A stretch of 64,000 bases of DNA from an uncultured Gammaproteobacteria bacterium (GTDB taxonomy: Bacteria > Patescibacteriota > Patescibacteriia > Patescibacteriales > GWC2-42-12): positions 2,059 through 66,058 of the forward strand of contig CAYXNZ010000005.1 in assembly GCA_964467155.1 (NCBI GenBank). The letters are read 5' to 3'. The notes beneath the pieces are model-generated. The model worked only from the letters and a program-made list of their open reading frames with translations, searched no databases and was not told the DNA's origin. The position numbers were made by a program, and so were the translations under genes. Positions 1-64,000 of this stretch are shown here, piece after piece; the stretch's first letter is position 1; the number at the start of each line of letters is the position of its first letter.

Positions 1-204
1 ATTCGTGACGCTATTGGCATTAGACGATATCTTGGTCAACACGGCCGAACGTTAAACGTGTTAGTAAAAGATTTACGCGATGATAATGTATTGGAAGAAA
101 ATTATCCACGTTTACTTGAAAAAATTGGACACACACCGATACAAGTTTTAATAGGTTCAATGATAGGTTTTATTACCAGTATTATTGGATATTTTATTTT
201 TTAA
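1..204 (+). CDS. DUF212 / divergent PAP2-family membrane protein, C-terminal 67 aa (5' end outside window)
   Basis: Frame 1 is open from base 1 to the TAA at 202-204. The translation ...NYPRLLEKIGHTPIQVLIGSMIGFITSIIGYFIF has the GHTP-x-QV-x-x-G motif and terminal hydrophobic helix typical of this family (recognised by eye). Confidence 0.5.
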   Translation: MRDAIGIRRYLGQHGRTLNVLVKDLRDDNVLEENYPRLLEKIGHTPIQVLIGSMIGFITSIIGYFIF

Positions 205-224
205 ATCCATTATAATCATATCAT

Positions 225-258
225 AAAACCGCCCCTTTAATAAAGAGCGGTTTTTTTA
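225..258. terminator. Bidirectional rho-independent terminator between convergent genes
   Basis: aaaaccgcccctttaataaagagcggttttttt forms a stem (accgc/gcggt plus an inner imperfect stem) flanked by an A-run and a T-run. Confidence 0.55.
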
Positions 259-270
259 TTTTTCAATATA

Positions 271-2991
271 TTATTCTGCCATAAAAGTATATCGACAATA
301 GACAGTTGTACAACAACCAACCCCTTGAGCCCAAATTTGCGCATAAGGCAAATAATTACCAGCTCTAATGCCGGCTGTGCCTGGATATCCATATGTAGCA
401 GATAGCCAAGAAGAATCGTCATAGCTTGTACTATTCCACCCACTTCCTGGAGAGGTTGTACATTTCCAGTTAGTTAGTTCATTTGTAGTCATACTACTGC
501 AACTACCTCTATTGAGAGTAGCTGAAACACCGTATAAAGCACCCCAATCTGTAGCTTTAGTAGATATTACATTTTTCCCTGGTTGTATGGTGACCTCAAA
601 CTCTTGAACTGAACTCCAATCACACGCACTACTAACATATTGTCCATTAAAATAGGTTTCATGGCAATTATCAGCGCATACTTGAATGCCAGCTGTGGAC
701 GGACAACACCTGCCAGCACTACACATATTTGGAGAAACACAAGTACCACAATTTATTGTACCCGTACAACCGTCACTATAAGTTCCACACTCATAACCAA
801 GCGAAGCACAAGTTATTGGCGTACAACAAACTCCACAATCATCAGCATTAACATCGCACTCCTCATCTCCATTACATGTGTCATCACCATACCATTCATT
901 TGGATTAACCGTAATCATAAAATCAGTTTGAGCAATGGCACCACAGAGATTAATTGCAATAACAGTAATAGTATAAGTGCCTAGATCGTTAGTATTGTCG
1001 GTTGGCGTACCTTGAATAACACCAGAGTTTTGGTCAATAGATAACCAAGCTGGGTTATTAACTAAACTGTAAATAACCGTATTGTCTGTATTGGCGACCG
1101 AGGCTGTAGCATTAAATTGGGTTGGGCCATAATAGAGCGGTAAGGTAGCGTTATTTGGATAGACATAGATGGTGGTATTGTTAATCGGATTAACATTAAA
1201 TTGTTCGTCTACAACATTAAGTGTGAAAGTTTTGATGCCTTGGGCTGAATATGGTGGGATGGTTTGATTGTAGAACTGGTCTTGGACAATTGCTTCTATC
1301 GGGTATTCACCTGTGATAATTGGCTGACCGGTTATTCTGTTGTTGGTAGTATCAAAATTTAAATTTAGTGGTAGATTGTTGACTTGATAGTTGTCAATCG
1401 AATGACCGTCAGGATCAGTTGCTACGATTGCCTGCTCGTAATTAATGCAGGCTGTTGCTTGAGTCAGATTGTCAGTTGCAATATTCGGTGGATTATTTTT
1501 GACTGTGATAGTAAAATTAATTGGTACTGATTGACCTTGATAACTATCTTGGGCGGTTAATGTAATATTGTAATCCTTGGTTTGGTCTATCGGTACACCA
1601 GTTATTTGATAATCATGTTGATTGACTACTGTGCCAGTTAAACCACTAGGTAATCCTGATACTTCAAATGTTAATGGATATTGACTATCAGTCTCACTGG
1701 CAATAATGGTTAGATTAAAATTATGACCAATTATTATCTCTTGATTAGCTGGTTGCATAATAATCGGTACATTATCGTTAGTTGTTTTGATATAGTAATT
1801 TTTACTGACTTGTCCGTTCTCACGACTATCGTTAATTGTAATAGTGACTTGGCAATCACCGGCTATACCAGCTGAATCTGCTTTAATTTCTTTTTGGCTG
1901 GCAACTTGTGTATTCTCTAGCATAATATTTTCCCACATATCACAACCTGACATTGGTTCAATACTCCAATTTAAATAATCACCGTCAGGGTCACTAGCTT
2001 CAATATATGATTTACTGTAGGCAAAACCTGAATGAGCTTTAGCTAAATTATCACCCATAAATATTGGCTGATTATTTTCAATAATAAATATCTGCTCAAC
2101 TGCACTGATAGCGCAAGCGCCTAGGTCTAGGTTTGTAATGAAACCTGACTCCATAACTCCACATATACCGGTTAAACCTATGCCTTCAGTTGAATAGACA
2201 TAGACTTGGCTATTCTCTGGTAAATCATCTGGAATAGAACCAGAGAATTCTTTAGTATCGCTATCCCAACAGGTTGTTTCGTCATAGCCTTCGCAGGAAC
2301 CTAACTCGTTAACAGGATCAATCGGCAACACTATGCCCAATTCAGTCGCTAGATTATCTTGCCAACTTGGCCAAGTTGAGAGAGTCTTATTTGGCAAATA
2401 ACTACCTGATTCTAATTGAGGATAATGTCCACGAATCTCTTTGTAATTTTCTAATGCCCTATTAATCTCAACCATATCAGATAATCTTCTGGTATCTCTG
2501 ATAGTTTTAGCTTTCTGACTCAAGCAGTATTCATTGATTGGACAATTGCCATTGGTCAGACAAATAATATCATTTGACTGGCTACAAATGCCTGGCTCAA
2601 CTAAATTAGTATTAAATTTCCAATGAGATAATATTTGACCAAAAATATCAGTCGTGGCTGTTTCGGCTGATTGGTTATATGAAATAATATATATATTGGT
2701 GTAGAGATCGCTACTGACTGAGACATTGGCAGCATTAACATAAACAGTCCGACCATCGCGAACTGCTTCATAACCATCAACTGTTATTGACTGAGGTGAA
2801 CCATCAAACCCTTGTTCATTGTACCAACGATAGGCGCTATAGTGTTCGCTATTTGGCATCACCCGTAAACCAATAGCGTCTGGCGAAGTGGCGGCAGATA
2901 CTAGAAATGAATAAAAGAAAAATAGTCCAAATACCACTAAAAATATGGATAATAATTTATATTTATTTTTAGTAAAAAATAAATTCAGCAT
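271..2991 (-). CDS. Large secreted surface/adhesin-like protein, paralogue A (shared N-terminal module with a pilin-like segment, Ig-like repeats, Cys-rich block, C-terminal jelly-roll lectin-like domain)
   Basis: 906-aa ORF with an N-terminal hydrophobic signal/anchor. Residues ~35-295 are near-identical to the 3895-7287 product. The RDTRRLSDMVEINRALENYK..GHYP segment resembles the start of the type IV pilin globular domain. It has repeated Ig-like modules. The C-terminal pattern CADNCHETYFNGQYV...GKNVISTKATDWG resembles galactose-binding-like jelly rolls. Confidence 0.75.
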   Translation of the reverse strand: MLNLFFTKNKYKLLSIFLVVFGLFFFYSFLVSAATSPDAIGLRVMPNSEHYSAYRWYNEQGFDGSPQSITVDGYEAVRDGRTVYVNAANVSVSSDLYTNIYIISYNQSAETATTDIFGQILSHWKFNTNLVEPGICSQSNDIICLTNGNCPINEYCLSQKAKTIRDTRRLSDMVEINRALENYKEIRGHYPQLESGSYLPNKTLSTWPSWQDNLATELGIVLPIDPVNELGSCEGYDETTCWDSDTKEFSGSIPDDLPENSQVYVYSTEGIGLTGICGVMESGFITNLDLGACAISAVEQIFIIENNQPIFMGDNLAKAHSGFAYSKSYIEASDPDGDYLNWSIEPMSGCDMWENIMLENTQVASQKEIKADSAGIAGDCQVTITINDSRENGQVSKNYYIKTTNDNVPIIMQPANQEIIIGHNFNLTIIASETDSQYPLTFEVSGLPSGLTGTVVNQHDYQITGVPIDQTKDYNITLTAQDSYQGQSVPINFTITVKNNPPNIATDNLTQATACINYEQAIVATDPDGHSIDNYQVNNLPLNLNFDTTNNRITGQPIITGEYPIEAIVQDQFYNQTIPPYSAQGIKTFTLNVVDEQFNVNPINNTTIYVYPNNATLPLYYGPTQFNATASVANTDNTVIYSLVNNPAWLSIDQNSGVIQGTPTDNTNDLGTYTITVIAINLCGAIAQTDFMITVNPNEWYGDDTCNGDEECDVNADDCGVCCTPITCASLGYECGTYSDGCTGTINCGTCVSPNMCSAGRCCPSTAGIQVCADNCHETYFNGQYVSSACDWSSVQEFEVTIQPGKNVISTKATDWGALYGVSATLNRGSCSSMTTNELTNWKCTTSPGSGWNSTSYDDSSWLSATYGYPGTAGIRAGNYLPYAQIWAQGVGCCTTVYCRYTFMAE

Positions 2992-3025
2992 AACAATATA
3001 TCAATTAGCTATGTTTATTATAACA

Positions 3026-3060
3026 CAAAAACCGTCGCTTACATAAAGGACGGTTTTTTA
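3026..3060 (-). terminator. Rho-independent terminator downstream of the 3084-3902 gene
   Basis: aaaaaccgtc-N12-gacggtttttt hairpin with flanking A/T runs. Confidence 0.55.
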
Positions 3061-3083
3061 TTTAAAAAAGTGAATATCAAGAC

Positions 3084-3902
3084 TTACAACTTCCCTTCTC
3101 CGTTTGGGTTATAGCCGTTTTTCACTTCATCACCATCATTATAACCATCACCGTCAGTATCGGGATTGTTGGGGTCAGTTTTATATTTACTTAATTCATC
3201 AATATCAATCAGATCGTCTTCATCAGAATCAATCTTGAACGGATTTGTTCCATATGACCTCTCTTCGCTGTCTGATAGCCCATCACTATCACTATCTTTC
3301 GGTTTATTAATAATTATATTTTTACAATCAGCGCTCAAAGCAATATCACTCATACTGTTACACAATTCAACATCGTTATTTTTATAAGCTATTTTTTTAT
3401 TTATGATATCTTCACAATTCATTTTTTCTTTACCTTCAAAATCAACACAATTACCTATGTCATCCCATTCCCTAAAAAAACTATCCAGACATTGTTGATA
3501 AAATTTATTTACTATTAAAGATTTACAACGAACAACATCTCCTGTTATGACAATTTCTTGGTATATAAAATATTCATAACATTCTTTTTGTATATCTTCG
3601 TTTTGAATCTCTTCGCATAATTCCTTCTTCTGATTAAAACTAGCGACAATATAAATACACTCATCGGGATCGTCTTGCTCCATCTGATAACAATATTCTA
3701 TATTATTTTCTTTTCTTGCTTTTTTTCCAATTTCATAATCACTAAGCTGTTCTTCCTCTACTTGCAAAATGTCTGTCTGAATTACGCCTGTTTTTTTTAA
3801 GTCTTTCTTGTAAAACACAAAAACAGTCATCACTAAAAATAATGATAAAAATATGACAATTAAAATTATAATTTTTTGTTTTCTTTGCATAAATTTAATC
3901 AC
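3084..3902 (-). CDS. Membrane-anchored Cys-rich protein with C-terminal thrombospondin type-3-like Ca-binding repeats
   Basis: 272-aa ORF with an N-terminal TM helix (IIILIVIFLSLFLVMTVFVF). Cys pairs recur through the middle. The C-terminal acidic repeats DSDSDGLSDSEE / DSDEDDLIDIDE / DPNNPDTDGDGYNDGDE match the DxDxDG TSP3-type pattern. Its start overlaps the upstream gene's stop by 8 nt. Confidence 0.7.
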   Translation of the reverse strand: MIKFMQRKQKIIILIVIFLSLFLVMTVFVFYKKDLKKTGVIQTDILQVEEEQLSDYEIGKKARKENNIEYCYQMEQDDPDECIYIVASFNQKKELCEEIQNEDIQKECYEYFIYQEIVITGDVVRCKSLIVNKFYQQCLDSFFREWDDIGNCVDFEGKEKMNCEDIINKKIAYKNNDVELCNSMSDIALSADCKNIIINKPKDSDSDGLSDSEERSYGTNPFKIDSDEDDLIDIDELSKYKTDPNNPDTDGDGYNDGDEVKNGYNPNGEGKL

Positions 3903-6900
3903 AATTCATTTTTAAACCCCATAAAACTGGAGTAATACCTTTTTCGCTTGAACGCATTTTAATTTTTATCTGCGCATATCTGCCTTTTCTAATATCATCA
4001 TTATATTCTAGACTATTCCATGTCTGTGTAGTGACCCAGTTGAAATTATTCAAGTTACTGTCATTACTTGCCCTGACAAATATCTCAATACTTTGTTTTT
4101 CAGAAGTCATAATTGCTTCCCAGCTAATATCACCCCAGTGCTGATTAACAAAACCACTATCAAAAGTATCTTCCCATACTCCGGACCTTAAAAGTAACGC
4201 TCTATTCAAACCGGTCATGTCGCTATAAGAATAAGTCGTCGAAGGTGCTCCGTCTTCATACGCTTTAAATACTCTCAAACCATCTGTGCCTATTGTAGCA
4301 TTACTCACAGTACTATTAGCACCTAAAATATTCCCACCAGAGTCAAGTACTCTTATTGTTCCTGAGGAATTATTCACAACCCAAATATTTCCTTGTGAAT
4401 CTCCGCACGCGCCATGCGCGTCAGAGCCGCCGCTGTTTATGCGAAACACATAGTCTAATCCGGCAGGATGATTACCAGGAGAAATTTTTAATATCCCGTT
4501 ATTGGTATACGTACTGGGCCATATATTATTATTTAAATCAACCGTAATACCTAGGCCATTGTATCCTGTGCCAAAATAATTTACACCACCTGTTGATGAA
4601 TTTAATCTTATAGCTCCGTGTCCACCATTATACCCACCAAGCCAAACATTATCATCCAAATCAATTGTAATGCCATAACCTCCACCGGCAGGATAGTGAG
4701 TGGTTGTAAAATTATTATTCACGTCTATTTTTGTAGCTCCGTTAGTACCATGAGAAGACCAGATATTACCATTACTATCAATTGCTAATCCGTAAGAACC
4801 TACATTAATCGTTTTTAAAATTTCACAATGCGTGTCATCTCCTGAAATTTTAACAACACCACCGCCAGAGTAATTACCGACCCAGACATCTCCGTTCTTT
4901 TCAATTGCCACACCTCTTGGTCCAGATCCCGTAGCGCAAGTTTTTAAGTGCACTCCATTAATATCAAGCTTTGTCACATTTCCTGAATTTCTGTTAGCAA
5001 TCCAAATGTCTCCTGTCTCTACATTAACAGCTGTTCTCGACGGATTAGATCCGACATTATAAGTGCCGATCAATTGTCCCATTTTTTCCCATGTTCCATC
5101 TACCCACCAACAATCAACCGTACCATCAGTATTTCTTTTACAATCTCTTTTTGGACCGTCAAAAGTTCTCAATTTAGCTACCTTTTCAATGCCACTGTTA
5201 GCTATCCATATATACGGTGTAGGCATTACGCCTAATAATTTTAAATATTCACCTTCGTTTACATCTTCTACGTGACTAGAGTTATTGTCGTCATCATACA
5301 CCACTCCATCGCCTCTACCATTATTAAAATCTATATCCATCGCTTTACATGTCCACTGACAAGTATCACTACAAGCATCAATATTTTCAGTATTTCCATC
5401 TTCACAAACTTCTTCATCACCTTCATCATTAGGGTTTTGCTGTAAACCATCACCGCAATAAGTTTTTACCCAAAGCTCATAATTCTGTCTACCCACTGCA
5501 TCATATTGATCTATGGCCTCCAAGTCTATTTCATAACGTCCGATTGGAACACTAGCTATGCCATCCACCAAGCCAGTTGAACTATCGATATTTAAATCAG
5601 ATATACGCCTATCGCCAAAACGATATTGAGTTATCAAATGATTGTCCTGACTATCTGTTGCTTCAACATCATAACTGTAATAATTTCCTACTCGCACCTC
5701 AGTAACAGGTGTGGTGGTAAAGATTGGTGGATTATTGACTACTGTTATAGTAAAATCTTCTTCACTGGAAGCTCCGTAATTATCAGTCACTGAAATATTC
5801 AATTGATAATCAGTGTCTTGAGGGTATGAACCGACGGGAATACCATCAATTTGAAAAGTGTTATCATCAATTTTTTGTCCTGACAAACCTTGCGGTAATT
5901 GCCCTAAAATATTAAAAGTTAATGGGTAATGATTATCATAATCAGTTGCTCTGATTGTAAAAGGATTGACAACAAAATCATTGTGTCCAGCAACCACAGA
6001 TGCACTATTAACTTCAATGACTGGCGGTTGATTAGTAACAACTACTCTAAAATTTATGTTATCTATACCGCCACGGCCATCATTAACCGTGACTGAAAAA
6101 TAATATTCCCCCGCTTGTCCAACTGATTGAACATAAATCTTTTTTATGTTAGACACTTCGGTGTTCTGTCTTTCTGGAACAGATGACCATTGACTATCTA
6201 TCCAATTATTAAGATTCCCGGCATTAATTTCCCACAAAGAGATTGGCGACAAGTCATCGTTATCTGGATCAAAAGCAGACAGAAAATATTCTAATTTCTG
6301 ACCAGCAACTAAATTAATCACTGCGTATCCAGCCCTTAAACCGCTAGTTGGTAGCTGAATTATCGGTGGATGATTTTCTATCTGTTCAAAATATTCAATT
6401 GTACTTTGAGCGCAGACATTATTCTGCGATGTATCAAAATATCCTGACTCCATAACACTGCAACCACTGTAACTTGAACCATCAGACGAAACGTCAAAAA
6501 CATAAGCTTGGCTGTTTTCAGGCAGATTATCTGGGATTGAACCGGCGAATTCTTTTATTTCGCTATTCCAGCAGGTAGTTTCGTCATAATCATCACAAGT
6601 CCCGAGTTTATTAATTGGATCAACTGGCAACACTATGCCCAATTCAGTCGCTAGATTATCTTGCCAACTGGGCCAAGTTGAGAGAGTCTTATTCGGCAAA
6701 TAGCTACCTGATTCTAATTTAGGATAATAACCATGAATTGCTTTGTAATTTTCTAATGCCCTATTAATCTCAACCATATCGGATAATCTTCTAGTATCTC
6801 TAATTGTTTTAGCTTTCTGACTCAAACAATATTCATTGATTGGACAATTGTCATTAGTCAGACAAACAACATCGCTTGATTGGCTACACATGCCAGGCTC

Positions 6901-7287
6901 GGTTAGATTAGTATTGAATTTCCAATGAGATAATATTTGACCAAAAATATCGGTCGTGGCTGATTCGGCTGATTGGTTATATGAGATGATGTATATATTA
7001 GTGTAGAGATCCCCCGTAGTTGAAACGTTGGCAGCATTAACATAAACAGTCCGACCATCGCGAACTGCTTCATAACCATCAACTGTTATTGACTGAGGTG
7101 AACCATCAAACCCTTGTTCATTGTACCAACGATAGGCGCTATAGTGTTCGTTGTTTGGCATTACACGTAAACCAATAGCGTCGGGCGAAGTAGTAGCTTG
7201 TCCAATAGAATTATTTAACAATAAAAACCCTAGTAGCAATAATGTAAAAAGTATTAATTTAAAACAATTTTTATTTTTTAAATTCAT
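3895..7287 (-). CDS. Large secreted surface/adhesin-like protein, paralogue B (shared N-terminal module, Ig-like repeats, CGDG Cys-rich repeat, beta-propeller)
   Basis: 1130-aa ORF with a signal peptide and the same N-terminal ~260-aa module as 271-2991. It has a YCGDG...EVCEDGN Cys-rich repeat. A run of NHL/Vgb-like propeller blades follows (GDIWIANRNSGNVTKLD, GNIWVVNNSSGTIRVLD, DNVWLGGYNGG). Confidence 0.75.
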   Translation of the reverse strand: MNLKNKNCFKLILFTLLLLGFLLLNNSIGQATTSPDAIGLRVMPNNEHYSAYRWYNEQGFDGSPQSITVDGYEAVRDGRTVYVNAANVSTTGDLYTNIYIISYNQSAESATTDIFGQILSHWKFNTNLTEPGMCSQSSDVVCLTNDNCPINEYCLSQKAKTIRDTRRLSDMVEINRALENYKAIHGYYPKLESGSYLPNKTLSTWPSWQDNLATELGIVLPVDPINKLGTCDDYDETTCWNSEIKEFAGSIPDNLPENSQAYVFDVSSDGSSYSGCSVMESGYFDTSQNNVCAQSTIEYFEQIENHPPIIQLPTSGLRAGYAVINLVAGQKLEYFLSAFDPDNDDLSPISLWEINAGNLNNWIDSQWSSVPERQNTEVSNIKKIYVQSVGQAGEYYFSVTVNDGRGGIDNINFRVVVTNQPPVIEVNSASVVAGHNDFVVNPFTIRATDYDNHYPLTFNILGQLPQGLSGQKIDDNTFQIDGIPVGSYPQDTDYQLNISVTDNYGASSEEDFTITVVNNPPIFTTTPVTEVRVGNYYSYDVEATDSQDNHLITQYRFGDRRISDLNIDSSTGLVDGIASVPIGRYEIDLEAIDQYDAVGRQNYELWVKTYCGDGLQQNPNDEGDEEVCEDGNTENIDACSDTCQWTCKAMDIDFNNGRGDGVVYDDDNNSSHVEDVNEGEYLKLLGVMPTPYIWIANSGIEKVAKLRTFDGPKRDCKRNTDGTVDCWWVDGTWEKMGQLIGTYNVGSNPSRTAVNVETGDIWIANRNSGNVTKLDINGVHLKTCATGSGPRGVAIEKNGDVWVGNYSGGGVVKISGDDTHCEILKTINVGSYGLAIDSNGNIWSSHGTNGATKIDVNNNFTTTHYPAGGGYGITIDLDDNVWLGGYNGGHGAIRLNSSTGGVNYFGTGYNGLGITVDLNNNIWPSTYTNNGILKISPGNHPAGLDYVFRINSGGSDAHGACGDSQGNIWVVNNSSGTIRVLDSGGNILGANSTVSNATIGTDGLRVFKAYEDGAPSTTYSYSDMTGLNRALLLRSGVWEDTFDSGFVNQHWGDISWEAIMTSEKQSIEIFVRASNDSNLNNFNWVTTQTWNSLEYNDDIRKGRYAQIKIKMRSSEKGITPVLWGLKMNCD

Positions 7288-7291
7288 ATAA

Positions 7292-8149
7292 CTATTTTTG
7301 ACATTTAGGACAATAATGAGTTCCTCTTCCGCCTAGTTTTATTTTTAAAATAATTGAACCACATTTTTTACATCGCTCCCCTGCCCGACCATAAACTTTT
7401 AAAAATCTACTAAAATTACCCTTGTCCCCTTTTGTATCAATGTAATTATTAAATATAGTTCCTCTATATTTTATTGCTAATTTTAATTTTTTTCTTATGG
7501 CTTGTAATAATTTTTTTATCTCAGCATCCTTTAAGCTATCCACTCTTCTTGAAGGATTTATACCAGCTTCAAATAAAGATTCGTCAGTATAAATATTACC
7601 TATGCCAGCAATTATTTTTTGATCCAACAATGTTTGTTTAATAGTAGACCTCTTTTTATGTTTTAAAATTAATTTAAATTTAAAAAAATCAAATTCTTTA
7701 TCCAGGGGTTCAATACCTAATTTATCTAATATACATTTCAACTCTTGTTCTTTGAATAATTTTACCCAGCCAAAACGTCTCTGGTCATTAAAATACAAGC
7801 AACTCTTATCTTTAAATTCAATTATTAATCTACTATATTTATTAGGTAAATCTTTTCCGATATTTTTTATAGTATGTCCGCCAGCTATTACTTTTTTTTT
7901 ATCAACAAAAACCAATTGCCCTGTCATTTTTAAATGAATGGTCAAGTAATCTCTTCTCAATTTCATTATAATGAGCTTAGCTCTTCTCTTTACACTTACA
8001 ACTTTCTCATTATTTAATAATTTTATAAATAGATTAGGCTGAATATTGATTGTTTTATTATCAACAATTTCTATTTTTTTAATCGTTTTACCAATAATTT
8101 TCTTTGCCAAGTCGTTTACAATTGTTTCTACCTCTGGCAACTCTGGCAT
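7292..8149 (-). CDS. mutM: Formamidopyrimidine-DNA glycosylase (Fpg/MutM)
   Basis: N-terminal MPELPEVE catalytic motif, H2TH region and a C-terminal zinc finger CKKCG...THYCPKCQ. Confidence 0.9.
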   Translation of the reverse strand: MPELPEVETIVNDLAKKIIGKTIKKIEIVDNKTINIQPNLFIKLLNNEKVVSVKRRAKLIIMKLRRDYLTIHLKMTGQLVFVDKKKVIAGGHTIKNIGKDLPNKYSRLIIEFKDKSCLYFNDQRRFGWVKLFKEQELKCILDKLGIEPLDKEFDFFKFKLILKHKKRSTIKQTLLDQKIIAGIGNIYTDESLFEAGINPSRRVDSLKDAEIKKLLQAIRKKLKLAIKYRGTIFNNYIDTKGDKGNFSRFLKVYGRAGERCKKCGSIILKIKLGGRGTHYCPKCQK

Positions 8150-8153
8150 AAAA

Positions 8154-8723
8154 TTAAATTATTATTTTGCCAAAATGATTATCACTATCAATACCAGCAG
8201 CATTAGCTTCATCTGTGTCAATATGCATAGCTGGTCTATAGTCTTCTCTGACCCTAACCACAACATTTTCAAATATTAAGTCTCTAACACCATCAACATC
8301 AACTTTGACTCTGCTGTTATCTTTTACGCCAAGCTTGCTAGCGGTTTTTGGATCCAAATGGATGTGACGCAGAGCAATAATCACACCTTCGTTCAGTGTT
8401 ACCTCGCCTTTTGGACCAACTATTTTTATACTAGCTGATCCACTTAAATCCCCTGATTCACAGACAGGAGGATTAACACCAAGTTTACAGGCTTCTGTTT
8501 TCGAAATTTCAATTTGAGTTTTATCACGACAAGGACCTAAAACTCTTACTTTTTCTATTTTTCCCTCTGGACCAACAAGGGAAACTGTTTCCTCAGCTGC
8601 AAACTGCCTAGGCTGTGAAAGGTCTTTATATTTTTTGAGTTCATAATCTGCACCAAAAAGTTTTTCCAAATCTTCTTTTGACAAATGTATATGGCGTGCT
8701 GATATTTCAATTGGAATTCTCAT
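8154..8723 (-). CDS. pduL: Phosphate propanoyl/acetyl-transferase PduL
   Basis: Two PduL half-domains with the signature ISARHIHLS and IIALRHIHLD. Length of 189 aa is typical. ATGA overlap with the upstream kinase gene. Confidence 0.85.
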   Translation of the reverse strand: MRIPIEISARHIHLSKEDLEKLFGADYELKKYKDLSQPRQFAAEETVSLVGPEGKIEKVRVLGPCRDKTQIEISKTEACKLGVNPPVCESGDLSGSASIKIVGPKGEVTLNEGVIIALRHIHLDPKTASKLGVKDNSRVKVDVDGVRDLIFENVVVRVREDYRPAMHIDTDEANAAGIDSDNHFGKIII

Positions 8724-9703
8724 AAAACATTTTCTTTATTTAATAATCCATTTTGTGCACCCTGTTGACTGACAACAGACGCTGAATTTTTTGCACCTAA
8801 AATCAATGATTTTTTTATATCACCGTCAAATAATTCTAATCCAGTAACAAAAGATGAATTAAAAGCGTCCCCTACTCCAGTTGTATCTATTCTTTTAGTC
8901 TCTTTAATAATCGCTTGATGATAAAATTTACAACCATCATATGCGTCTGCGCCATACTTTCCGTTAGTAATAACTACTATTTTAGAGCCCCATGATTGCA
9001 AAATTGATAATAAATTTTTTATATTATTTAGATAATCTCTGGATTTTAATTTATTCTTTTTATCCGATAGCACCAACTCTATAGCTTCATCTTTGTTCAA
9101 CATTAATACGTTAGTTTTTTTTATAAACTTTTTAATAATCTGACAACCAGCATCCAGCTGAACATGTCCTGGATTCCAAGCGATTTTAATATCTTTCAAA
9201 GAAAATAATTTTTTTAACAATTCTCCCCAATCACCACTCAAGGAAGTCAAATAAATCCATTTAGTTTTTTTCAATATTTGTAAATCATAATTTGTAATCT
9301 GTAGTTGGCTATTTGCTGCCCGATTAGAAAAAACAATATGTTCATTCTTTTGCCCGACTAGCAAAAAAGAAAAACCACTTTCATAATCTTTTAATTTTTT
9401 AATTAACTTTACGTCTACTTTTTGTTTTTTAAGATTATTTATGATATTTTTTCCCCTATCATCTCGGCCAACTGCTAGTAGACTACCCACTTTAAAACCT
9501 AATTTAGAAAAGCAAACTGCCGTATTAGCTGCACCACCGCCAAATGTGCTGTGAGCACGATTAATTTTCATTTTTGCACCATATTCAAAAGCCAATAATT
9601 TCTGCCTCAAAATATCCTTTTTATTGTTTATTAAAACGCCGTCGTTGGTATAAAAAGTAATATCTTCGGTTGCGCCACCAATAGTTATAAAATCATATTC
9701 CAT
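8720..9703 (-). CDS. PfkB-family carbohydrate kinase (ribokinase-like)
   Basis: N-terminal GGA.N motif (TFGGGAANTAV) and the C-terminal PfkB signature DTTGVGDAFNSSF. Confidence 0.8.
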   Translation of the reverse strand: MEYDFITIGGATEDITFYTNDGVLINNKKDILRQKLLAFEYGAKMKINRAHSTFGGGAANTAVCFSKLGFKVGSLLAVGRDDRGKNIINNLKKQKVDVKLIKKLKDYESGFSFLLVGQKNEHIVFSNRAANSQLQITNYDLQILKKTKWIYLTSLSGDWGELLKKLFSLKDIKIAWNPGHVQLDAGCQIIKKFIKKTNVLMLNKDEAIELVLSDKKNKLKSRDYLNNIKNLLSILQSWGSKIVVITNGKYGADAYDGCKFYHQAIIKETKRIDTTGVGDAFNSSFVTGLELFDGDIKKSLILGAKNSASVVSQQGAQNGLLNKENVL

Positions 9704-9756
9704 AATTATTTTTTATTTTTTATCTTCTTATATTATAACACAAAGTAAACTATAAA

Positions 9757-9785
9757 TAAAAACATCTCAAGTGAGATGTTTTTTC
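9757..9785. terminator. Rho-independent terminator (bidirectional shape)
   Basis: aaaaacatctca-ag-tgagatgtttttt, a 9-bp stem flanked by A and T runs, downstream of the 9808-10740 gene. Confidence 0.6.
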
Positions 9786-9807
9786 TAAAAAAATAAATAG
9801 TATTTAC

Positions 9808-10740
9808 TTATCTTAACTGCCAAATTTGCTTGTCTAATATATTTTTTTGTTCTTCGGTGATCAAATAGATATTATCGCTATCAGCACGTTTAGCATAATA
9901 AAATCCGCTATCATTTTTATTGCCAATCATAATCGTATTACTAAAGTCATCACCAGATACTTCAATAATAATCAAATGTTTCTCTAATCCAGTTTTCTCA
10001 AAATCCTGTTCTGGAATCATTATTGAATATAAACTTGATATCATATTAGTTGTTTCTCTTATTTTTTCTTCTGAGACTGTAAAGTCATACGGCAAAACTC
10101 CTGTCCAAATTTCATTTTGTTTTTCGATAGTAAATTCACGATTTGGATACTGAAATCTTATTTTATTAATTTTATCCTGATCAAAAGAAAAAATCATTAA
10201 ATCACGCCAATCAGTTCGAGCAAATATATTTTTTAATAATACTTTCACGGAACAAACTTTTTCTGAATCAGTTAAACTTAAATAGTTAGAAGAATAATCA
10301 CTACTAATTTTTCCTACAAAAAAACTACTGAGTAAATCATCGTCAAAATACACTTTTAATTCAATTGTTTCTTTATCTAAGCCAAACTCTGATTGACGAT
10401 CCTTGTCTTTGCTTACTAAATCAAAATTGTTTTCTTTTATCTGAGTTAATTTATTTAATAGTTCCTTCACTCTTATCTGGTCAGCATAAAAATCTTTTGT
10501 ATTATCAATTTTCCATTTAGTAATAATATCACCATTGACTGCTTTATCTTGTTTTAATAAAACGGTAACCTTATTATCTTGTTTGATTTCTATTTTATTA
10601 ATTTGATTAATATCTACTTCTGATAAAAAATTATCTGAACTGAAAATATCTGAATACCATTTATTAATCGGCAATTTATAAATTAACGCTACTACTAACA
10701 AAATTATTAAAACTAAAAACAGTCGAAATGTTTTACTCAT
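9808..10740 (-). CDS. Membrane-anchored DUF4340-like protein
   Basis: 310-aa ORF with an N-terminal TM. The pattern INKIEIKQDNKVTVLLKQ...WKIDNTKDFYADQIRVKELLNKL resembles DUF4340 repeats (by eye). Confidence 0.5.
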   Translation of the reverse strand: MSKTFRLFLVLIILLVVALIYKLPINKWYSDIFSSDNFLSEVDINQINKIEIKQDNKVTVLLKQDKAVNGDIITKWKIDNTKDFYADQIRVKELLNKLTQIKENNFDLVSKDKDRQSEFGLDKETIELKVYFDDDLLSSFFVGKISSDYSSNYLSLTDSEKVCSVKVLLKNIFARTDWRDLMIFSFDQDKINKIRFQYPNREFTIEKQNEIWTGVLPYDFTVSEEKIRETTNMISSLYSIMIPEQDFEKTGLEKHLIIIEVSGDDFSNTIMIGNKNDSGFYYAKRADSDNIYLITEEQKNILDKQIWQLR

Positions 10741-10744
10741 AATT

Positions 10745-11011
10745 TTATTTATCTAAATTTTCCTTGATAGTTTTTACTAATTCTTCTTTATTTTGAAGAC
10801 CAACTAAACGTAATATTTCTTTATCCTCTTTATCTAAAAAGATAAAGGTTGGAATACCTTCAACATTATATTTTTCCATAGTTTCTTTACTGTCATCAGC
10901 TTCATGAAATTCAGTTTTTAATTTAGGCATTTCTTGCTCAATTTCTATGAACATAGGTTTCATAATAGCACACTCCTTACACCACGTAGCTCCAAATTTT
11001 AAAATTTTCAT
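10745..11011 (-). CDS. Thioredoxin-fold protein
   Basis: 88 aa with a WCKEC (WCxxC) active-site motif at the usual position and thioredoxin-like spacing (..GIPTFIF..). Confidence 0.75.
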   Translation of the reverse strand: MKILKFGATWCKECAIMKPMFIEIEQEMPKLKTEFHEADDSKETMEKYNVEGIPTFIFLDKEDKEILRLVGLQNKEELVKTIKENLDK

Positions 11012-11136
11012 AGATTTTAAAAAATTAATTTATTAATATTATTATTCAAATATAAATTACAGCAATTGAGCAAAAATAGTCATAAAAAAATTCGCAAAAT
11101 AATACGAATTCTTTTATTTAAATATGAGACTAATTA

Positions 11137-12261
11137 CTATTCTTTAAATTCATCCAATGTTACCACTCTAATTATTACCTTATCACCTCGTCTGATTTTT
11201 AAACCGATTTTGTCGCCTGGTTTGTATTTTTGTATTACGGATAATAGAGTATTTTTACCTTCTATTTTTATCGCGTTAATTTCCATCACAATATCTCCTT
11301 CTTCTATACCACCTTTTTGTGCTGGAGAATCAGACAACACCGCTGGTAAATCTAATCTATCACCACGACTTATCCAAGCGCCAATATTGATCGGCAAATC
11401 ATAATCTAGAGCAATTTGTGGAGTTAGCATAAAATAACGAATACCGAGACGAGTTCTAACTATTCGTCCAATTTCTTTTACACTATTAATTACCGGACGA
11501 GCATCATTGATTGGGATAGCAAAACCGATTGACGAACCAGCTTCATCGATGGCTACGTTAATACCAACTATTTTACCTTCAAGATTAATTAATGGTCCAC
11601 CAGAATTACCAAGATTAATTTCTGCATCAGTTTGGATGACGTTATCAAAAGATTCAGCATAGCCTGACTGGTCTGAAGCGACCAACTTTCTGCCTAAACC
11701 ACTAACAATACCCTTGGTTACGCTATTTTGATATCGACCCAAAGCGTTACCTATCGTCATAACCGTTGATCCAAGCTCTAAATTGTCGCTATTACCTAGC
11801 TCAACATAAGGCAAATCTTTATCAAATATTTTCAAAATTGCTAAATCATTTAGCGGGTCTTTACCGATTAATTGAGCATAATATTGTTTTCCAGAATTTA
11901 ACAAGATCCTGTATTCAGCAGTTTTTTCTTGCCCAGCGCTAACTACGTGTTTATTGGTTAGTATTAACCCATCAGAAGAAATAATAAAACCGGTTCCCCT
12001 GCCCTTCTCAATTTTTTTATCTTGGCTTATTTGCTGTCCAGTTGATAAATTAATTGTAAAATGTTCTTGTTGATCATAAACAATAATACTAACTACTGAT
12101 GGTATTACTTTTTTTATTGCTCTGATTGTTGCTTCCTGATCGTCTAGACTCAAATCATCAGCCACTACAGTATTTATTGTTGAATAATAAAAACCGAATA
12201 CGCCCAAACCAACACTTAAACCTATAACAAAAATTAAACTAATAAATATAATTTTCTTCAT
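11137..12261 (-). CDS. htrA: HtrA/DegP-family serine protease with PDZ domain
   Basis: Catalytic triad contexts TNKHVV, DLAILKI and GNSGGPL, with a C-terminal PDZ-like region. The start is moved to the ATG at 12261 (MKKIIFISL signal/anchor), which removes the overlap with the upstream stop at 12266. Confidence 0.85.
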   Translation of the reverse strand: MKKIIFISLIFVIGLSVGLGVFGFYYSTINTVVADDLSLDDQEATIRAIKKVIPSVVSIIVYDQQEHFTINLSTGQQISQDKKIEKGRGTGFIISSDGLILTNKHVVSAGQEKTAEYRILLNSGKQYYAQLIGKDPLNDLAILKIFDKDLPYVELGNSDNLELGSTVMTIGNALGRYQNSVTKGIVSGLGRKLVASDQSGYAESFDNVIQTDAEINLGNSGGPLINLEGKIVGINVAIDEAGSSIGFAIPINDARPVINSVKEIGRIVRTRLGIRYFMLTPQIALDYDLPINIGAWISRGDRLDLPAVLSDSPAQKGGIEEGDIVMEINAIKIEGKNTLLSVIQKYKPGDKIGLKIRRGDKVIIRVVTLDEFKE

Positions 12262-12265
12262 ATTT

Positions 12266-12874
12266 TTATTTATCATCATCCTCGTCAAAAGGACCAAATA
12301 TATCTACTCTTTTTTTAATTTGCTCGATTTTTCTTTGTTCATCCTCTGAAATACTGAGGTGTTTTTTTACTTTTTCTTCTTCTTCTTTTTTTCCTTCAAT
12401 ACCTAGTTGCACTCTTAATATACGTATAATTTCACTATCCACTATTATATTTTTCCTTGCCAATATATAAATAATTTTTAAAGTTTCTAAGGCCTGCTGA
12501 TGACATTTTATTTCGTTCAACGTCTGTCCACTTACAGGAAATTCATCACCGTCATTTTTCTCTTCTTTGAATCGAGTTTTACATACTGACTGTATGAAAC
12601 TAAATAAACCTAGTAATATTTTATTTTTATTACCGTCCAATTGTTCAATTTCATTTTTATTTTTTTCATCATCTATTATCTCTTCTATTGTTTTTTCCAA
12701 TTCATTATCACCTTCTTTGATCCAATCCATTTCTTTCTGATTAATCTTTAATTCAGTCAATCCACTTTCACTATTTATTGATTCTATCAAATCTATTTGT
12801 TTACATTCTGTCGATGTCTTTAGCCCCTTAATTTCTAATTGATTTTTTTTAGATAGACATTCATTATTATTCAT
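12266..12874 (-). CDS. Hypothetical acidic coiled-coil protein
   Basis: 202-aa ORF in an operon with htrA. It is E/K-rich and has no recognisable motif. Confidence 0.5.
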   Translation of the reverse strand: MNNNECLSKKNQLEIKGLKTSTECKQIDLIESINSESGLTELKINQKEMDWIKEGDNELEKTIEEIIDDEKNKNEIEQLDGNKNKILLGLFSFIQSVCKTRFKEEKNDGDEFPVSGQTLNEIKCHQQALETLKIIYILARKNIIVDSEIIRILRVQLGIEGKKEEEEKVKKHLSISEDEQRKIEQIKKRVDIFGPFDEDDDK

Positions 12875-12934
12875 ATAATTTTGTTTAATTATAAGATAAT
12901 GACATTATATCACTATAAACAAAAAAATAAAATT

Positions 12935-12963
12935 TTGACAAATACTTAATAATATCTTAATAT
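12935..12963 (+). promoter_or_regulatory. Sigma-70-type promoter upstream of tRNA-Gln
   Basis: TTGACA (12935-12940), a 17-nt spacer, then TAATAT (12958-12963). Confidence 0.55.
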
Positions 12964-13002
12964 ATTTACATCCGCCAGAAATGGTGGTTTTAAATTGATT
13001 AT

Positions 13003-13048
13003 TCGGGGGTCGTTCCGCCTATATTGGCGGAGACAGCTGGTTCCCCTG
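13003..13048 (+). pseudogene. Pseudo 5' half of tRNA-Gln with the D-loop replaced by a GC hairpin
   Basis: TCGGGGGTCGT (identical to the tRNA-Gln 5' end), then the hairpin TCCGCC-tatatt-GGCGGA (13014-13031), then GACAGCTGGTT (identical to the D-stem 3' strand plus anticodon stem), then CCCCTG. Confidence 0.7.
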
Positions 13049-13064
13049 TTTAGTGAAAAAATAT

Positions 13065-13135
13065 TCGGGGGTCGTCTAACGGTAGGACAGCTGGTTTTGG
13101 TCCAGTCAATCGGGGTTCGATTCCCTGCCCCCGAG
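13065..13135 (+). tRNA. tRNA-Gln (anticodon UUG)
   Basis: Manual cloverleaf: acceptor TCGGGGG/CCCCCGA (U1:A72, G73), anticodon stem GCTGG/CCAGT with loop TTTTGGT, T-arm CGGGG-TTCGATT-CCCTG. CCA is not encoded. Confidence 0.85.
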
Positions 13136-13183
13136 CAGATTTTTTAAAAAAAATATCGTTATTTTAAATTTAATATAAATACT

Positions 13184-13717
13184 ATGCAGGAACTTATACT
13201 TAATTTTATAAAACAAAATATAACAGATGCTATCTGGATTATTATTTTATTCTTTTTTAGCAGAATAGTTTTAAAGATTATAGTTATGCGGTTTGCGAAG
13301 ATAGTCGATGACGGAGACGATGATTATGAATCACAAAAAGAAAAACGGGCAAAAACTCTAAGTCATATCATCATAACAACCGGGAATATTATTATTTACG
13401 CTATAATTTTAATTATGATTTTAAGTGTATTTGGAGTAGATATTCGACCTATTCTGGCCGGGGCAGGTGTTGTTGGATTGGCAATCGGTTTTGGCGCGCA
13501 ATCATTAGTCAAGGATTTTGTTTCAGGACTTTTTATTTTAGTTGAAAATCAATATGGAATAGGTGATAAGATAAAAATAGGTAGTTTTGAGGGGGTTGTT
13601 ATTAGAATTACGATGCGTTCCACAGTATTAAAAAATAAAGAAGGAATGTTATATTATATTTCTAACGGATTGATAAAGGATGTGCTTAATATGTCTCAAC
13701 AAAAAAAATCTTTATAA
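13184..13717 (+). CDS. Small-conductance mechanosensitive channel (MscS)-like protein, short form
   Basis: 177 aa. The pore helix and start of the beta domain (GLAIGFGAQSLVKDFVSGLFILVENQYGIGDKIKIGSFEGVV) are paralogous to 36878-37732. It ends before the C-terminal alpha/beta domain. Confidence 0.65.
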   Translation: MQELILNFIKQNITDAIWIIILFFFSRIVLKIIVMRFAKIVDDGDDDYESQKEKRAKTLSHIIITTGNIIIYAIILIMILSVFGVDIRPILAGAGVVGLAIGFGAQSLVKDFVSGLFILVENQYGIGDKIKIGSFEGVVIRITMRSTVLKNKEGMLYYISNGLIKDVLNMSQQKKSL

Positions 13718-13729
13718 TATATTAATTTT

Positions 13730-13759
13730 GGTTCGAACATCGTCCACGACCCCGAGCAG
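13730..13759 (+). repeat. tRNA-Gln 3'-end-like direct repeat, copy 1 (att-like)
   Basis: GGTTCGAAcatcgtccacgaCCCCGAGCAG mimics the T-loop and acceptor 3' end of tRNA-Gln (GGTTCGATTCCCTGCCCCCGAGCAG), with a TCGT-cc-ACGA mini-palindrome. The core aacatcgtccacgaccccgagc (13736-13757) recurs at 19332 and 19704. Confidence 0.7.
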
Positions 13760-13763
13760 TTTT

Positions 13764-13792
13764 AAATAGCCCTGAAATAGGGGCTATTTTTG
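13764..13792 (+). terminator. Rho-independent terminator
   Basis: aaatagccc-tgaaata-ggggctattttt. Confidence 0.55.
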
Positions 13793-13927
13793 ATACCTTG
13801 GTAGGGTTTAGAACTTTTAGTTAAGGTAATTTTAGAGTATAATAAATTAATGAACGACGCTGTTGCATTAGATTCTAGAAACTGAGTAATATATAAAAGC
13901 GAAATTTATAATAATCCTTTTAAATTT

Positions 13928-14317
13928 ATGATTGGTTTAAAAAAAATAGACAAGCGCGGCGAAGCTATTCCCGGACTGTTAACGCTCCAAGTGGAAAGAC
14001 CATGGGGCTATTTTAGGCAATTTTGCGAGAACTCACCGGTAACCGTTAAGCTTATTGTTGTTAAACCCAATAAAATTCTGAGTTTACAAAGCCATGCTAA
14101 ACGTTCAGAATTTTGGCGCGTGCTAGAGGGTAGCGGACAAGCGGAGATAGACGGAAAAATGCAATCTCTAAAGATTGAAGACGAATTAATTGTTCCCGTT
14201 AAGGCTAAGCACCGTCTAAGAGCCGGAATTAATGGCTTAGAAGTTTTAGAAATATCATTTGGAGAATTTACCGAGAACGATATTATTCGCTATGAAGATA
14301 AGTATGGACGAATTTAA
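13928..14317 (+). CDS. Cupin-domain protein (mannose-6-phosphate isomerase type II C-terminal-like)
   Basis: 129 aa. ERPWGYF...LSLQSHAKRSEFWRVLEGSG...H is the cupin motif pattern seen in type II PMI cupin domains. Confidence 0.7.
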   Translation: MIGLKKIDKRGEAIPGLLTLQVERPWGYFRQFCENSPVTVKLIVVKPNKILSLQSHAKRSEFWRVLEGSGQAEIDGKMQSLKIEDELIVPVKAKHRLRAGINGLEVLEISFGEFTENDIIRYEDKYGRI

Positions 14318-14322
14318 TTTTT

Positions 14323-17300
14323 ATGTTTAAACTTAAACGCTATGAAGCCGGACCGATTCTTCGCCCCGATGATAAATTAATTTGGGAACGGGGCGGCGTT
14401 TTTAATCCCGGCATAACTAAAATCGGAGATAAAGTATATATGCTTTATCGCGCCGTCGGGGAAGATGGAACTTATGTTTCTCGCTTGGGCTTAGCCACCA
14501 GTCGGGATGGCGTTAATTTTACGCGCGTTTCTCAGGAACCAGTCTTCGGGCCGAAAGAATTTTTTGATAAATGGGCAACAGAAGATCCGCGCATTACAAA
14601 AATCGCTAATGATTACTACGTTACTTATGTGGCGGTGGCGCAACGTATTATGAATAACAGCCAACCGATAAATCGCTTCTTGCCGCTTGAAACTTCGACC
14701 GCTCTGCTAGAAACTCATGATTTTTTGACCTATGAAAATTTAGGAGTCATTTCTCCGCCTAATTCAGATAATAAAGATATTGTTTTGTACCCGCGTAAAA
14801 TCAAAGGGCGCTATTATATGCTCCATCGCCCAAATCGCTGGTCCCAGGAATGGTTTAAGGGGCCATACGAAAAATATGTCAATGAAGGCTTACCTTGCAA
14901 TGTTAAAGATTTGCCGGCTAAGCCCAGTATTTGGATTTCCTCATCAGAAGATCTTAGTAATTGGGTAGATCATCGTTTATTAATAAGCCCAGCGCATCCC
15001 ACTGACGCTAAAATTGGGCCGGGTTTGCCGCCATTGGAAACGCCGGACGGCTGGCTGATTATTTATCATCATGTAGAAAAGGGAGCGGAAACAAATAAAC
15101 CGATCTATTCTATAAGAGCGGCTTTGTTTGATCGCAAAGACCCTACTCGCCTCATCGCCGAGCTGCCTTATGATATTTTATCTCCGGAAATGCCGTACGA
15201 AACAGAAAATTGTTCCGGTATTATTTTTCCAACCGGCGGATTTATAGCCGGAGATAATCTTTATGTTTATTATGGAGCATCTGATCGCTATGTTTGTTTG
15301 GCCACCGGGTCGCTATCTGAACTTTTATCAGAACTTAAAAAAGAGGCCGTTAAAAAAACGTCTTTAAAAAATATCAAACAATTAAGCAATAAAATGTGGG
15401 TTGTTTTTTTAGCAACATATCCGCCCCGGGAATGTGGCATTGCCACTTTTACCTCGGATTTGATTAAAAATTTTGATTCTCTTTTTGCGCCTCGCGAGGA
15501 GACAAAAGTAGTGGCGATGAATACGAATTTTTTACAGACTTATAACTATCCTAAAAAAGTTATTTTTCAAATTTCGGAAAATAAGCCAGCCGACTATTTG
15601 GTGGCCGCCAAAAAATTAAATGAATTGACCGAAGTTAAACTCGTCTCTATTCAGCATGAATTCGGGATTTTTGGAACTAATTATGGCGAAAATCTCTTAA
15701 TTTTTTTGGCTGAATTAAAAAAGCCGGTAGCGGTTACTTTTCATTCTGTTTTGCCGCAACCGACTGTAGAGATGAAGCAAGTGGTGCAAAAAATAATCAA
15801 GCGCGCTGATCGTCTAATCGTTATGACCAATCAATCTAAGAATATACTGGAAAAAGTTTATGCGGCGCCAAATGAAAAAATAAAAATTATTCCGCACGGA
15901 ATCCATCCCTTACCTTATGCCGATGTTAAGGTTGCTAAATTAGCCCTAGGTTTTGCTGATAAAAAAGTGCTATCAACTTTTGGCCTGTTAAGCCGAAACA
16001 AGGGAATTGAAAATGCTATTGCCGCTCTTCCGCCAATAATTGCCGCCTGTCCGAATGTTGTTTATTTGGTAATCGGAGCAACTCATCCGGTAGTGTTACG
16101 CCGAAAAGGGGAAACTTATCGTAATCAATTGATTGCCCAAACTCTAAAACTAGGCGTTCAGGATCATGTTATTTTTTATAACGAATATTTAGAAACCAGT
16201 GAGTTATTAAAATTTCTTCAGGCGACTGATATTTATTTATCACTTTCGCAAAATCCGGATCAGGCCGTGTCAGGAACTTTAACCTATGCTTTAGGCGCGG
16301 GCCGTCCGGTAATTTCTACTTCTTTCGGCCAAGCCAAAGAAATGATAACGCCGGAAGTAGGCGTGTTGGTAGATTTTCAAGATAGCGCCGGTATCGCGCG
16401 AGAAACGATCGCTTTACTTAGTGATTCTGATCGCTGGGCAACTATGAGTCGAGCGGCATATTTTAGAACTCGGGGCATGGCTTGGCCGAATGTCGCCCTT
16501 TCCTATATGCGTGAATTTATAGAGATATCTCCGGAATTGGCGAAAAAAGAAAAAAATCTGCCGGCCATTAAATTAACTCATCTTTCCCATCTCACGGATG
16601 ATTTTGGTATTTATCAATTCGCGATTTTAGATAAACCGGACCCGCAGTGGGGTTATACGCTTGATGATAACGCCCGCGCTTTAATTGTTATTTGTCGGTA
16701 TTATCAAATTTATAGTGGTATTACCGCTAAACGTTTAGCTGATATTTATTTAAATTTTTTAGAACGAGCGGCGCAAAGCTCTGGAGGATTTTTCAATTAT
16801 TTTACAGCTGACTATCAAGCGGACCATTCTCGTAATCAGGACGAAAATTTAGAAGATTCCGAAGCGAGAGCATTGTTTGCCTTAGCAACCGCTTCCGCCA
16901 GTAAACTACCGGATGAGTTAAAAAAACGGGCGACAGACTTATTGAATAAACAGTGGGACAAATATAGCCAAGTACTTTCTCCCCGCGCCGTCGCTTTTCA
17001 CATTAAAGCCCTGGTGGCTTGGCAAGAAGTTGCGACTAATAAAAAAATAGTTGAGCAACTAACTCATTACGCTGACTTTCTTTTAACCTTATTTAATAGT
17101 AATTCTACTAATGATTGGCAATGGTTTGAACAGTCTTTGACTTACTCTAACGCTATCCTACCAGAAGCTTTGTTATTGGCATTTAAGGTTACCGGCAAAC
17201 AGGCTTATTTTACGGCCGGACAAGCCGCTTTAAATTTTTTAATTAGCCAATCTTTTCAAGAAGATGTTTGTGTGCCGATTGGACAAAACGGCTGGTACAA

Positions 17301-17583
17301 ACGGGGTGGGGAAAAAGAAATTTACGATCAACAGCCCGAAGAAGTGTCAGCCTTAGTGCAAACGCTGAAAACAATACATAAACTTACCGGCGATATATTT
17401 TATTTACAAAAAATGACCCAAGCCTTTAATTGGTTTTTAGGCAACAATCTACTTAATCAAGTTGTTTATTCTCAAGCCACCGGTGGCTGCTATGACGGGT
17501 TAGGAGAACAACAAATTAATCTCAATCAAGGGGCGGAATCAACAATTTCCTATCTTTTAGCCAGATTGGCAGTTAATTCTTAA
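14323..17583 (+). CDS. Three-domain fusion: GH130-like glycoside phosphorylase + GT4 glycosyltransferase + C-terminal domain of unknown function
   Basis: 1086 aa. The N-terminal part (..GGVFNPG..MLYRAVGEDG..SRLGLATSRDGVNF..EDPRITK) looks like GH130/DUF377. The middle part (MWVVFLATYPPRECGIATFTSDL ... GTLTYALGAGRPVISTSFGQAKEMI) looks like GT4. The last ~350 aa are unassigned. GC content is visibly higher than in the flanks. Confidence 0.75.
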   Translation: MFKLKRYEAGPILRPDDKLIWERGGVFNPGITKIGDKVYMLYRAVGEDGTYVSRLGLATSRDGVNFTRVSQEPVFGPKEFFDKWATEDPRITKIANDYYVTYVAVAQRIMNNSQPINRFLPLETSTALLETHDFLTYENLGVISPPNSDNKDIVLYPRKIKGRYYMLHRPNRWSQEWFKGPYEKYVNEGLPCNVKDLPAKPSIWISSSEDLSNWVDHRLLISPAHPTDAKIGPGLPPLETPDGWLIIYHHVEKGAETNKPIYSIRAALFDRKDPTRLIAELPYDILSPEMPYETENCSGIIFPTGGFIAGDNLYVYYGASDRYVCLATGSLSELLSELKKEAVKKTSLKNIKQLSNKMWVVFLATYPPRECGIATFTSDLIKNFDSLFAPREETKVVAMNTNFLQTYNYPKKVIFQISENKPADYLVAAKKLNELTEVKLVSIQHEFGIFGTNYGENLLIFLAELKKPVAVTFHSVLPQPTVEMKQVVQKIIKRADRLIVMTNQSKNILEKVYAAPNEKIKIIPHGIHPLPYADVKVAKLALGFADKKVLSTFGLLSRNKGIENAIAALPPIIAACPNVVYLVIGATHPVVLRRKGETYRNQLIAQTLKLGVQDHVIFYNEYLETSELLKFLQATDIYLSLSQNPDQAVSGTLTYALGAGRPVISTSFGQAKEMITPEVGVLVDFQDSAGIARETIALLSDSDRWATMSRAAYFRTRGMAWPNVALSYMREFIEISPELAKKEKNLPAIKLTHLSHLTDDFGIYQFAILDKPDPQWGYTLDDNARALIVICRYYQIYSGITAKRLADIYLNFLERAAQSSGGFFNYFTADYQADHSRNQDENLEDSEARALFALATASASKLPDELKKRATDLLNKQWDKYSQVLSPRAVAFHIKALVAWQEVATNKKIVEQLTHYADFLLTLFNSNSTNDWQWFEQSLTYSNAILPEALLLAFKVTGKQAYFTAGQAALNFLISQSFQEDVCVPIGQNGWYKRGGEKEIYDQQPEEVSALVQTLKTIHKLTGDIFYLQKMTQAFNWFLGNNLLNQVVYSQATGGCYDGLGEQQINLNQGAESTISYLLARLAVNS

Positions 17584-17857
17584 CTTTATAAAAATAAATC
17601 GCATTATTTTTTATCTCTGATTGTTTTATTAGTTTTATCTCTGCTTTTTCGTTTTCTGAGTGCCGTTTTCTAATCAATAGCTTCGCAACATCTGATTAGG
17701 AGTTTGAAGCCCCAAACTAAGGTGGAGTCTTAATTTTCTTCATAATTAGCCATTCGAGTTCGAAAGCAGTCCCTCTAGGAGAGCAGAGTAGAATGAGTAT
17801 GAAGAAAATCAATAAAAAAATAAAAAATATGCTATTTATTATTTATATATTTTAGTA

Positions 17858-19315
17858 ATGTTTTTAAGAAAAATTATAAAAAAGAATAGTTGGATTTTTG
17901 TTGCCAATTTGATTATAAGTTTGATTTTATCTTCAACGCGAAGAGGTGTTGACGCTACATTCTTTAATTTAGTGCCTGCTATATTTGTTTTGTTTTTATT
18001 ATTGCCCCTAGTAAGCGGAATTATATTGGTATTAATTCAAAATAAAAATAGGAGTTACGAATTTTTGCCGAATCTATTGTTCGGTTCCTGTCTGAATAAC
18101 GCTATTATTATTTTGGTTATAAGTTCAACCGAATATTTCCGTCATGGTTATGCATATTGCCAGTTCATCGATATTTTTGAAATGATTCATTTATTTCTAC
18201 CTTTGTTTGCCATTTCTATTTTTGGCGGTTTGATTGGGTTGGTTATCAAAGGCACTTCTATACAATTTAAGAAATATCCCGATTCAAAAATAACCTTGGT
18301 TCTCAGGAAAATATTTGGAGGAATCTTTTTAAGCATCGGGGCAATCGGGTCATCCGTAGCTATCGTGGTTTTTTTAATATTAGTGCTTCATCCTTCAAGT
18401 TCTTGGCTTAATATGGTGATGGTTGATTTTAAACTTATAGAAGTGGTGGGATTTATGGCTTATTACTTATTACTTTTGTCAGCTTTGTCTATTGTTCTGA
18501 TTCCCTTGATTTTAATCATGATTTTGGGCTTAATGCTGTTCTTTTTTAAAAAGAAATTTTTTAATAAAAAACTATTTTCTCGCCTGATTATATATTTTTT
18601 TATCTGGCTAGTGATATTTTTACTTCTATCTTCTTACACCAAATCTAACTTTGAATTGAAAAAAGCAGAAATGAAAGAAAATCAAATAGAAAGACATTTT
18701 AATATTAAAAATTTTGATAATATTTACATTTCGCGTTTTGTTAAATTTGATGAAATAATAATCGGACAAGGCGATCAATTTGATATCATGACTAGCGGGA
18801 GCCAATACGATCAGATAGGTTTAAATTTTGAAAAAAAAGATGACGATACTTTATTGATAAAAAGATCTGAACTTGAAACTTATTATAATACTGATACATG
18901 GACAATGGAAAATAGAAATGCCTTATTTCCTGCAGGTACAAAACATTTAACAATAAAGATTATAATGCCAGATATAAGTAAGATAAAATCTGAGGGTGGA
19001 CATATCGAATTGCTTGATTTTAATATCGATAATATTGATATTAAATTAAATAAAAGGTTTAATAATATAAAAGGAAATATTTCAGTCAAAGATACATTAA
19101 AGCTTGATACCAAAGGTGGGATAATAAACTTAGTAGGATCGGCAAAAAATTTAGTAATAAATTCAGGTGACTGTTGGATAGAAATGGACAAGTTTAGTGT
19201 CGAAAATGCGACAATCAATGCAAAAAACACAAGCAGATTGAATGTAAATGTGAGTAACAATATGAAAATAGAGTTAAACAAAAATTCTGGCATCACTAAT
19301 CATTATATCGAATAA
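17858..19315 (+). CDS. Polytopic membrane protein with C-terminal DUF2807/DUF4097-like beta-helical (putative adhesin head) domain
   Basis: 485 aa with ~8 hydrophobic helices. This is followed by FNIKNFDNIYISRFVKFDEIIIGQGDQFDI..LIKRS.. and repeated I-x-L-x-V strands. Confidence 0.55.
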   Translation: MFLRKIIKKNSWIFVANLIISLILSSTRRGVDATFFNLVPAIFVLFLLLPLVSGIILVLIQNKNRSYEFLPNLLFGSCLNNAIIILVISSTEYFRHGYAYCQFIDIFEMIHLFLPLFAISIFGGLIGLVIKGTSIQFKKYPDSKITLVLRKIFGGIFLSIGAIGSSVAIVVFLILVLHPSSSWLNMVMVDFKLIEVVGFMAYYLLLLSALSIVLIPLILIMILGLMLFFFKKKFFNKKLFSRLIIYFFIWLVIFLLLSSYTKSNFELKKAEMKENQIERHFNIKNFDNIYISRFVKFDEIIIGQGDQFDIMTSGSQYDQIGLNFEKKDDDTLLIKRSELETYYNTDTWTMENRNALFPAGTKHLTIKIIMPDISKIKSEGGHIELLDFNIDNIDIKLNKRFNNIKGNISVKDTLKLDTKGGIINLVGSAKNLVINSGDCWIEMDKFSVENATINAKNTSRLNVNVSNNMKIELNKNSGITNHYIE

Positions 19316-19331
19316 ATATAATTTTAATTCT

Positions 19332-19353
19332 AACATCGTCCACGACCCCGAGC
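19332..19353 (+). repeat. Direct repeat, copy 2 (aacatcgtccacgaccccgagc)
   Basis: Exact 22-bp match to 13736-13757, 17 nt after the stop of 17858-19315. Confidence 0.8.
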
Positions 19354-19361
19354 CTCGAATA

Positions 19362-19392
19362 AAAAACATCCGCCCTTAGCGGATGTTTTTTA
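19362..19392 (+). terminator. Rho-independent terminator
   Basis: aaaaaacatccgc-cctta-gcggatgtttttt. Confidence 0.65.
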
Positions 19393-19408
19393 TTTTTCTC
19401 CTAAATTA

Positions 19409-19417
19409 TGCTATAAT
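19409..19417 (+). promoter_or_regulatory. Extended -10 promoter element TGCTATAAT
   Basis: The same 9-mer is found upstream of two other plus-strand genes (21508, 38390). Here it lies 48 nt upstream of the GTG start at 19465. Confidence 0.45.
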
Positions 19418-19464
19418 TTAGAATAATAATATCTTTATTTAAATAAAAATTAATAATTAAAACT

Positions 19465-19689
19465 GTGAAAATCAAAAAGTTATTTTTATTAAGCTGGAGA
19501 AAACTTTGGATAGTTGTTGTTGGAGGATTTATTTCAATAATTCTGCACAACTTAATAAGTGAATTGACGGGAACAGAGGAAGTTTTCTTCTTCATGCTCG
19601 TAATTTTCGTGTTACCCATTTATATTTTAATTGCCGTCATATACAGCTTGATTTACAAAATCAAAAATAGAAACCATAAGAATCCTTAA
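19465..19689 (+). CDS. Small two-helix membrane protein (hypothetical)
   Basis: 74-aa ORF with a GTG start and two hydrophobic segments. It is bracketed by a promoter-like element, direct repeat copy 3 and a terminator. Confidence 0.4.
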   Translation: MKIKKLFLLSWRKLWIVVVGGFISIILHNLISELTGTEEVFFFMLVIFVLPIYILIAVIYSLIYKIKNRNHKNP

Positions 19690-19703
19690 ATTACACCTAC
19701 TTA

Positions 19704-19721
19704 AACATCGTCCACGACCCC
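19704..19721 (+). repeat. Direct repeat, copy 3 (aacatcgtccacgacccc)
   Basis: Exact 18-bp match to the core of copies 1 and 2, 15 nt after the stop of 19465-19689. Confidence 0.75.
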
Positions 19722-19749
19722 AAATAAAAAATACTCAAAAAAATAAGAT

Positions 19750-19776
19750 AGCCCCGACCACTATGTGATCGGGGCT
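19750..19776 (-). terminator. Rho-independent terminator of the beta-CASP gene
   Basis: agccccga-ccactatgtga-tcggggct. The T-run is on the minus strand (the A-run at 19735-19749 on plus). Confidence 0.6.
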
Positions 19777-19781
19777 TTCTG

Positions 19782-21353
19782 TTATAAAATTTTGATTTCC
19801 TCATTCAATTGCGGAATTGAAATTTTACCTCTCCAATTACGTTCTGGAAAATCTAAAAGTTTTCGTTTTAATGCCAATCCGCTTTTTCTTTCTCCGTGGA
19901 CAATAAGTATCCGTGATTCATTGTCAGTTACCGCATTGGCATATTCTGTTAAATAACGACTGTCAGCATGAGCCGATAAACTGTCAAAAGAAACTATTTT
20001 CGCTCTAATAATAATTTCTTCATCATTCATATTGACAGCTCGGACTCCCTCCTTGAGTCTTCTCCCTAAGGTATCCTTTGCCATATAACCGACTAGACAT
20101 ACAGTGGTGTCATAGCGTGGTAACCCGCAACGCAAATGATTTCTGACTCTACCAGCATTGCACATGCCAGAACCAGCGATAACAATATAGGGCCCAGGTA
20201 ATTTTAATAAATTAACTGAGTCTAGCTCATCTGTTATCACCTTCAAAAAAGAATTATCATCTACAGCAAAAGGGTTAAAAGGTAAAACGTCTTGTCCTTT
20301 AAACATCGGGGAAGACCAATGTCTGGCATATACCGCAGTAATTTTGGAAGCCATGGGGGCGTCCAAGTAAATCGGGATTGAAGAAATCTTTCCTTCATGT
20401 ATTGCACAAGATAAAAGATAAATAATTTCCTGTGCTCTTTCAAGAGCAAATGAAGGAATGATTATTCTGTGTTTTTGTTCAATCGCCTCAGATACAAGAC
20501 TGAATAATTTATCTATTTCTTGCTGTCTTTTCGGATGCCTCCTATCACCGTAAGTAGATTCAATCATTAAATAATTAATTTTTGACTTAGGCATTTGAGG
20601 TGCAGGCAGTATAATCCCATCTTTTCTGCCTAAATCTCCAGCAAAAGCAAGCTTAAAATCCGGTGCATTATTTCGCGTAATACTAATTACGCCTAATGCT
20701 CCGCCTAAAACATGCCCAGTTTCATAAAATTCTAAATGAATACCTGTATTCAATTTAATTGAACGTCTATAGCCAAAACCTTCATTTTTCACTGAAGCAA
20801 GACAATTCTCTACATCTTTTACTGTAAAGAGGGGCTGTGTTTTTTTAATAACAGGATTCTTTTGTTTTTTATACTCTCCCCTGTGTCCCGCACAACCGCT
20901 ACGTCCACCTCTGTACCCCCCTTTGCTATGACCGTTACTCTTACATTTTCTTTGATTTTCGCTTACTCTCTTTTTTTGTTTGTCTTGATTTTTTGCATTC
21001 TGCATTTGTATCTTGGCAGAGTCCAAAAGCATTACTGGCAATAAGTCGCTAGTAGCTTCAGTGCAAATTACTCTACCTCGAAAACCTTTCCGAACAAGCA
21101 ATGGTAAACGCCCAACATGATCAATATGTCCGTGAGTAAGAAAAACGTAGTCAATACTACTCACATCCACCTTTTCTAAAATAGCGAGATTATTTTCTAC
21201 AAAATTTTTGAATCCACACTGGAACAATCCAACGTCCGTTAAAATTCTTGTAGTCCTTTTGCCTCTTTTTATAGTTGTTAAATAGCAAGATCCAGTTAAA
21301 TTTTCCCCAGAAGCAGTCCCACCTAAAATTTTCATATCAACCGTAACTCTCAT
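19782..21353 (-). CDS. MBL-fold beta-CASP ribonuclease (RNase J/CPSF-like) with a basic RGG-like insertion
   Basis: HGHIDH metallo-beta-lactamase motif (LTHGHIDHVG), beta-CASP-type downstream motifs (..ESTYGDR.., ..SAHAD.., ..VHGE). A K/R/G-rich insert lies at about residues 117-172. Confidence 0.8.
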   Translation of the reverse strand: MRVTVDMKILGGTASGENLTGSCYLTTIKRGKRTTRILTDVGLFQCGFKNFVENNLAILEKVDVSSIDYVFLTHGHIDHVGRLPLLVRKGFRGRVICTEATSDLLPVMLLDSAKIQMQNAKNQDKQKKRVSENQRKCKSNGHSKGGYRGGRSGCAGHRGEYKKQKNPVIKKTQPLFTVKDVENCLASVKNEGFGYRRSIKLNTGIHLEFYETGHVLGGALGVISITRNNAPDFKLAFAGDLGRKDGIILPAPQMPKSKINYLMIESTYGDRRHPKRQQEIDKLFSLVSEAIEQKHRIIIPSFALERAQEIIYLLSCAIHEGKISSIPIYLDAPMASKITAVYARHWSSPMFKGQDVLPFNPFAVDDNSFLKVITDELDSVNLLKLPGPYIVIAGSGMCNAGRVRNHLRCGLPRYDTTVCLVGYMAKDTLGRRLKEGVRAVNMNDEEIIIRAKIVSFDSLSAHADSRYLTEYANAVTDNESRILIVHGERKSGLALKRKLLDFPERNWRGKISIPQLNEEIKIL

Positions 21354-21507
21354 ACACTCTCCTTTCGATTTGGAAGTCAGAATGAGTTTTAATTTATTTT
21401 TTCAACGAACATCTCCTCCTTATTATTATTTATATTATCTAACAAAAATTAATCTCTCACAAGTTGATAACTTTTTAGATTAATTTACTGCTATTTACTC
21501 TGAAATA

Positions 21508-21516
21508 TGCTATAAT
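21508..21516 (+). promoter_or_regulatory. Extended -10 promoter element TGCTATAAT
   Basis: Lies 37 nt upstream of the ATG at 21553. Confidence 0.5.
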
Positions 21517-21552
21517 AATAGATAATAAAAACTTAAAATTAACAACAACTCT

Positions 21553-22695
21553 ATGAGTAAACAAAGTTTTTTTATTTCTTTGACGATAATCTTCGTCATA
21601 GCTTTCTCATTCAGCTCAATGGTCTTGGCTGAAGAAACAAATATAATAGATGAGAGTATTATCACTGCTGAAAACTTAGAAGAAATTGTTGATAAAGCAA
21701 TCGCTGATGCCGAAGACATAGTGTTAGCACCAGCTGAAGAACTAGAAGGAATTGAAATTAATGAATTAACTAAAATTCCTAGCGCTTTTGGTTTATTTTG
21801 GAAAAATATCAAAGAAAATGTCTCCCTGGCGTTTACTTTTAATGAAGAAAAAAAGACTGAACTACAATTAAAATTTGCTGAAGAACGAATAAAATTAGCC
21901 GAACTGATTACTGAATCAAGTGATAGTTCAGAAATGCAAGAAAAAGCAACTGCCATGATAAAAAAAGCCAAACAATATATGGAAAAAATTATGACCAAAA
22001 AGGAAAAATTTATTGAAAAAACTGATGACAGAACTACAAAACTATTAAAAAATATTTCTAAACATGAATTAAACAAAGAACGAGTGTTAGAAAAAATTGA
22101 AGATAAAATACCAGTCGAAAAATTAGAACAATTCCAAGCTTTCCGTCAAGAGATTGAACAAAAAGCTAAAACATTTTTTGATGATATAGAAAGTAATGAA
22201 AATATTTCTGATGAATTAAAAGAATTAATTATTGAAAAACAACAGCTTATTAAAAATAAAATACAAGAACGAGAAGAAGTTAGAAATGGACATCAAGAAC
22301 TATTAGAAGAAGCTTTGTCTGGCAATGACAAGGCAAAAGTTGAATTGCAAACACTTCGCACAGAAACTCTTGAGCAGAGAAAAGAAACAACCGATAATAT
22401 GCAGCTCTTGAAACAAGAATTGTTGGATAAACTAACTTCTGGTGATGAAAAATTAAAAACCGCTGCACTAGAACAACTTAAAAAATTGAAAGCTTCAACA
22501 ACCATGATTCAAAACCAATTAAAAGCTGAGGTAAAAAATATGATTAGAACAAGAAATGAAATAAAACAAAATGATAGTGGGAATAGCGATGAAGCCAGTC
22601 GAGTCAGAGCAGAAAACCAAAATAAAATTGAACGAGCTGAAAAATTAATTGATATGGTCATGCCAGCTAAAAACCAAACTGGACAAAACGAATAA
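21553..22695 (+). CDS. Secreted coiled-coil protein (hypothetical)
   Basis: 380 aa with a signal peptide (FFISLTIIFVIAFSFSSMVLA) and a long E/K-rich heptad-like sequence. It has its own promoter element and terminator. Confidence 0.65.
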   Translation: MSKQSFFISLTIIFVIAFSFSSMVLAEETNIIDESIITAENLEEIVDKAIADAEDIVLAPAEELEGIEINELTKIPSAFGLFWKNIKENVSLAFTFNEEKKTELQLKFAEERIKLAELITESSDSSEMQEKATAMIKKAKQYMEKIMTKKEKFIEKTDDRTTKLLKNISKHELNKERVLEKIEDKIPVEKLEQFQAFRQEIEQKAKTFFDDIESNENISDELKELIIEKQQLIKNKIQEREEVRNGHQELLEEALSGNDKAKVELQTLRTETLEQRKETTDNMQLLKQELLDKLTSGDEKLKTAALEQLKKLKASTTMIQNQLKAEVKNMIRTRNEIKQNDSGNSDEASRVRAENQNKIERAEKLIDMVMPAKNQTGQNE

Positions 22696-22713
22696 AAAAC
22701 AAAAATATATATT

Positions 22714-22752
22714 TAGACTAGACCATTTTATATAAAATGGTCTAGTTTTTTT
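22714..22752 (+). terminator. Rho-independent terminator
   Basis: ctagaccatttt-atat-aaaatggtctag followed by ttttttt. Confidence 0.7.
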
Positions 22753-22845
22753 AATGATATAAATATTAATTTAAGTCATTGGATAAAAATTCATTTTTGC
22801 AAGAAAATATTGTTTTTTTCGTATTACTTTATGTATACTATAGTT

Positions 22846-23433
22846 ATGATAGATAGCGAAAAATATCGCAAAAAAACCGACAATGAATTAGTTGAATTAA
22901 CTTTGGAAAACCAAAGCTATTTTTTGTATTTAATCGAAAAATATGAAAATAAACTTTTAAACTATATTTTAAGAATTTCTAATGTTAGTTACGAAGAAGC
23001 TGAAGATATTTTGCAAGACTCATTTATCAAAATTTATACAAATTTAAATGACTTTGACTTTAATCTAAAATTTTCTTCGTGGGCCTATCGTATTGTTCAC
23101 AATCAGGTTATAAATAATTATCGAAAGATACAGGCTCGCCCTCAATTATCAAATTTGCCCGACATTGATGACAATATGTTGAACAATTTAGCTTCTGATT
23201 TAAATTTAGAAAAAGAAATTGATTTCAAATTTTTGAAAAAAAATATCAACAAAATTTTAGATAAAATGGATATCAAATATAAAGAAATTTTAATATTAAA
23301 ATTCTTAGAAGAAAAAAATTACAATGAAATTTCAGATATTTTAAAAAAATCTTCGGGTACAGTTGCTTCTTTAATTAATCGAGCTAAGAAAAATTTTCAA
23401 CAAGAGCTAATCAATCAAAAAATTAAATTATAA
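22846..23433 (+). CDS. ECF-type RNA polymerase sigma factor (sigma-70 family, group 4)
   Basis: Region 2 (DILQDSFIKIY...FSSWAYRIVHNQVINNYRK) and region 4 HTH (YKEILILKFLEEKNYNEISDILKKSSGTVASLINRAKK). The start is set to the ATG at 22846 rather than the TTG at 22810. Confidence 0.85.
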   Translation: MIDSEKYRKKTDNELVELTLENQSYFLYLIEKYENKLLNYILRISNVSYEEAEDILQDSFIKIYTNLNDFDFNLKFSSWAYRIVHNQVINNYRKIQARPQLSNLPDIDDNMLNNLASDLNLEKEIDFKFLKKNINKILDKMDIKYKEILILKFLEEKNYNEISDILKKSSGTVASLINRAKKNFQQELINQKIKL

Positions 23434-23437
23434 ATAT

Positions 23438-24481
23438 ATGACTAATCATATCATTAGCAAAAAAATTCTCAACACCATAAAAGAAAAGAAAATACTACCT
23501 AAACCAAGATGGGAATTTGTATTAAAAAATTATTTTGTTTGGTCAATTGGCATTTTAGCTTTAATTGTTGGCAGTTTGGCGTTCTCGGTAATTATTTACA
23601 TGTCAAAATATAATGATTGGGATGTTTATCAAAACATTGAGAGTAATTTGGTAAAATTTATTTTAATGACTCTCCCCTATTTTTGGCTTATTTGTCTTGT
23701 CCTTTTTATTATTGTTGCTTTTTATAATTTTAAACATACTAAAAAAGGTTATAGATTTAATTTAATGGAGATAATTATCGCAATTATCTCCATCAGCCTT
23801 CTTTTTGGCGTTTTGTTGTATAATTTTGGTCTTGGACACGCAATTGATAAATTATCAACTGAACGTCTACCTTTTTATGAAAAATTAATGAATAACCGAC
23901 GTGCAATTTGGCAAAATCCAAATAAAGGTTTTTTAATCTGTGAAGTGATAGAAGTTGTGGACGATAAAAATATTATTACCGAAGATCCTACGGGAAATAT
24001 ATGGAATATCATCATAAAAGATATTCTGTCAAATTTTTCTAATATAATTCAAAAGGGAGATAAAGTTAAAATAATTGGTGAAAAACAAAACGATAATCTA
24101 TTTTATGCAAAAATAATTATACCAGCTCGACCACCAATGGAGACTTGGTTTAATGCTAGACGACCAATGCCTCACGATAATATAAAAAACAAATTAGAAA
24201 TGATAAATCAATTAGAAAAAGACAAAAAAGAAATTGGTAAAATTTGTGAAAATAATAACGATTGCCGAGTTCCCTTTTTCTACGCTATACGATCAGATTG
24301 CCCCTACGAATCAAAATGTATTGATAATAAATGTACTGTTCTCTGTCCCTGGACTGGACCAAATATTATAAATGCACCCTGTGAACAAACTTCAGACTGC
24401 GACTGCTCAAACTACTTACTAAACAATAAGGGAGAATGTATTTGTTTTGAAAAAAAATGTGCAATTGTTATAGATAAATAA
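23438..24481 (+). CDS. Membrane protein with extracytoplasmic Cys-rich C-terminal domain (possible anti-sigma partner, by position only)
   Basis: 347 aa with 4 TM helices after a short cytoplasmic N-terminus. The C-terminal region has 12 Cys. It starts 5 nt after the sigma gene. Confidence 0.55.
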   Translation: MTNHIISKKILNTIKEKKILPKPRWEFVLKNYFVWSIGILALIVGSLAFSVIIYMSKYNDWDVYQNIESNLVKFILMTLPYFWLICLVLFIIVAFYNFKHTKKGYRFNLMEIIIAIISISLLFGVLLYNFGLGHAIDKLSTERLPFYEKLMNNRRAIWQNPNKGFLICEVIEVVDDKNIITEDPTGNIWNIIIKDILSNFSNIIQKGDKVKIIGEKQNDNLFYAKIIIPARPPMETWFNARRPMPHDNIKNKLEMINQLEKDKKEIGKICENNNDCRVPFFYAIRSDCPYESKCIDNKCTVLCPWTGPNIINAPCEQTSDCDCSNYLLNNKGECICFEKKCAIVIDK

Positions 24482-24544
24482 TGAAAGAAAAAAACATTTT
24501 AAACGTATTAATTATAAGAAGGTTATTATTTAATTTCTATATTT

Positions 24545-26413
24545 ATGAAAAATTTTTTAGCTTTGATACTGAGGCATAAAATAATTGTCTCAATTATTGT
24601 GCTGTCATTGGTTGGTGGCAATTATTTTATTTATCAAAAAACAAATACTAGCGAAAGTGTTGTCAAATATACAACAGCAACAGTTGAATATGGCATGCTA
24701 ATTAATTCTCTGTCTGGCACAGGGCAAGTGTTGGCTAGCAATCAAGTAGAAATTAATCCAAAAGTTTCAGGTGATATTGTTCTATTGAATATCAAAAATG
24801 GACAAGAAGTTAAGAAAAATGATTTAATCACACAAATTGATGCTCGAGATGCAGTTGGCGAAGTCAACGAAGCTAAAAATGCATTAGAAAATGCTAAATT
24901 TGATTTAGAAGAGTTATTGGAGTCAGTTGATAGCTACATTCTTCTTCAAGCTGAAAATAATTTAGCTGACTCCCGCGACACTTTATCTAAATTAATAGTC
25001 AACCAAAAAAACGAATATCAAGATTTTTTGAAAGACAAGGATGACGCGGAAGATGATTTAGTTGAATCTTACGAAGATGCTTATAGCACTATCTCTAATG
25101 TATTTCTAGATTTACCTGATGTAGTCACCGGACTCTACGACACCTTATTTGGTGATACATTATCTGAAGCTGAAATTGTTTTTGGCAATAGTACGAACGA
25201 TCAAGCTTTGCTAAGTTCTTTTGATTCTAATGATTATGAACAACGAGACGAATTTGAAGAATTTGTTGATAGAGCTATTGACTACTACAACGATACTAAA
25301 GAATATTACGATTTAACTTTTGATCATTATAAAAATACCAACAGATATTCTAACGAAACAACAATAGAAGAACTTCTAGCAACAACCATTGAAACAATAA
25401 AAAAAACATCTGACACAATTAAAAGTGAGGTTAATATGTTTGATTATTGGATTGCTTATCGTACAGAAAAAAATTATGAAATTTATGGACAGATTGACAA
25501 TTATCAATCTGCTTTAAATTCATATACTTCTCTAACTAACAGTCATTTATCTAGCCTTTTGTCTGCCCAAAGATCAATTAAAAATTATAAAGAAGCTATA
25601 GAAGACGCTGAAAAAAATATAACCGATGCTGAAGTGGATAATCCGCTTGATTTAGCCCAAGCCGAAAGAAATGTAAAAGAAAAAGAAGAAAATTTAGCTG
25701 ATTTAATAGAAGGCGCCACTGAATTAGAAATTAAAAATGAAAAAATAACAATTCAGCAGAAAGAAAATTTATTAGTAACTGCTCAACAAAATTTGGCTAA
25801 TTGCTATATACGTGCCCCATTTGACGGTATTATGGCAGAAGTGAATATAAGTTTAGGCGATACGGTTTCTTCAGGCACAAATATAGGCTCTATAATTACT
25901 AATCAAAAAATTGCTGAAATAACTCTCAATGAAATTGATGCTGCTCAAGTAGCAATTGGGCAAAAAGCTAATCTAACTTTTGATGCAATATCAGATTTAT
26001 CAATTACTGGTGAGGTAGCTGAAATTGACACATTAGGAACAGTTAATTCGGGTGTAGTTAGTTATGATATAAAAATCGCCTTTGATGTCCAAGACGAAAG
26101 GATTAAGTCTGACATGAGTGTGAGCGTAGATATTATTACTGAATCTAAAGCTAATGTATTATTAACACCAATTAATGCTGTTAAAACTGTTGGTACAAAT
26201 AATTATGTAGAAATTTTAATTGACGGGCAAGTACAGAAAAAAAATGTAACGATTGGACTGAGTAGCGACATAATGATTGAAATTGTAGAAGGATTAGAAA
26301 AAAACGAAGAAATCATCACTCAGACTACAAATGGCTCCACCAGCTCTCAAACACAAAGTTCAAGTAAAAATAAAAACTCAAGCAAAATGGGTGGCATGAT
26401 GATGCTACGTTAA
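24545..26413 (+). CDS. Periplasmic adaptor (MacA/HlyD-family membrane fusion protein) with very long coiled-coil hairpin
   Basis: N-terminal TM, lipoyl-like (VSGDIVLLNIKNGQEVKKNDLI ... APFDGIMAEVNISLGDTV) and beta-barrel motifs. It is adjacent to ABC ATPase and permease genes. Confidence 0.75.
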   Translation: MKNFLALILRHKIIVSIIVLSLVGGNYFIYQKTNTSESVVKYTTATVEYGMLINSLSGTGQVLASNQVEINPKVSGDIVLLNIKNGQEVKKNDLITQIDARDAVGEVNEAKNALENAKFDLEELLESVDSYILLQAENNLADSRDTLSKLIVNQKNEYQDFLKDKDDAEDDLVESYEDAYSTISNVFLDLPDVVTGLYDTLFGDTLSEAEIVFGNSTNDQALLSSFDSNDYEQRDEFEEFVDRAIDYYNDTKEYYDLTFDHYKNTNRYSNETTIEELLATTIETIKKTSDTIKSEVNMFDYWIAYRTEKNYEIYGQIDNYQSALNSYTSLTNSHLSSLLSAQRSIKNYKEAIEDAEKNITDAEVDNPLDLAQAERNVKEKEENLADLIEGATELEIKNEKITIQQKENLLVTAQQNLANCYIRAPFDGIMAEVNISLGDTVSSGTNIGSIITNQKIAEITLNEIDAAQVAIGQKANLTFDAISDLSITGEVAEIDTLGTVNSGVVSYDIKIAFDVQDERIKSDMSVSVDIITESKANVLLTPINAVKTVGTNNYVEILIDGQVQKKNVTIGLSSDIMIEIVEGLEKNEEIITQTTNGSTSSQTQSSSKNKNSSKMGGMMMLR

Positions 26414-26418
26414 AACAT

Positions 26419-27126
26419 ATGATAAAATGTAAAAATATTTCAAAAGTTTATAAAACTGGTGACGTAAAAGTTGAAGTTTTAAAACAAATAAATTTTGATA
26501 TAGCCCAAGGTGAATTTGTAGCTATCATCGGTCCTTCTGGTTCTGGCAAGTCAACTTTGATGCATATACTAGGGGCTTTAGACAAACCGAGTGACGGTAA
26601 ATATTTTCTTGATAAAAAAGATATTTCAAAATTTTCTGAAGATGAATTAGCAGAAATCCGCTCGCGAAAAATTGGTTTTGTTTTTCAATCTTTCAATCTA
26701 TTATCTCGTTCCACTGTCTTGCGAAATGTAGTTATGCCATTACTGTATGACAATAAAATTTCAAAGGATAAGCGTCAACAAAGAGCAGAAAACGCTTTAA
26801 ATGCTGTTGGTTTAGAAAAAGAACGATGGCATCATTTATCAAACCAATTGTCTGGCGGACAAATGCAAAGAGTAGCTATCGCTAGAGCATTAGTCAACGA
26901 ACCAGACTTAATTTTGGCTGATGAACCAACTGGCAATCTTGACTCCAAGACTGGGGATATTGTTCTAGCTACTTTTAAAAAATTAAATAAAGAAAAAAAT
27001 CATACTGTTATTTTAATTACTCATGAGCGTTATGTAGCTGATCATGCCGACAGAGTTATCGAAATCAAAGACGGTCAAATTATTTCCGATAAAGAATCAA
27101 ATCATAATGGTCTAAAAAATAAATAA
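26419..27126 (+). CDS. ABC transporter ATP-binding protein (MacB/LolD-type)
   Basis: Walker [10 protein letters not shown], signature [15 protein letters not shown], Walker [10 protein letters not shown]. Confidence 0.9.
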
Positions 27127-27142
27127 TACCAATAAAATAAAT

Positions 27143-28369
27143 ATGCTATTCCCAGATCTATTACAAGAAACATATTTTGCTTTATCTGCCAATAAATCAC
27201 GTTCAGCTTTAACAATACTTGGAATTGTTATTGGTATTGGTTCGGTAATATCCATGATTTCTATTGGACAAGGTGCAGCTAAAAATATTGAAGAGAATAT
27301 ACAATCTCTCGGATCAAATCTATTGGTTGTCATGCCTGGTTCGCAAGGAGGTGTTGGTTCAATGGTTAAGGGTGGTATGGGTTCGGCTGATACATTAACC
27401 ATGGAAGATGCAGAAGCTATAAAAGAACAAATTGAATACGTAGAAGAAATAGCTCCCTATGTATCATCCAAAAAACAAGTTAAAACTACACAGGGTACTA
27501 ATACAAATACTAGTATTTATGGAGTAACCGAAGCATATACAACAGTAAAAAATATTGAAATTGAGCTAGGTAATTTTTTAAATACTGTCCAAGTTGATAA
27601 AAATTCTAAGGTAGCAGTAATTGGACCAACTACTCGAGACGATTTATTTGGTGAAACGATCGACCCAACTGGACAAAAAATTAGGATTGATAATTTAGAA
27701 TTTACAATTATTGGCATGACCACTAGTAAAGGTAGCTCTGGAATGGGTAATTCTGATGATTTAATCTATATCCCAATTTCCACTGCTCAACGATATTTAA
27801 CGGGAAATGATTCTGTGAGCACTATAAACATCCAAGTTGCAGATGCAGAAATGATGACAATTGTTGAAGAGAAAATTACCAATTTACTTTTAGATAGACA
27901 TAATATCGCTGATGCCACTCAAGCTGATTTTAGCATCATGAACCAAGCCAATATTATAAATACCATGACATCAGTCACGGACACTCTAACATTACTTCTT
28001 GGCGCTATTGCTGGAATTTCTCTTCTGGTTGGTGGTATCGGCATAATGAATATGATGCTAACTACAGTTACAGAAAGAACCAGAGAAATCGGTTTACGCA
28101 AATCACTAGGAGCCAAAAATAAAGATATTAGCACGCAATTCTTAGCTGAATCTATTGCCCTAACTTTTATCGGTGGGTTTATTGGCATTATATTCGGCTA
28201 TATTGCCTCTATTTTAATTACTAAATTTTCCGGCACTACCACAAGTATTAGTGCTAACTCAATTTATTTGGCTTTTGGAGTTTCAGCTGCTATCGGCATT
28301 ATCTTCGGCTATTACCCTGCTCGAAGGGCAGCTAAGCTGAACCCAATTGAAGCTTTAAGATATGAATAA
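27143..28369 (+). CDS. ABC transporter permease (MacB-type: periplasmic core domain + FtsX-like 4-TM domain)
   Basis: 408 aa with a TM1-large periplasmic domain-3 TM layout. The C-terminal FtsX-family motif is TERTREIGLRKSLGA. Confidence 0.85.
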   Translation: MLFPDLLQETYFALSANKSRSALTILGIVIGIGSVISMISIGQGAAKNIEENIQSLGSNLLVVMPGSQGGVGSMVKGGMGSADTLTMEDAEAIKEQIEYVEEIAPYVSSKKQVKTTQGTNTNTSIYGVTEAYTTVKNIEIELGNFLNTVQVDKNSKVAVIGPTTRDDLFGETIDPTGQKIRIDNLEFTIIGMTTSKGSSGMGNSDDLIYIPISTAQRYLTGNDSVSTINIQVADAEMMTIVEEKITNLLLDRHNIADATQADFSIMNQANIINTMTSVTDTLTLLLGAIAGISLLVGGIGIMNMMLTTVTERTREIGLRKSLGAKNKDISTQFLAESIALTFIGGFIGIIFGYIASILITKFSGTTTSISANSIYLAFGVSAAIGIIFGYYPARRAAKLNPIEALRYE

Positions 28370-29024
28370 AATAAACATTATGTTTACAAAAAAAAGTCTT
28401 TTTATTATTCCTTGTTTAGCTATTACTCTAATATTTTTTACGGGTTGTGCAACAAAAAATAAAGTTAACGAAGATATTCAAGAAAATCACAGCCAAACAG
28501 AAACAAAAGATTCAAATGCCCCAGCCAATACTTTTGGCAATAACCTTGAGGAAGCTAATTTAGACGATTTAACAATCGGCCAAAAAATTATAGTTATGGC
28601 AACCGAAGATTCTGACGGTAATGCATCTGCCAATCAAATTCTTATCGGCAACGCAGAAACTGATTTTAAAAAATTTAATCAAATGGCGCGACCAAAAATC
28701 CAGACCGTAGAAAATAACGTTGAATCAAAAACAATAACTCACCCAACTAATATGCCAGACAGGCAAAATTTTGAACAATTTCAAAATATGACCGAAGAAG
28801 ATCGTGCTAAATTGCGAGAAAAAATGCAAGCCAACAACGTGAATAAGGGTACTAAAACGTTTAGTACTAAACAAGCTATAACTCGATTTATAGGAGAAAT
28901 TATAAAAAAAGATAAAACTAGTTTAACCATAAAGCTTGATGTTGGTGGCTCTAAATTAATATTTTTTTCCACAGATACTAAAGTCAATATTATAAAAATA
29001 GAAGCAGAAAATCAATCAAAATAA
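28362..29024 (+). CDS. Lipoprotein (hypothetical)
   Basis: Signal peptide with a lipobox-like FFTGC. Its start overlaps the permease stop. Confidence 0.6.
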   Translation: MNKINIMFTKKSLFIIPCLAITLIFFTGCATKNKVNEDIQENHSQTETKDSNAPANTFGNNLEEANLDDLTIGQKIIVMATEDSDGNASANQILIGNAETDFKKFNQMARPKIQTVENNVESKTITHPTNMPDRQNFEQFQNMTEEDRAKLREKMQANNVNKGTKTFSTKQAITRFIGEIIKKDKTSLTIKLDVGGSKLIFFSTDTKVNIIKIEAENQSK

Positions 29025-29092
29025 TGAAAGAAAAAATTTAAAAATGCGTATTAAGTAGTAGGTACCTAATTAATTATTAAGTCTACAAAAAT

Positions 29093-29683
29093 ATGAATAA
29101 TACAATTTGGCGAATGAGTGCCGTTGCGTTAGCAATCGTCGCTACCACAGCAATCGTCGCTGGCGCAACATACGCTAAAGATAACGAAATGTTTGGCAAA
29201 AACCTTAGACCTAATTCAGAGAATATGCAAGCTGTTAAAACAGCCCTAGCTAACAACGATTATAGCGCTTGGCTAGAAGCTATCGATACAGACAGCCCAA
29301 CGGCAAAAAAAATTACTGAGGAAAATTTTCCTAAATTAATTGAAATCAATGAGCTACGCAACCAAATCAACGCATTAGAAGAAGAATTAAAATTAACTCC
29401 TAGTAGGGGCACTATGGATGCCAACCAACCAAATTTCCGCGGTCCGAGAGCAGGCGGAGATATGGCAAAAAACATGGAAGTCGCTAAAACAGCATTGGAT
29501 AATAATGATTACACTGCTTGGCTAGAAACTGTTGGCACAGATAGCCCAATAGCAGAAAAAATTACAGTAGAAAACTTCCCTAAATTAGTTGAAGCGCACA
29601 ATTTAATGCAGGCTGGTAATTTTGAAGAAGCCAGACAAATCAGAAGTGATCTAGGCTTAAATCAAGGACACAACAGAAAATAA
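29093..29683 (+). CDS. Secreted protein with two ~70-aa internal repeats (hypothetical)
   Basis: Signal peptide. The repeat ALANNDYSAWLEAIDTDSPTAKKITEENFPKLIEINEL recurs as ALDNNDYTAWLETVGTDSPIAEKITVENFPKLVEAHNL. Confidence 0.6.
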   Translation: MNNTIWRMSAVALAIVATTAIVAGATYAKDNEMFGKNLRPNSENMQAVKTALANNDYSAWLEAIDTDSPTAKKITEENFPKLIEINELRNQINALEEELKLTPSRGTMDANQPNFRGPRAGGDMAKNMEVAKTALDNNDYTAWLETVGTDSPIAEKITVENFPKLVEAHNLMQAGNFEEARQIRSDLGLNQGHNRK

Positions 29684-29790
29684 TATATTTAAAACAAGCA
29701 TGGAGATTCCATAAAAAAATCGCTAGGGTAAAACCGAAGCGGTTTTTTTATTTAGCTATATTTTTGTTGTTTTAACTCTTTTTTTATCTC

Positions 29791-29819
29791 TTGACAAATT
29801 CCTATTTTGGGTATATACT
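29791..29819 (+). promoter_or_regulatory. Canonical sigma-70 promoter of the DUF5320-DUF134-metal cluster
   Basis: TTGACA (29791-96), a 17-nt spacer, then TATACT (29814-19). It lies 28 nt upstream of the ATG at 29847. Confidence 0.6.
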
Positions 29820-29846
29820 CATAATATAATTATTAAATATAAATTT

Positions 29847-30086
29847 ATGCCTGGATTTAATGGAACTGGCCCAAGAGGCACAGGAGCTGGCAGCGGTCGA
29901 GGTTTAGGACCTTGCGGAGCTGGTCAAGGACGTGGATTTTTTGGTCGCGGTTTTGGCAGAGGTGTTGGCCAATTTTTCGGAGGGAATTCCAATTCTAATG
30001 TAAGCAAAGAAGATCAATTGTCAGGACTTGAAGAAGAAAAGAAATACTTAGAGGAAGAAATTAACAGCCTCAAAGACAAAAAATAA
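29847..30086 (+). CDS. DUF5320-family small protein
   Basis: MPGFNGTGPRGTGAGSGRGLGPCGAG... Gly-rich N-terminus with a single Cys, followed by a C-terminal coiled coil, as in DUF5320. Confidence 0.7.
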   Translation: MPGFNGTGPRGTGAGSGRGLGPCGAGQGRGFFGRGFGRGVGQFFGGNSNSNVSKEDQLSGLEEEKKYLEEEINSLKDKK

Positions 30087-30092
30087 ACCACT

Positions 30093-30128
30093 CCCCTCCT
30101 TCACGGGAGGGGTGTTGTGTTTATTTTT
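30093..30128 (+). terminator. Terminator/attenuator-like hairpin between the DUF5320 and DUF134 genes
   Basis: cccctcc-ttcacg-ggagggg followed by the T-rich tgttgtgtttattttt. Confidence 0.45.
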
Positions 30129-30149
30129 AACTAATAATGAATCTAAATT

Positions 30150-30425
30150 ATGCCTAGACCAAGAATGTGTCGGCGCATCAATTTTCGCCCCAAAGCTAGT
30201 ATTTTTAAACCTCAAGGTGTTCCCTTGAGATTTTTGGATTATATAACCGTCACCCATGAAGAAATGGAATCATTGCGTTTGAAATATATTGAAAACCTTG
30301 ATCAGGAAACATCCGCCAAACAAATGAAAACATCACAAAGTACTTTTCAACGAATTCTTGCGTCAGCGAACAAAAAAACAGCTAAAGCATTGATTGAAGG
30401 GAAAGCTATTAGCATGGTTAAATAA
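30150..30425 (+). CDS. DUF134 (UPF0251) predicted DNA-binding protein
   Basis: MPRPRMCRRINFRPKASIFKPQGVP...EEMESLRLKYIENLDQETSAKQMKTSQSTFQRIL matches the DUF134 N-terminal MPRP..CR..FKP motif and HTH. Confidence 0.8.
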   Translation: MPRPRMCRRINFRPKASIFKPQGVPLRFLDYITVTHEEMESLRLKYIENLDQETSAKQMKTSQSTFQRILASANKKTAKALIEGKAISMVK

Positions 30426-30444
30426 TCAATGTTATAATAAAGAT

Positions 30445-31677
30445 ATGCTAAACGCGAAAAATCTTTCATTATTATCAGCTTTAACTAATTTAGTTTTAGC
30501 TTTAGCGAAATTTTTTATCGGTTTTCTAACCCATAGCATGGCTATTATGGCCGATGCTCTTCATTCCAGTCTTGATGTAATTTCTTCTCTGGTTGCTTAT
30601 GTTGGAATAAAAATATCAGGCAAACCAGCTGATAGTCAACATCCCTATGGAAAGGAAAAATATGAAAGCCTAGCTAGTTTTATAATTGTTTTATTGCTTT
30701 TTTTATCGGCTGGCTGGATTCTTTTTGAGGCAGTTGACAATATTTTAAAAAAAGAACACATAGCTATTTTCAGTTTTTGGGGAATCGGTTTAATCGCCTT
30801 GACGATTGTTATAAACGAAATAATGGCCAGACTTAAGTTTACTGTTGGTAATAAATATTCGTCTCTAGCTTTAGTATCTGACGCCGAACATTCAAGAGCT
30901 GACGCCATATCTTCTGTTGGCGTGTTAATCGGATTATTTTTTATAAAATTTTACCCGCTAGCTGATAGTATTCTAGCGATTTTGGTTTCATTTTATATTT
31001 TTTATGAGGCTTACCACTTAAGCAGAGAAGCCATTGACTCTTTAGTTGATAAAGCTAATCCTGAGTTGGAGGAAAAAATCAGAAAATTCTTAGAAAAAAA
31101 TAATTTTAAATTTTCCGAAATAAAAACAAGAAAAATTAGCGCTAATAGTTTAGCAGAAATATCCCTGCTCTGTGATGCCAAGGCAAAAATAGAAGAAATA
31201 ACTTTAATGACAGAAAAGCTTGAAAAAAAATTAATTGACTATATCCCAAATCTTAAACAAGTAACCATAAAAGTAAAATCTCATAAATATTCAAGGGGTT
31301 CTATCCGACCAGGTTTTGGCAGAAGATTGAGGTTTTTAGACGCTGGGCAACTACGAGCACCCTTAGAAAAAGGCCAACGTATACTAATCCCTTTGATTGA
31401 TAATAAAATAGCTGACAAATTCGGTGTAGCCGACTATTTATTAATAGAAATTGATTCTGACAAAAAAATCATCAAAAAACAAAAGATAACCAACCCTTAT
31501 TATGACATAGAAGCAGGCGCCCATGGATCTAAATTTATAAAATCAATTTCTGCCGACAAAATAATAGCCAAACATATAGGCGATAGTGCCAAGGCTAATC
31601 TAAAAGCACAAAAAATTGAAATAGAAATAGTTGGAGAAGATAAAAACATAGAAACTATCTTGTCTAGATTTAAATAA
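30445..31677 (+). CDS. Cation diffusion facilitator (CDF) transporter fused to a C-terminal NifB/NifX-like (FeMo-cofactor-binding fold) domain
   Basis: CDF motifs HSMAIMADALHSSLDVISS and DAEHSRADAISS in a 6-TM core, plus the cytoplasmic CDF domain. The last ~105 aa (RILIPLIDNKIADKFGVADYLLIEID...IIAKHIGDSAKANLKAQKIEIEIV) follow the NifX-like pattern. The start is set to the ATG at 30445 rather than the TTG at 30394. Confidence 0.75.
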   Translation: MLNAKNLSLLSALTNLVLALAKFFIGFLTHSMAIMADALHSSLDVISSLVAYVGIKISGKPADSQHPYGKEKYESLASFIIVLLLFLSAGWILFEAVDNILKKEHIAIFSFWGIGLIALTIVINEIMARLKFTVGNKYSSLALVSDAEHSRADAISSVGVLIGLFFIKFYPLADSILAILVSFYIFYEAYHLSREAIDSLVDKANPELEEKIRKFLEKNNFKFSEIKTRKISANSLAEISLLCDAKAKIEEITLMTEKLEKKLIDYIPNLKQVTIKVKSHKYSRGSIRPGFGRRLRFLDAGQLRAPLEKGQRILIPLIDNKIADKFGVADYLLIEIDSDKKIIKKQKITNPYYDIEAGAHGSKFIKSISADKIIAKHIGDSAKANLKAQKIEIEIVGEDKNIETILSRFK

Positions 31678-31692
31678 TATAATTTATAATTT

Positions 31693-32067
31693 ATGAAAAT
31701 TTGCATTTCTTCAACCGGACCAAACATTTCCGACCAAGTAGACCCTCGCTTTGGCAGATGCCAATATTTTTTAATTTTTGACACTGAAACAAAAAAAACT
31801 GAAGCTATCTCTAATCAAGGTGTCAGACAAGGCAGTGGCGCCGGCGTCAGTGCGGGCCAATTAGTAGCTGACAAAAACGTTGAAGCTATTATTACTGGGA
31901 ATATCGGTCCAAACGCCTTTACGGTTCTCGGGCAAGTCAAAGTAAAAATATATGCCGGTGTTTTTGATTTATCTTGCGAAGAAGCATTAAAAAAATTCCA
32001 AGCCAATGATTTAACTGAAACTTCTGGAGCAACTGGACCTGGTCAACATGAACACGAACCAGAATAA
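31693..32067 (+). CDS. NifB/NifX-family (dinitrogenase FeMo-cofactor-binding fold) stand-alone protein
   Basis: MKICISSTGPN..VDPRFGRCQYFLIFDTE...AIITGNIGPNAFTVLGQVKVKIYAG is the typical family pattern. Confidence 0.8.
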   Translation: MKICISSTGPNISDQVDPRFGRCQYFLIFDTETKKTEAISNQGVRQGSGAGVSAGQLVADKNVEAIITGNIGPNAFTVLGQVKVKIYAGVFDLSCEEALKKFQANDLTETSGATGPGQHEHEPE

Positions 32068-32104
32068 TTAAAAGGCCGATCTGGCTCTGGACACAATAAA
32101 TAAT

Positions 32105-32929
32105 ATGAAAAAAATTGCAATTACTGGCGGTAAAGGTGGCACGGGAAAATCTACCTTTGCCGTTCTCTTTGCCAATAAACTTATAAAAAAAGATAAAAAA
32201 ATCTTTTTGGTTGATTGTGATATTGAATGTCCCAATCTTCATCTCTTAATTGGCAAAAGAATTGGCAAAGCACAAAAAAAAGTTTATACCCAAAAACCAG
32301 TTATTGATAAAAATAAATGCCAAAAATGTGGCTTATGTGTTAAGAATTGTCGCAACAATGCAATTTTCATGCCCTCTGGAAAATATCCCATTATTTTGGA
32401 ACATTTATGTTCAAGTTGTGGTGCTTGTTGGCTAACCTGTCCACATGAAGCCATAAAAACCAAGAAAGAAGAAATTGGTAAAATCCATTTAAATAAAATA
32501 AGTCCAAAATTAACTTTAATCACCGGCGTAGCTAAACCAGCGCTTGAAGATACTTCAGCTGTCGTCAAACAACTCAAGGATTTTACTTTAGATTTAGCTC
32601 GCAAAAACAAAATTGATTATATAATTTACGACACAGCTGCCGGCACACATTGTCCAGTTGTCGTTGCATTGCTTGATAATGATTTAACTTATGTTGTAAC
32701 AGAACCAACTCCTTTGGGAGCACATGATCTTGATCTTATTTTACAATTAATAAAAAAAATTAAAATAAAGAGCAAAATTGTTTTAAACCAAGCTGATTTA
32801 GGAAAAACTGATTCCACTCTTAAAATATTAAAAAAACACAAAATAGCAAAAATTGATATAAAAATCCCCTACTCAAAAAAAATAGTAAAACATTATTCCA
32901 CAGGTAGTATGCTTAACTGTTCAATATGA
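32105..32929 (+). CDS. MinD/ParA-type P-loop ATPase with inserted 2x[4Fe-4S] ferredoxin domain
   Basis: Deviant Walker A GGKGGTGKST. Two CxxCxxCxxxC motifs (CQKCGLCVKNC, CSSCGACWLTC). Confidence 0.85.
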   Translation: MKKIAITGGKGGTGKSTFAVLFANKLIKKDKKIFLVDCDIECPNLHLLIGKRIGKAQKKVYTQKPVIDKNKCQKCGLCVKNCRNNAIFMPSGKYPIILEHLCSSCGACWLTCPHEAIKTKKEEIGKIHLNKISPKLTLITGVAKPALEDTSAVVKQLKDFTLDLARKNKIDYIIYDTAAGTHCPVVVALLDNDLTYVVTEPTPLGAHDLDLILQLIKKIKIKSKIVLNQADLGKTDSTLKILKKHKIAKIDIKIPYSKKIVKHYSTGSMLNCSI

Positions 32930-33516
32930 AACAAAGTCCCCAGCTAAAAAAAATAAAAGATGAAGTCATCTCTTGTCAAAAATGCCCGCTTTATAAAACC
33001 AGAAATATGCCGGTTATCGGACAAGGCAATCATGAAGCTGATATTATGTTTATCGGAGAAGCGCCGGGTGCTAATGAAGACCGAACAGGCTTCCCTTTTT
33101 GTGGTCGTGCTGGCGACATTCTTGATCGTTTGTTGACTTCTGCCAATCTCAAAAGAGAAGATATCTATATTGCCAATATATTAAAATGTCGTCCACCAGC
33201 TAATCGTAATCCGGATAAAAATGAAATTAAAGCCTGCTCTCTATATCTTCAAAAACAAATTGAATCAATCAAACCAAAACTAATTTGTACCTTAGGTAAT
33301 TTTGCCACTGCTTTCATATTTGAGCAATATGGTCTAAACGAAAAAATACAAGGCATAGGCAAGCTTCATGGATTATTGCATAAAACAAATGGAATATCTA
33401 TTATGCCTCTTTATCATCCAGCTGTTGCTACCTATAACGCAAATATGATTGAACTTTTGATTGAAGATTTTAAAAAAATTAAACTACGCACCGATCTTGT
33501 CGGTGGAATTAGTTAA
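32926..33516 (+). CDS. Uracil-DNA glycosylase, family 4 (4Fe-4S type)
   Basis: CQKCPL...GEAPGANEDRTGFPFCGRAG...C..PP.NR ... LYHPA motifs. ATGA overlap with the upstream ATPase gene. Confidence 0.85.
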   Translation: MKQSPQLKKIKDEVISCQKCPLYKTRNMPVIGQGNHEADIMFIGEAPGANEDRTGFPFCGRAGDILDRLLTSANLKREDIYIANILKCRPPANRNPDKNEIKACSLYLQKQIESIKPKLICTLGNFATAFIFEQYGLNEKIQGIGKLHGLLHKTNGISIMPLYHPAVATYNANMIELLIEDFKKIKLRTDLVGGIS

Positions 33517-33554
33517 TTAACGAACTTCGTTCTTGATACTAACAACTTTTTTTC

Positions 33555-33660
33555 CTGTCATTCTGGAATGGAGCGAAGCGAAATGATAGAATCTAAACCG
33601 AACAGTGTTTTAATGTTTGACTATCGGCAGAGTCCTCTGCGAGAGACTCTGCCACAACTG
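33555..33660. repeat. GC-rich hairpin modules (gtcattctgg...agaatc type and a 9-bp perfect hairpin)
   Basis: ctgtcattctggaatggagcgaagcgaaatgatagaatc and ggcagagtc-ctctgcgaga-gactctgcc. The gtcattc motif recurs at 38088 and 48622. Confidence 0.5.
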
Positions 33661-33692
33661 AAAATTTCTTAAAAAATTAAAACAGACGCAAT

Positions 33693-34430
33693 ATGAGTAT
33701 TTTATCATGGATTATTCTGAGTACTTCGGCCATGAGCCTGATAGCTTTAGTTGGCGTAGTAACGATATTTTTAAATGAACGATTACTTAAAAAAATAATC
33801 TTGCCACTAGTAGCCTTTTCAGCTGGTGCCTTGATGGGTGGCGCTTTTTTACATATGCTACCTGAAGCAATTAATTCTATTGGCCCGAATATTGGAATTT
33901 TTGTTTGGTTAATAGTCGGTTTTTCTCTATTTCTATTACTTGAACAATTCATAAATTGGCATCATTGTCACAAACTACCATCAGAACATAAACGACCAGT
34001 TACTTATTTAATATTGATTGCCGACGGTATTCATAATTTTATCGGTGGTTTAGCTATCGCTGGAGCCTTTCTGGTTGATATAAAAGTCGGCATTATTACT
34101 TGGTTAGCCTGCGCTGCCCATGAAGTACCGCAAGAATTAGGTGATTTTGGAATACTAGTACATGGTGGCTGGAAAAGATCAACCGCTTTAATATTTAATT
34201 TTTTATCAGCCTTAACTATAATACTAGGAGGATTAACCGCTTATTTTATTTCTTTTAAAATAAATGTAGCATTTTTATTACCCTTTGCTGCTGGTAATTT
34301 TATTTATATCGCTGCTTCTGACTTGATTCCAGAAATAAAACATAGTAAAAATATAAAAAACGCCATAATTAATTTTTCTTTTTTCGCCTTGGGTATTTTA
34401 TTACTCTTGGCGGTAAGGTTAATCGCATAA
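33693..34430 (+). CDS. ZIP-family divalent metal transporter (ZupT/GufA-like)
   Basis: HNFIGGLAIAGAF and AHEVPQELGDFGIL signature helices, with ~8 TM. Confidence 0.85.
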   Translation: MSILSWIILSTSAMSLIALVGVVTIFLNERLLKKIILPLVAFSAGALMGGAFLHMLPEAINSIGPNIGIFVWLIVGFSLFLLLEQFINWHHCHKLPSEHKRPVTYLILIADGIHNFIGGLAIAGAFLVDIKVGIITWLACAAHEVPQELGDFGILVHGGWKRSTALIFNFLSALTIILGGLTAYFISFKINVAFLLPFAAGNFIYIAASDLIPEIKHSKNIKNAIINFSFFALGILLLLAVRLIA

Positions 34431-34437
34431 AATCAAA

Positions 34438-35331
34438 ATGAAAAATAAACCATTCAAAATAGCTGTTGCTTCCGGCAAAGGTGGTGTGGGTAAAACTATG
34501 CTCGCGTCGTCTCTAGCTATACTTTTTTCCCGAGCAAAGAAAAAAATAGTTGCCTGTGATTGTGATGTCGACGCACCAAATTTATCGATTTGGCTAAATG
34601 AAACAGGAAAGCCAGAAAAGACTTCAAAATTATCAACTCTTTATAAACCAGAAATTGATCGGAAGAAATGTACAAATTGCGGACTCTGTGCAAGCAATTG
34701 TCGGTTTAACGCTCTGTCTATTTCAAAAAATAAGCTTAAATTTAATTATTTTCTATGTGAAGGTTGTGGCGTCTGCGAATTAATTTGTCCAAACAAAGCC
34801 ATCACATTAAAACCTGTAAATAATGGGGAGATAAAAATAAGAAAAACCAAATACGGCTTTCCTCTAATTAGCGGTCATCTTTTGCCAGGAGAATCCAATT
34901 CTGGCAAAGTGGTAGTTGAGACAAAAAACAAGGCAGAAAAATATAATTATGATATAATGATTATAGATTCAGCTCCAGGCACAGGTTGCCCAGTAATAGC
35001 TTCTCTGCAAGATTCAAATCTTGTTGTTTTAATAACAGAACCAACTCCATCTGCTTTTTCTGATTTAAAAAAAGTCATACAAACTGTTGAATATTTTAAA
35101 TTGCCATATTTAGTCGTAATAAATAAATGGGATATTAATAAAAAATTAAGTAAAAAAATTGAAGCTGAATACAATAATAAACTGCTAGGTAAAATTTCCT
35201 ACGATCAAAAAATTTTTCAAGCAATTTCTGAATTAATACCAATACCGGAAAGCAATCTGCAAGCTAAAAATGAAATAGATTTAATTTTTAATAAAATAAA
35301 AGAAAAAATAAAACAGAATCAATATGTTTAA
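34438..35331 (+). CDS. MinD/ParA-type P-loop ATPase with inserted 2x[4Fe-4S] ferredoxin domain (second paralogue)
   Basis: Deviant Walker A SGKGGVGKT, plus CTNCGLCASNC and CEGCGVCELIC. Confidence 0.85.
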   Translation: MKNKPFKIAVASGKGGVGKTMLASSLAILFSRAKKKIVACDCDVDAPNLSIWLNETGKPEKTSKLSTLYKPEIDRKKCTNCGLCASNCRFNALSISKNKLKFNYFLCEGCGVCELICPNKAITLKPVNNGEIKIRKTKYGFPLISGHLLPGESNSGKVVVETKNKAEKYNYDIMIIDSAPGTGCPVIASLQDSNLVVLITEPTPSAFSDLKKVIQTVEYFKLPYLVVINKWDINKKLSKKIEAEYNNKLLGKISYDQKIFQAISELIPIPESNLQAKNEIDLIFNKIKEKIKQNQYV

Positions 35332-36646
35332 AAAACTCTTTACTATTGTTTTTTTTGTTGGGTTATTTTTTGTTGGTAATTTTTCTTTGGCCTCAGAAGG
35401 CACAACTGAAATAAACTTTTTTTATAGCATAACTTGTCCTCATTGCGCTAGAGAACAAGTCTTTCTTGGTGATTTAGAGGCTAAATACCAGAATATTACT
35501 ATCAACCGTTGGGATATAGCTGAAAACCAAGAATTAATTAGGCAATTCTATCAAAATGCCAACATCCCTACTAATTACTGGGGCTTAACACCGGTTACTT
35601 TTATCGACCAAAAAGTATTCCTCGGCTTTAGCGAAACACAGACTGGCCCGGCAATTGAACAATATTTGTCGCAAATATTCAAATCTTGCCCAGAAGAAGA
35701 TGAATTAGATAATGCTAATATAAATAATACTAATAAAGAAAATAATACAGCAGGAGAAGAAGCTGATGAAAACGAGAAAGAAACAGTCGCCAATGAAGAA
35801 AATAATAATAATCAAGACAATGAAGACTGTGTTGTACCAGAGAAAGACATGTCGCCAGAAATCGCCCAAACAATTAAAAATGTTAAAATTCCGTTAATCG
35901 GCGAAGTTGATCTGTCTAATCTCTCCATCATGTCATTAACTGTAATTATTGGCCTTTTAGATGGTTTTAATGCTTGCGCTATGGCCGCGCTCGGATTTTT
36001 GTTAGCAATTTTGGTGGCCACTGGCGTCAGAAAAAGAATTTTTTGGATTGGTGGTACCTTTATTTTTATATCCGGTTTAATGTATTTTTTGTTTATTTCT
36101 GCCTGGCTTAATCTGTTTCTATTTGTCGGTTATTTAAAAATTATTTCTTTGATTATTGGCGTTTTGATTATTGCATTTTCTTTATTCCTACTCAAAGATT
36201 ATTTTTCTGGCATAGTTTGCAAACTATGTAATATTGATCCAAAAAATACTAGTATCTTAACTGGTTGGCAAAGAAAACTATTCTCTCAAATGGACAAGCT
36301 GATTTCCGCAGAAATGGCTTTGCCGATTACACTTCTTGGCGTAGCGATAGTGGCTGCTGGCATAAATTTGATTGAATTGGTTTGTTCGCTGGGCTTTCCA
36401 ATGGTTTACGCTAAAATATTGGCTTCATCTGATCTTTCCGCTTTTTCCTATTATGGTTATTTACTTCTCTATATATTTTTCTACATGCTGGACGATTTTA
36501 TTATATTTCTGGTTGCCGTTATGACATTAAGATTAACAAATGTCGGCGACAAATATCTAAAAGCAATTAAGCTTATCAGCGGTGTAGTCCTCTTGATAAT
36601 GGGAATAATCATGTTATTCAGACCAGAATTACTATCATTGTCATAA
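35324..36646 (+). CDS. Thioredoxin/glutaredoxin-like periplasmic domain fused to a polytopic membrane domain (possible thiol-disulfide or metal-handling protein)
   Basis: Signal/anchor, then a CPHC motif in FFYSITCPHCAREQVFL, an N/E-rich linker, and ~6 TM helices containing LDGFNACAM. It overlaps the upstream gene by 8 nt. Confidence 0.55.
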   Translation: MFKKLFTIVFFVGLFFVGNFSLASEGTTEINFFYSITCPHCAREQVFLGDLEAKYQNITINRWDIAENQELIRQFYQNANIPTNYWGLTPVTFIDQKVFLGFSETQTGPAIEQYLSQIFKSCPEEDELDNANINNTNKENNTAGEEADENEKETVANEENNNNQDNEDCVVPEKDMSPEIAQTIKNVKIPLIGEVDLSNLSIMSLTVIIGLLDGFNACAMAALGFLLAILVATGVRKRIFWIGGTFIFISGLMYFLFISAWLNLFLFVGYLKIISLIIGVLIIAFSLFLLKDYFSGIVCKLCNIDPKNTSILTGWQRKLFSQMDKLISAEMALPITLLGVAIVAAGINLIELVCSLGFPMVYAKILASSDLSAFSYYGYLLLYIFFYMLDDFIIFLVAVMTLRLTNVGDKYLKAIKLISGVVLLIMGIIMLFRPELLSLS

Positions 36647-36663
36647 TTAAATATCAATATTAT

Positions 36664-36701
36664 AAAAAAAAGGTTTAGAATTAATTCTAAACCTTTTTTT
36701 T
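36664..36701. terminator. Bidirectional terminator (perfect 24-nt palindrome)
   Basis: aaaaaaa-aggtttagaatt|aattctaaacct-tttttttt. A near-identical copy is at 48433-48467. Confidence 0.7.
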
Positions 36702-36718
36702 ATTTCTAAATTTTATAA

Positions 36719-36877
36719 CCCCCACCCCAGCCCCTCCAGAGGCGGGCAGGAGTAAACCGTATAAACGTTACTTCCCCCACCCCAGCCCTCCCCCACAACA
36801 AGTTGCGGGAGAGGGAGCACAACATTTACATAGTTCCCTCTCCCGCGAGGAACGAGCGGGGGAGGGTTAGGGAGAGA
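36719..36877. repeat. GC-rich modular palindromic repeat locus A (MITE-like)
   Basis: Contains module ggcaggagtaaaccgtataaacgtta, the left hairpin ccctccccc-acaacaagttgc-gggagaggg, the centre gcacaacatttacatagt, and the right unit CCCTCTCCCGcgaggaacgaGCGGGGGAGGGTTAGGGA (36836-36873). It ends 1 nt before the mscS stop codon. Confidence 0.8.
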
Positions 36878-37732
36878 CTACTTCCCTGCCTGATGCACCA
36901 CCATCTGTGGAAATGGAATCTCAATCCCCTCTTTATCAAAAGCAATTTTTAATCTTTTGCGGAACTCTCCAGCAACTGCCCATTGTTGAAGTGGTTTGGT
37001 ATCGCCTAATATCTTTACTATTATTGCTGAATCAGCAAACTCATTTACTCGAACAAAATGCGGTGCCTCAATTATAAATTCTTTCCATTCTGAATCATTA
37101 AATAATTCTTGTCCAACTTTATCTATCACTTTTATTAATTTTTCTAAATCAGTATCGTAAGCAACACCTAAATCAATATTTACTCTGGCAAATTCTTTTG
37201 ACAGATTAGCAACCTTGGTAATCTCACCGTGAGGAATATGATGAACTGTACCGTCTAAATCTCGTAAAACCGAAACGCGCAAATTAATATCCTCAACTGT
37301 GCCAGAGATATCTCCAACACGAATGACATCACCAACGCGATATTGATTTTCCAAAATTATAAATAATCCTGAGATAAGATCACGGATTAAATACTGACCG
37401 CCAAAACCAACTGCTAATCCAATAATCCCAGCCGCTGCAATCATCGGTCCAATTTCTACGCCAAACTCAGACACAATCATAATAGCCGCTACTATCCAAA
37501 TAATTAATTTAAGTGTTGTGTCAAAAATCTTGATTAAAGTATCTTCTCTTTTTTTCTCCGCTTCTGGGCTAATAAAATTTTTCGAAACCACTGTTTTTCT
37601 AACAGTTTTTTCAATTAATGAACCACTGAATGTTTTTATCAACCAAGCAACAATTATAATCGCTACTATTTTTAAACCATGAGTAATTAACCACGGTTCA
37701 AGTGTCTTGAATATATTTTCCACAATTTCCAT
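36878..37732 (-). CDS. mscS: Small-conductance mechanosensitive channel MscS
   Basis: 284 aa with 3 TM. The pore helix GLAVGFGGQYLIRDLISGLFIILENQYRVGDVI is present, along with full beta and alpha/beta cytoplasmic domains. Confidence 0.85.
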   Translation of the reverse strand: MEIVENIFKTLEPWLITHGLKIVAIIIVAWLIKTFSGSLIEKTVRKTVVSKNFISPEAEKKREDTLIKIFDTTLKLIIWIVAAIMIVSEFGVEIGPMIAAAGIIGLAVGFGGQYLIRDLISGLFIILENQYRVGDVIRVGDISGTVEDINLRVSVLRDLDGTVHHIPHGEITKVANLSKEFARVNIDLGVAYDTDLEKLIKVIDKVGQELFNDSEWKEFIIEAPHFVRVNEFADSAIIVKILGDTKPLQQWAVAGEFRKRLKIAFDKEGIEIPFPQMVVHQAGK

Positions 37733-37800
37733 ATTTTTTATATTAATTAATAAATAAATTATTAAGCATCGCTATTTTAGTATATCACAAAACCTTTATA

Positions 37801-38260
37801 TTCCCCCACACCAGCCCCTCCAATTCGGAGGACGGGAGAGGGAGCATATATTTATTATAGTCCCCTCTCCCGTGAGGAACGAACGGGGGAGGCCTGCCCG
37901 CCGAATTGGAGGGGTTAGGGAGGTTAAAATAAGAAAAAAAATAACCCCCTTAATCCCCCTTTACAAGAGGGACAAAATAGTTCCCTCTCCCGTGAGGAAC
38001 GAGCGGGGGAGGGGTTAGGGAGGGGGTTTCTTTCACTTTAGTCCACAAAAACCTAGACTAAAGTCTATATTTTAAATTTCTATTCTGTCATTCTGAGGAT
38101 CTTTATAACCCCCACCCCAACCCTCCCCCACAACAAGTTGCGGGAGAGGGAGCACACATTTGCATAGTTCCCTCTCCCGTGAGGCACGAACGGGGGAGGC
38201 CTGCCCGCCGAATTGGAGGGGTTAGGGAGGGGGTCTCTTATCCCCTCCTTCTCCCCTTTC
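37801..38260. repeat. GC-rich modular palindromic repeat locus B (three right-hand units plus accessory hairpins)
   Basis: Right-hand units lie at 37863-37923 (long variant), 37983-38026 (short) and 38170-38233 (long). The accessory hairpin ccccctttacaagaggg lies in 37941-37980. A gtcattctgaggatc module is at 38088-38101. Confidence 0.8.
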
Positions 38261-38389
38261 TTATCCACATTTTTTTATGAGCGTTATCCCAGAATCATCA
38301 ACTTGACTACTTACCTAGTTTTAATTTTTAATATAAAGATATAGCACGTCTTTTTATTCTTGAAATTTATTTTTTTTATTTTTAAAAAA

Positions 38390-38398
38390 TGCTATAAT
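38390..38398 (+). promoter_or_regulatory. Extended -10 promoter element TGCTATAAT upstream of the giant surface-protein gene
   Basis: Same 9-mer as at 19409 and 21508. It lies ~390 nt upstream of the ATG at 38787. Confidence 0.4.
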
Positions 38399-38617
38399 AT
38401 AACAAAGTTATCCACATTAAAAATTTATTAAAATAATCTAAAAATCACAAATAGATTTTTCTGTAATAATTCTAATAATAATATTTGCATACATAAAAGA
38501 TAATAATATAATATTATTAAAGTATTATTATCTAGATTTAAATTTTTATCTAGTTATTTTATTTCTGTTTTATTACCCATGCAAGGTTTAACTCAGACAA
38601 TCAAACAAACAAATATA

Positions 38618-38666
38618 AAAGCTTGCTTTTTTATAAAGGTCGACTTTAAGCAAGCGGTTTTTTATA
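38618..38666 (+). terminator. Terminator-like hairpin inside the long leader (possible attenuator or sRNA end)
   Basis: gcttgctt (38621-28), a 19-nt loop, aagcaagc (38648-55), followed by ggtttttta. Confidence 0.3.
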
Positions 38667-38786
38667 TCCAAAAAATTAATTAATTAAATACTAAATAAAT
38701 CAATTTCCAAAACACACTCATTAGCGTTTAACATATAATTTATTTAATTTAAAAAACGCTAAGTGGTTTGGAATAAGGAAAATATT

Positions 38787-41700
38787 ATGATTAAAAAAAC
38801 TAAAAAAATGAAACTTCTATCAAAGCTTTTTATTATAGCTTTGGTTATTAGCTTTGGCGCTCTAGGTAGTGCTTTTTCACCAATTGAACAAGCGCAAGCG
38901 GCGGCGGATATCACTCTATCAGATGATACCATCAATGAAGGTTCGGAAAATGAAGAATTAATTACTGTCACGTTAGCAGGTGATACCTTTGTTGGTTCTC
39001 TTAATACAGCCAACTGGGCGGTTACCAATCTCCCAGCTGGAGTAGTAAAATCAACTATCTCCAGGACAGACGAAACTACTGTCACGATTGCTTTAAGCGG
39101 TGATAGAGCTGTGGATTATGATACCAGTATTGAAAATGTGACTGTGACAATAGCAGCTGCTGAATTTACAAGTTCTGCAGTCCAAGTTTCAGCAAGCACT
39201 GGCGTAACTTTAGTAGCCACTGCTGACGATGAATCTGTTACTGCTGCCTGGGCAACTTCTCCTGGTACAAGTGGAGCAGAAGCTACAATGGATGCTGAAG
39301 TTCTAACTGTTACCTTAGCTGGCGGTACTTTGATTTCAGAGCAAGTTACTATTGGTAATATCACCGCTACTGGAACAGCTGTTAGTGCAGCAGGAGTAAC
39401 TATTGAAAGTGTTACCTGGACTGATGCCACACACTTTGATGTTGCTTTGGCTTGGACTGCGACAGATTATGACGAAGATAAAACACTTATTATTAATGTA
39501 GCCGCAGCTGCCTATGATGAAGGAGCTATCGCCATTGCTACTGACGAGATTACTCTGACGGCAACTGTTGAGCCAATTGCGATTGCTCTCAGTGACAATA
39601 CTATCGCTGAAGGTTCGGAAAGTGCAGGAGTGATTAATGTGACACTGACAGAAGATACTTTTATAGCAACCTTGGTTCAAGGAAACTGGGCGGTTACCAA
39701 CCTTCCAACTGGAGTAACAAAAGGAACTGTTACCAGGTTGAGCGATACTACTGCTACGATCGCTTTAGTTGGCGACAGAGATGAAGATTATGATACCAGT
39801 ATTACTAACGTGATTGTGACTGTTCAGGCTGGAGACTTGACTCTTTCAGATGCTATAGTCGCTTCAGATGGCACCGGTGTGACCTTAGTAGCCACTGACG
39901 ATGCTGAATCTATTGCAATTACAAATGATGGAATAACAGAAGGCGCAGAAGGTGGCGAAGTTATTACCGTTACTTTAACAGGCGGTACATTTGCAGACCC
40001 ATTAGTCCCAGCAAGCTGGGTAGTTACCAACCTTCCAAGCGGCGTTACAGCTGGTGATCCCGAGAGGACAAGCGCTACAGAAGCCACGATTACTTTAAGT
40101 GGAAACAGAGATGTAGATTATGATTCAAATATTACTGATTTAACAGTAACAGTAGCTTCTGATGACATAGACGATATTGATGTTCCTGTTTCAATAGCTA
40201 CAGGTGTTACATTCACGGCCTCTAATGATGCAGAATCTGTTGCTGCTACTTGGAATGGGGATCCTGGAACTAATGGAGCAGAGGCAACTTTAGATGCAGA
40301 TATAATAACTGTTACTCTTACTGATGGTACTTTTGTTAAAGCTAGTGTGGATAATATTACAATAAGTGCCGGTGCAGGAATAACAAAAGAAAGTGTAACT
40401 TATACCGATTCAACTAATGTAGATATATTATTGGCTTGGGATGGAACAGATTTTGACGATCATGAAACAATAACAGTTAGTGTGCCGGTCACGGCTTACG
40501 CAGATTCAACAAGCGGCGACGCGATTACAGATACAATTAATACTGTTGCAACTGATGATGGTGAATCTATTGCAATTACAAATGATGGAATAACAGAAGG
40601 CGCAGAAGGTGGCGAAGTTATTACCGTTACTTTAACAGGCGGTACATTTGCAGACCCATTAGTCCCAGCAAGCTGGGTAGTTACCAACCTTCCAAGCGGC
40701 GTTACAGCTGGTGATCCCGAGAGGACAAGCGCTACAGAAGCCACGATTACTTTAAGTGGAAACAGAACTGTAGATTATGATTCAAATATTACTGATTTAA
40801 CTGTGACAGTGGCTGCTGGTGACATAGATGATTCTGGCGGCTCTGTTTCAATAGCTACTGGTGTTACATTCACGGCAACTGATGATGGTGAATCTATTGG
40901 AGTTGCCTGGGCAGGAACTCCCGGTACTAATGGAGTAGAAGCGACAATGGATGCTGAAATAGTAACTGTTACTCTATCTGACGGTACTTTGATTGAAGGT
41001 TCGGTTAATGCTACGAATATTACTGCTACTGGAACAGCCGTTGATGATGCTGGAGTAACTATTGAAAGTGCTACTTATGTCGATGCTACAAGTTTTACTG
41101 TCGCTTTGGCTTGGGATGACACGGATTATGATGTTAATAAAATTTTAACTATTAATGTAGCCGCAGTTGCCTACGATGATGCAGGTGGCGCCATCACCGG
41201 AGATATTACTTTGACAGCAACTGTTGAGCCACCTTCGATAGCCTTGACAGACGATACTATCAATGAGGCTGCAGAAACTGGCGAACTGATTACCGTCACG
41301 TTGACAGGTGATACTTTTGTTGAGAGTTTGACTCAAATAAACTGGACAGTCACCAACCTCCCAACTGGAGTATCAAAAGGAACTGTCACCAGGACAGGCG
41401 CTACTACTGCTACGATTGCTTTAAGTGGAAACAGAACTGTAGATTATGATACAAGTATTGAAAATGTGACTGTGACTATTGCAGCCGATGAACTTTATTC
41501 ATATACTCTTGGTTCAATTTTAGCAAGCACCGGCGTAACTTTGGTAGCCGATGCTAGCGCTGAAACTATCGGAGTTGCCTGGGCAGGAACTCCTGGCACT
41601 AGTGGAGTAGAGGTGACTATGGATAGCGAAATCGTAACTGTTACCTTGACTGAAGGTACTTTGATTTCAGATCAGGTTAATATGACTAATATCACCGCTA

Positions 41701-44700
41701 CTGGAACAGCTGTTAATAGCGCGGAAGTAACTATTGAAAGTGTTACTTATACTGACACCACACACTTTAATGTTGCTTTGGCATGGAGTGGACTAAATTA
41801 TGATGTTGAAAAAACACTTACCATTAATGTAGCTGGAGCTACCTATGATGAAGGAACTGATCCTATTACTGACGATATTACTTTGACGGCGACTGTTGAG
41901 CCAACAGTAGAAGTAACCATGGGTGCTAATACTTTTAAGGTTGAAGAATCAACCCTGGTTACATTTACCTTCTCATCAGCTCCAACTGGATTTACAGTTG
42001 ATGATGTGACTACTATTGATAATGGTCTTCTTTCAGGATTCACAGTTACTGGTGATACAAAGATTTACACTGCAACTTTTACACCAACTGATGATACAGA
42101 AGCCGCAACAAATGTTATTACAGTTGGAACTGATTGGACTGATGGCACAAGCGCTCCATTAGCAGGAGATAGTTCTCCTAATTATACTATTGATACGAAG
42201 GAACCAACAATTACTATTACATCAAATGACGAAGCTCTATATACCGGAGATGCTGTCGCCACAATTACTTTTGATATTATTGGAGGCACGGTAGACTTTG
42301 CCCTTGAAGATGTTGTCGCGGTTGGTGGCAATCTTAATGCTTTCACAGAAGTATCAGCTGGAGTTCAATATACTGCTATCTTTACCGCGAGTAACGATAG
42401 TACTACTGGCGCAACAATTAATGTAGCGGCTGGAACATTCACAGATGCTGCTGGAAATAACAATACAGTTGCAATTCAAGAAACAATGACGGTTGATACT
42501 CTTGCTCCAACAATAAATACTGTTACTTCTAATGCTACAGAAACTGGTACATTAAAAGTGGGTGATGCGATTATTTTCACAGTTACACCTACTATCCAAG
42601 AAGCTGGCTTAACTGTTCTTCCTGCTACTTATAATGGAGGTGCTTTATCATGGTCAACTGGCGATAGTGGAGTAACCTATACCGCAACCTATACTGTTGC
42701 AGAAGACCAAACTGACCAGGATCCAGCTTTACAATTATTAGGCGTTACTTTGACAGATGCGGTTAGTAATACTGGCGCTGGTGTTAATGGTACTGATGTA
42801 GCAAAATTGATTGATGCTAATTCACCTGACATAACTTCTGTTACTTCTAATGCTACAGTAGAAGGTACATTAAAAGTAACCGATATGATTGTTTTCACAA
42901 TTACACCTGTTGTTCAAGAAGCTGGCTTAACTGTTGCTCCTACTACTTACAATGGAGGGACATTAGAATGGTCAAGTGTTGATGGAACAACCTATATCGC
43001 AACTTATACTGTTGTAGAAGACCAGGACGATCAGGATCCAGCTTTACAATTAACAAGCGTTACTTTGACAGATGCAGCTGGGAACGATGGTGTTTCTGCT
43101 GATGGCGCCGATGTAGCGAAGAAGATTGATGCTAATACTCCAACCGCAGCCTTTACGGCAGCCACAGATAATGTCGGTTCTGTCATGGGTCCTTTGAATA
43201 CTGGCGACACGACCGATGATACTGAGCTTCTACTTACCGGTGCCAATGAAACCGGTTCGACTGTGGAAGTCTTTAACGGAGCAGCATCGTTAGGCGCAGC
43301 CACAGTTAATGGCACTGGTTGGACTTACTCCGCTACTGTTGTTAATGGCACAACTTATCAATTCAATATTAAAGAAACAGACGCGGCAGGAAATATTAGC
43401 GATGCAACAGATGACTTCACAGTGATAGGAGATACCGCCGCTCCAACAGCCGTAGTTGTAGCCAACGAGGTTGCTATTTATGACAGTGATGCTGGTACTG
43501 ATGCATTTATAATTACTGCAACATTCTCTGAGGCTATGGATAATACAAAGATTCCAACCGTAGTATTCGATGCTGCTTTAGACTCAACTTTAACAAGTCC
43601 AGAAGGTGCTTGGAGTACAGTTGCTCATGATAATGATACATATACCTGGACTTATGATATTGCAGATGCAGGTGTTACAGTTGCAGATGTTGATGTCACT
43701 GTTGATGGTGGTGATGATATAGCAGGTAATGATCAGACTGCTAAAACTAATACAGATTACATTGATGTTGATACAGAAAATCCAACCACAACAATTTCCG
43801 ATGACGAAGATGGCGTAGCCAATATTACCGGTGGCAATATTACTTATACTTTTACCTTCGGTGAAGGTGTAACAGATTTTACTGTTGCTGAAGCTGTTGT
43901 AACGGGTGGTACTAAAGCTGTGGATTTCGCATCAGGTGTTTCTGGTGAGGCCGTCTATACTCTTGTAGTTACCCCAGACTCTGATTCTACAACTAATATT
44001 ACTGTCAATGTCGCCGGTGGCGTAGCTATTGATATAAACGGTAATGACAATGTTGTAGCTGCTGAATCAACACAGACAGTTGATACTCTGAGACCAACCG
44101 TTGGCATTACTGATGATAATGCTGGTACCGTCAATGACGGTAATCCCGAAGTGCTTTATACTTTTGAATTCAGCGAAAATGTTACCGGCTTTACCACCGA
44201 CGATGTCACTGTGACCGCTGGAGGAATCGCAGGCGAATTCAGCGCCACTGATGGCAGCAATACATATACTTTGGCTGTGACTGCGGACGATGGCAGTACC
44301 ACAAATATTAGTTTAACCATTTCTAATGCTGATTTAATTGATGCTAATAGCAATACTATGGCCGCTGATGCGACTGACACCGATCAAGCGGTTGATAGAA
44401 TAGAGCCAACCCTCTCAAGCGCTGCGCGAGATAACAATACACAAATTACTGTTACTCTAAGTGAACTTGCTAATGGAAGTAGCATTACTGATGCAAGTGA
44501 TGGTGGTTTCGTTGTTGCTGAAACTGACGCAGCTGAAACTACTTATGCAGTTTCGGATATCACTCCAGGAGTTACTAACGATTTAGTAGTCTTAACTGTT
44601 GCTGATCTCGGAGTATCTGCTAAAGAAGGCATTACCGTTACTTACTCTTCTGCAAACAACGGAGCCGTAACCGATGTAGCAGAGAATGATCTTGCTACAG

Positions 44701-46454
44701 ACACAACCGGTGTGACAATCGCTGCCTGGGATACGACAGCTCCAACTGTCATAGATGTGACATCTAATTTAGAAGATGGCTCATACAAAGTAGATCAAGT
44801 TGTTGATATTGATGTGACTTTTTCGGAAAATGTTATTTCTTCTGGCGATGTAACTATTACTTTTGATACAGGCGGAACTTGTACTTTCACAGTAGATGAT
44901 TCTGATACTGGAACATGTAACTACACTGTACTTGTAGGACATACCAGCGCTGATCTAACAGTCTCTTCTATTACTGGTGTGGTGAATGATATTGCAGGTA
45001 ATACGCTTGTAGTACCTGCGACACCGACTACAAATCTTGCGGCTAATAAGGCATTCGTTATTGACACAACCGCGCCAGCACTTTCAGTTGATGCTATAGT
45101 TGGTACTACTGTTTCTGAAGCCAATGATACAATCGTCTTGAATTTTGACGGTCCAGTAGTAACACATGATGGCGGAGCTTGGGCGGTTGAAGAATTTGAT
45201 TCTATTTCAGGATCTGAATCCGGCACTCTTGTTCTTACTACTGCAACCTTTGAATATACTAGTAATACATTGACTATTACTCTAGATGAAACAACAGATC
45301 ATGAATACTTAAAAACTGGAGAAACATTAACAGTCAATCCAGCTACTGATAAGATTAAAGATGCCGCTGACAATTCTCTAGTTACAACTGCAGTGGAAGC
45401 GACAAATCCTGTTGGTGGTGATAGTGTAGCCCCAACAATCTCATCCATGGTTTATACCCAAGGGGAAACTACTGTTACCGTTATTAGACCATCAGTATAC
45501 GGTTTAACAACAAGAGTAACTACAACATTTGATGAAGCCATGGAAGAAGGAGTTAAACCTCAAATTGCAATTGATGCGCAGGGAACAAGCGTTGATGTTA
45601 CAGCAACTAATATGACAAAAACATCGAGTACCGTTTGGTATTATGATTGGACCGTCCCAAATATTGATGCTATTCAAGGTGAAGCGACTATTACGCTTAC
45701 AGGAACAGACCTTGCCGGTATTGCCTTTAATTCCGCCTCTACACAAACAGTAACTATTGATGAAAAAAGTCCGGTAATAGCAAATGGTGGAGTTACTTTA
45801 GATAAAGATTCATATAGAATAACTCAAGATGCTAATGTAGAGGTTACTGTGGTTGAAGATAACACTGCTTCAACGATAACTGTAAATGGAGTTTCAGCAA
45901 TTGAGTCTGAAACGGCAGGAACATGGATCGGAACATTTGCTCATGGACAAGTAGCCGTCAGCACTTATTCATTTGATGTTGTCTTGACAGACGCTTATGG
46001 AAATGTAACTACCCAGATGGTTCAATATAGAGTAGTAGCTGATACTGCAACTGAACCAACAGAAATATCTGTTACTACTGCTTTAGTTAAACGAATTGCT
46101 ACTAAAAATGGTGAGTTTGACGATGGTTGGAGATGGGTTTTAGATGTTACTCTTCCAACTGCTTCAACAACTTTAAGTATGAGTTTTGATGATTTGACTG
46201 GTGCTGGAACGATTGATGCTACTAATATCCGTTTCTATTCAGCTGAATCTGACCATACTTCTGCCGGTCCAATAGTAATTGCGGCATCAGGAGCTGGTAC
46301 AGAATGGTCAGAAAGCATACTTCTCGATACTGATTTATATTCTAATATTGCTGGTAGACAAATTCAGATTACTGTCCAAGCCGCTGTTCCAGAAGGTAGT
46401 ACTAGCGGTGCCTATTCTGCCAGTTATGACATTCAAGCCAGTTTAGTGGAATAA
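38787..46454 (+). CDS. Giant repeat-rich secreted surface protein (S-layer/adhesin-like), 2555 aa
   Basis: AAGGA RBS 8 nt before the ATG at 38787. Signal peptide MIKKTKKMKLLSKLFIIALVISFGALGSAFSPIEQAQA. About 8 N-terminal ~110-aa modules (..NWAVTNLPxGV..T.TR...T.ATIALSGNR.VDYD..I.N.TVT..) alternate with a second module type. These are followed by many ~95-aa bacterial Ig-like modules (TxDTxxPT...FSE.V.GFT..D........). The protein is T/A/V/D-rich and has no Cys. Confidence 0.85.
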   Translation: MIKKTKKMKLLSKLFIIALVISFGALGSAFSPIEQAQAAADITLSDDTINEGSENEELITVTLAGDTFVGSLNTANWAVTNLPAGVVKSTISRTDETTVTIALSGDRAVDYDTSIENVTVTIAAAEFTSSAVQVSASTGVTLVATADDESVTAAWATSPGTSGAEATMDAEVLTVTLAGGTLISEQVTIGNITATGTAVSAAGVTIESVTWTDATHFDVALAWTATDYDEDKTLIINVAAAAYDEGAIAIATDEITLTATVEPIAIALSDNTIAEGSESAGVINVTLTEDTFIATLVQGNWAVTNLPTGVTKGTVTRLSDTTATIALVGDRDEDYDTSITNVIVTVQAGDLTLSDAIVASDGTGVTLVATDDAESIAITNDGITEGAEGGEVITVTLTGGTFADPLVPASWVVTNLPSGVTAGDPERTSATEATITLSGNRDVDYDSNITDLTVTVASDDIDDIDVPVSIATGVTFTASNDAESVAATWNGDPGTNGAEATLDADIITVTLTDGTFVKASVDNITISAGAGITKESVTYTDSTNVDILLAWDGTDFDDHETITVSVPVTAYADSTSGDAITDTINTVATDDGESIAITNDGITEGAEGGEVITVTLTGGTFADPLVPASWVVTNLPSGVTAGDPERTSATEATITLSGNRTVDYDSNITDLTVTVAAGDIDDSGGSVSIATGVTFTATDDGESIGVAWAGTPGTNGVEATMDAEIVTVTLSDGTLIEGSVNATNITATGTAVDDAGVTIESATYVDATSFTVALAWDDTDYDVNKILTINVAAVAYDDAGGAITGDITLTATVEPPSIALTDDTINEAAETGELITVTLTGDTFVESLTQINWTVTNLPTGVSKGTVTRTGATTATIALSGNRTVDYDTSIENVTVTIAADELYSYTLGSILASTGVTLVADASAETIGVAWAGTPGTSGVEVTMDSEIVTVTLTEGTLISDQVNMTNITATGTAVNSAEVTIESVTYTDTTHFNVALAWSGLNYDVEKTLTINVAGATYDEGTDPITDDITLTATVEPTVEVTMGANTFKVEESTLVTFTFSSAPTGFTVDDVTTIDNGLLSGFTVTGDTKIYTATFTPTDDTEAATNVITVGTDWTDGTSAPLAGDSSPNYTIDTKEPTITITSNDEALYTGDAVATITFDIIGGTVDFALEDVVAVGGNLNAFTEVSAGVQYTAIFTASNDSTTGATINVAAGTFTDAAGNNNTVAIQETMTVDTLAPTINTVTSNATETGTLKVGDAIIFTVTPTIQEAGLTVLPATYNGGALSWSTGDSGVTYTATYTVAEDQTDQDPALQLLGVTLTDAVSNTGAGVNGTDVAKLIDANSPDITSVTSNATVEGTLKVTDMIVFTITPVVQEAGLTVAPTTYNGGTLEWSSVDGTTYIATYTVVEDQDDQDPALQLTSVTLTDAAGNDGVSADGADVAKKIDANTPTAAFTAATDNVGSVMGPLNTGDTTDDTELLLTGANETGSTVEVFNGAASLGAATVNGTGWTYSATVVNGTTYQFNIKETDAAGNISDATDDFTVIGDTAAPTAVVVANEVAIYDSDAGTDAFIITATFSEAMDNTKIPTVVFDAALDSTLTSPEGAWSTVAHDNDTYTWTYDIADAGVTVADVDVTVDGGDDIAGNDQTAKTNTDYIDVDTENPTTTISDDEDGVANITGGNITYTFTFGEGVTDFTVAEAVVTGGTKAVDFASGVSGEAVYTLVVTPDSDSTTNITVNVAGGVAIDINGNDNVVAAESTQTVDTLRPTVGITDDNAGTVNDGNPEVLYTFEFSENVTGFTTDDVTVTAGGIAGEFSATDGSNTYTLAVTADDGSTTNISLTISNADLIDANSNTMAADATDTDQAVDRIEPTLSSAARDNNTQITVTLSELANGSSITDASDGGFVVAETDAAETTYAVSDITPGVTNDLVVLTVADLGVSAKEGITVTYSSANNGAVTDVAENDLATDTTGVTIAAWDTTAPTVIDVTSNLEDGSYKVDQVVDIDVTFSENVISSGDVTITFDTGGTCTFTVDDSDTGTCNYTVLVGHTSADLTVSSITGVVNDIAGNTLVVPATPTTNLAANKAFVIDTTAPALSVDAIVGTTVSEANDTIVLNFDGPVVTHDGGAWAVEEFDSISGSESGTLVLTTATFEYTSNTLTITLDETTDHEYLKTGETLTVNPATDKIKDAADNSLVTTAVEATNPVGGDSVAPTISSMVYTQGETTVTVIRPSVYGLTTRVTTTFDEAMEEGVKPQIAIDAQGTSVDVTATNMTKTSSTVWYYDWTVPNIDAIQGEATITLTGTDLAGIAFNSASTQTVTIDEKSPVIANGGVTLDKDSYRITQDANVEVTVVEDNTASTITVNGVSAIESETAGTWIGTFAHGQVAVSTYSFDVVLTDAYGNVTTQMVQYRVVADTATEPTEISVTTALVKRIATKNGEFDDGWRWVLDVTLPTASTTLSMSFDDLTGAGTIDATNIRFYSAESDHTSAGPIVIAASGAGTEWSESILLDTDLYSNIAGRQIQITVQAAVPEGSTSGAYSASYDIQASLVE
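39906..40109 (+). repeat. Exact 204-bp intragenic repeat, copy 1
   Basis: Base-for-base identical to 40563-40766 (checked by eye). The offset of 657 bp equals 219 codons. Confidence 0.9.
40563..40766 (+). repeat. Exact 204-bp intragenic repeat, copy 2
   Basis: Identical to 39906-40109. Near-identity continues for ~40 bp further downstream. Confidence 0.9.
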
Positions 46455-46503
46455 ACCAAAATGATAACTTCTAATTTGTTAATAAATTAATATATATTAT
46501 GAT

Positions 46504-48252
46504 ATGAAAATACATAAAATTATCTTTTTGGTTACTCTAGGGCTATTGTTAACCGCTTCAACTTGTCTTGCTACCTGGACAATCGATAACGGTATTAGTA
46601 CTGGTAGTGGTGAAGCCATTACTGCTTACGAACCCGTTGCTAGTCCAGCTGCAGGAACATATCATGCTACCCAAAGTGTTATTTTAACAGCTACTGACGC
46701 TTCAGCTATTTGTTATACTATCGATGATAGTGATCCAGATTGCGCGACTGCAACTACTTGTAGTACTGGTACGGTTTATGATTCGGCTATTTCCGTGACC
46801 TTAACGGATACTATTAAAGCTATTTCTTGTTATGATGATAATAGTTATGTTTCTAAGTCTACTGTTGCTACTCATACTTATACTTTAACCTGCACAACCA
46901 GCAGTGTAACCAACGGAACAGTTGGAGCTTATTCGGGTTGTGCTGTTACTTGTAATTCTGGTTATACTTTGAGTGGTAGTACCTGTGTTACTTCCGGCGG
47001 AGGTGGCGGAAGTAGTGGTGGCTCTACAGCTACTGTACCAACCACACAACAAACTTCCATTACAACTACTGATGGAACACAAGTAACTACTTCAACTGAT
47101 ACTACTGGCGGAACCGCTACTGCTACTATTAATACTGTTTCATCCCCTACTAATAGCCAAACAGTTACCCTAGATACTTCCACTGTTGCTGATGCAAGCA
47201 GTGTTTCTGTTGAACTATCTGCTTTAGTTATGCAGGAGCTGGTCGCTGATCATGGCGCTGACATAGACTTAACCGTTAATATTACTAGTCAAACTGCTTC
47301 CTCTGACCAAAGAACAAGTACTGCTCTAGGTACTGGTACATTTTTAGTCGGTCTTGATGTTTTTAATGTAGAAATTCTGGCTGGAGACACTTCTATTACC
47401 AATTTTGACAATCCGCTAACTCTTTCTTTTGATGTTTCAGATATACCAAACCCAGAAAATTTAACTATCTCTTGGTTTGATACAACGCAAAACAAATGGG
47501 TGGATTTAGGTGGTACTCTATATGATGGTGTGCTAACAATTACTGTTAATCACTTAACTGACTTTGCAGTTATTAGAACAGGCACTACTACTGAAACTAC
47601 ACCTGCTACTACCCCTGAAACCAGTCCTACCGCTACCGTCACTACACGTGAACAACAAATCGTAAATATCTTAAATGAATCTTCTCTGATTTTTGATAGT
47701 GGTTATGATTTGACCAATTTACTATCTCATAATGGAGTAGCAGAAAATGCAACCGAACAAACTGCTAGCATGGAAAAATATACCAATACTTTAACTGCCG
47801 ACATGACTGACCTGACAACTGAAAATACTTACTCAATCAACAACTTTATTCTTTATGGTACTCAAACCACGAGAGTATTAGGCGCTGGTGAAAGAGCTGG
47901 TGTGGTTAATTCCTATAAATCAGCCTTTGATAAATTACCAACTACCGCTGATGAATGGGCTGATGTCATTAAAATCGGTAATGGTCGCTGGCCAAGCGAG
48001 GCTAGTCAAACTGCCGAAGATCGAGCAAAAATTAGCTTCAATACAATTTACTTGCGTGAAGCAGACATGGCTAATCCAAATGATAATGCCGCTGTCACCG
48101 TTATGGCCTACGGACTACGACCGGATGCGAGAAATTTAGACAGTGAGAAAGTCGCCATTAAAACCTTCAAAGCAATCTTTGGTTACAACCCAGTCGAAGC
48201 AACTTCTTGGGATGCAGTCAGAGCTATCGCCTACTCAGGTGCTGTGAGATAA
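46504..48252 (+). CDS. Secreted protein with N-terminal chitobiase/hexosaminidase-C-like (Fn3-associated) domain and a conserved C-terminal domain
   Basis: 582 aa with a signal peptide. PAAGTYHATQSVILTATDASAICYTIDDSDP is the typical CHB_HEX_C-like pattern. There are T/S/G-rich linkers. The C-terminal part is ...GAGERAGVVNSYKSAFDKLP...GNGRWP...WDAVRAIAYSGAVR. Confidence 0.75.
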   Translation: MKIHKIIFLVTLGLLLTASTCLATWTIDNGISTGSGEAITAYEPVASPAAGTYHATQSVILTATDASAICYTIDDSDPDCATATTCSTGTVYDSAISVTLTDTIKAISCYDDNSYVSKSTVATHTYTLTCTTSSVTNGTVGAYSGCAVTCNSGYTLSGSTCVTSGGGGGSSGGSTATVPTTQQTSITTTDGTQVTTSTDTTGGTATATINTVSSPTNSQTVTLDTSTVADASSVSVELSALVMQELVADHGADIDLTVNITSQTASSDQRTSTALGTGTFLVGLDVFNVEILAGDTSITNFDNPLTLSFDVSDIPNPENLTISWFDTTQNKWVDLGGTLYDGVLTITVNHLTDFAVIRTGTTTETTPATTPETSPTATVTTREQQIVNILNESSLIFDSGYDLTNLLSHNGVAENATEQTASMEKYTNTLTADMTDLTTENTYSINNFILYGTQTTRVLGAGERAGVVNSYKSAFDKLPTTADEWADVIKIGNGRWPSEASQTAEDRAKISFNTIYLREADMANPNDNAAVTVMAYGLRPDARNLDSEKVAIKTFKAIFGYNPVEATSWDAVRAIAYSGAVR

Positions 48253-48410
48253 AGCTTGCTTGTCCGCCGAAGCTTTAGCGTAGGCGGAGGATGCAGTCAG
48301 AGCGATTGCCTATTCAGGAGCTGTAAGATAAAGCTTGCTTGTCCGCCGAAGCTTTAGCGTAGGCGGAGGATGCAGTCAGAGCTATCGCCTACTCCGGAGC
48401 TGTGAGATAA
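48253..48410 (+). repeat. Two tandem 79-bp units, each a 37-nt GC hairpin spacer plus a copy of the last 13 codons and stop of the upstream gene
   Basis: Spacers at 48253-48289 and 48332-48368 are identical (TCCGCC-N14-GGCGGA). Tail copies at 48290-48331 and 48369-48410 still encode DAVRAIAYSGAVR-stop. Confidence 0.9.
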
Positions 48411-48432
48411 TACTTGATTTCAATTACATACC

Positions 48433-48467
48433 AAAAAAGGTTTAGAATCAATTCTAAACCTTTTTTT
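48433..48467. terminator. Bidirectional terminator (copy of the 36664-36701 hairpin)
   Basis: aaaaaa-aggtttagaat-ca-attctaaacct-ttttttt. Confidence 0.7.
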
Positions 48468-48488
48468 ATTGTCTAAATTTTTTGTCAT

Positions 48489-48700
48489 ATCCCCCTCCCT
48501 AACCCTCCCCCACCTCGCCGATTCGGCGGGCGGGAGAGGGAGCACGCGTTTGCATAGTTCCCTCTCCCGTGAGGAACGAGCGGGGGAGGGTTAGGGAGGG
48601 GGAAAATCCCCTCTCTTTTTTGTCATTCCCGCGAAAGCGGGAATCCCTGCCCGCCGGCAGGCAGGCAGGAGTAAACTGTATAAACGTTATTTGTTCCATT
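48489..48700. repeat. GC-rich modular palindromic repeat locus C (112-bp MITE-like unit with perfect 21-bp terminal inverted repeats, plus accessory hairpins)
   Basis: ccccctccctaaccctccccc (48491-48511) is the exact reverse complement of gggggagggttagggaggggg (48582-48602). The inner arms are cgggagaggga / tccctctcccg. Downstream lie the hairpin attcccgc-gaaa-gcgggaat (48625-48644) and the module ggcaggagtaaactgtataaacgtta. Confidence 0.85.
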
Positions 48701-48929
48701 TCATATCATGTAATAAATCTCTCCAAGTTGGATTTTCTTTTTTATACTCCATATTTCTACTGCTCTCTCCTGGATCCCCAGTCAAGCTGAGGATGACAAG
48801 CAGAGATTTATTTGTTCCTTAGTTGTACCTAGAGTATAAATGCCAATGATTATTTAGACATTATTTATTCTTTAGACGGTTTGCATTAAAAGCTCCAGTT
48901 AAAAACTGGAGCTAGCGAGGTAACCTAAA

Positions 48930-49101
48930 TACGTCCCCTCTCCCGTGAGGAACGAGCGGGGGAGGGTTAGGGAGGGGGAAGAAATAAAAATTAAAATAAC
49001 CCCCTCAATCCCCCTTTGCAAGGGGGACAAATACGTCCCCTCTCCCGTGAGGAACGAACGGGGGAGGCCTGCCCGCCGGATTGGAGGGGTTAGGGAGGAG
49101 G
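48930..49101. repeat. GC-rich modular repeat locus D (two right-hand units plus the ccccctttgcaaggggg hairpin)
   Basis: Units lie at 48936-48978 (short) and 49038-49101 (long, with a nested cctgcccgccggattggag insert). The hairpin lies in 48996-49030. The locus ends directly at the ftsX stop codon (49102-49104). Confidence 0.8.
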
Positions 49102-50016
49102 TTACACCTTCGAGTACTTCCCTACTGCTATCAAACTAGCTAAAACATTTATAAATGCTGCCGCTAAAAATTCCAACCCAAATATCATGAAGAAGTTGCT
49201 ATTATAAAAAGAAATGAGATTAAAACCATAATCTGAAAAGAATGATGCCAAATAAGGCTGCAGAAGCCCCAAAAATGGATAGAATAACGCTATAGTTATC
49301 AACACACCAATAAACGTATAAACTAAGCTAGAAACAAGATATGGCGCTCTAATAAACCAATTTGAAGCCCCCACTAGCTTCATAATGCCAATTTCTCTTT
49401 TGTGGGTATAAATTGCTACCCTGATTGAATTGTAAACTACCAAAAGCATAATAATCACAAAAAGCGCACTGATAAACAAACCTGCTTGACTGGCTTTTTC
49501 AGCTATCAAATTAATCTTGGTAATCATTGCTTTGTGGTCATCAAAATTCTTTGATTCAATAATATCATCTTCTACCTTTACTAAAGATTCAATCAACTCA
49601 TCATATTTATTAGTATCTTTTGGTTTGACTATTAAACTGGGTGATAACGGATTTTTTCCTAATTCAATCAACGCCTCAAGTATCTCTGGGTCGTTTTTAT
49701 GTTCAATTCGAAATGTTTCCAAAGCTTCAGCTTTAGAAATATAATTAACTTGTTTAACTTGACTTAATGCATTAATTTTTGATTGTAAATTAACAATTTC
49801 CGTTTCAGCTGAATCTGATTTCAGATATAAACTAACATCAATTTTTTCTTTGACAGCTTGAATTGTTTCACTACTAATTATTTTTACAACAAGCAATAAA
49901 TTAATAGAAAAGAGTGCTAAAACTAAAATAGTAATAGTAGCGATTGATAACCAAATATTTCGCCCCACGTCTTGTACGCTCGCTTTTATTACTCTTAAAA
50001 ATGATAAAATAAACAT
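49102..50016 (-). CDS. ftsX: Cell-division ABC transporter permease-like protein FtsX
   Basis: TM1, a periplasmic domain and 3 TM, immediately downstream of ftsE. The start is set to the ATG at 50016 (MFILSFLRVIKASVQDVGRN..), just after the ftsE stop at 50021. Confidence 0.8.
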   Translation of the reverse strand: MFILSFLRVIKASVQDVGRNIWLSIATITILVLALFSINLLLVVKIISSETIQAVKEKIDVSLYLKSDSAETEIVNLQSKINALSQVKQVNYISKAEALETFRIEHKNDPEILEALIELGKNPLSPSLIVKPKDTNKYDELIESLVKVEDDIIESKNFDDHKAMITKINLIAEKASQAGLFISALFVIIMLLVVYNSIRVAIYTHKREIGIMKLVGASNWFIRAPYLVSSLVYTFIGVLITIALFYPFLGLLQPYLASFFSDYGFNLISFYNSNFFMIFGLEFLAAAFINVLASLIAVGKYSKV

Positions 50017-50020
50017 AAAT

Positions 50021-50701
50021 TTATAAAAAATATTTACCGACTTGCTGATCATTAACCAGCATTCCGTCTTCAACAGTAATCACGCGCCGTCTAAGCTTGT
50101 TAACTATGTCACGATTATGCGTAACTAAAACTACTGTTGTGCCAAATTTATTTATTTTTTGTAACAACTCAATAATTTCATCAGCATTGATTGAATCTAG
50201 ATTCCCTGTCGGTTCATCAGCCAAAAGTATCCTTGGTCGATGCACTAAGGCTCGAGCGATTACAACTCGCTGTTGCTCACCACCAGAAATCTGCTGAGGA
50301 TAACGATGCATCTTGTCTTCCAGTCCGACTATTTTCATAACCTGAGGTACTACACTGTCAATTTTTTTTATTGGTTGACCGCAAACTTGCAAAGCAAAGG
50401 CAACATTTTCAGCCAAAGTTTTTCTATTTAACAATTTGAAATCTTGAAATACTACGCCAATTTGACGTCTCAAAATAGGAATCTCTGGTTGAGCAATATT
50501 TGTAATATCCCAACCACCAACTACAATTTTTCCTCCATCTACTTTTTCTTCTCCGATGAGTAATTTTACTAATGTTGTTTTGCCAGTCCCTGATTGTCCA
50601 ACAATTGACACAAATTCTCCCGGCTTGATATGTAAGTTAACTTCATGCAATGCCCTAGTATCAGGTTCGTATAATTTTGAAACATTATGTAATTTTATCA
50701 T
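50021..50701 (-). CDS. ftsE: Cell-division ATP-binding protein FtsE
   Basis: Walker [10 protein letters not shown], signature [15 protein letters not shown], Walker [10 protein letters not shown]. Adjacent to ftsX. Confidence 0.9.
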
Positions 50702-50706
50702 TTTTT

Positions 50707-52311
50707 TTATTGTGTTAATCTCAATAATCCAAATTTAGCTAAATCTTCTGCTTCAAAGAAACTATTATTTCTAGAATTAGCATTCAAGACGACAACTATG
50801 ACTTTGTTATTCCCCTGCTCTGCTCTCAACATTAAACAATAACCCGCCTCATCTAAATATCCGGTTTTTGAACCAGTGATATTTAAATTACTAATATGAA
50901 TTAATAGATTTGTATTTCTAAGTGTATGTTTTTCCTCGGTGTTAATGGTGTAAAAAACATATCTACCCATAGTGCTAGCTTTTTGGATTATGGGATGCTT
51001 AAACAATTCTTTTGTTATTATAGCATAATCCAAAGCTGAACTCACGTTTTCCGGTGATAAACCTGTCGGTTCTACAAATTTAGTAGATACTGTACCCCAA
51101 TTTTTAACCGCTAAATTCATTTGATTAATAAATTCGTCTCTAGCTAGACCACTAACTCTAACCAATGACTCAACTGCATTATTAGCTGACCCGACTAAAG
51201 CCGAATAAACCAAATCTTCAATCGTCAAAGTGTCGCCGTCATTTAATGTCACGCGTGCTGATTCCCATTTATTGCAATATTGATAATTGTATTCCTCATC
51301 TTTAACGCTATAACTTACTTCCCTACTCAATGTTGGACGCATATCCAAAAACACCTTTATCGCCACTAATTTTGTTAAACTAGCAATCGGCAAAGTAGAC
51401 GTAGCTTTCTTTTGCCATAGCACTTCCATTGTAGATTCATCCAATAAAACAGCTGAAACAGCCCCCACGCTAGGATTAAATTCCGCACCAATTTCTGAAA
51501 TACCCAAAACACGTCCATTATCAGAAGCTGTTTCCAGAGACTCTATTCTTACATTAATAATGCCCGCACCAAGTGAAGCAATTTGTTTAAAAGCTACTTT
51601 GTCTAAATCGACCACTCTGTTAGGATGTAATTTTCTTTCTGGACCAAAATCATTAACTTCAACGTCAACAAATTTGTTATTATCTGTATTATAAACCCTT
51701 ATTTTTGAACCTTTTGGAAAATCTGGAGAAGCTGTGTAATTTCCGCCTTTGTAACCATACCAACTTGCCTGACCGATTGCTAAAACATCAGGATTAGAAA
51801 AAACAGCTATTCTGGCAAATGGCAAATGGATCAATGATCTGACAAATTTTTCATCAGGATAATCTTTGGTTGGTAAAGGTCGCCAAGTTGAATAATTTTT
51901 ATCAAAAAAATAAACCTGTTTTAAATAATTAGATTCGTCTTCATATGAAAATTGAATATAAAAAGGTTTATGATCGTCATAGGCTTCTTTATTTTTAAAT
52001 TCAAACTGATAAATATTACTTAATTTTTCTAATTTCCAAGACACATCAATTGTTTCGTTTAGTTTGACAACATCAACGCCTGTCGCCTCGCTTAAAATAC
52101 CCGGCACTAATGACAATTTTATCGAATTATCAAACGCTGAAACAGTATAACCCTTAGCTATCGTCGATTGATCTAAATTAATATGATAAAATTTATTTAA
52201 TTCTTCTGCAATTATTTCTTCACTAGCCACAACAAAATTACCAGCTACAACAGCTAGTAAAATTAAAAATAATAATAAAAATCTTTTCCACATTTGACTG
52301 AATATATACAT
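50707..52311 (-). CDS. Secreted fusion: RlpA-like double-psi beta-barrel domain + D-alanyl-D-alanine carboxypeptidase (peptidase S11)
   Basis: Signal peptide. The RlpA-like segment is GQASWYGYKGGNYTASPDFPKGSKIRVYN..VDVEVNDFGP. The S11 motifs SLTK (SxxK), SANN (SxN) and KTGY (KTG) are present. Confidence 0.8.
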   Translation of the reverse strand: MYIFSQMWKRFLLLFLILLAVVAGNFVVASEEIIAEELNKFYHINLDQSTIAKGYTVSAFDNSIKLSLVPGILSEATGVDVVKLNETIDVSWKLEKLSNIYQFEFKNKEAYDDHKPFYIQFSYEDESNYLKQVYFFDKNYSTWRPLPTKDYPDEKFVRSLIHLPFARIAVFSNPDVLAIGQASWYGYKGGNYTASPDFPKGSKIRVYNTDNNKFVDVEVNDFGPERKLHPNRVVDLDKVAFKQIASLGAGIINVRIESLETASDNGRVLGISEIGAEFNPSVGAVSAVLLDESTMEVLWQKKATSTLPIASLTKLVAIKVFLDMRPTLSREVSYSVKDEEYNYQYCNKWESARVTLNDGDTLTIEDLVYSALVGSANNAVESLVRVSGLARDEFINQMNLAVKNWGTVSTKFVEPTGLSPENVSSALDYAIITKELFKHPIIQKASTMGRYVFYTINTEEKHTLRNTNLLIHISNLNITGSKTGYLDEAGYCLMLRAEQGNNKVIVVVLNANSRNNSFFEAEDLAKFGLLRLTQ

Positions 52312-52396
52312 AACAATATAATTATATCATAAATAATTATAAGCTACGAAATAAAATATTTCTAAACTTAAAATTTTGCAAATTTTAGACAAATTT

Positions 52397-52611
52397 GCGG
52401 GTGTCGTATAATGGTTATTACATCAGCTTCCCAAGCCTAATAAAAATAAATATGCAGGATTAGTACAATGGTAGTACATTTGCTTCCCAAGCAAGAAACA
52501 CGAGTTCGATTCTCGTATCCTGCTCAATCCGGCAGGCAGGCAAGCTGAGAAAGCCAGTCCCCTGCCCGCTCGTGCCTCGCGAGAGGCAGGCGGGGATTCT
52601 GGTCACCCGCT
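52397..52611 (+). pseudogene. Disrupted tRNA-Gly(CCC): the 5' part (52397-52436) and 3' part (52544-52611) are separated by an insertion that contains an intact tRNA-Gly; a 37-nt hairpin sits in the T-loop
   Basis: The 5' part is GCGGGTG-TC-GTATAATGGTTATTAC-A-TCAGC-TTCCCAA-GC. The 3' part is GCTGA-GAAA-GCCAG-T[hairpin 52559-52595]ATT-CTGGT-CACCCGC-T. The acceptor and anticodon stems are complementary across the gap. CAAGC occurs at both junctions. Confidence 0.7.
52454..52524 (+). tRNA. tRNA-Gly (anticodon CCC)
   Basis: Manual cloverleaf: GCAGGAT/ATCCTGC acceptor, D-arm GTAC-AATGGTA-GTAC, anticodon stem TTTGC/GCAAG with loop TTCCCAA, T-arm ACGAG-TTCGATT-CTCGT. CCA is not encoded. Confidence 0.85.
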
Positions 52612-52620
52612 CAAATATAA

Positions 52621-52693
52621 GCCGACCTAGCTCAACTGGTAGAGCAACGGTATCGTAAACCGTAGGTTGTGGGTTCAATTCCCACGGTCGGCT
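52621..52693 (+). tRNA. tRNA-Thr (anticodon CGU)
   Basis: Manual cloverleaf: GCCGACC/GGTCGGC acceptor, D-arm GCTC-AACTGGTA-GAGC, anticodon stem ACGGT/ACCGT with loop ATCGTAA, T-arm GTGGG-TTCAATT-CCCAC. CCA is not encoded. Confidence 0.85.
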
Positions 52694-52700
52694 CAAATAA

Positions 52701-52820
52701 ACGGTATCGCCCGCCCGCAACGACTTACGTCTTGCGGAAGTCGAGCGGGTAAACCGTAGGTTGTGGGTTCCCTGCCCGCTCGTGCCTCGCAGAGGCAGGC
52801 GGGAATTCCCACGGTCGGCT
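52701..52820 (+). pseudogene. Partial tRNA-Thr copy A (anticodon stem to 3' end) with a 40-nt hairpin inside the anticodon and a 33-nt hairpin in the T-loop
   Basis: ACGGTATCG[52710-52749]TAAACCGTAGGTTGTGGGTTC[52771-52803]AATTCCCACGGTCGGCT. Apart from the two inserts it is identical to tRNA-Thr positions 27-73. Confidence 0.8.
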
Positions 52821-52827
52821 CAAATAA

Positions 52828-52947
52828 ACGGTATCGCCCGCCCGCAACGACTTACGTCTTGCGGAAGTCGAGCGGGTAAACCGTAGGTTGTGGGTTCCCT
52901 GCCCGCTCGTGCCTCGCAGAGGCAGGCGGGAATTCCCACGGTCGGTT
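52828..52947 (+). pseudogene. Partial tRNA-Thr copy B (second 127-bp tandem unit)
   Basis: Same structure as copy A, with inserts at 52837-52876 and 52898-52930. There is one C>T change in the acceptor 3' strand (GGTCGGT). Confidence 0.8.
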
Positions 52948-52954
52948 CAAATAA

Positions 52955-53047
52955 ACAGTGCTGGATCCGGGCTTTGTCCGGAGCTATAGTGAAATTTTAC
53001 CCGTCCGAATCCGCCAACTGGCGGAATATGCGGGCCCACGGTCGGTT
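52955..53047 (+). pseudogene. Third, more degraded tRNA-Thr 3'-end remnant preceded by other GC hairpins
   Basis: Ends in CCCACGGTCGGTT (the T-stem 3' strand plus acceptor). Upstream are the hairpins TCCGG-gctttgt-CCGGA and TCCGCC-aact-GGCGGA (53010-53025). Confidence 0.55.
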
Positions 53048-53065
53048 CAGAAATAATCATATAAT

Positions 53066-53098
53066 AAAAAATAATCCATGAAAAATGGATTATTTTTT
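53066..53098. terminator. Bidirectional rho-independent terminator
   Basis: aaaaa-ataatccat-gaaaa-atggattat-ttttt. Confidence 0.7.
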
Positions 53099-53107
53099 AT
53101 TATATGA

Positions 53108-54637
53108 TTATTTCACTAAACTAAAAATTTTAGCATTTCTTATTTGATTATCTATATATTCATTAAAACTTAACCCTTTTACAAAAATAAATCTCAAACC
53201 TGAAGAATTTTCTCTTTGTCCGTATTTAAATAAAATATAATAACCATTATCTTTAATAATAACTTCACTGATTTGATTTACTTCTAAACCCAAAGCCACC
53301 CTGCCAAATCGTTCCAAAATATCATTTTCATTTAGATAATCGCCATAACTAGAACTATCTGCGTATTTTTTTACTTCATCAATAGTTTGGCCTAATTGCA
53401 TTTTCTTTCTCATGTCATTAATTCTAGCTATACCGATTTGATTATAATCTTCATCCATTAAAAAATTAGAATTTAATATTTGTTCGAGAGGTTTTTGAGA
53501 AATTTTTGTCAAAAAATATTTTTCTGTAAATTCTTTTATTATTAAATCTTTTATCATCTTGTTATCCATGACTTCTGATGCAAATTGGGAATATTGATTA
53601 TCATATTCTTTTACATAGTCAATATAATCATAAAAATCTACTGAACCAACATTACTTACAATTGCTGGGATAAAAATATAATCATTAATTTTTCTTAAAC
53701 ATTTGTTGTCAATCTTAAAAATTATTAATAATGAAAAAAGTATAAAATATAAAAATATAAAAATAATCAAAATCATTATCAAAAACTTAAAAAAAAATTT
53801 TTTGGCTTTATACAAAAACCTAATTCCATAAAAAAGTGTTGTTGTTACCCAATTTTTAATATTTAACTTTAAAGCCTTTAATTTTCGAATTCTTCTATTT
53901 TTATTTCTTCGTCTGTCTTTGGTCTTTTTTTTCATTGCTTCTATCTTTATTCCCACCTCTATTTCAGTTTTCTCTTTTTTTTCCCGCTCCAACTGCTCTT
54001 TAGCTAATTGTTTTTGTCTCGCTATACCTACTTTTAACTTTATTTTTCCTAATTTTAAATCTTCTCTTTTTTTTAATCTCTTTTCTTCTTCCTCTCTTTC
54101 TCGCTTTTTTAATTCTTCTTTTATTCTTTCCTTTTCTCTTTTTTCTCTCTCTTTCTTTCTGGCTTGTTTCTCTTTTTTTATTTTTTTATCTTCTTCATTT
54201 TTTAATTTTTCTTCCAATATTCTTGTTTTTTGTGCTTTTTCTATTTCTTCTTTTTTTCTTTCGATAACCTCTTTTTCTTCTTGATGTCTTTTATTCTCTT
54301 CATCTAAAATTTTTTTTCTAGCATCTCTTTGTTTTTCAATTGCCTCTTTTATTCTTTCCTTTTCTGCTCTTTCGTTTAATGCCTTTTCTTCTTGCAATTT
54401 TTTCTGTTTTTCTTTTTCAATAATCTTTTCCTGACGTTTTAGCTCTGTCTTCATTTTTTCTTTTTCTTCCTTTGACAAAACACCATCAACCTTAGAGATT
54501 AACTTCTTCTGTGAATCTTTTGACAATAAATTCTTCCTCGTCTTGTCTTGCTCGCCAATATATTTCAATAAGACATTTCTTGATTTTTTTAATTCTTCCG
54601 AATTTATTTTTTTTATACTATCAACGTCTTTGTTCAT
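53108..54637 (-). CDS. Membrane protein with K/E-rich cytoplasmic N-terminus and extracytoplasmic parvulin/PrsA-like (PPIase-like) domain
   Basis: 509 aa. About 240 aa of charged coiled coil are followed by one TM (FLIMILIIFIFLYFILFSLLIIF). The C-terminal ..YADSSSYGDYLNENDILERFGRVALGLEVNQISEVIIKDNGYYILFK resembles a degenerate PpiC-type domain. Confidence 0.55.
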   Translation of the reverse strand: MNKDVDSIKKINSEELKKSRNVLLKYIGEQDKTRKNLLSKDSQKKLISKVDGVLSKEEKEKMKTELKRQEKIIEKEKQKKLQEEKALNERAEKERIKEAIEKQRDARKKILDEENKRHQEEKEVIERKKEEIEKAQKTRILEEKLKNEEDKKIKKEKQARKKEREKREKERIKEELKKREREEEEKRLKKREDLKLGKIKLKVGIARQKQLAKEQLEREKKEKTEIEVGIKIEAMKKKTKDRRRNKNRRIRKLKALKLNIKNWVTTTLFYGIRFLYKAKKFFFKFLIMILIIFIFLYFILFSLLIIFKIDNKCLRKINDYIFIPAIVSNVGSVDFYDYIDYVKEYDNQYSQFASEVMDNKMIKDLIIKEFTEKYFLTKISQKPLEQILNSNFLMDEDYNQIGIARINDMRKKMQLGQTIDEVKKYADSSSYGDYLNENDILERFGRVALGLEVNQISEVIIKDNGYYILFKYGQRENSSGLRFIFVKGLSFNEYIDNQIRNAKIFSLVK

Positions 54638-54664
54638 AAACTTATTATACCTGTTTTAATATTT

Positions 54665-55093
54665 TTATTCAAAAAAATAAACTAGCCATTTTTGTGTATT
54701 CGTAATATTATCCTTAGAAATACTTTTTTCAAGCCATGGTATTTTAATCATTGAATCAGAAATTGTATCAACACTACCAGAAATATTTTGAGAATCTTCA
54801 ATAACAATTACTTTTTCGCCCTGTTTTTTTAATCCCAAATTAAGACGTGCTTGTTCTTCTACGAATTGATCAGATTCTAAATAATCTATAAGCCCTCTCA
54901 ATTCATGGTTATTATTACCTAATTTTTTTATATCATCTTCTAAACTTTTTATTTCATTATTTATTTTATTTCTCTGACGAATATTCTTCACTAGTGGTAT
55001 AGCAATTAATAAAATTATAATCAAGCCGACAAGAGTTAAAAACTTCTGATTTAAAATCGTCTTATTAAAATTTACATTTTTTTTATTTAACAT
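54665..55093 (-). CDS. Septum formation initiator family protein (FtsB/DivIC-like)
   Basis: 142 aa. An N-terminal TM is followed by a coiled coil and the conserved DYLESDQFVEEQARLNLGLKKQGEKVIVI motif. Confidence 0.75.
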   Translation of the reverse strand: MLNKKNVNFNKTILNQKFLTLVGLIIILLIAIPLVKNIRQRNKINNEIKSLEDDIKKLGNNNHELRGLIDYLESDQFVEEQARLNLGLKKQGEKVIVIEDSQNISGSVDTISDSMIKIPWLEKSISKDNITNTQKWLVYFFE

Positions 55094-55095
55094 AA

Positions 55096-57789
55096 TTATA
55101 TAGCTTCCCTGTCTTTCCGTTGTGCAAAAATGAATTTAATTATTTCAATAATAATTAAATTAGTTAAACCTATGGCAATAACTGGTAACCACATTTTCAT
55201 CGACAAACTTGAGGTAGATATAAAAGTCATCAAAGGTGGCCAATAAATAGCTCCCAGTAGCAACGTTAAGCTTATTAATACAGCACCAATTAAATACATA
55301 TTCTCGAATGGATTTAAACGCCAAATTGGTCGATGTAAACTTCTCAAACCAAAGACATATATTAATGAATCCAAACCGATAGCGGCAAAAACTACAGTTC
55401 TAGCATAACTTAATTCAACTTGTTTAAATAATAAATAATAAAACAAACCAAATATCATGAAATTACGGATTGTACCAGCAATAAAAATTATTAATTTCAT
55501 CTTGGTATTGATTATCGACTCATTTCTCTTGACCGGCTTTTTTTTCATAATACCGGATTCACCTTTTTCAAAAGCTAAAGCAAAATCTGGTAATCCATCA
55601 TTAACAATATTTATCCATAAAATCTGAACGGCAATAATCGGCAATGGCAATTTTAAAATAATTGAACCGATTATTAAAAACATACCGCAAAAACTATCAG
55701 AAATAAGATAAATGACTACTTTACGAATATTAGAAAAAATAACTCTGCCCTGTTCAACTGCCGAAACTATTGTTTTAAAATTATTATCAAGCAAAACTAT
55801 ATCAGATGTTTCTTTCGCTATATCTGTGCCTGTACCAAGAGATATCCCAATATCAGCAGCTTTTAGCGCTGGCGCATCATTAATACCATCACCCGTCATG
55901 GCAACGACTTCACCCGTCTCTTGTAAAACTTTAACTATTCTTAATTTGTGATGCGGACTAACTCGTGCATAAACATTTATTTTTTTTATAATTTTTTTTA
56001 ATTCTCTATCGTCAATTTTATCTAAAGCGTCACCAGTCACAATATTATCTGCGCCGACTTCTAGACCCACCTCTTTGGCAATAGCCCAGGCAGTCAATTT
56101 GTGATCACCCGTAATAATAATTGGTCTAATACCGGCTTGACGACATATTTCAATTGTTTCTTTACTTTCAGGTCTCAGTGGATCTTTAATGGCAATAAAC
56201 CCAACAAAAATTAAATCTTTATCTAATTCTGCCCAATTTATATTATCAATTAATTTCTCATTTAAATTTTCTGATCCTTTTGCGTATTCTTTCATAGCTA
56301 CTCCGATAACTCTTAATCCTTGATTAGTCATTTTTTCATAAACCAAGTTAAGTTTTTTTAAATTGTCCTTGGTTAAATTAACTATTTTACCATGATGAAA
56401 AAATTTACTTGATTTAGCTAATAATTTTTCTGGTGCACCTTTTTCATAAAAAACAAAATCACCCGATTTTTTCTTATGTAAGGTGGCCATAAATTTTGTC
56501 TCACTAAAAAATGGCAAGGTAGCAATCTTAGATTCAATATTCGATAAACTAGTCTTATTAAGACCTGATTGAACCGCCGCTGATAACAAAGCAGCTTCTG
56601 TCGGGGTGCCAATAATCCTCCATTTTTTCAATACATCATTTGGGTTTTCAATAACTGCTTCATTACACATCATACCAATCTGCAAAGCTAAACTAACATT
56701 TTTTGCTTCCTGTTTATTTTGTCTTGAACCTAGATTTTTTATCTCAAATTCCTTTTCTCCGATAACGATATGGGCAACACTCATTTTGCCTTCAGTCAAA
56801 GTGCCTGTCTTGTCTGAACAAATAACTGTTGTTGATCCTAACGTCTCAGCGGCTACTAATTTTCTAATTAATGCCTTACGCTTCAGTATTGTTTGCATGC
56901 CTAATACTAGAATAACCGTAACAGCAGCAGCTAAACCCTCTGGTATAGCCGAAACAGCAATAGCGATACTTAATGTGAATAATTCAAAAAAATCTTTACC
57001 TGCTAAACTACCGACAATTAATAAAATTAATAATATTGCACCTACTAAAAAACCAATAAATTTTGATAATTTAGCTAGCCTTACTTGAAGAGGAGTTTTT
57101 TCTTCTTTTGTTGTTTTAACCATCTCGGCAATCTGCCCAATCTCTGTTAATCGACCGATATCAGTCACTAAGGCTCGGCCACTCCCTCTAATAATAATCG
57201 TACTAGCAAAAACCATATTACTACGATCAGCTAAAGCAACTCCTTTACCGACTTTTTCTATATTTTTCTTCGATGGCATTGATTCACCAGTTAAATTTGC
57301 TTCATCAACAGTCAGCTCAGTTGCCTCAATTAGTCTAGCATCAGCTGAAATTCGATTACCTGGTTTTAAAATAATAATATCACCAGCTACTACCAAAGAA
57401 CTATCTATTTCCATCTCTTGTCCATTACGTAAAACAATCGCTTTATAAGCAATTATTTTTTTCAAAGCATACAAGGCATTGTTAGCTTTATTTTCCTGAA
57501 AAAAACCAATTAATGTATTCAAAAAAACTGCCGTAAAAATAACGACAGCGTCAATATATTCCTTGAGTAAAATAGAAATAAAACCAGCGATTAGTAAAAT
57601 AAAGACTAATGGACTTTTTAACTGCTCCAATAATATAATCAATTTCCCAAGTTTTTTTTCTTCAGCCAATTTATTTGGTCCAAAATTATCATGTCTTTTT
57701 TTTGCTTCAGCTGTATTCAAACCTTGTCTATCTGACTGAAGTTCTTTAAAACAAGTTTCTATCGATTGATGATGAAAATTCATTTTCAT
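55096..57789 (-). CDS. Cation-transporting P-type ATPase (P2-type, Ca2+/Mg2+-like)
   Basis: TGES (LTGESMP), phosphorylation motif CSDKTGTLT, hinge MTGDGINDAPALK, ~10 TM and an N-terminal Cation_ATPase_N-like segment. Confidence 0.9.
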   Translation of the reverse strand: MKMNFHHQSIETCFKELQSDRQGLNTAEAKKRHDNFGPNKLAEEKKLGKLIILLEQLKSPLVFILLIAGFISILLKEYIDAVVIFTAVFLNTLIGFFQENKANNALYALKKIIAYKAIVLRNGQEMEIDSSLVVAGDIIILKPGNRISADARLIEATELTVDEANLTGESMPSKKNIEKVGKGVALADRSNMVFASTIIIRGSGRALVTDIGRLTEIGQIAEMVKTTKEEKTPLQVRLAKLSKFIGFLVGAILLILLIVGSLAGKDFFELFTLSIAIAVSAIPEGLAAAVTVILVLGMQTILKRKALIRKLVAAETLGSTTVICSDKTGTLTEGKMSVAHIVIGEKEFEIKNLGSRQNKQEAKNVSLALQIGMMCNEAVIENPNDVLKKWRIIGTPTEAALLSAAVQSGLNKTSLSNIESKIATLPFFSETKFMATLHKKKSGDFVFYEKGAPEKLLAKSSKFFHHGKIVNLTKDNLKKLNLVYEKMTNQGLRVIGVAMKEYAKGSENLNEKLIDNINWAELDKDLIFVGFIAIKDPLRPESKETIEICRQAGIRPIIITGDHKLTAWAIAKEVGLEVGADNIVTGDALDKIDDRELKKIIKKINVYARVSPHHKLRIVKVLQETGEVVAMTGDGINDAPALKAADIGISLGTGTDIAKETSDIVLLDNNFKTIVSAVEQGRVIFSNIRKVVIYLISDSFCGMFLIIGSIILKLPLPIIAVQILWINIVNDGLPDFALAFEKGESGIMKKKPVKRNESIINTKMKLIIFIAGTIRNFMIFGLFYYLLFKQVELSYARTVVFAAIGLDSLIYVFGLRSLHRPIWRLNPFENMYLIGAVLISLTLLLGAIYWPPLMTFISTSSLSMKMWLPVIAIGLTNLIIIEIIKFIFAQRKDREAI

Positions 57790-57819
57790 ATACTACTTAT
57801 TATAACATAGAATAAATTA

Positions 57820-59337
57820 CTATCGTTTTTTTGGTGTTATCCAAAAACCTAAATATTTTCCAAACATTAATCGTGTCTGAGCTGATAAGCCAGGTATAGC
57901 GCCAAAAATAATAATACTAAAAGGCAAAACTAACCATTGAAAAAACATAATAATATTTTTACTAAAACCATATTTTTTTGGACGAGGCGGTAATAACAAT
58001 GTAGAAATTATAGCGGAAAAAACTAAACCAACCATAGCTAAAGTCATTAAACTTCTTGTAACGACAGGTAGATTGGTTGACAATACTGTTGTGTTAAATC
58101 TATCACCTCCTAAAAGTATCGGCATCCATCCAATTACTGCAATAAGTAAGGCATTAGTTGCCCATGAATGAAAACCATGGAGCTGAACTAAAATTTTATT
58201 AACAAATTTACCACGCGGTAAATTTTTCCAATTTTTTATGGTATTAAACATTAGATAGGGCACATTTTCTACTCCCCAGCCCCAACGACGTTGTTGCTTA
58301 TACAAACTCTTCATCGTTTGCCAAACATTTCCTGCCATACAAACATCCATAGAAACTGGATAATAAAGAGGTTGAACTTTGTAATCACCTTTATAATGAA
58401 GTAAACAATGCCAAAATATTCTTGAATCCTCACTTACCATATGAGTACCCCAAAAACCAATATCAACTAACGCTCGCCAAGTCATTGAATGAGAAGAATA
58501 AGTCGCTAATTTGTCTTGTCTAATTTGTTGCATCATTTGCCAAAAAGTATTTGAAGAAGATGCTACTCTAGCAAAAAACGGAGATTGCCATAAATTATTA
58601 TGATAAACTGGAATCGGTTGGTAACTGGTCTGATATGGTTTCTCTACTGTTAAAAATTCATATGTTAAACGGAAAAAATAACCACAGCTAACAATAGTAT
58701 CTATATCAAAAATACTAACCATAATCTTGTCGTAATTATAATGGTATTTGTCAATAATCTGACGCTTTACTTCTTTAGCTGACCACGCTTGATTTGATCC
58801 TTTACCCTTGATTTCACCAGCTAAATTTTCTGGATGAATTGTAATTACAAAATGCTTAAATTTATTACCAAATTCTCGTTCAATTTTTTTTGCTCTTGTC
58901 TGAGCTTCTTCGCCAGCTCTTTCCTCTGTAGCTAAAACAACTATCATCTTATCTGTTGGATAACCATCGTCCAATAATGCCTGAAAACTTGTTCTAATTA
59001 CTTCAATGTCTTCATTGCAAACTGGAAAAATAATCAAATGTAAAACGTTTTGCCAATCTAAATCACGACACTTCCTCTTCCAATTTATTTTTACATTGTC
59101 TTTCATCTTAAAATAAGCGGCAAATAGATGAACTCCCAAATATATTACTAATAATAACCAATAAACATCAAAGGCTATCATAAAATAAGCCACCCAGATT
59201 GGTTTAAAGTAGGATAAAACAAGTAGACCCAACAAAGTGGACCAAGACAAAAACCCCGGAAAAATTTCCAGTAAACGATAAAGAAATCTATCTCGCCCTT
59301 CTAAATCAGTTGCTTTACCTATTTTTAAATAATCCAT
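57820..59337 (-). CDS. Membrane-embedded family-2 glycosyltransferase (processive synthase-like, QxxRW type)
   Basis: N- and C-terminal TM helices flank a cytoplasmic domain with DxD-like FDIDT and a QQRRWGWG (QxxRW) motif. Confidence 0.75.
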   Translation of the reverse strand: MDYLKIGKATDLEGRDRFLYRLLEIFPGFLSWSTLLGLLVLSYFKPIWVAYFMIAFDVYWLLLVIYLGVHLFAAYFKMKDNVKINWKRKCRDLDWQNVLHLIIFPVCNEDIEVIRTSFQALLDDGYPTDKMIVVLATEERAGEEAQTRAKKIEREFGNKFKHFVITIHPENLAGEIKGKGSNQAWSAKEVKRQIIDKYHYNYDKIMVSIFDIDTIVSCGYFFRLTYEFLTVEKPYQTSYQPIPVYHNNLWQSPFFARVASSSNTFWQMMQQIRQDKLATYSSHSMTWRALVDIGFWGTHMVSEDSRIFWHCLLHYKGDYKVQPLYYPVSMDVCMAGNVWQTMKSLYKQQRRWGWGVENVPYLMFNTIKNWKNLPRGKFVNKILVQLHGFHSWATNALLIAVIGWMPILLGGDRFNTTVLSTNLPVVTRSLMTLAMVGLVFSAIISTLLLPPRPKKYGFSKNIIMFFQWLVLPFSIIIFGAIPGLSAQTRLMFGKYLGFWITPKKR

Positions 59338-60007
59338 AAAAATCTATATCTATAAATAAAAACTTGCCTATAAAATATAACAAATATAAAAACAATGAAA
59401 AAACTAACCAATTAATAAATAAAGTAAAATCTGTAATATAAAATAAAATGCTTCTTAAAACTTCTACTGGATAGATAAAAATATCCCAACTATTCCAACG
59501 ATTAAATAAACCTAGTAAAACTCCCAACGATATGATTGGAATAATTAAAAAAAGACAATATTCAGCCATTTTATTCCCAATCATTTTTTTAATTAATTTT
59601 AAAAATTCTGCCAGAATATAATAATATACCAACCAGCCTATCAATGAATAAAGGAAGAATAAAGTAATCATCCAGGCATTATTTAAACAAATCTGATTAA
59701 TTGAGTCAATTGGACAATAATTCAACAAATGCCTTATGTCTGCAATAACATATGGTGCATTGGGTAGAAATAAAAAAGTACTAACGCCGACAACGATAGC
59801 CTTAAATTTTTGACTATTTTTTTTAAATCCAGTATTTTCATATTGCTCACGCAACCACAATAATAATATTAAGGGAATGAAAGCTAAAAATAAATTCCAA
59901 AATATCGTTAATACATGAAAATTATTAATAATAAAACCATTTAAAAAAAGGCTATTTTGATAAATTGCCTCTAATCCATAAGAAGATTGCCCAAATATGT
60001 TAAGCAT
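59315..60007 (-). CDS. DUF1361-family integral membrane protein
   Basis: WNLFLAFIPL and LPNAPYVIADIRHL motifs are characteristic of DUF1361. It overlaps the GT2 gene by 23 nt. Confidence 0.7.
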   Translation of the reverse strand: MLNIFGQSSYGLEAIYQNSLFLNGFIINNFHVLTIFWNLFLAFIPLILLLWLREQYENTGFKKNSQKFKAIVVGVSTFLFLPNAPYVIADIRHLLNYCPIDSINQICLNNAWMITLFFLYSLIGWLVYYYILAEFLKLIKKMIGNKMAEYCLFLIIPIISLGVLLGLFNRWNSWDIFIYPVEVLRSILFYITDFTLFINWLVFSLFLYLLYFIGKFLFIDIDFYGLFKNR

Positions 60008-60025
60008 GACAAAAAAATAATAAAT

Positions 60026-61816
60026 TTATAATTTTATACTCCGCCCTTCTTCTAATTCTTCCTCATTGTTTTCTGAATGAAAATTATTTGTCTGTTTATG
60101 AATTTCATTCGACGAATCTTGAATTTTTTTACCATTGAAATTGACTGGTCCTTGACTAACTGCCTGCTGTAATGACACTGCACTTGCTGATTCAATGTTA
60201 TTTATTTGATTTCCATCCAATTTATTTAATTCTTCTTTTTTTATTTTTTTCCTTAATTCTATCTCTTCTCTTTTTTCTGCCCTAATTAAAGCTAAGCATT
60301 CTTTACAATAAATCGGACGAATTTCGTCTGGCTTAAAAGATATTTTAGTTAGTTTACTACAACGAGCGCAAACAGCTTCAAATTTATATATACTATCAAT
60401 GTTTGTTTCTGCTGGTTTTGTTTCTGCTGGTTTTGTTTCTACCAGATTACTTTGTTTAATTTGTTGCTTAATATTCTGGACAGGCTTTTTGTCAAAAAAA
60501 GTTTTTTTTCTGGGCTCTGATTTTATTTCATCTTCATTATTTTCGTGCCATTTAGAAATTTTTTCTTCAACTTTTAATTTTTCACCAGAATATCTCTCCC
60601 TAGAAACTCTAACTACTTTATCGATACAGCCAGTCTTTTCTCCTTCGGTTAATGGTGCTAAACCAGTGGCCGAGAAAGGATCTGAGGCTACCCCGTCAAT
60701 CATCAATTTTATATAAAAATTATATTTTGGTAAATTTACAATATCTTCTTCTATGAAAGTTGGGGAAAACTCTTTAACTAACTCTTCAGCATCAATAGCA
60801 CCAACTCTAAAAACAACCAAAGTGCCTACGTTGCCAAACACAGCTGCTTTAACTACGTCACCCAACTGCTCAATATATTGATGAGCCATAATTAAATTTA
60901 AACGATATTTTCTGGCTTCAGATAAAATATTAGCAAAACTCTCTGTAGTAAAATTCTGAAATTCATCAATATATAAATAAAAATCACGACGTTCATTTTC
61001 TGGAATATCTACTCGACTCATAACCGCCAATTGTATTTTGGTAATCATCATCGCCCCCAACAAAGCTGAATTGTCTTCACCGATTCTGCCTTTACTTAAA
61101 TTTAAAATCAGAATCTTTCCGTTATCCATTACTTCTCTCAAATTAATTGAAGATTTTATCTGACCAACAATATTTCTAATTAAAGAACTGGACAAAAATT
61201 GCCCAACTTTATTTTGGATTGGTGACACAGCTTCAGATGCAAACTTGTCAGCATAGCCAGAAAATTCATTTACCCAAAAAGCTTTGACAACTGGGTCCTG
61301 AATTTTTTCAATAACCCTCTTTCTAAAAGATTTGTCGGATAACATTCGAATCACACCCAATAAAGTCGATCCTGGATAATCTAAAATCGCTAAAATTGTA
61401 TTTCTTAAAATATATTCTAATCTCGGTCCCCATGAATCAGCCCACAATTTTTGAAATACGCCGATTAAACCAGAAGCAACTAGATGCCGAAGATGTGGCT
61501 CGACTTGTTCAACCACATTAAAAGCAATTGGATATTCCGTATCTGCCGGATTAAAGTAGATAACATCATTAATTCTATCCGTTGGAATATAATTAATTAT
61601 TTTTTCTGCCAAATCACCATGTGGATCAACTACAGCCACTCCATGTCCAGCTCTAATATCTTCCACTATCATATTTTCTAAAATAGTGGATTTCCCCATG
61701 CCCGTTTTACCAATCAAATACATATGACGTCGACGGTCATCTTCTTTGATACCGAAACGTTTAAAACTATTTCTAAAATTTGTTTCGGCAAATGCAACTA
61801 TTTCTTGATTAGACAT
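60026..61816 (-). CDS. T4CP(VirD4/TraD)/HerA-like P-loop ATPase with C-terminal zinc ribbon
   Basis: Walker A GKTGMGKST, then VVDPHGD, and Walker B-like YLYIDEFQNF. The C-terminal tail has a tandem ETKPA repeat and CARC-x17-CKEC. Confidence 0.7.
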   Translation of the reverse strand: MSNQEIVAFAETNFRNSFKRFGIKEDDRRRHMYLIGKTGMGKSTILENMIVEDIRAGHGVAVVDPHGDLAEKIINYIPTDRINDVIYFNPADTEYPIAFNVVEQVEPHLRHLVASGLIGVFQKLWADSWGPRLEYILRNTILAILDYPGSTLLGVIRMLSDKSFRKRVIEKIQDPVVKAFWVNEFSGYADKFASEAVSPIQNKVGQFLSSSLIRNIVGQIKSSINLREVMDNGKILILNLSKGRIGEDNSALLGAMMITKIQLAVMSRVDIPENERRDFYLYIDEFQNFTTESFANILSEARKYRLNLIMAHQYIEQLGDVVKAAVFGNVGTLVVFRVGAIDAEELVKEFSPTFIEEDIVNLPKYNFYIKLMIDGVASDPFSATGLAPLTEGEKTGCIDKVVRVSRERYSGEKLKVEEKISKWHENNEDEIKSEPRKKTFFDKKPVQNIKQQIKQSNLVETKPAETKPAETNIDSIYKFEAVCARCSKLTKISFKPDEIRPIYCKECLALIRAEKREEIELRKKIKKEELNKLDGNQINNIESASAVSLQQAVSQGPVNFNGKKIQDSSNEIHKQTNNFHSENNEEELEEGRSIKL

Positions 61817-61818
61817 AA

Positions 61819-63261
61819 TTAAACAAAAGGTAAATTATTTGGTGGAGCATTTTTTACCACCAGTTGATCTTTTTCTTTTTTATCTAAATTACTATTGCTA
61901 TCAATCTCATCAGTAAAGAAAGATGAATCACCTCCTAAAACTTTTTTCTTACTTAAAGGTAAACTAGCTGGCGGTTCAACTTTTTTAGCTGGAGTTTTTT
62001 GTACTAAAGGCCCTTTAACAACTGATTCAACTGGAAAGTGCCATAAACTAGCCATTTCTTCTGTGTTTAATATCATTCGCGATCGACCGGCAGTATCATC
62101 CCTATCTTTGTATGTCCTAATAACTTTATTTTTTTTGAGCGTTAGACGTTTTTCAGCAAAAATAGGATAATTAACTTTTGTAATTGTTCCTTTATCACCA
62201 ATATCAGGCTTAAAAGAGTTTAAATGAGTAAAAGTAAATTGTTTCATAAAACCAACTATACCACTACCAGCCTTGGGTTTATTCATCACATCTTTTTTAG
62301 CTAAATAAGCAACTCTAACTTTTATTTCGTAACCTAACTTGCCAGTTTTTTCTTCTACGGCTTCAACCTGTTTTTTTTGAATCGGTGTTAAATTCATCAT
62401 TCTGAATACGTCTTCTTTTTCTTCTTTTTTTTCTTCATCAGCAATAACAAAAAGCTTGTCCCAGCGATTTAAAAAATCTAACATCCCATCAATCGCGTCA
62501 CCAAAGATAGATGATGATTTTTCTTTTATTCCAACAATTTTATTTATTTCTTTCTCGGCTTGTTTAACCCAGTCAAAACCAGTCGGAATAACTATAATTT
62601 GATACCAAAATTGCTCACCCTTTTTCATACTACTACACAAATCCATTAAAGCCGCCATTGTATCTTTATACTGCGTATCTGGTGAAGATGTTGCATCTTC
62701 AAAATCCTTAAAAGTTTTTATCGGATAAACAAAGGGCTTTACCTGAATAAATTCTCCACCCCATATATCATATTCATCATCAGGAAATCTGTCAGGTGTA
62801 CCAACAGTATAATCATTTACTTCTGTTATTTCGGCATCTGGATATTGCGAATATATAGATGATTCAAGTACGTCGCGATATTTCTCGAAAGTACGTACTA
62901 AAAATTGAGTATAACCCTCTATACTGACTATTTCAAAACTAAAATGAAGTTGAAATTCACCAACCCACCATTTCTCATGTAAATTAAAAGTGCTATGCGC
63001 GCCAGCTAAATAAGCAAATACATTTTCGACTGCTTTCGGCGTTTGTTGATTGCCTTTTGGTATGTCAATTGCCAAAAAAACATATTTTTGTTTGGCAATC
63101 CATAAGCCTCGTCGATATTTTAACCAAACTTGAGCTGAACCCCAGATAAAAGTCAATGCAATTGGCATCCAGCCAAACATCCAAAACAGCCTTTGCATCA
63201 TTTGGTCCAAAGGTAGATTCAAAAAATTTAATATTGGCTCTAGATTAATTACAAACTCCAT
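61819..63261 (-). CDS. Membrane-anchored partner protein of the ATPase (hypothetical)
   Basis: 480 aa with an N-terminal TM (LFWMFGWMPIALTFIWGSAQVW). Its stop lies 2 nt before the ATPase start. No recognisable catalytic motif. Confidence 0.6.
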   Translation of the reverse strand: MEFVINLEPILNFLNLPLDQMMQRLFWMFGWMPIALTFIWGSAQVWLKYRRGLWIAKQKYVFLAIDIPKGNQQTPKAVENVFAYLAGAHSTFNLHEKWWVGEFQLHFSFEIVSIEGYTQFLVRTFEKYRDVLESSIYSQYPDAEITEVNDYTVGTPDRFPDDEYDIWGGEFIQVKPFVYPIKTFKDFEDATSSPDTQYKDTMAALMDLCSSMKKGEQFWYQIIVIPTGFDWVKQAEKEINKIVGIKEKSSSIFGDAIDGMLDFLNRWDKLFVIADEEKKEEKEDVFRMMNLTPIQKKQVEAVEEKTGKLGYEIKVRVAYLAKKDVMNKPKAGSGIVGFMKQFTFTHLNSFKPDIGDKGTITKVNYPIFAEKRLTLKKNKVIRTYKDRDDTAGRSRMILNTEEMASLWHFPVESVVKGPLVQKTPAKKVEPPASLPLSKKKVLGGDSSFFTDEIDSNSNLDKKEKDQLVVKNAPPNNLPFV

Positions 63262-63440
63262 TAAAAACGCTTAAGTTAATATTTTCCATTAACCAACTTT
63301 AAACATATTTTACCATATTTTTGTCTTTTTTGCCAAACAAAAAACAGATTCAAAAATAACTATTCATCTAATTATCTTAGAATCTGCTTCTAATTTTGTC
63401 ATATTATTAATTTTTATTTTTATTTTTGCTAACTAATAGT

Positions 63441-64000
63441 TTAAGCTGTTTTCAAGCTATATTTTCCGTCTTCAGCTTTTTCAAATTTTTGTTTATTCAT
63501 TAAGGCTAAATTAATAGTTGCCTTTTTTACCATCCTTTGTTCGAAAACCTTTTCGATTATTTCGTCTCGATTTAAAGTCTTGTCAGATTTCTTTAAAATA
63601 TCTTCAATAATATCTGCCACTGTACCTTGTTGATACCCCCAATCTTTTAAACCGTAAAGACCGCGACCAATTAATACATACTTTTTATCCAGAATAAGTT
63701 CATTGTGGACAGTAGCTGCATTAGCTTTTTTATTATCAAAACTAATTTTATTAATTTCATCAGCGATTTCTACAAAATGCATTGGCTTACCACGATGCTT
63801 CAAAACTAAATAAATCTTATCATTAATTGTTTTTGGCTTAATGTCTCTCCAGTCATCCATGCCCCAATAACCAAATTTATTTTGTTCTAATTTCTTTAAT
63901 GCTTGCATTATTGAATAAATAATTTTATTTCTATTCACAATATCTGTATTTTCATCAAAATAATCACCACCCAAAACATTAGAAATATCTAAATTACTAG
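63441..64000 (-). CDS. HARE-HTH domain protein (RNA polymerase delta-subunit-like winged helix), N-terminus may lie outside the window
   Basis: The frame stays open to base 64000 upstream of the TTG at 63974. ..KIYLVLKHRGKPMHFVEIADEI......TVHNELILDKKYVLIGRGLYGLKDW matches the HARE-HTH pattern. Confidence 0.6.
   Translation of the reverse strand, partial: SNLDISNVLGGDYFDENTDIVNRNKIIYSIMQALKKLEQNKFGYWGMDDWRDIKPKTINDKIYLVLKHRGKPMHFVEIADEINKISFDNKKANAATVHNELILDKKYVLIGRGLYGLKDWGYQQGTVADIIEDILKKSDKTLNRDEIIEKVFEQRMVKKATINLALMNKQKFEKAEDGKYSLKTA

Follow-up and report, generated by a model that had tools for sequence, protein, structure and literature searches.

A discrete, derived 20-nt insertion in a REPIN-like intergenic repeat of a Patescibacterium, and its probable kinship with GC-rich mini-inserts in tRNA genes

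The locus and its intergenic host repeat

The window, by which we mean the whole 64-kb stretch of DNA analysed here, is AT-rich (~34% GC), and its genes are bacterial, with their nearest named homologues in the Patescibacteria (candidate phyla radiation). Non-genic stretches of at least 70% GC are confined to four intergenic regions, at 36647-36877, 37733-38762, 48253-49101 and 52312-53107. A Pfam scan of 18 ORFs of the window found no transposase or recombinase among them; an IS30-like gene pair lies ~2 kb outside the left window end. The features under discussion are collected in Table 1.

The host repeat is a REPIN-like palindromic intergenic doublet with the core CCCTCTCCCG-loop-CGGGGGAGGGTTAGGGAGGGGG. 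Its layout is a C-rich outer arm, a loop, GGGAGAGGGA, an apical loop, TCCCTCTCCC, a loop and the G-rich GGGGGAGGGTTAGGGAGGGGG. In the doublets, the C-rich outer arm reads CCCCCTCCCTAACCCTCCCCC and is followed by a variable loop segment, GGGAGAGGGAGC and an apical loop of ~15 nt, and in the 3' half a 13-nt loop segment joins TCCCTCTCCC to the G-rich outer arm GGGGGAGGGTTAGGGAGGGGG. At one site of the repeat, the loop module is 12, 13 or 20 nt long, depending on the copy. By direct reading and with a repeat finder, we found seven right-arm units in the 64 kb, of the form GT(T/C)CCCTCTCCCG(T/C)GAGG(A/C)ACGA(G/A)CGGGGGAGG...GTTAGGGAGG, and four doublets, all of them intergenic, where shuffled sequences are expected to give 0. 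The short right-arm units start at 36833, 37980, 48557 and 48933, and the long ones at 37860, 38167 and 49035.

Four of the elements (E1, E2, E4 and E5) are palindromic doublets whose left and right arms align as reverse complements, and each folds as a single long hairpin of -62 to -91 kcal/mol. E3 and E7 carry a second left-arm type, and E6 is a singlet. Composite repeats at 37857-38028, with the order long-spacer-short, and at 48933-49101, with the order short-spacer-long, border an 11.4-kb block that carries a surface-protein gene; E7 abuts the FtsX stop codon. No further copies of the repeat were found in ~4 kb past the left window end or in 0.7 kb past the right end. A role as intrinsic terminator was considered and rejected, there being no T runs after the elements. 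A separate terminator, belonging to the 582-aa gene, lies upstream of E5.

Table 1. Repeat elements, block copies and tRNA-associated inserts, by position in the window
Feature	Positions	Strand	Remarks
Truncated long-type arm CCTGCCCGCCTCTGGAGGGG(CTGGGGTGGGGG)	36731..36750	-	absent from the earlier note
E1, host repeat	36770..36878	.	palindromic doublet, short right arm
E2, host repeat	37801..37925	.	palindromic doublet, long right arm, partial mirror copy
Degenerate block copy CCCGTCCTCCGAATTGGAGG, E2 left arm	37817..37836	-	17/20, 3 mismatches; pairs with right-arm block
Block CCTGCCCGCCGAATTGGAGG, E2 right arm (long unit)	37893..37912	+	sequence, alignment
E3, host repeat	37942..38028	.	left-arm subfamily B; short right arm, one extra G
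E4, host repeat	38105..38236	.	left part 90% identical to E1; long right arm
Block, identical copy, E4 right arm (long unit)	38200..38219	+	sequence, alignment, fold
E5, host repeat	48487..48606	.	near-perfect doublet, -91 kcal/mol as RNA; short right arm
Mini-hairpin CCCGCCCGCCGAATCGGCGAGG, E5 left-hairpin loop	48513..48534	-	14-mer core 13/14; absent from the earlier note
24-nt palindrome CCTGCCCGCCGG/CAGGCAGGCAGG	48646..48669	+	block 5' half and near-complement, a complete minimal hairpin
E6, host repeat	48933..48981	+	right-arm singlet, short
E7, host repeat	48997..49101	.	left part 85% identical to E3; long right arm
Block CCTGCCCGCCGGATTGGAGG, E7 right arm (long unit)	49068..49087	+	sequence, alignment
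GCCTGCCTGCCGGATT, end of 105-nt insert splitting ancestral tRNA-Gly	52526..52541	-	14/15 match to E7 block
37-nt hairpin CCCCTGCCCGC...GCAGGCGGGG, tRNA-Gly 3' remnant	52559..52595	+	replaces TCA in T loop
40-nt hairpin CCCGCCCGC...GAGCGGG, tRNA-Thr 3' fragment	52710..52749	+	anticodon loop; second copy 52837-52876
33-nt hairpin CCTGCCCGC...GGCAGGCGGG, tRNA-Thr 3' fragment	52771..52803	+	T loop (TTC/AATT); second copy 52898-52930
35-nt hairpin CCCGTCCGAATCC...GCGGG	53000..53034	+	directly before third tRNA-Thr 3' remnant CCCACGGTCGGTTCA

The host repeat belongs to an unnamed family that is present in many bacterial phyla. When one genome per species was scanned for CGGGGGAGG-N(0-30)-GTTAGGGAGG, at least 120 stretches were returned. 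The sources among the matches listed were Azospirillum, Bradyrhizobium, Methylocystis, Melainabacteria, Chloroflexota, Planctomycetes, Nitrospirota and others, and in nearly all of the matches listed a complementary CCCTC(T/C)CCCG arm lies a few bases upstream. For 96-97% of its length, the E5 doublet (115 nt) could be aligned, at 70-74% identity, with repeats carried by Azospirillum replicons. The block described below is absent from these homologues, one of which sits between pcaF and pcaD. Some Azospirillum and gammaproteobacterial copies have loops of 24-65 nt that hold nested hairpins. No match to E5 was found by blastn in 5,426 complete E. coli genomes, and an origin of the E. coli Box C/REP type was set aside on this ground. 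In Rfam, no family covers the host repeat and nothing reaches the gathering score, the sub-threshold matches being a generic hairpin (miRNA-type) and, very weakly, BjrC80/ar14. A literature search by sequence string returned only V5-tag primers and unrelated papers.

A discrete 20-nt insertion in the right arm

The seven right-arm units differ by a single clean indel of 20 nt (CCTGCCCGCCGRATTGGAGG), which is present in three of them and absent from four. The 20-mer CCTGCCCGCCGAATTGGAGG is exact in E2 and E4 and has one change (GGATT) in E7, where shuffles expect 0, and the consensus of the block in the long units is CCTGCCCGCCG(A/G)ATTGGAGG. The spacer from CGGGGGAGG to GTTAGGG accordingly measures 0, 0, 0, 1, 21, 21 and 21 nt in the window. 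The single extra G belongs to the short unit at 37980 (GGGGGAGGGGTTAGGG), whose sequence is therefore that of a long unit with exactly 20 nt removed. A 5-nt direct repeat, GGAGG, stands on both sides of a 15-nt core, CCTGCCCGCCGAATT. An earlier note on this DNA had described discrete long and short variants differing by ~20 nt, as opposed to a continuum of variants, and the four short and three long units do read as it described them; a MAFFT alignment of the seven contains one 20-column gap and nothing intermediate. The range that the note gave for the first long unit, 37863-37923, contains the insertion but corresponds to the whole right arm, the block itself occupying the narrower interval in Table 1.

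The long form is derived and lineage-specific, because its insertion site is uninterrupted (spacer of 0) in 122 of the 123 foreign copies among the matches listed, the one exception being a 9-nt tandem duplication. A metagenome scan with the lineage-type loop GAGGMACGARCGGGGGAGG returned 76 stretches, none with the block, and about two thirds of these are chance matches in GC-rich genes. At almost the same place in the host repeat, one metagenome contig (36% GC) carries a different hairpin, ~30 nt long, that starts CTGCCCGC. Sequence comparison shows the block to be a genuine insertion into the G-rich 3' arm of the host repeat, both discrete and derived.

Of the five occurrences of the core GCCCGCCGAATYGG in the window, each long arm holds one, and the other two lie in the left arms of E2 and E5. 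Since it also occurs in the left loop of E5, the block core occupies two different positions of the host repeat. At that E5 site, where the loop holds a mini-hairpin, the Azospirillum homologues have only ACCTGCGGT. The copy in the E2 left arm is perfectly complementary to the right-arm block over CCGAATTGGAGGGG only; this arm is without the CTCCCCC and loop segments, and the copy lies off the mirror-image position. The idea that the insertion is mirrored on both arms of the element at 37801 thus needs amending, the left-arm copy being partial (17 of 20 positions) and displaced from where a mirror image would lie. For the element at 38108-38233, said to be unmirrored, we agree that the left arm of E4 has no counterpart of the block.

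Parts of the block also stand outside these elements. Its first 9-11 bases recur in five other contexts, and the whole block occurs in the host repeat only. On its 5' side, the truncated long-type arm at 36731-36750 adjoins a different repeat of 26 nt, GGCAGGAGTAAACYGTATAAACGTTA. The palindrome at 48646 begins with the same 11 bases as the block and has, in addition, the complementary half missing from the block.

GC-rich inserts in tRNA genes and their shared terminus

The boundaries of the inserts were fixed by comparison with an intact tRNA-Thr (52621-52694), with the intact tRNA-Gly of a relative and with the short repeat units. Against the intact tRNA-Thr, the tRNA-Thr 3' fragments read ACGGTATCG[40 nt, CCCGCCCGC...GAGCGGG]TAAACC at the first insert and, in the T loop, GGGTTC[33 nt, CCTGCCCGC...GGCAGGCGGG]AATTCCC at the second. 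The ancestral tRNA-Gly, as judged from the intact gene of a relative at 83% identity, is split: its first 40 nt lie at 52397-52436, and the 105-nt insert that follows carries a different, intact tRNA-Gly and is flanked by AAGC on both sides. No target duplication was seen at the tRNA-loop hairpins. The hairpins of 33-40 nt have complementary ends; the block has none, and folds at -4 kcal/mol as DNA. If the motif came from a tRNA, the string CCTGCCCGCCGA might be the 3' end (T stem and acceptor) of one such as tRNA-Pro; the window holds no such tRNA.

The 9-mer CCTGCCCGC occurs eight times exactly in the window, and 18 times when one mismatch is allowed, against 2.5 expected. Among these occurrences are those of the hairpins at 52561, 52771 and 52898, which do sit in T loops, as had been noted before us. 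The pattern CC[CT]GCC[CT]GC occurs 17 times in the window, always in GC-rich modules and behind at least five unrelated left flanks. At least four types of insert whose left boundaries are fixed against uninserted sequence start with CC(C/T)GCCCGC, and a random 9-mer of the modules' composition would match CCYGCCCGC with p = 1.9e-4 per boundary. A terminus shared at several independent boundaries is therefore not due to chance, even when the six possible placements of the block within the GGAGG repeat are allowed for.

We recognise in these modules a sequence-defined family of mini-inserts that start CC(C/T)GCC(C/T)GC(C) and whose full-size members close with GCGGG and are predicted to form hairpins of 24-40 nt. 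From the boundaries, their apparent landing sites are the tRNA anticodon loop, the T loop, the left-hairpin loop of E5 and the outer arm of the repeat. The block shows little likeness to the T-loop hairpins past its first 9-11 bases, and because the likeness ends there, we infer its descent from them. Probably it is a short, decayed member, a half hairpin or lone terminus, of these lineage-specific GC-rich mini-inserts. The proposal that intergenic and tRNA-disrupting inserts form a single module family is supported by the common terminus at fixed boundaries; three independent insertions of the block into the repeat are, however, unlikely.

We also compared these regions with those of relatives. 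In one, at 87% identity in MscS, the gene order is DacC-FtsE-FtsX-MscS with a 46-bp spacer, and tRNA-Gly and tRNA-Thr are intact, with no GC-rich modules. In the relative at 83% identity, tRNA-Gly is likewise intact, and the 5' part of tRNA-Thr runs into CCTGCCCGCC, as seen only at a contig end, so that this gene is apparently interrupted by a related insert. The same relative has GCCCGCCGAATCGGCAGGC, twice, as the apical hairpin of a different repeat. Host-repeat elements are absent from the orthologous sites of the relatives at 83-87% identity, and no such inserts were found in more distant relatives (63-67%). These differences among relatives indicate that inserts were gained at different places in different lineages.

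Spread of the long form and comparison with known systems

At a position 11 nt upstream of the block, ACGAAC is found in each of the three long units and ACGAGC in each of the four short ones (Fisher p = 0.029, n = 7). Both variants occur in short units of other organisms, and the block therefore sits on one pre-existing background. The left parts of the elements group differently: E1 and E4 are 90% identical, E3 and E7 are 85% identical, and each pair consists of one short and one long element. The presence of the block is thus discordant with the left-arm subfamilies, indicating that the right-arm segment was copied between repeats.

We propose that the block would have entered a right-arm unit of the GAAC type once, at a place now flanked by the 5-nt direct repeat GGAGG, and that the right-arm segment, single-nucleotide change and block together, would then have passed between copies of the repeat by gene conversion or recombination. 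As for the E2 left arm, its partial copy may have arisen by arm-to-arm templated correction of a quasi-palindrome or, alternatively, by recombination of a loop-site copy with an outer-arm copy. GGAGG flanks would equally be expected from microhomology-mediated templated insertion. Taken whole, with the entry of the block, its spread by conversion or recombination and its kinship with the tRNA-loop inserts, we give this explanation an even chance of being right.

The long units have three different left arms and the block core lies at two different positions of the host repeat, as might be expected if the block were an active site-specific mini-element that inserted independently in the three long units and in the left arms of E2 and E5. 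Such an element could also have left GGAGG as a direct repeat resembling a 5-bp target duplication, and the T-loop hairpin found at TTC^AATT in two tRNA genes suggests target specificity in the family. However, the perfect linkage of the block to the G-to-A change 11 nt upstream would not arise in this way and makes three independent insertions unlikely. In addition, the block itself lacks both a terminal inverted repeat and a hairpin, and it was never found outside the host repeat, with 0 matches in viral contigs and none in ~200 further loci; GC-rich loci gave only chance CCTGCCCGCC matches in genes. Nor is there polymorphism of the block in the available contigs carrying these regions. Intermediate alleles, which the earlier note had suggested seeking in population data, were looked for and none appeared; with all contigs identical, no gain or excision of the block was caught in a population. 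On balance, repeated insertion of an active element is unlikely.

Decidedly unlikely, in our judgement, is a one-off template-switch insertion or duplication through GGAGG microhomology, followed by gene conversion and without any relation to the tRNA-loop hairpins. It would account for the GGAGG microhomology at both junctions and for the resemblance of the second half of the block, TTGGAGGGG, to the host arm; linkage and discordance fit the conversion that it includes, and the likeness to the T-loop hairpins does stop after 9 bases. On this account, the shared CCTGCCCGC would reflect a limited vocabulary of GC-rich hairpins in the genome. Yet the 9-mer lies exactly at independently set boundaries of several module types and not at random internal positions. 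Moreover, the first 11 bases of the block are those of the palindrome at 48646, the block agrees at 14 of 15 positions with the end of the insert that splits tRNA-Gly, and related inserts are present in the relative at 83% identity.

In predicted folds, the block pairs with the partial left-arm copy in E2 and bulges from the long hairpin in E4; when a right arm is folded by itself, the block contributes a second, weak hairpin. The G4 motif G5-A-G3-TTA-G3-A-G5 is present in the short units of E3, E5 and E6 and absent from all long units, in which the canonical G-quadruplex pattern is lost because the block separates the G tracts. This difference could mean that the long and short forms are selected functional alternatives, either a G-quadruplex/hairpin switch or an RNA stability or regulatory signal, as could the conservation of the core across phyla and the inclusion of G-T/G-U positions in the stems. 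We nevertheless think it very improbable: the elements are alike in convergent, divergent and post-terminator positions, no Rfam family matches them, and the relatives at 83-87% identity do without them at the orthologous sites.

Over the repeat regions, independent contigs of ENA, JGI and Logan origin match the window at 100% identity, and those carrying exact window proteins (~10 samples) are either 100% identical over the repeats or end inside them. Although several short contigs (L004, L205) stop within repeats, where assemblers struggle, the long variants are almost certainly no artefact or chimera of short-read metagenome assembly, because independent ENA, JGI and Logan assemblies span the long units and match the window exactly, and the flanks differ among the three units.

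Genomes of the candidate phyla radiation are small and are thought to be streamlined. Selfish-looking DNA is layered in four intergenic regions here, in the form of a cross-phyla repeat, small GC hairpins nested both there and in tRNA remnants, a tRNA-Gly gene that has been split and replaced, and an 11-kb block bordered by repeats. It is conceivable, if doubtful, that the ultra-small modules (15-40 nt) with the terminus CC(C/T)GCCCGC are an undescribed class in this Patescibacteria lineage, inserting site-specifically into loops of folded single-stranded DNA or RNA by means of an enzyme not yet linked to any miniature element. The modules would then ride on the cross-phyla REPIN-like repeat, implying a common host or mobile factor that recognises the repeat. 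The acting enzyme and the strand or molecule on which it would act are putative here, as is any function. If loop targeting is true, the locus would be a compact system in which to see how tiny non-coding DNA moves without a nearby transposase, and it would account for the breaks that assemblies of such genomes show here. If it is false, the locus still illustrates plainly how repeats come to differ in length and how conversion shuffles the long and short variants.

Bertels & Rainey 2011 (PMC3116915) describe extragenic REP sequences that are organised as singlets and as inverted doublets, or REPINs. The host repeat resembles them in having GC-rich extragenic palindromic units that occur as singlets and as inverted doublets folding into one long hairpin, in its intergenic clustering and in the doublet being the better-conserved form. 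It differs from them in the G4-type tail of its unit. REPs are typically accompanied by a cognate RAYT (REP-associated tyrosine transposase) gene, which the repeats usually flank; no RAYT/Y1 transposase domain was found among the 18 window ORFs scanned with Pfam. Furthermore, REPs are normally lineage-specific, whereas the core and doublet of the host repeat are common to Azospirillum, Bradyrhizobium, Melainabacteria, Chloroflexota and Planctomycetes.

In the BIMEs of E. coli, which have known binding proteins and functions, palindromic units are combined into mosaics with short linker motifs whose lengths are fixed. The host repeats are mosaics as well, with short modules reordered and discrete long and short segments (0, 1 or 21 nt at one site). 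There is, however, no sequence relationship, and none of the 5,426 E. coli genomes gave a match. BIMEs of Escherichia coli are mentioned in PMC2817692 and PMC2884548.

A further parallel lies in elements that insert into one another. This arrangement is found here as a very small non-coding unit inside another repeat (the block in the outer arm, the mini-hairpin in the left loop). The small dispersed repeats (SDR) of cyanobacteria are reportedly units of ~20-30 nt inside other repeats, and their presence likewise differs between related sequences, as it does here for the tRNA-gene hairpins. In contrast to the SDR, the host here is a Patescibacterium, the 20-nt block has so far been seen in one host repeat only, at two positions, and its spread looks like conversion of a larger segment. 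The resemblance is an analogy drawn from descriptions of the SDR rather than from their sequences; the SDR study (Elhai et al. 2008) is cited in PMC3116915 and PMC2884548.

Inserts in RNA genes or in other copies, presence or absence between relatives, and an AT-rich genome are features that the present modules share with two further systems. The GC clusters of yeast mitochondria and the palindromic elements of Rickettsia are GC-rich palindromic mini-inserts that sometimes lie inside RNA genes. Their hosts are an organelle and an alphaproteobacterium, however, there is no sequence relationship, and the inserts described here lie only in disabled tRNA fragments and repeats, not in working genes. 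Like MITEs, the modules are non-coding, hairpin-forming and dispersed, with members of 33-40 nt that have complementary termini. Typical MITEs, however, are ten times larger, and terminal inverted repeats are missing from the block. As to target-site duplications, the 5-nt direct repeat GGAGG flanks the block core and AAGC flanks the 105-nt insert; the tRNA-loop insertions show none. We know of no parent transposon for these inserts and, to our knowledge, nested and mosaic miniature repeats of this sort have no earlier description in this lineage. Set beside all of these systems, the finding is a modest further example of miniature repeats nested in repeats, and not a new kind of element.

The segment between MscS and FtsX, and duplicated sequence elsewhere

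In the relatives at 87% (L201) and 83% (L203), MscS and FtsX are neighbours separated by a spacer of 46 bp or 380 bp. In the window, we observed 11.4 kb parting the two genes, a segment that encodes a Big_12 protein of 2,563 aa and another protein of 582 aa and that has a GC content of 40-44%, compared with 30-35% in its surroundings. At both of its borders the palindromic element forms composite repeats in direct orientation; the left one runs long-short and the right one short-long (long and short being right-arm units with and without the 20-nt block). The segment has the appearance of an acquired island or of a product of recombination. The sole transposase-type gene that we saw near the region is an IS30-like pair with HTH_38 and rve domains. 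It lies on L208, the contig that extends beyond the left end of the window, some 2-3 kb outside position 1.

Elsewhere, two large adjacent surface-protein genes of the He_PIG/NHL type share a segment of ~690 nt at 85-88% identity, the result of a recent internal duplication or conversion. We also observed a tRNA-Gln(TTG) with an MscS paralogue after it, which is truncated to 177 aa and is without its C-terminal domain. The 3' end of this tRNA, CCTGCCCCCGA, is similar to the start of the block, CCTGCCCGCCGA, a likeness that may be coincidence.

Positions of the features described
Feature	Sequence	Positions
~690-nt shared segment	window	2198-2889; 6500-7191
tRNA-Gln(TTG), then MscS paralogue	window	13065-13717
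26-nt repeat GGCAGGAGTAAACYGTATAAACGTTA	window	36745-36770; 48664-48689
11.4-kb segment	window	37733-49101
79-nt tandem	window	48210-48446
Conventional terminator	window	48433-48466
Hairpin GTCATTCCCGCGAAAGCGGGAATC	window	48622-48645
Hairpin GTCATTCCCGCGAAAGCGGGAATC	L201	4425-4450
Framework repeat	L203	3520-3650; 4745-4875
Ancestral tRNA-Gly(CCC)	window	52397-52612
105-nt insert	window	52437-52541
Second tRNA-Gly(CCC)	window	52454-52525
127-nt tandem	window	52677-52930
Hairpin and third tRNA-Thr remnant	window	53000-53050
IS30-like gene pair	L208	5230-6207

Interrupted and repeated tRNA sequences

The first 40 nt of the ancestral tRNA-Gly(CCC), whose counterpart is intact in the 83% relative, are parted from the rest of the gene by a 105-nt insert that is flanked by AAGC on either side and contains a second, different and intact tRNA-Gly(CCC). 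In the 3' remnant of the ancestral gene, the T-loop TCA is replaced by a 37-nt hairpin. A perfect 127-nt tandem repeats the 3' 48 nt of a tRNA-Thr twice, with GC hairpins occupying both loops, and another hairpin precedes a third tRNA-Thr remnant, CCCACGGTCGGTTCA. On L211, a JGI contig from sample 3300005932, the 127-nt unit is present only once, which reflects either copy-number variation or assembly collapse.

Exchangeable hairpins and small repeats

A framework repeat of the 83% relative, GTCATTGCGA...AAGCAATCTC, has an apical hairpin that alternates between TCCCGAGTGTTCGGGA and AGCCTGCCGATTCGGCGGGCT, and is a second case of swappable hairpin modules in this lineage. In the window, a 79-nt repeat present three times in tandem overlaps the final 43 nt of the 582-aa ORF; copies 1 and 2 contain the hairpin TCCGCCGAAGCTTTAGCGTAGGCGGA. 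The tandem is followed by a conventional terminator. The hairpin GTCATTCCCGCGAAAGCGGGAATC immediately adjoins the CCTGCCCGCCGG palindrome in the window; a version of it with loop AAAA is present in the 87% relative, a genome otherwise without the GC modules. In both of its copies, the 26-nt repeat is joined to a CCTGCC-type module at that module's GGCAGG end.

The host repeat in other phyla

REP-like repeats common to several phyla are unusual. The core hairpin, CCCTC(T/C)CCCG-loop-CGGGGGAGGGTTAGGGAGGGGG, was found in many phyla among the matches listed (L005-L124, L214 and L215). Neither the hairpin nor the doublet, its inverted pair of arms, had a match among Rfam families, and none was found in E. 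coli. The complete doublet, of about 110 nt, can be aligned with Azospirillum repeats.

Follow-up and report, generated by a model that had tools for sequence, protein, structure and literature searches.

Organisation of the locus

The window, meaning the whole 64,000-nt stretch of DNA analysed here, stems from a Patescibacterium with 35% GC, and all repeat copies in it are intergenic. Genes for a 2563-aa Big_12 Ig-like protein (38763-46454) and a 582-aa Fn3-associated protein (46504-48252) lie between the repeat clusters, and the genes for MscS and FtsX adjoin individual repeats. The features are as follows.

36662-36703, + strand: terminator-like hairpin T1, with a duplicate at 48433-48466
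36715-36773, + strand: partial C-rich fragment and module ggcaggagtaaaccgtataaacgtta, with a second copy of the module at 48666-48691
36774-36877, no strand: doublet A, a - strand unit (36774-36815) and a + strand unit (36836-36877)
37733-49101, no strand: strain-specific segment of about 11.4 kb, bracketed by element clusters 1b and 2
37800-37923, no strand: doublet B, a degenerate - strand unit and a + strand unit (37863-37923) with a 20-nt insertion
37983-38026, + strand: solitary intact unit, second loop GTTA
38109-38233, no strand: doublet D, a - strand unit (38109-38150; loop gcaacttgttgt, third block GGGTGGGGG) and a + strand unit (38170-38233) with a 20-nt insertion
48491-48602, no strand: doublet E, the 112-bp element first reported, a - strand unit (48491-48540) head-to-head with a + strand unit (48560-48602), both with 8/9 triads; outer 21-22 nt perfectly complementary
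48491-48540, - strand: intact unit CCCTCTCCC-gcccgccgaatcggcgaggt-GGGGGAGGG-tta-GGGAGGGGG
48560-48602, + strand: intact triplex-type unit CCCTCTCCC-gtgaggaacgagc-GGGGGAGGG-tta-GGGAGGGGG, 8/9 triads, the failing triad being the T·G position
48620-48647, + strand: TGTC-tagged REP hairpin tGTC-ATTCCCGC-GAAA-GCGGGAAT-CC (CGTC-1/dRS3-like), fold z = -3.6
48936-48978, + strand: solitary intact unit without left arm, found by the 30-nt core search and the triad test
48998-49027, - strand: accessory module of a second triplex-motif type, CCCCCTT-gca-AAGGGGG-attga-GGGGGTT, 7/7 triads
49038-49101, + strand: unit with a 20-nt insertion (CCTGCCCGCCGGATTGGAGG), ending 1 nt short of the FtsX stop codon (49102-49104)

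Both copies of hairpin T1 stand directly upstream of an element cluster, and an orthologue of it is present in the relative L134. The TGTC-tagged REP belongs to a separate repeat class inside the mosaic and is a module distinct from the triplex-type units. The accessory motif with seven triads, of which 40 shuffles gave no example, has a degenerate copy at about 37938-37970.

Architecture of the repeat unit

A sequence-only reading of this DNA had described the 112-bp element as a perfect inverted repeat around an inner palindrome. The repeat is indeed perfect and extends to 22 nt (48490-48511 and 48582-48603, 100% complementary, 70 nt between the arms), and the palindrome CGGGAGAGGGA/TCCCTCTCCCG is present at 48531-48541 and 48559-48569. 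All the sequences quoted in that reading were found in place, as were the accessory modules at 37951/49011 and 36747/48666 and the seven core copies at 36836, 37863, 37983, 38170, 48560, 48936 and 49038. A search for the 30-nt core CCCTCTCCCG-YGAGGMACGAR-CGGGGGAGG with at most two mismatches gave seven + strand copies in the window, and the number expected by chance was 0 (100 dinucleotide shuffles).

The layout of the unit is one of three blocks, CCCTCTCCC-(13 nt)-GGGGGAGGG-TTA-GGGAGGGGG. Because the 112-bp element consists of two units placed head-to-head, what had been taken for 21-bp terminal inverted repeats is block 2, TTA and block 3 of each unit. The first loop is 12-20 nt long in the window and 13 nt in the + strand units (9 nt if two extra stem pairs are counted). 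In three of the seven + strand units (37863, 38170 and 49038) the G-rich part is split by the 20-nt insertion CCTGCCCGCCGAATTGGAGG, and in the 36836 unit of doublet A the last block is cut short at the MscS stop codon (36878-36880). Doublet A is identical in the strain contigs L001-L003 and L136. The predicted folding energy of the 120-nt element is -91 kcal/mol as RNA (z = -9.7) and -48.9 kcal/mol as DNA.

The earlier view of a non-coding, modular and repeated family is supported, and inverted doublets are frequent in it. The statement that all seven copies lie on the plus strand is true of the loop subtype YGAGGMACGAR but not for the family, since the left arms of the doublets are - strand units with other loops, three of them intact (48491-48540, 38109-38150 and 36774-36815). 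Conservation of the loop is similarly a property of one subfamily, beyond which the same stem carries dozens of other loops.

Correspondence with BoxC/PIT/TM_ECO repeats

BoxC/PIT/TM repeats have been known since the 1990s, and published work on them describes repeats that are intergenic and, for this pattern, proteobacterial. The published BoxC/PIT/TM_ECO motif is CCCTCNCCC-N3-6-GGGNGAGGG-N3-GGGNGAGGG (Holder 2015, PMC4666352), with a second loop of TTA in 'type A' and CCG in 'type B', and one-mismatch forms are frequent (PMC4666352). The TM_ECO triplex was shown for single-stranded oligonucleotides in vitro and was not detected by DMS footprinting in double-stranded DNA or in vivo (PMC4666352).

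The core units of the window are probably G/C-rich potential intrastrand triplex DNA repeats of this BoxC/PIT/TM_ECO kind (class II, purine motif), selfish or structure-prone and creating hot spots of recombination and indels. A site was counted as a triplex motif if a pyrimidine block was followed on the same strand by its purine complement and then by a third block able to lie antiparallel to that complement; valid triads were G*G·C, A*A·T and T*A·T, and at most one mismatch was allowed for stems of at least 7 nt. Six sites in the window, three per strand, reached 8/9 valid triads, as against 0 sites in 40 composition-preserving shuffles. When compared literally with the published pattern, blocks 1 and 2 (CCCTCTCCC and GGGGGAGGG) fit and the second loop is TTA, but block 3, GGGAGGGGG, is not literally GGGNGAGGG; it is the exact mirror of block 2. 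Relatives with the same loop that are borne by GatA carry the literal published pattern, GGGAGAGGGG-TTA-GGGGTGAGGG.

In common with BoxC/PIT/TM_ECO the units have consecutive C-G-G blocks, the same core words (CCCTCTCCC and the GGGNGAGGG type) and a mirrored third block, and the TTA second loop is that of TM_ECO type A. A single mismatch is tolerated at the same position as in TM_ECO (the T:G pair of the window), and inverted pairs of two non-identical subtypes are frequent in both, the Azospirillum doublets being parallel to the A+B pairs of E. coli. Both also form intergenic clusters without a linked transposase at loci that are hypervariable between close strains, as was found for TM_ECO among 56 E. 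coli strains (Holder et al., PMC4666352).

Unlike TM_ECO, the window unit has a first loop of 13 nt with a conserved YGAGGNACGAR in place of 3-6 nt, and a block 2 of GGGGGAGGG (T·G mismatch) in place of GGGAGAGGG or a G·A mismatch. It belongs to a Patescibacterium (35% GC) and TM_ECO to Proteobacteria, and relatives of the window unit occur in-frame within genes whereas TM_ECO is 'always intergenic' in E. coli. The first loop is limited to 3-6 nt in the published pattern (PMC4666352), to 1-6 nt in the ITxF finder and to 0-10 nt according to Hoyne. None of the window units, with 12-20 nt, falls within 3-6 nt, and the published pattern and the ITxF definition would both miss the window unit because its first loop is 13 nt. 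In Azospirillum relatives of the doublet this loop is 6-8 nt. Judged by sequence pattern, the units are a long-loop variant of the known BoxC/PIT/TM_ECO class. A BLAST search of E. coli with the 53-nt unit gave no match, the query being short and of low complexity, and for that reason the relation to TM_ECO is drawn from the published pattern and not from alignment. The loop YGAGGNACGAR, conserved across phyla, plays no part in the triplex model.

Distribution and copies inside genes

The search beyond the window that had been suggested for the same core found copies on several contigs of other genomes and phyla, and these cross-genome copies reject a reading as local duplication only. The range of the unit family covers Patescibacteria, Chloroflexota and Azospirillum, on contigs of 32-75% GC, and inverted doublets with identical 21-nt outer blocks were found in complete Azospirillum replicons. 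The single scan of a genome collection used a pattern with a fixed loop and is hence no measure of loop conservation. A metagenome scan with a free loop gave at least 120 loci, its counts being lower bounds, and added no contig of the organism from which the window comes. No unit copies turned up in viral contigs or phage genomes.

In other MAGs units are found in-frame inside GatA, MnmA, RsmA and a PorB-like gene, the insert being +12 aa in GatA and about 27 aa in MnmA relative to solved homologues. Within genes units occur in both orientations, mostly antisense: the PorB-like gene has the G-rich strand in sense, whereas GatA (3 lineages) and RsmA have it in antisense. In GatA one loop is repeatedly occupied. 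Filled and empty alleles both exist, and in comparison with the empty gatA allele of L139 (about 81% protein identity) the filled alleles show a replacement of about 26 nt and not a simple addition of DNA, the boundaries being approximate. Copies of the unit occupy permissive loops of housekeeping genes in-frame. The GatA loop is filled by many Patescibacteria lineages with different triplex-type modules.

The Rickettsia palindromic elements (RPEs) of Ogata et al. in 2000 are reportedly selfish repeats located in-frame within protein-coding genes. Relatives of the window copies, not the window copies themselves, share with RPEs a palindromic make-up and the fact that they are tolerated in-frame in the surface loops of essential proteins in a bacterium with a reduced genome. 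They are unlike RPEs in composition, in size (43-105 nt as against about 100-150 nt) and in their triplex-type grammar. RPE-4 and RPE-6 are mentioned in Di Nocera 2013 (PMC3733652).

Transposition as an alternative

Terminal inverted repeats are present in the doublet as perfect 22-nt arms, and like classical MITEs (Correia/NEMIS, ERIC, RUP) it measures about 110 bp and is non-coding and multi-copy. It is nevertheless not a classical MITE. By eye, no target-site duplications were seen at four doublets, E, D and A included, or at the Azospirillum copies, and the flanks of doublet E (…gtcatat / aaaatcc…) share no direct repeat. No transposase or RAYT was found in the 64-kb window (Pfam, 37 window proteins), and the search for a cognate IS gave no plasmid or phage match. 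Unlike in classical MITEs, half-elements exist alone, and the 'TIRs' belong to the interior of two triplex-type units that face each other.

The units resemble REP/BIME/REPIN sequences in being short GC-rich palindromes in AT-rich intergenic DNA, in forming head-to-head dimers and mosaics together with other modules, and in lying now and then inside genes. By definition, however, REPs carry an unpaired tag (GTAG or CGTC/TGTC) at one end and have a stem of 8-9 bp that begins with AT and encloses 4-5 nt of loop (Di Nocera 2013, PMC3733652), whereas the stem of the units begins with C, their loop of 9-13 nt is far longer and an extra conserved G-rich third block is present. A GTAG/CGTC tag before the units is inconsistent, the preceding bases being …agtt, …cgtc, …agct, …atct and …ttac. 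Neither the 64 kb nor about 140 fetched loci (partial genomes) contained a RAYT (Y1 transposase).

A true non-autonomous transposon would here be a MITE- or REPIN-like doublet mobilised in trans by an enzyme whose gene lies elsewhere, such as a RAYT/Y1 HUH transposase that works on single-stranded hairpins, or another nuclease or recombinase. It would fit the inverted doublets with perfect ends, the conservation of the whole doublet in Azospirillum, the spread of copies over several contigs per MAG and the clean filled versus empty alleles in housekeeping genes, always in frame. The four window doublets share one orientation, as expected for strand-specific single-strand transposition, the loop conserved across phyla could be a protein-binding site, and intragenic REPs are known (PMC3733652). 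The triplex-like grammar would in that case be incidental or a recognition feature. We regard such a transposon as unlikely. Apart from the missing duplications, tag and transposase, no mobilising gene recurred beside 60 unit-bearing loci of partial genomes in all-against-all clustering of 2340 ORFs, which gave generic ABC-transporter families, element-derived pseudo-ORFs and, in 3 loci, a small PD-(D/E)XK ORF (GxxExxY-like by eye). Solitary half-units are also as common as doublets, and TM_ECO has no link to mobile elements (Holder et al., PMC4666352).

Constraint on the third block

The scans constrained the stem only and the tails lay outside the scan pattern, so that the third block was left unconstrained. 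Among the matches listed, 66 distinct units of other genomes carried two further G-tracts, and the base interrupting the third block was T in 36 and A in 27 of them, thus A or T in 63/66. A lone C was the interrupter once in these 66 listed units, although the host contigs are mostly GC-rich. The final G-run was exactly 5 in 57/66, mirroring G5-A-G3, and a mirrored C-rich block upstream was found in only 2-6 of 142 units, again among the matches listed. A three-way covariation is seen in L137 and L140, which with the same loop carry CCCCTCTCC / GGGAGAGGGG / GGGGTGAGGG. The third block follows triplex rules even though the sequences had not been chosen for it, which argues that the structure and not the hairpin alone is under constraint, and it appears to be held to these rules beyond what descent alone would give. 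Stability of the hairpin was rejected as an explanation, since in the solitary unit at 48936-48978 the Watson-Crick hairpin has z = -0.8 and leaves the conserved G-tail unpaired.

The same G-tracts could instead be kept for a G-quadruplex, in which G5-A-G3-TTA-G3-A-G5 folds in competition with the hairpin and the quadruplex, not the triplex, is under constraint. Nearly all members retain four G-tracts of at least 3 with loops of 1-3 nt despite variable spacers, as such a fold would have it. A quadruplex, however, needs neither the A/T interrupter nor the mirrored G-run lengths, and it leaves unexplained both the obligatory upstream C-block, which would compete with it, and the covariation in L137 and L140. 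For TM_ECO, moreover, CD and NMR assigned a triplex and not a quadruplex (Holder et al., PMC4666352), and we find the quadruplex alternative very improbable. It would alter the structure and leave the classification as it is.

Transcript structure as an alternative

The T:G pair of the stem had been taken as a sign of selection on a plus-strand transcript, which would make the units + strand RNA elements whose stable hairpin serves as terminator, 3'-end stabiliser or small RNA, with G·U marking the transcribed strand. All seven conserved-loop units do lie on the + strand, two clusters are downstream of + strand genes, the loop-closing Y-R pair covaries (C-G / T-A / T-G) and many REPs are thought to act as RNA (PMC3733652). 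With three intact units on the - strand, which carry the same T·G on their own strand, there is no sign of RNA selection on the + strand, and the doublet folds equally well on both strands. The T·G is the N or mismatch position of the published DNA motif, and genic units occur in either orientation. Rfam 15, at gathering and permissive thresholds, returned only generic miRNA-hairpin models far below gathering scores, and the units have no tRNA or tmRNA relation. They stand behind a distinct terminator-like hairpin and have no T-tracts themselves, and no Watson-Crick fold pairs the conserved third block. With purine-motif triplexes not forming in RNA, and PIT elements without promoter or terminator activity in E. 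coli (PMC4666352), the RNA alternative is scarcely credible.

Proposed mechanism and relation to genome plasticity

The units are most plausibly selfish or structure-prone repeats rather than an RNA gene or a regulatory site. In the fold suggested by their sequence, the pyrimidine block CCCTCTCCC would pair with the purine block GGGGGAGGG to form a hairpin, and after the TTA turn the third block GGGAGGGGG would fold back antiparallel onto the second. In the resulting triplex, which the window unit may form, the triads would be G*G·C and A*A·T apart from a single T·G mismatch, which is tolerated. Action would be at the DNA level, where the G-rich strand, when single-stranded during replication, repair or transcription, could adopt the hairpin/triplex or possibly a G-quadruplex. 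Such a folded strand would be expected to impede polymerases and so provoke slippage, template switching, breaks and microhomology-mediated events, by which units may be copied, interrupted or deleted and foreign DNA gained or lost beside them. In the window the outcome would be the unit mosaic that brackets the 11.4-kb giant-surface-protein island, and the variable spot downstream of MscS. Slippage alone falls short for the precise in-frame genic copies and the recurrent occupation of the GatA loop. Recurrent and in-frame new copies could point to a putative further enzyme.

New in these data are the three-block grammar with a long conserved loop in ultra-small Patescibacteria genomes, Chloroflexota and Azospirillum, and the in-frame units inside essential genes, with the GatA loop as a recurrent hot spot. 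The pairs of filled and empty alleles offer a handle on the insertion mechanism. For annotation, the units account for many spurious Pro/Gly/Arg-rich 'hypothetical proteins' and for odd inserts in conserved metagenome proteins. A more far-reaching view, which we hold to be conceivable but doubtful, is that the triplex-type units are a mobile cross-phylum DNA module which spreads without a linked transposase, either directed by structure or via a putative loop-reading enzyme, homes into permissive sites including the GatA loop and provides joints for islands. If this were true, the 25-year-old problem of BoxC/PIT function would become a tractable case of mobile non-B DNA.

The relatives L132, L133 and L134 have FtsX next to MscS (46-nt gap); here the two genes stand 11.4 kb apart. 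Element clusters are located at both junctions of the island, and the closest relatives are without it. The GC content is 0.38-0.44 at 39-48 kb as against 0.31-0.36 in the kb bins just outside the island junctions. Units that bracket a strain-specific island encoding a giant surface protein fit the proposed link between repeats and genome plasticity. The island association is a single case, and in a compact genome intergenic junctions are the only permissive places anyway. The units are located at hypervariable junctions and display presence/absence polymorphism. At one junction the modules differ in a strain whose MscS is 98% identical, and indels within units are flanked by short direct repeats, GGAGG and also CGGGGGAGG in L037 versus L082.

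Two opposed triplex-type units form the 112-bp element

The element at 48491-48602 has the sequence described for it in the sequence-only reading, with arms (48490-48511 and 48582-48603) that are 22 nt each and 100% complementary and an inner palindrome CGGGAGAGGGA/TCCCTCTCCCG at 48531-48541 and 48559-48569. Its 30-nt core, CCCTCTCCCG-YGAGGMACGAR-CGGGGGAGG, was found seven times, always on the + strand and against a chance expectation of 0, and the accessory modules named in that reading were also recovered. All window copies are intergenic and fall at three sites, as listed below, and an Rfam search returned no family for the window elements. Judged by its genes and by the named homologues of MscS, the window belongs to the Patescibacteria. 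The final unit of a cluster stops 1 base short of the FtsX stop codon, and another unit is cut off where the MscS stop codon begins.

Repeat features of the window (position; strand; description)
36836, 37863, 37983, 38170, 48560, 48936, 49038; +; core copies
36715-36880; copy site 1, flanked by a 440-aa membrane protein (+) and MscS (-)
37800-38235; copy site 2, flanked by MscS (-) and a 2563-aa protein (+)
48487-49101; copy site 3, flanked by a 582-aa protein (+) and FtsX (-)
37983-38026, 48560-48602, 48936-48978; +; triplex-type sites, triad finder
48491-48540, 38109-38150, 36774-36815; -; triplex-type sites, triad finder

Searching the literature for the core word led to the TM_ECO repeats, formerly BoxC and PIT elements, described in Holder et al. 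2015 (PMC4666352), which have the pattern CCCTCNCCC-N3-6-GGGNGAGGG-N3-GGGNGAGGG, a second loop of TTA (type A) or CCG (type B), common single-mismatch forms and 3610 occurrences in 262 proteobacterial genomes. The copies of E. coli K-12 are always intergenic, show no strand bias, frequently occur as inverted A+B pairs, and have neither a link to mobile elements nor promoter or terminator activity; single-stranded TM_ECO DNA forms a stable triplex in vitro, undetected in vivo, and inter-strain rearrangement at TM_ECO loci is far above that at control loci (PMC4666352).

The window unit, CCCTCTCCC-gtgaggaacgagc-GGGGGAGGG-tta-GGGAGGGGG, likewise consists of a pyrimidine block, a loop, a purine block, TTA as second loop and a G-rich third block, the last being the exact mirror image of block 2. 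Eight of its nine triads are valid, and the invalid one is the T:G pair pointed out in the sequence-only reading, located at the N/N position of the TM_ECO pattern. The triad finder gave 6 such sites in the window versus 0 in 40 composition-preserving shuffles. The supposed MITE is two opposed units, a - strand unit head-to-head with a + strand unit (a doublet), and what had been taken for 21-bp terminal inverted repeats is block 2, TTA and block 3 of each. Read on the - strand, the accessory hairpin at 49011 gives another perfect motif, CCCCCTT-gca-AAGGGGG-attga-GGGGGTT. The window repeats are thus real, non-random members of the described BoxC/PIT/TM_ECO class of intrastrand-triplex repeats. 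They differ from TM_ECO in host phylum, in a long and conserved loop 1 with which existing finders would miss them, and in having relatives with in-frame copies within genes.

Constraint on the third block, and the strand argument

The G-rich tail is conserved despite its absence from the metagenome search pattern. Among the matches listed, 57 of 126 metagenome hairpins continue with G0-3, N1-4, G3-6, one non-G base and G4+, and a mirrored C-rich block lies upstream of just 2-6 of 142 units. Other genomes supplied 66 distinct units that each have two further G-tracts; among the matches listed, the base interrupting their block 3 was T 36 times, A 27 times and a lone C once, and since the host contigs are mostly GC-rich this A/T bias is no effect of composition. 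Opposite the single A·T pair, the rules of the purine motif demand T*A·T or A*A·T. A G-run of exactly five follows the interrupter in 57 of these 66 units (again among the matches listed), mirroring G5-A-G3 of block 2, and units compared across loci that share a loop and have an altered block 2 have block 3 altered to match. The blocks at two loci from other genomes, L137 and L140, CCCCTCTCC / GGGAGAGGGG / GGGGTGAGGG, equal the E. coli consensus. A solitary unit forms a Watson-Crick hairpin that is ordinary for its composition (z = -0.8) and in which the conserved tail stays unpaired. The four G-tracts of the unit could also be read as a G-quadruplex, but this is very improbable, as a quadruplex predicts neither the A/T rule, nor the mirrored run lengths, nor the obligatory C-block.

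The T:G pair had been thought to hint at selection on a + strand transcript, which is contradicted by the - strand units, whose own T·G lies on their own strand, and by the similar folding of both strands (-91 and -92.5 kcal/mol for the doublet as RNA, -48.9 and -49.1 kcal/mol as DNA). RNA, moreover, forms no purine-motif triplexes (PMC4666352). All four doublets have a loop-type-2 unit (- strand) followed by a loop-type-1 unit (+ strand), and the doublet was therefore copied as a whole, resembling the obligatory A+B pairs of E. coli TM_ECO.

Distribution and loop subfamilies

The core is not confined to one lineage. When one genome per species was scanned for it, the loop being fixed save three N positions, matches came from MAGs with the labels Patescibacteria and Anaerolineaceae (3 contigs each, the latter at 66% GC), Chloroflexota and Gammaproteobacteria. 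A metagenome scan that fixed the stem and left the loop open gave at least 120 loci, and the identical stem carried dozens of differing loops on contigs of 32-75% GC among the matches listed. The conserved loop of the sequence-only reading, as YGAGGNACGAR, accordingly holds as the mark of a subfamily but is one among many loops on the same stem. The same doublet, its outer 21-nt blocks identical and its loop 1 short, is present in complete Azospirillum replicons. The orthologous metagenome loci L037 and L082 are set apart by a 27-nt insert, gtgtcgagcgcagcgaggcgggggagg, in the tail of the same unit, with direct CGGGGGAGG repeats at both edges; a further unit indel is a 20-nt insert edged by GGAGG copies. 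After many high-GC units comes a second short module, (C)GAGCGNAGCGAGG.

In-frame copies inside genes

In other MAGs the unit lies within housekeeping genes with predicted in-frame translation, which is new because TM_ECO was published as always intergenic. These genes encode GatA (L005, with 12 residues more than two solved homologues precisely at the unit), MnmA (L009, an inverted doublet with ~27 residues gained), a PorB-like TPP enzyme (L004) and RsmA/KsgA (L006). Most of 120 Patescibacteria GatA proteins (P0121-P0240) have a short loop at this position, kept by many lineages, and many others have different Pro/Gly-rich inserts, of at least six distinct types and 8-30 aa among proteins 70-83% identical. 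In DNA the inserts correspond to antisense-strand modules of triplex type (L005, L137-L140), among them the window's loop subtype (three lineages) and one module, C6-loop-G6-CT-G7, akin to the window's accessory module. Judged from these sequences, the GatA loop from ...FDGIKYG to ...YTKSRG is a recurrent insertion hot spot in Patescibacteria.

Small PD-(D/E)XK genes adjoin gatC or lie near unit-bearing sites in several Patescibacteria-like loci, with precomputed PF13366 PDDEXK_3 matches at L138 500-664 and L140 734-1126 and GxxExxY-like ORFs, by eye, in L004 (- strand, rc 4493-4874), L005 and L096. They are too few for an association and are candidates only.

The 11.4-kb island and variable junctions

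The closest relatives (MscS 87% and 83%, FtsX 86% identical) have their genes in the order S11 peptidase, FtsE, FtsX, MscS, and the FtsX-MscS gap is 46 nt in one of them (L132) versus 11.4 kb in the window (37733-49101). This island encodes a 2563-aa Big_12 Ig-like protein and the 582-aa protein, has a GC content of 0.38-0.44 at 39-48 kb versus 0.31-0.36 in the kb bins just beyond its junctions, and has element clusters at both junctions. The 2563-aa ORF (38763-46454), missing at the syntenic position of relatives, contains at least six Big_12 domains encoded by ~660-670-nt DNA repeats, 61-94% identical (38874-41817), and more repeats of ~315 nt at 42493-43141. In a strain with 98% identical MscS the downstream unit is kept and the upstream junction has quite different TGTC-tagged hairpins. 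The site of doublet A (36774-36877) is occupied in the related locus L134 (5003-5480; also L135) by a 117-aa 23S_rRNA_IVP gene (PF05635, four-helix-bundle) between MscS and a 408-aa gene; edged by ~31-nt inverted repeats, aaattcaaaat...caaattccaaataaat (by eye), it looks like a small selfish cassette at the same hot spot.

A terminator-like hairpin AAAAAAGGTTTAGAAT..ATTCTAAACCTTTTTT with ~15 nt downstream occurs twice, at 36662-36703 after the 440-aa gene (ortholog at L134 5487-5518) and at 48433-48466 after the 582-aa gene, and a doublet lies directly downstream of both, which suggests that the right end of the island was made by copying or recombining this segment. At 48210-48446 a 79-nt unit is present in three tandem copies (100%, 94%, 66%) that begin in the 3'-terminal part of the 582-aa gene, which stops at 48252; each includes the last ~43 nt of the gene and a hairpin TCCGCC-gaagctttagcgta-GGCGGA, and the third merges into the duplicated terminator-like hairpin.

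Other repeat classes and a probable mode of action

There was no transposase in the window, no recurrent protein family beside units across 60 loci and no copy of the units in phage or viral contigs, and neither target-site duplications nor GTAG/CGTC tags were seen at the units. The hairpin tGTC-ATTCCCGC-GAAA-GCGGGAAT-CC at 48620-48647 is a REP by the CGTC-1/dRS3 definition. Such TGTC/CGTC-tagged hairpins, dRS3-like tGTCATTCCCGCGAAAGCGGGAATCC with relatives such as gtcatcctgaacgaagtgaaggatc and cgtcattgcgatcccgagtgttcgggagaagcaatc, are a separate, likewise cross-phylum class that this lineage carries at the same intergenic hot spots (also 38083-38100, truncated; L132 4418-4446; L136 and L134 junctions). 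Each cluster is thus to be seen as part of a mosaic that combines at least two known repeat classes, resembling BIMEs and NIMEs in build.

The units most likely act at the DNA level. We infer that the G-rich strand would fold transiently into a hairpin or triplex and so provoke slippage, template switching and recombination, which would account for the mosaics, the indels and the adjoining island.

Two other repeats were observed in the window. A perfect 127-nt tandem duplication (52677-52803 = 52804-52930) with a partial third copy (to 52959) starts inside the 3' end of tRNA-Thr (52621-52694) and resembles a scar of the att type or of slippage. A direct repeat of 300 nt (2198-2497 and 6500-6799, 85% identity) is common to two large - strand genes for surface proteins with He_PIG/Ig domains (271-2991 and 3895-7287).

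Follow-up and report, generated by a model that had tools for sequence, protein, structure and literature searches.

How does a complete tRNA gene come to lie between the two halves of another tRNA gene with the same anticodon? This question is raised by a tRNA-Gly(CCC)/tRNA-Thr(CGT) operon in the 64,000-nt stretch of DNA analysed here (the window), which comes from a Falkowbacteria-like patescibacterium; the neighbouring genes (FtsEX, DivIC, PBP) are bacterial. The operon likely starts at a promoter-like sequence, TTGACT-17-TATAAT (52294..52322), which agrees with the consensus at 11/12 positions and whose TATAAT block (aacaatataattata) is kept upstream of tRNA-Gly in all relatives. A perfect 30-bp AT-rich inverted repeat (53050..53114), with a homologous hairpin directly after tRNA-Thr in the L246 genome, is likely a bidirectional terminator that closes the operon. 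All features described between these two signals, like the promoter itself, are assigned to the plus strand; loci of relatives are cited by L numbers.

Organization of the nested tRNA-Gly(CCC) genes

The outer gene, of a type designated O1, begins with a 5′ part (52397..52436; GCGGGTGTCGTATAATGGTTATTACATCAGCTTCCCAAGC) that comprises the acceptor 5′ strand, the D arm, the 5′ strand of the anticodon stem and the loop through CAAGC. All 40 of its bases are identical to those of the uninterrupted gene in L245. The left CAAGC (52432..52436) covers anticodon-loop positions 36-38 and stem positions 39-40, and is repeated at the equivalent site of a nest in L259. It is followed by an AT-rich leader of 17 nt (52437..52453), to which no similar sequence was found in the loci of relatives, and by an intact inner tRNA-Gly(CCC) gene of type I (52454..52524). 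The latter was called by ARAGORN with the anticodon Gly(CCC), scores 69.3 bits against Rfam family RF00005 (gathering score 29) and is presumed to be functional. The cassette ends with a 16-nt GC-rich tail (52525..52540; caatccggcaggcagg), similar to the 3′ half of a palindromic GC-rich repeat that occurs in the window: CCGGCAGGCAGG from the tail recurs at 48654-48665. The tail begins with CAATCC, which the L247 gene likewise has in its trailer.

The 3′ part of the outer gene (52541..52611) resumes with the right CAAGC (52541-52545) and continues through the 3′ strand of the anticodon stem, the variable loop, an interrupted T arm, the acceptor 3′ strand and the discriminator. The interruption between the two parts measures 104 nt, and the inner gene, although of a different allele type, has the same orientation as the outer one. 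The coordinates given for these parts by an earlier sequence-only reading all hold.

The outer gene and its empty site in relatives

As it stands (52397-52611), the outer gene gave no Rfam match even at an E-value of 10, and ARAGORN run across it with the intron option found the inner gene alone. The joined halves were called as tRNA-Gly(CCC) by this program only once a 34-nt T-loop insert (52561-52594) had also been removed. At 70 of 72 positions they match the tRNA-Gly(CCC) gene that stands uninterrupted at the syntenic site of L245 (59.8 bits as a tRNA); both differences are located in the T loop, and the agreement is far beyond what chance would produce. The ARAGORN call and this match identify the outer halves as a genuine tRNA, as had been claimed from the sequence alone.

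The empty site, for which a search in relatives had been advised, was found in L245 and L246. Both carry an uninterrupted outer-type gene followed by tRNA-Thr, without the inner gene, and the order of the L246 genome locus is Gly-Thr-terminator. Two ordinary tandem tRNA-Gly genes in relatives, from which the nest could have arisen by a simple local rearrangement, had been named as an observation that would speak against an insertion; two complete tandem genes were present at none of ten related loci (0/10). The empty site and the lack of a tandem pair support the view that a tRNA gene was destroyed and replaced by an incoming isoacceptor, whereas that both happened simultaneously, as originally proposed, is something we infer. 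In the more distant relatives L250, L251 and L253, the inner allele type is the sole tRNA-Gly(CCC) at the locus, which fits its arrival from outside.

Two artefactual or simple sources were considered and rejected. An assembly chimera is excluded because the nested Gly region recurs base for base in five metagenome contigs from independent assemblies, one from ENA and four from JGI samples of Antarctic-lake type (3300025642, 3300005932, 3300025669 and 3300005915); in addition, the two alleles share just 11 identical bases around the anticodon, which is less than any assembler k-mer. A phage source of the inner gene was discarded because its D-arm motif matches just two unrelated phage tRNA arrays (Gly-TCC and Thr-GGT).

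The age of the insertions can be gauged from the surrounding genes. The PBP neighbour of the window is about 80% identical to those of L245 and L246 (for L245, at 77% of nucleotides and 58% of third codon positions), while the outer gene differs from the L245 gene at none of the 66 bases outside the T loop. This lack of change beside a diverged neighbour indicates that the insertion events are recent.

The perfect stems of the outer shells could instead reflect selection on RNA structure. The nest would then be functional: the inner tRNA would behave like an intron, cut out by RNase P and RNase Z, and the outer halves would be joined, or would act as a two-piece tRNA or a structured RNA, keeping the outer gene under selection. 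The outer gene, like the O1 shell of L259, indeed has all of its stems intact; inserts avoid them, the predicted fold of the whole transcript retains the outer acceptor stem, and the absence of substitutions outside the T loop contrasts with a saturated synonymous divergence from L245. We nevertheless regard a functional nest as very unlikely. The 34-nt T-loop hairpin would abolish the T-loop/D-loop core, and the products of RNase P and RNase Z (with 3′-OH and 5′-P ends and overhangs of 17 and 16 nt) are no substrates for exact rejoining. Moreover, the inner gene already supplies the same anticodon, other shells (the O2-like and Thr shells of L259 and the Gln shell of L247) are decaying, and neither a BHB motif nor a group I intron signal is present.

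Group I introns were rejected because no Intron_gpI match was obtained for the window or its relatives, 104 nt falls short of the roughly 180 nt that such an intron needs as a minimum, and the base expected at the end of the 5′ exon is missing, with no U before any possible junction between 35/36 and 40/41. The tRNA group I introns described in Patescibacteria are located at position 35/36, are 184-894 nt long and have a U at the 5′ splice site, and the genes that carry them are missed by standard tRNA finders (PMC13011429). The inserts described here share with them the phylum and, in several cases, position 35/36, but have lengths of 34-279 nt, give no intron-model match and follow C or G. 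A BHB intron or split tRNA was also rejected, as complementarity is lacking between the two ends of the insert, CTAATAAA... and ...GGCAGGCAGG. The split, permuted and multi-intron tRNAs of Nanoarchaeum, Caldivirga and Cyanidioschyzon are BHB-joined by the splicing endonuclease and constitute the sole copy of the tRNA. As in these archaea and red algae, the halves studied here lie apart in the DNA, with breaks in the anticodon and other loops; however, the host is bacterial, no BHB can be drawn and the gap contains a complete gene with the same anticodon.

The T-loop hairpin is a separate insertion

The sequence-only reading had assigned a T-loop hairpin to the outer gene. The hairpin is present (52561..52594, after T-loop position 56), with a length of 34 nt, but it is not part of that gene: it is a separate insertion, later than or independent of the nest, of a widespread 33-nt GC-rich element (element E), represented by an AGAGG-type variant with one extra G. 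In the predicted fold, the hairpin prolongs the T stem of its host.

Exact copies of the 20-mer core of element E are present in more than 119 contigs of genomes and in over 120 contigs of metagenomes, from several phyla, and the element is common to Desulfobacterales, Patescibacteria, Nitrospinaceae and Actinomycetota. Of 184 copies, 121 have the modal 33-nt form, and 152 distinct flank pairs were distinguished. Element E is thus REP-like in being a short imperfect palindrome, with a predicted hairpin fold, that has many dispersed copies and variable flanks. Comparable short GC-rich palindromes include the Rickettsia palindromic elements, the GC clusters of yeast mitochondria and the small dispersed repeats of cyanobacteria. 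REPINs, which RAYT transposases mobilize, are short GC-rich imperfect palindromes that are non-autonomous and insert into or next to each other (PMC3116915). Element E shares with REP/REPIN sequences the dispersed occurrence of short GC-rich imperfect palindromes in an AT-rich or compact genome, but REPs are lineage-specific, whereas the exact E core spans phyla, and a RAYT domain was not detected among the 38 ORFs scanned in the window.

Within the window, element E was found only in tRNA-derived T loops. A role as a general invader of tRNA loops was rejected, since none of the 184 other copies lies in a detectable tRNA (0/184), even after deletion of E in silico. Complementary flanks around E elsewhere are weakly enriched (12.5% vs 5.3% in the control). 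The weak flank bias, together with the absence of the other copies from tRNAs, indicates that loop targeting is no general property of the element. A phage or plasmid origin was likewise rejected, with no matches in IMG/VR, PLSDB and GenBank phages. No Rfam family matched E, and membership of a known RNA family was rejected for the hairpins and for the surroundings of E, since 20 E-bearing loci gave a single match, to an unrelated cobalamin riboswitch. A search for the sequence in literature text returned chance matches only.

The tRNA-Thr region

Downstream of the nest lies an intact tRNA-Thr(CGT) gene (52621..52693; 68.9 bits), which differs by one base from the L246 gene. It is followed by two tRNA-Thr 3′ fragments, unit 1 (52701..52822) and unit 2 (52828..52949). 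Unit 1 extends from the anticodon stem to the 3′ end and contains two inserts: in the anticodon loop, a 39-nt sequence at position 35/36 (52710-52748), and in the T loop, element E after position 56 (52771-52803). The duplication can be read in a 127-nt register (52677-52803 vs 52804-52930) with 100% identity, just past which unit 2 reads GGTCGGTTCA and unit 1 reads GGTCGGCTCA; metagenome contigs contain one Thr unit only. In their tRNA-derived parts, both units are identical to the intact gene except for one C-to-T change, located 3′-terminally in unit 2; this near-identity is further evidence that the events are recent. A third, older remnant (52950..53049) is made up of non-tRNA hairpins, among them the palindrome TCCGCCAACTGGCGGA, and has the T-stem 3′ strand and acceptor 3′ strand of tRNA-Thr (CCCACGGTCGGTTCA) at its end. 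The 39-mer, the GC-rich tail of the Gly cassette and the hairpins of the third unit were absent from 1.6 Mb of other loci, with the exception of the small palindrome TCCGCC-N4-GGCGGA. Elsewhere in the window, a tRNA-Gln 5′ fragment is located 22 nt upstream of an intact tRNA-Gln gene, with which its tRNA-derived parts are identical.

Partial tandem duplications are clear in this DNA, and slippage at an AAAC(G/A)GT microhomology can account for the Thr units. Both the Thr units and the Gln fragment lend some plausibility to a purely local origin of the Gly nest, without foreign insertion, through two tandem duplications around a single gene, one of the leader with the 5′ half and the other of the 3′ half with the trailer, followed by divergence or gene conversion of the central copy. 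For Gly this origin is disfavoured, and we consider it quite improbable. The outer and inner genes are of different allele types and agree at just 54 of the 73 positions aligned, and the leader and tail are unlike the flanks of the outer gene. The outer halves abut with a 5-nt overlap to give exactly one gene, which would rarely result from two independent breakpoints, and close relatives have a plain single gene.

The downstream Thr fragments resemble an att pattern, in which a 3′ segment of the tRNA is repeated. tRNA genes, specifically their anticodon and T loops, are classical targets of integrases. The nest could accordingly be a decayed integration: a prophage or island with a tyrosine integrase and its own tRNA-Gly would have entered at the anticodon loop and been deleted to 104 nt, the tRNA-Thr 3′ fragments being displaced attR remnants of similar events. 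In relatives, this locus commonly has direct repeats of a tRNA 3′ end behind the intact gene: a 26-nt exact repeat is present in L255, and L252 has fragments of a foreign Thr allele. Known tRNA-targeting integrative elements also insert into anticodon or T loops, have tRNA function restored by the incoming DNA and leave old fragments piled up beside the intact gene. They carry the 3′ part of the tRNA, however, and leave an intact hybrid gene and a 3′ fragment, and not two halves around a full gene. Here the cargo is a complete gene with the same anticodon, only 104 nt in length and without an ORF, the repeat is just 5 bp, the old gene is halved around the new one, and neither an integrase nor other element genes were found in the 38 window ORFs scanned or among the called genes at ten related loci. 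Deletions ending no more than 16 nt from the junction would also be needed repeatedly. We therefore regard a decayed integration as improbable.

Nested and fragmented tRNA genes in relatives

Nesting is recurrent. L259 contains three concentric tRNA-Gly genes: an O1 shell surrounds an O2-like shell, which surrounds an intact gene (72.9 bits). The O1 shell yields a tRNA-Gly call once inserts of 279 and 93 nt are removed, and has the CAAGC repeat at a site identical to that in the window, while the O2-like shell has lost about 6 nt of its T loop. The same locus contains a tRNA-Thr nested in a degenerate tRNA-Thr. In L247, a 35-nt 5′ fragment of O2, equal to the start of the intact L252, L255 and L258 genes, lies upstream of an intact Gly gene; the cassette ends in GCAAGC, with no O-type 3′ half after it. 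This locus also has a nested tRNA-Gln with a degenerate shell.

Inner genes are co-oriented with their shells in all cases (7/7), and the order of shells is consistent throughout, with O1 outside O2 and both outside I or type 3. In a tree of PBP, the clade of the window has O1 as its resident allele and also contains un-nested O1 genes; the nests of the window and L259 belong to different clades of this tree. Insert positions cluster at loop apexes. Position 35/36 is used by the 39-mer of the Thr unit, the break in the L247 tRNA-Gln and a hairpin in O2, and element E follows position 56 in two different tRNAs.

The intervening sequences (IVS) of rRNA offer a parallel. These are extra stem-loops at the apexes of conserved 23S and 16S hairpins, patchily distributed among close relatives, and the rRNAs bearing them are functional after excision by RNase III. 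The inserts of the window resemble them as loop-apex stem-loops that are patchy in close relatives. They differ in that their hosts are apparently dead tRNA genes or fragments and that one insert is itself a presumably working tRNA gene.

Junctions and the CAAGC repeat

The CAAGC repeat had been taken for a 5-bp target-site duplication. The repeat itself is real and recurs at the same position in L259, but its interpretation as such a duplication is in doubt, as the right copy overlaps a GC-rich repeat motif. The tail plus CA agrees with a GC-rich repeat at 48653-48667 of the window at 14 of 15 bases, so the right CAAGC may partly belong to the insert. The true duplication could be 3-5 bp, or CAAGC could be a shared core rather than a transposase footprint.

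The junctions are irregular, with a repeat of 0-5 nt or a loss of 0-6 nt, and are better explained by end-joining-like capture than by a precise enzyme. On the other hand, unrelated cassettes occupy the same O1 position, with the same CAAGC, in the window and L259, which argues for a site-specific reaction and not for random break-and-capture. This second line of evidence suggests, tentatively, that the tRNA-Gly(CCC) cassette is mobile but non-autonomous, and is inserted beside CAAGC of the anticodon loop of an isoacceptor by a putative site- or structure-specific enzyme acting in trans. One candidate would be a Y1 transposase of the IS200/IS605 type, which places its insert on the 3′ side of a pentanucleotide target; another would be a tyrosine recombinase that, as in integrons, works on folded single strands. 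The position of the insert, 3′ of CAAGC, would agree with single-strand transposition of the IS200/IS605 or REP/RAYT type. CAAGC would then be a shared core, not a fill-in footprint. In line with this, the L247 cassette also ends in GCAAGC, and the L259 junction, once reconstituted, reads GGTGCGGGG-CAAGC-CCCGCACC and is palindromic about CAAGC, as recombinase core sites are.

Several observations weigh against such an enzyme. No transposase, integrase, reverse transcriptase or Y1/RAYT domain was detected in the 38 window ORFs scanned (64 kb of genome), nor was there a PF01797-type match. The window insert has no terminal inverted repeats of the kind shared within families of MITEs or cut-and-paste transposons, and the inverted ends of the L259 cassettes differ case by case. 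Flanks are wholly different between cases, with no common recognition sequence beyond CAAGC, part of whose right copy may come from the GC tail, and the Thr and Gln nests show deletions and not a clean core. A mobile cassette would in any event sharpen, rather than oppose, the explanation that we prefer.

Probable insertional replacement of tRNA genes

That explanation is insertional replacement at the DNA level at loop apexes, with the outer genes as dead shells later colonised by small palindromes; we put its probability at about 75%. What the sequences show is the insertion and its empty site, the intact inner gene, nesting in relatives, insert positions at loop apexes and the recency of the events. 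The resident O1 tRNA-Gly(CCC) gene was split in the DNA within anticodon positions 35/36 to 40/41 by a 104-nt insert bringing a complete, co-oriented allele I tRNA-Gly(CCC) gene. Allele I would be transcribed from the shared upstream promoter and would take over decoding. The dead outer shell could then tolerate a further hit, by the 34-nt form of element E after T-loop position 56. In the same lineage, the 3′ two-thirds of tRNA-Thr would have been duplicated and the redundant copies loaded with E and, at 35/36, with the 39-nt hairpin.

We think that insertions occur when foldback-shaped DNA (GC-rich palindromes, or tRNA genes bracketed by flanking inverted repeats) enters the tip of loop-coding DNA that itself forms a hairpin. 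Break-and-capture, or a structure-targeting recombinase or transposase acting in trans, are candidate routes. On a needed tRNA gene, selection would retain only those hits whose insert restores that tRNA, and successive replacements would leave older alleles as outer shells, in the manner of Russian dolls.

A bolder version, which we hold to be possible but doubtful, regards tRNA genes themselves as mobile, self-replacing cassettes. A whole tRNA gene, folded back via its acceptor stem and flanking inverted repeats, would enter site-specifically the anticodon- or T-loop apex of a resident with the same anticodon, and the 33-nt element E and its relatives would be moved by the same machinery, directed at hairpin tips. 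By killing and substituting the resident, the newcomer would become impossible to lose, and a stratigraphy of dead alleles would build up. On this cassette view, the identical E core in several phyla would imply ongoing spread between phyla.

Recurrent nesting of up to three layers points to an undescribed way of overwriting tRNA genes; a literature search for nested tRNA genes returned only tRNA-Sec inside selB and unrelated uses of the phrase. If the process is a regular one, it would be a new route of tRNA gene turnover and of horizontal allele sweep in bacteria with tiny genomes. It would follow a selfish logic of "destroy and replace" without a toxin or nuclease gene in the element, and would leave a readable fossil record of successive alleles. 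The 33-nt element E may provide a handle on the machinery that moves very small palindromes, a question that has stood since REP-type repeats were described. Shells and fragments of this kind confuse the tRNA counts used to estimate genome completeness. At loci of this type, contigs of these organisms break off, as observed for L002, L005, L245, L246, L254 and L260.

Anatomy of the nested locus

The resident tRNA-Gly(CCC) gene of the window has been split by a DNA insertion, and the insert carries a complete gene of the same anticodon, lying in the transcribed orientation. The 5′ part of the outer gene, through the anticodon loop, occupies positions 52397-52436 (GCGGGTG-TC-GTAT-AATGGTTA-TTAC-A-TCAGC-TTCCCAA-GC), and the 3′ part positions 52541-52611 (CAAGC-TGA-GAAA-GCCAG-TCC[34 nt]GATT-CTGGT-CACCCGC-T). 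Between them lies a 104-nt cassette composed of a 17-nt AT-rich leader (52437-52453), the inner tRNA-Gly(CCC) (52454-52524) and a GC-rich tail, caatccggcaggcagg (52525-52540). The outer parts, leader and tail were delimited by reading the sequence, while the intact inner gene was called by ARAGORN and scored 69.3 bits in Rfam. The motif CAAGC is present at both cassette junctions. Inspection of region 52100-53200 thus bore out every coordinate assigned to this locus by the sequence-only reading, together with its intact inner gene and its repeated CAAGC.

The shell, i.e. the broken gene surrounding the intact one, bears a second, disabling insert of 34 nt in its T loop (52561-52594), and as it stands it was detected by neither ARAGORN nor Rfam. 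After in silico deletion of the 104-nt and 34-nt inserts, ARAGORN called a 72-nt tRNA-Gly(CCC) from the outer halves. The nested region is identical in five metagenome contigs (four from JGI samples and one from an ENA assembly), whose sole difference from the window is one copy, instead of two, of a downstream 127-nt unit.

The window has a G+C content of approximately 33%, and the locus is surrounded by bacterial cell-envelope and division genes encoding a DPBB/D-Ala-D-Ala carboxypeptidase (PBP), FtsE, FtsX, DivIC and a P-type ATPase. Candidatus Falkowbacteria and other Patescibacteria supply the closest named homologues of the PBP. A strong promoter-like site (TTGACT-17-TATAAT) was found at 52294-52322, its TATAAT block being kept upstream of tRNA-Gly in all relatives, and the unit is closed by a perfect 30-bp inverted repeat at 53050-53114. 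Given these two boundaries, region 52397-53049 is probably a single transcript.

The uninterrupted gene in relatives and the origin of the inner gene

Conservation of the gene order ATPase-DivIC-hypothetical-[tRNA-Thr, tRNA-Gly]-PBP-FtsE-FtsX allowed the locus to be compared in ten relatives. In the PBP tree the window clusters with two of them, L245 and L246 (approx. 80% amino acid identity), and it is in these that the uninterrupted outer gene, which the sequence-only reading had proposed to look for, was found. At the same place L245 carries an unbroken tRNA-Gly (GCGGGTGTCGTATAATGGTTATTACATCAGCTTCCCAAGCTGAGAAAGCCAGTTCAATTCTGGTCACCCGCT; 59.8 bits), which agrees with the window halves, once joined, at 70 of 72 positions. 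Both differences are in the T loop (TTCAATT vs TCCGATT) and, since TCCGATT also occurs in intact tRNA-Gly genes of other relatives, they represent allelic variation rather than damage. L246 has an unbroken gene of the outer type followed by tRNA-Thr, and on a second contig of its assembly a terminator directly follows tRNA-Thr. Judging from these two loci, the plain Gly-Thr-terminator state exists within the window's own clade, and all else in the window is a gain. Two tandem complete tRNA-Gly genes, the arrangement named beforehand as telling against insertion, were present at none of the ten loci.

The T loop TCCGATT of the apparently intact tRNA-Gly(CCC) genes in relatives L250, L251, L253 and L255 has C at position 55. 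U55 (pseudouridine) is nearly universal in tRNA T loops.

Aligned over 73 positions, the inner and outer genes agree at only 54. The inner allele type (I; GCAGGATTAGTACAATGGTAGTAC...) is the sole tRNA-Gly(CCC) at the locus in L250, L251 and L253, and a third type, O2 (GCGGGTATAG...), holds it in L252, L255 and L258. The window therefore combines a broken allele of its own clade (O1) with an intact allele typical of other clades, as expected of an incoming replacement. The empty site in L245 and L246 and this affiliation of the inner allele support the earlier proposal that a tRNA gene was destroyed and replaced by an isoacceptor arriving with the insertion.

The PBP genes of the window and L245 share 77% nucleotide identity (58% at third codon positions), and intergenic DNA past the promoter aligns poorly between them. 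The 66 bases of the outer gene outside the T loop show no substitutions in the same comparison, and the tRNA-derived parts of two downstream tRNA-Thr fragments equal the intact tRNA-Thr gene, save that unit 2 has one C-to-T change at its 3′ end. We infer either that the events are recent compared with the divergence from L245 or that the shells are under constraint; recency is favoured, as visible decay is seen in the shells of other relatives.

Recurrence of nesting

A three-layer tRNA-Gly(CCC) nest was identified in L259 (L259:1841-3000, minus strand), a relative from a different clade whose PBP is 65% identical to that of the window. Outermost is a gene of the O1 type, whose break falls where that of the window does, with CAAGC on either side of a 279-nt insert that ends in inverted repeats (CCCGCACC...GGTGCGGG) and is unrelated to the window cassette. 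This shell carries an additional 93-nt palindrome in the variable region, and removal of both inserts yielded an ARAGORN call of tRNA-Gly(CCC). In the second layer, an O2-like gene, a 34-nt hairpin interrupts position 35/36 and the T loop holds 119 nt of inserted DNA, namely an intact tRNA-Gly(CCC) (72.9 bits) flanked by inverted repeats. At the same locus, an intact tRNA-Thr(CGT) flanked by CCCACACCTTTT/AAAAGGTGTGGG lies inside a degenerate tRNA-Thr.

In another relative, L247, a 35-nt 5′ fragment of O2 tRNA-Gly (L247:4926-4960, minus strand) is placed just upstream of the intact Gly gene; it equals the start of intact O2 genes, and its junction TTCCC|CGCCTGC is that seen in L259. L247 also contains a tRNA-Gln within a decayed tRNA-Gln broken at 35/36 (L247:8905-9510, minus strand), the outer copy having palindromes in the D loop and a decayed 3′ end. 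The window itself carries, at 13003-13042, a 5′ fragment of tRNA-Gln(TTG) in which an 18-nt palindrome (TCCGCCTATATTGGCGGA) takes the place of the D loop, 22 nt upstream of an intact tRNA-Gln (13065-13136); this is a second case of an old piece next to a new gene in the same window. In further relatives an intact tRNA is followed by displaced 3′ fragments, some of foreign alleles, each with GC-rich inserts.

In all seven cases the inner gene and the shell have identical anticodons and orientation. The layers follow one consistent order, with O1 surrounding O2 and O2 surrounding I or type 3, and O1 remains the resident allele of the window's clade. By these comparisons the window nest is one instance of a recurrent process hitting several tRNAs in the clade, and this process is coupled to very small GC-rich palindromes that form a family, with one member common to several phyla.

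Element E and other GC-rich repeats

One hairpin element, E, accounts for both the 34 nt inserted in the T loop of the outer Gly gene and the 33 nt inserted in that of each Thr fragment; in both tRNA types it entered after T-loop position 56 (TCC^GATT and TTC^AATT). Its copies (52561-52594, 52771-52803 and 52898-52930) are confined within the window to the tRNA-Gly/Thr locus. Downstream of the intact tRNA-Thr(CGT) (52621-52693), region 52701-53049 contains a 127-nt repeat unit in two copies, followed by an older remnant ending in CCCACGGTCGGTTCA. Each unit comprises the 3′ two-thirds of tRNA-Thr, interrupted at 35/36 by a 39-nt insert and in the T loop by E. Across the repeat register the two units are 100% identical, and the C-to-T change in unit 2 lies just beyond it. 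The L246 genome has neither units nor remnant, and the metagenome contigs have one unit.

Contigs with an exact match to the first 20 bases of E (CCTGCCCGCTCGTGCCTCGC) number more than 119 in species-representative genomes and more than 120 in metagenomes (both lower bounds). The genome matches listed include Desulfobacterales and other Desulfobacterota, several Patescibacteria classes, Nitrospinaceae, Actinomycetota and Pseudomonadota. Of 184 copies, 121 have the most common form, the 33-mer CCTGCCCGCTCGTGCCTCGCAGTGGCAGGCGGG; differences fall mostly in the apical loop, and the copies have 152 distinct flank pairs. E has no matches in IMG/VR, PLSDB or GenBank phages and no Rfam family match. 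Among the copies examined outside the window none is in a tRNA, and in other genomes its flanks are complementary only a little more often than in the control.

Other clusters of GC-rich repeats (CCCTCTCCCGTGAGGAACGAGCGGGGGAGGGTTAGGGAGGGGG and relatives) were distinguished at 36718-36867, 37800-38235 and 48490-49100; they flank a 2563-aa ORF with a 582-aa ORF, and an MscS gene. The sequence at 48641-48667 resembles the GC-rich tail of the cassette, with a match at 14 of 15 bases.

Possible mechanism and known systems

Inserts of all sizes occur at loop apexes (35/36, after 56, D loop, variable region) and almost never in stems. Their junctions are not uniform: both O1 nests show a 5-nt repeat, the small hairpins have none, and two L259 shells have lost approximately 6 nt. 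The inserted pieces seem to be foldback-shaped, being either palindromes or tRNAs with inverted repeats on both sides; ordinary tRNA genes here have such repeats as well, e.g. AATATCAA...TTGATATT around the L252 Gly gene. The targets would be the tips of hairpin-forming DNA, which points to a process directed by structure and acting on DNA that is single-stranded or extruded. An insertion into a tRNA gene that the cell needs may survive only where the insert restores that tRNA, and such selection could explain the matching anticodons; the redundant gene might then gather more palindromes.

A sharper variant, in which the cassette is truly site-specific and CAAGC is its core, draws on the fact that two unrelated O1 inserts (window and L259) have identical junctions, and we consider it possible, if rather unlikely. 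No transposase, integrase or reverse transcriptase domains were found in the 38 window ORFs scanned.

Overall, the evidence upholds the nested arrangement as real and supports its reading as insertional replacement, and we rate the phenomenon as mobile DNA disrupting and restoring tRNA genes. Closest in logic are integrative elements that disrupt and rebuild tRNA genes; closest in anatomy are IVS hairpins at rRNA helix tips and REP/REPIN-like palindromes, the latter known to insert into one another (PMC3116915). A full-text search of incomplete coverage retrieved no description of a bacterial tRNA gene nested in one of the same anticodon, which is absence of evidence only. Group I introns were recently described at position 35/36 of Patescibacteria tRNAs (PMC13011429), a position shared by inserts found here. 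The inserts fail every test defining those introns, so this identity was rejected.

Small PF05635 genes (23S rRNA intervening-sequence protein/Avd-like four-helix bundle) are located between PBP and FtsE in L247 (L247:6639-7040) and near the locus in L245 (L245:5059-5412). They look mobile, since the window has no copy at that place. Contigs of these organisms tend to break at the tRNA-Gly/Thr locus; in L245, the closest relative, the tRNA-Thr D loop (L245:1-50, minus strand) is interrupted by another GC-rich element (CCTGCCCGCCATCGCC...) exactly at the contig end. Within the window, about three tandem copies of an approximately 62-nt unit (…gatgcagtcagagc.atcgcctactc.gg.gctgtgagataaagcttgcttgtccgccgaagctttagcgtaggcggag…) at 48200-48400 extend across the stop codon of ORF 46504-48252.
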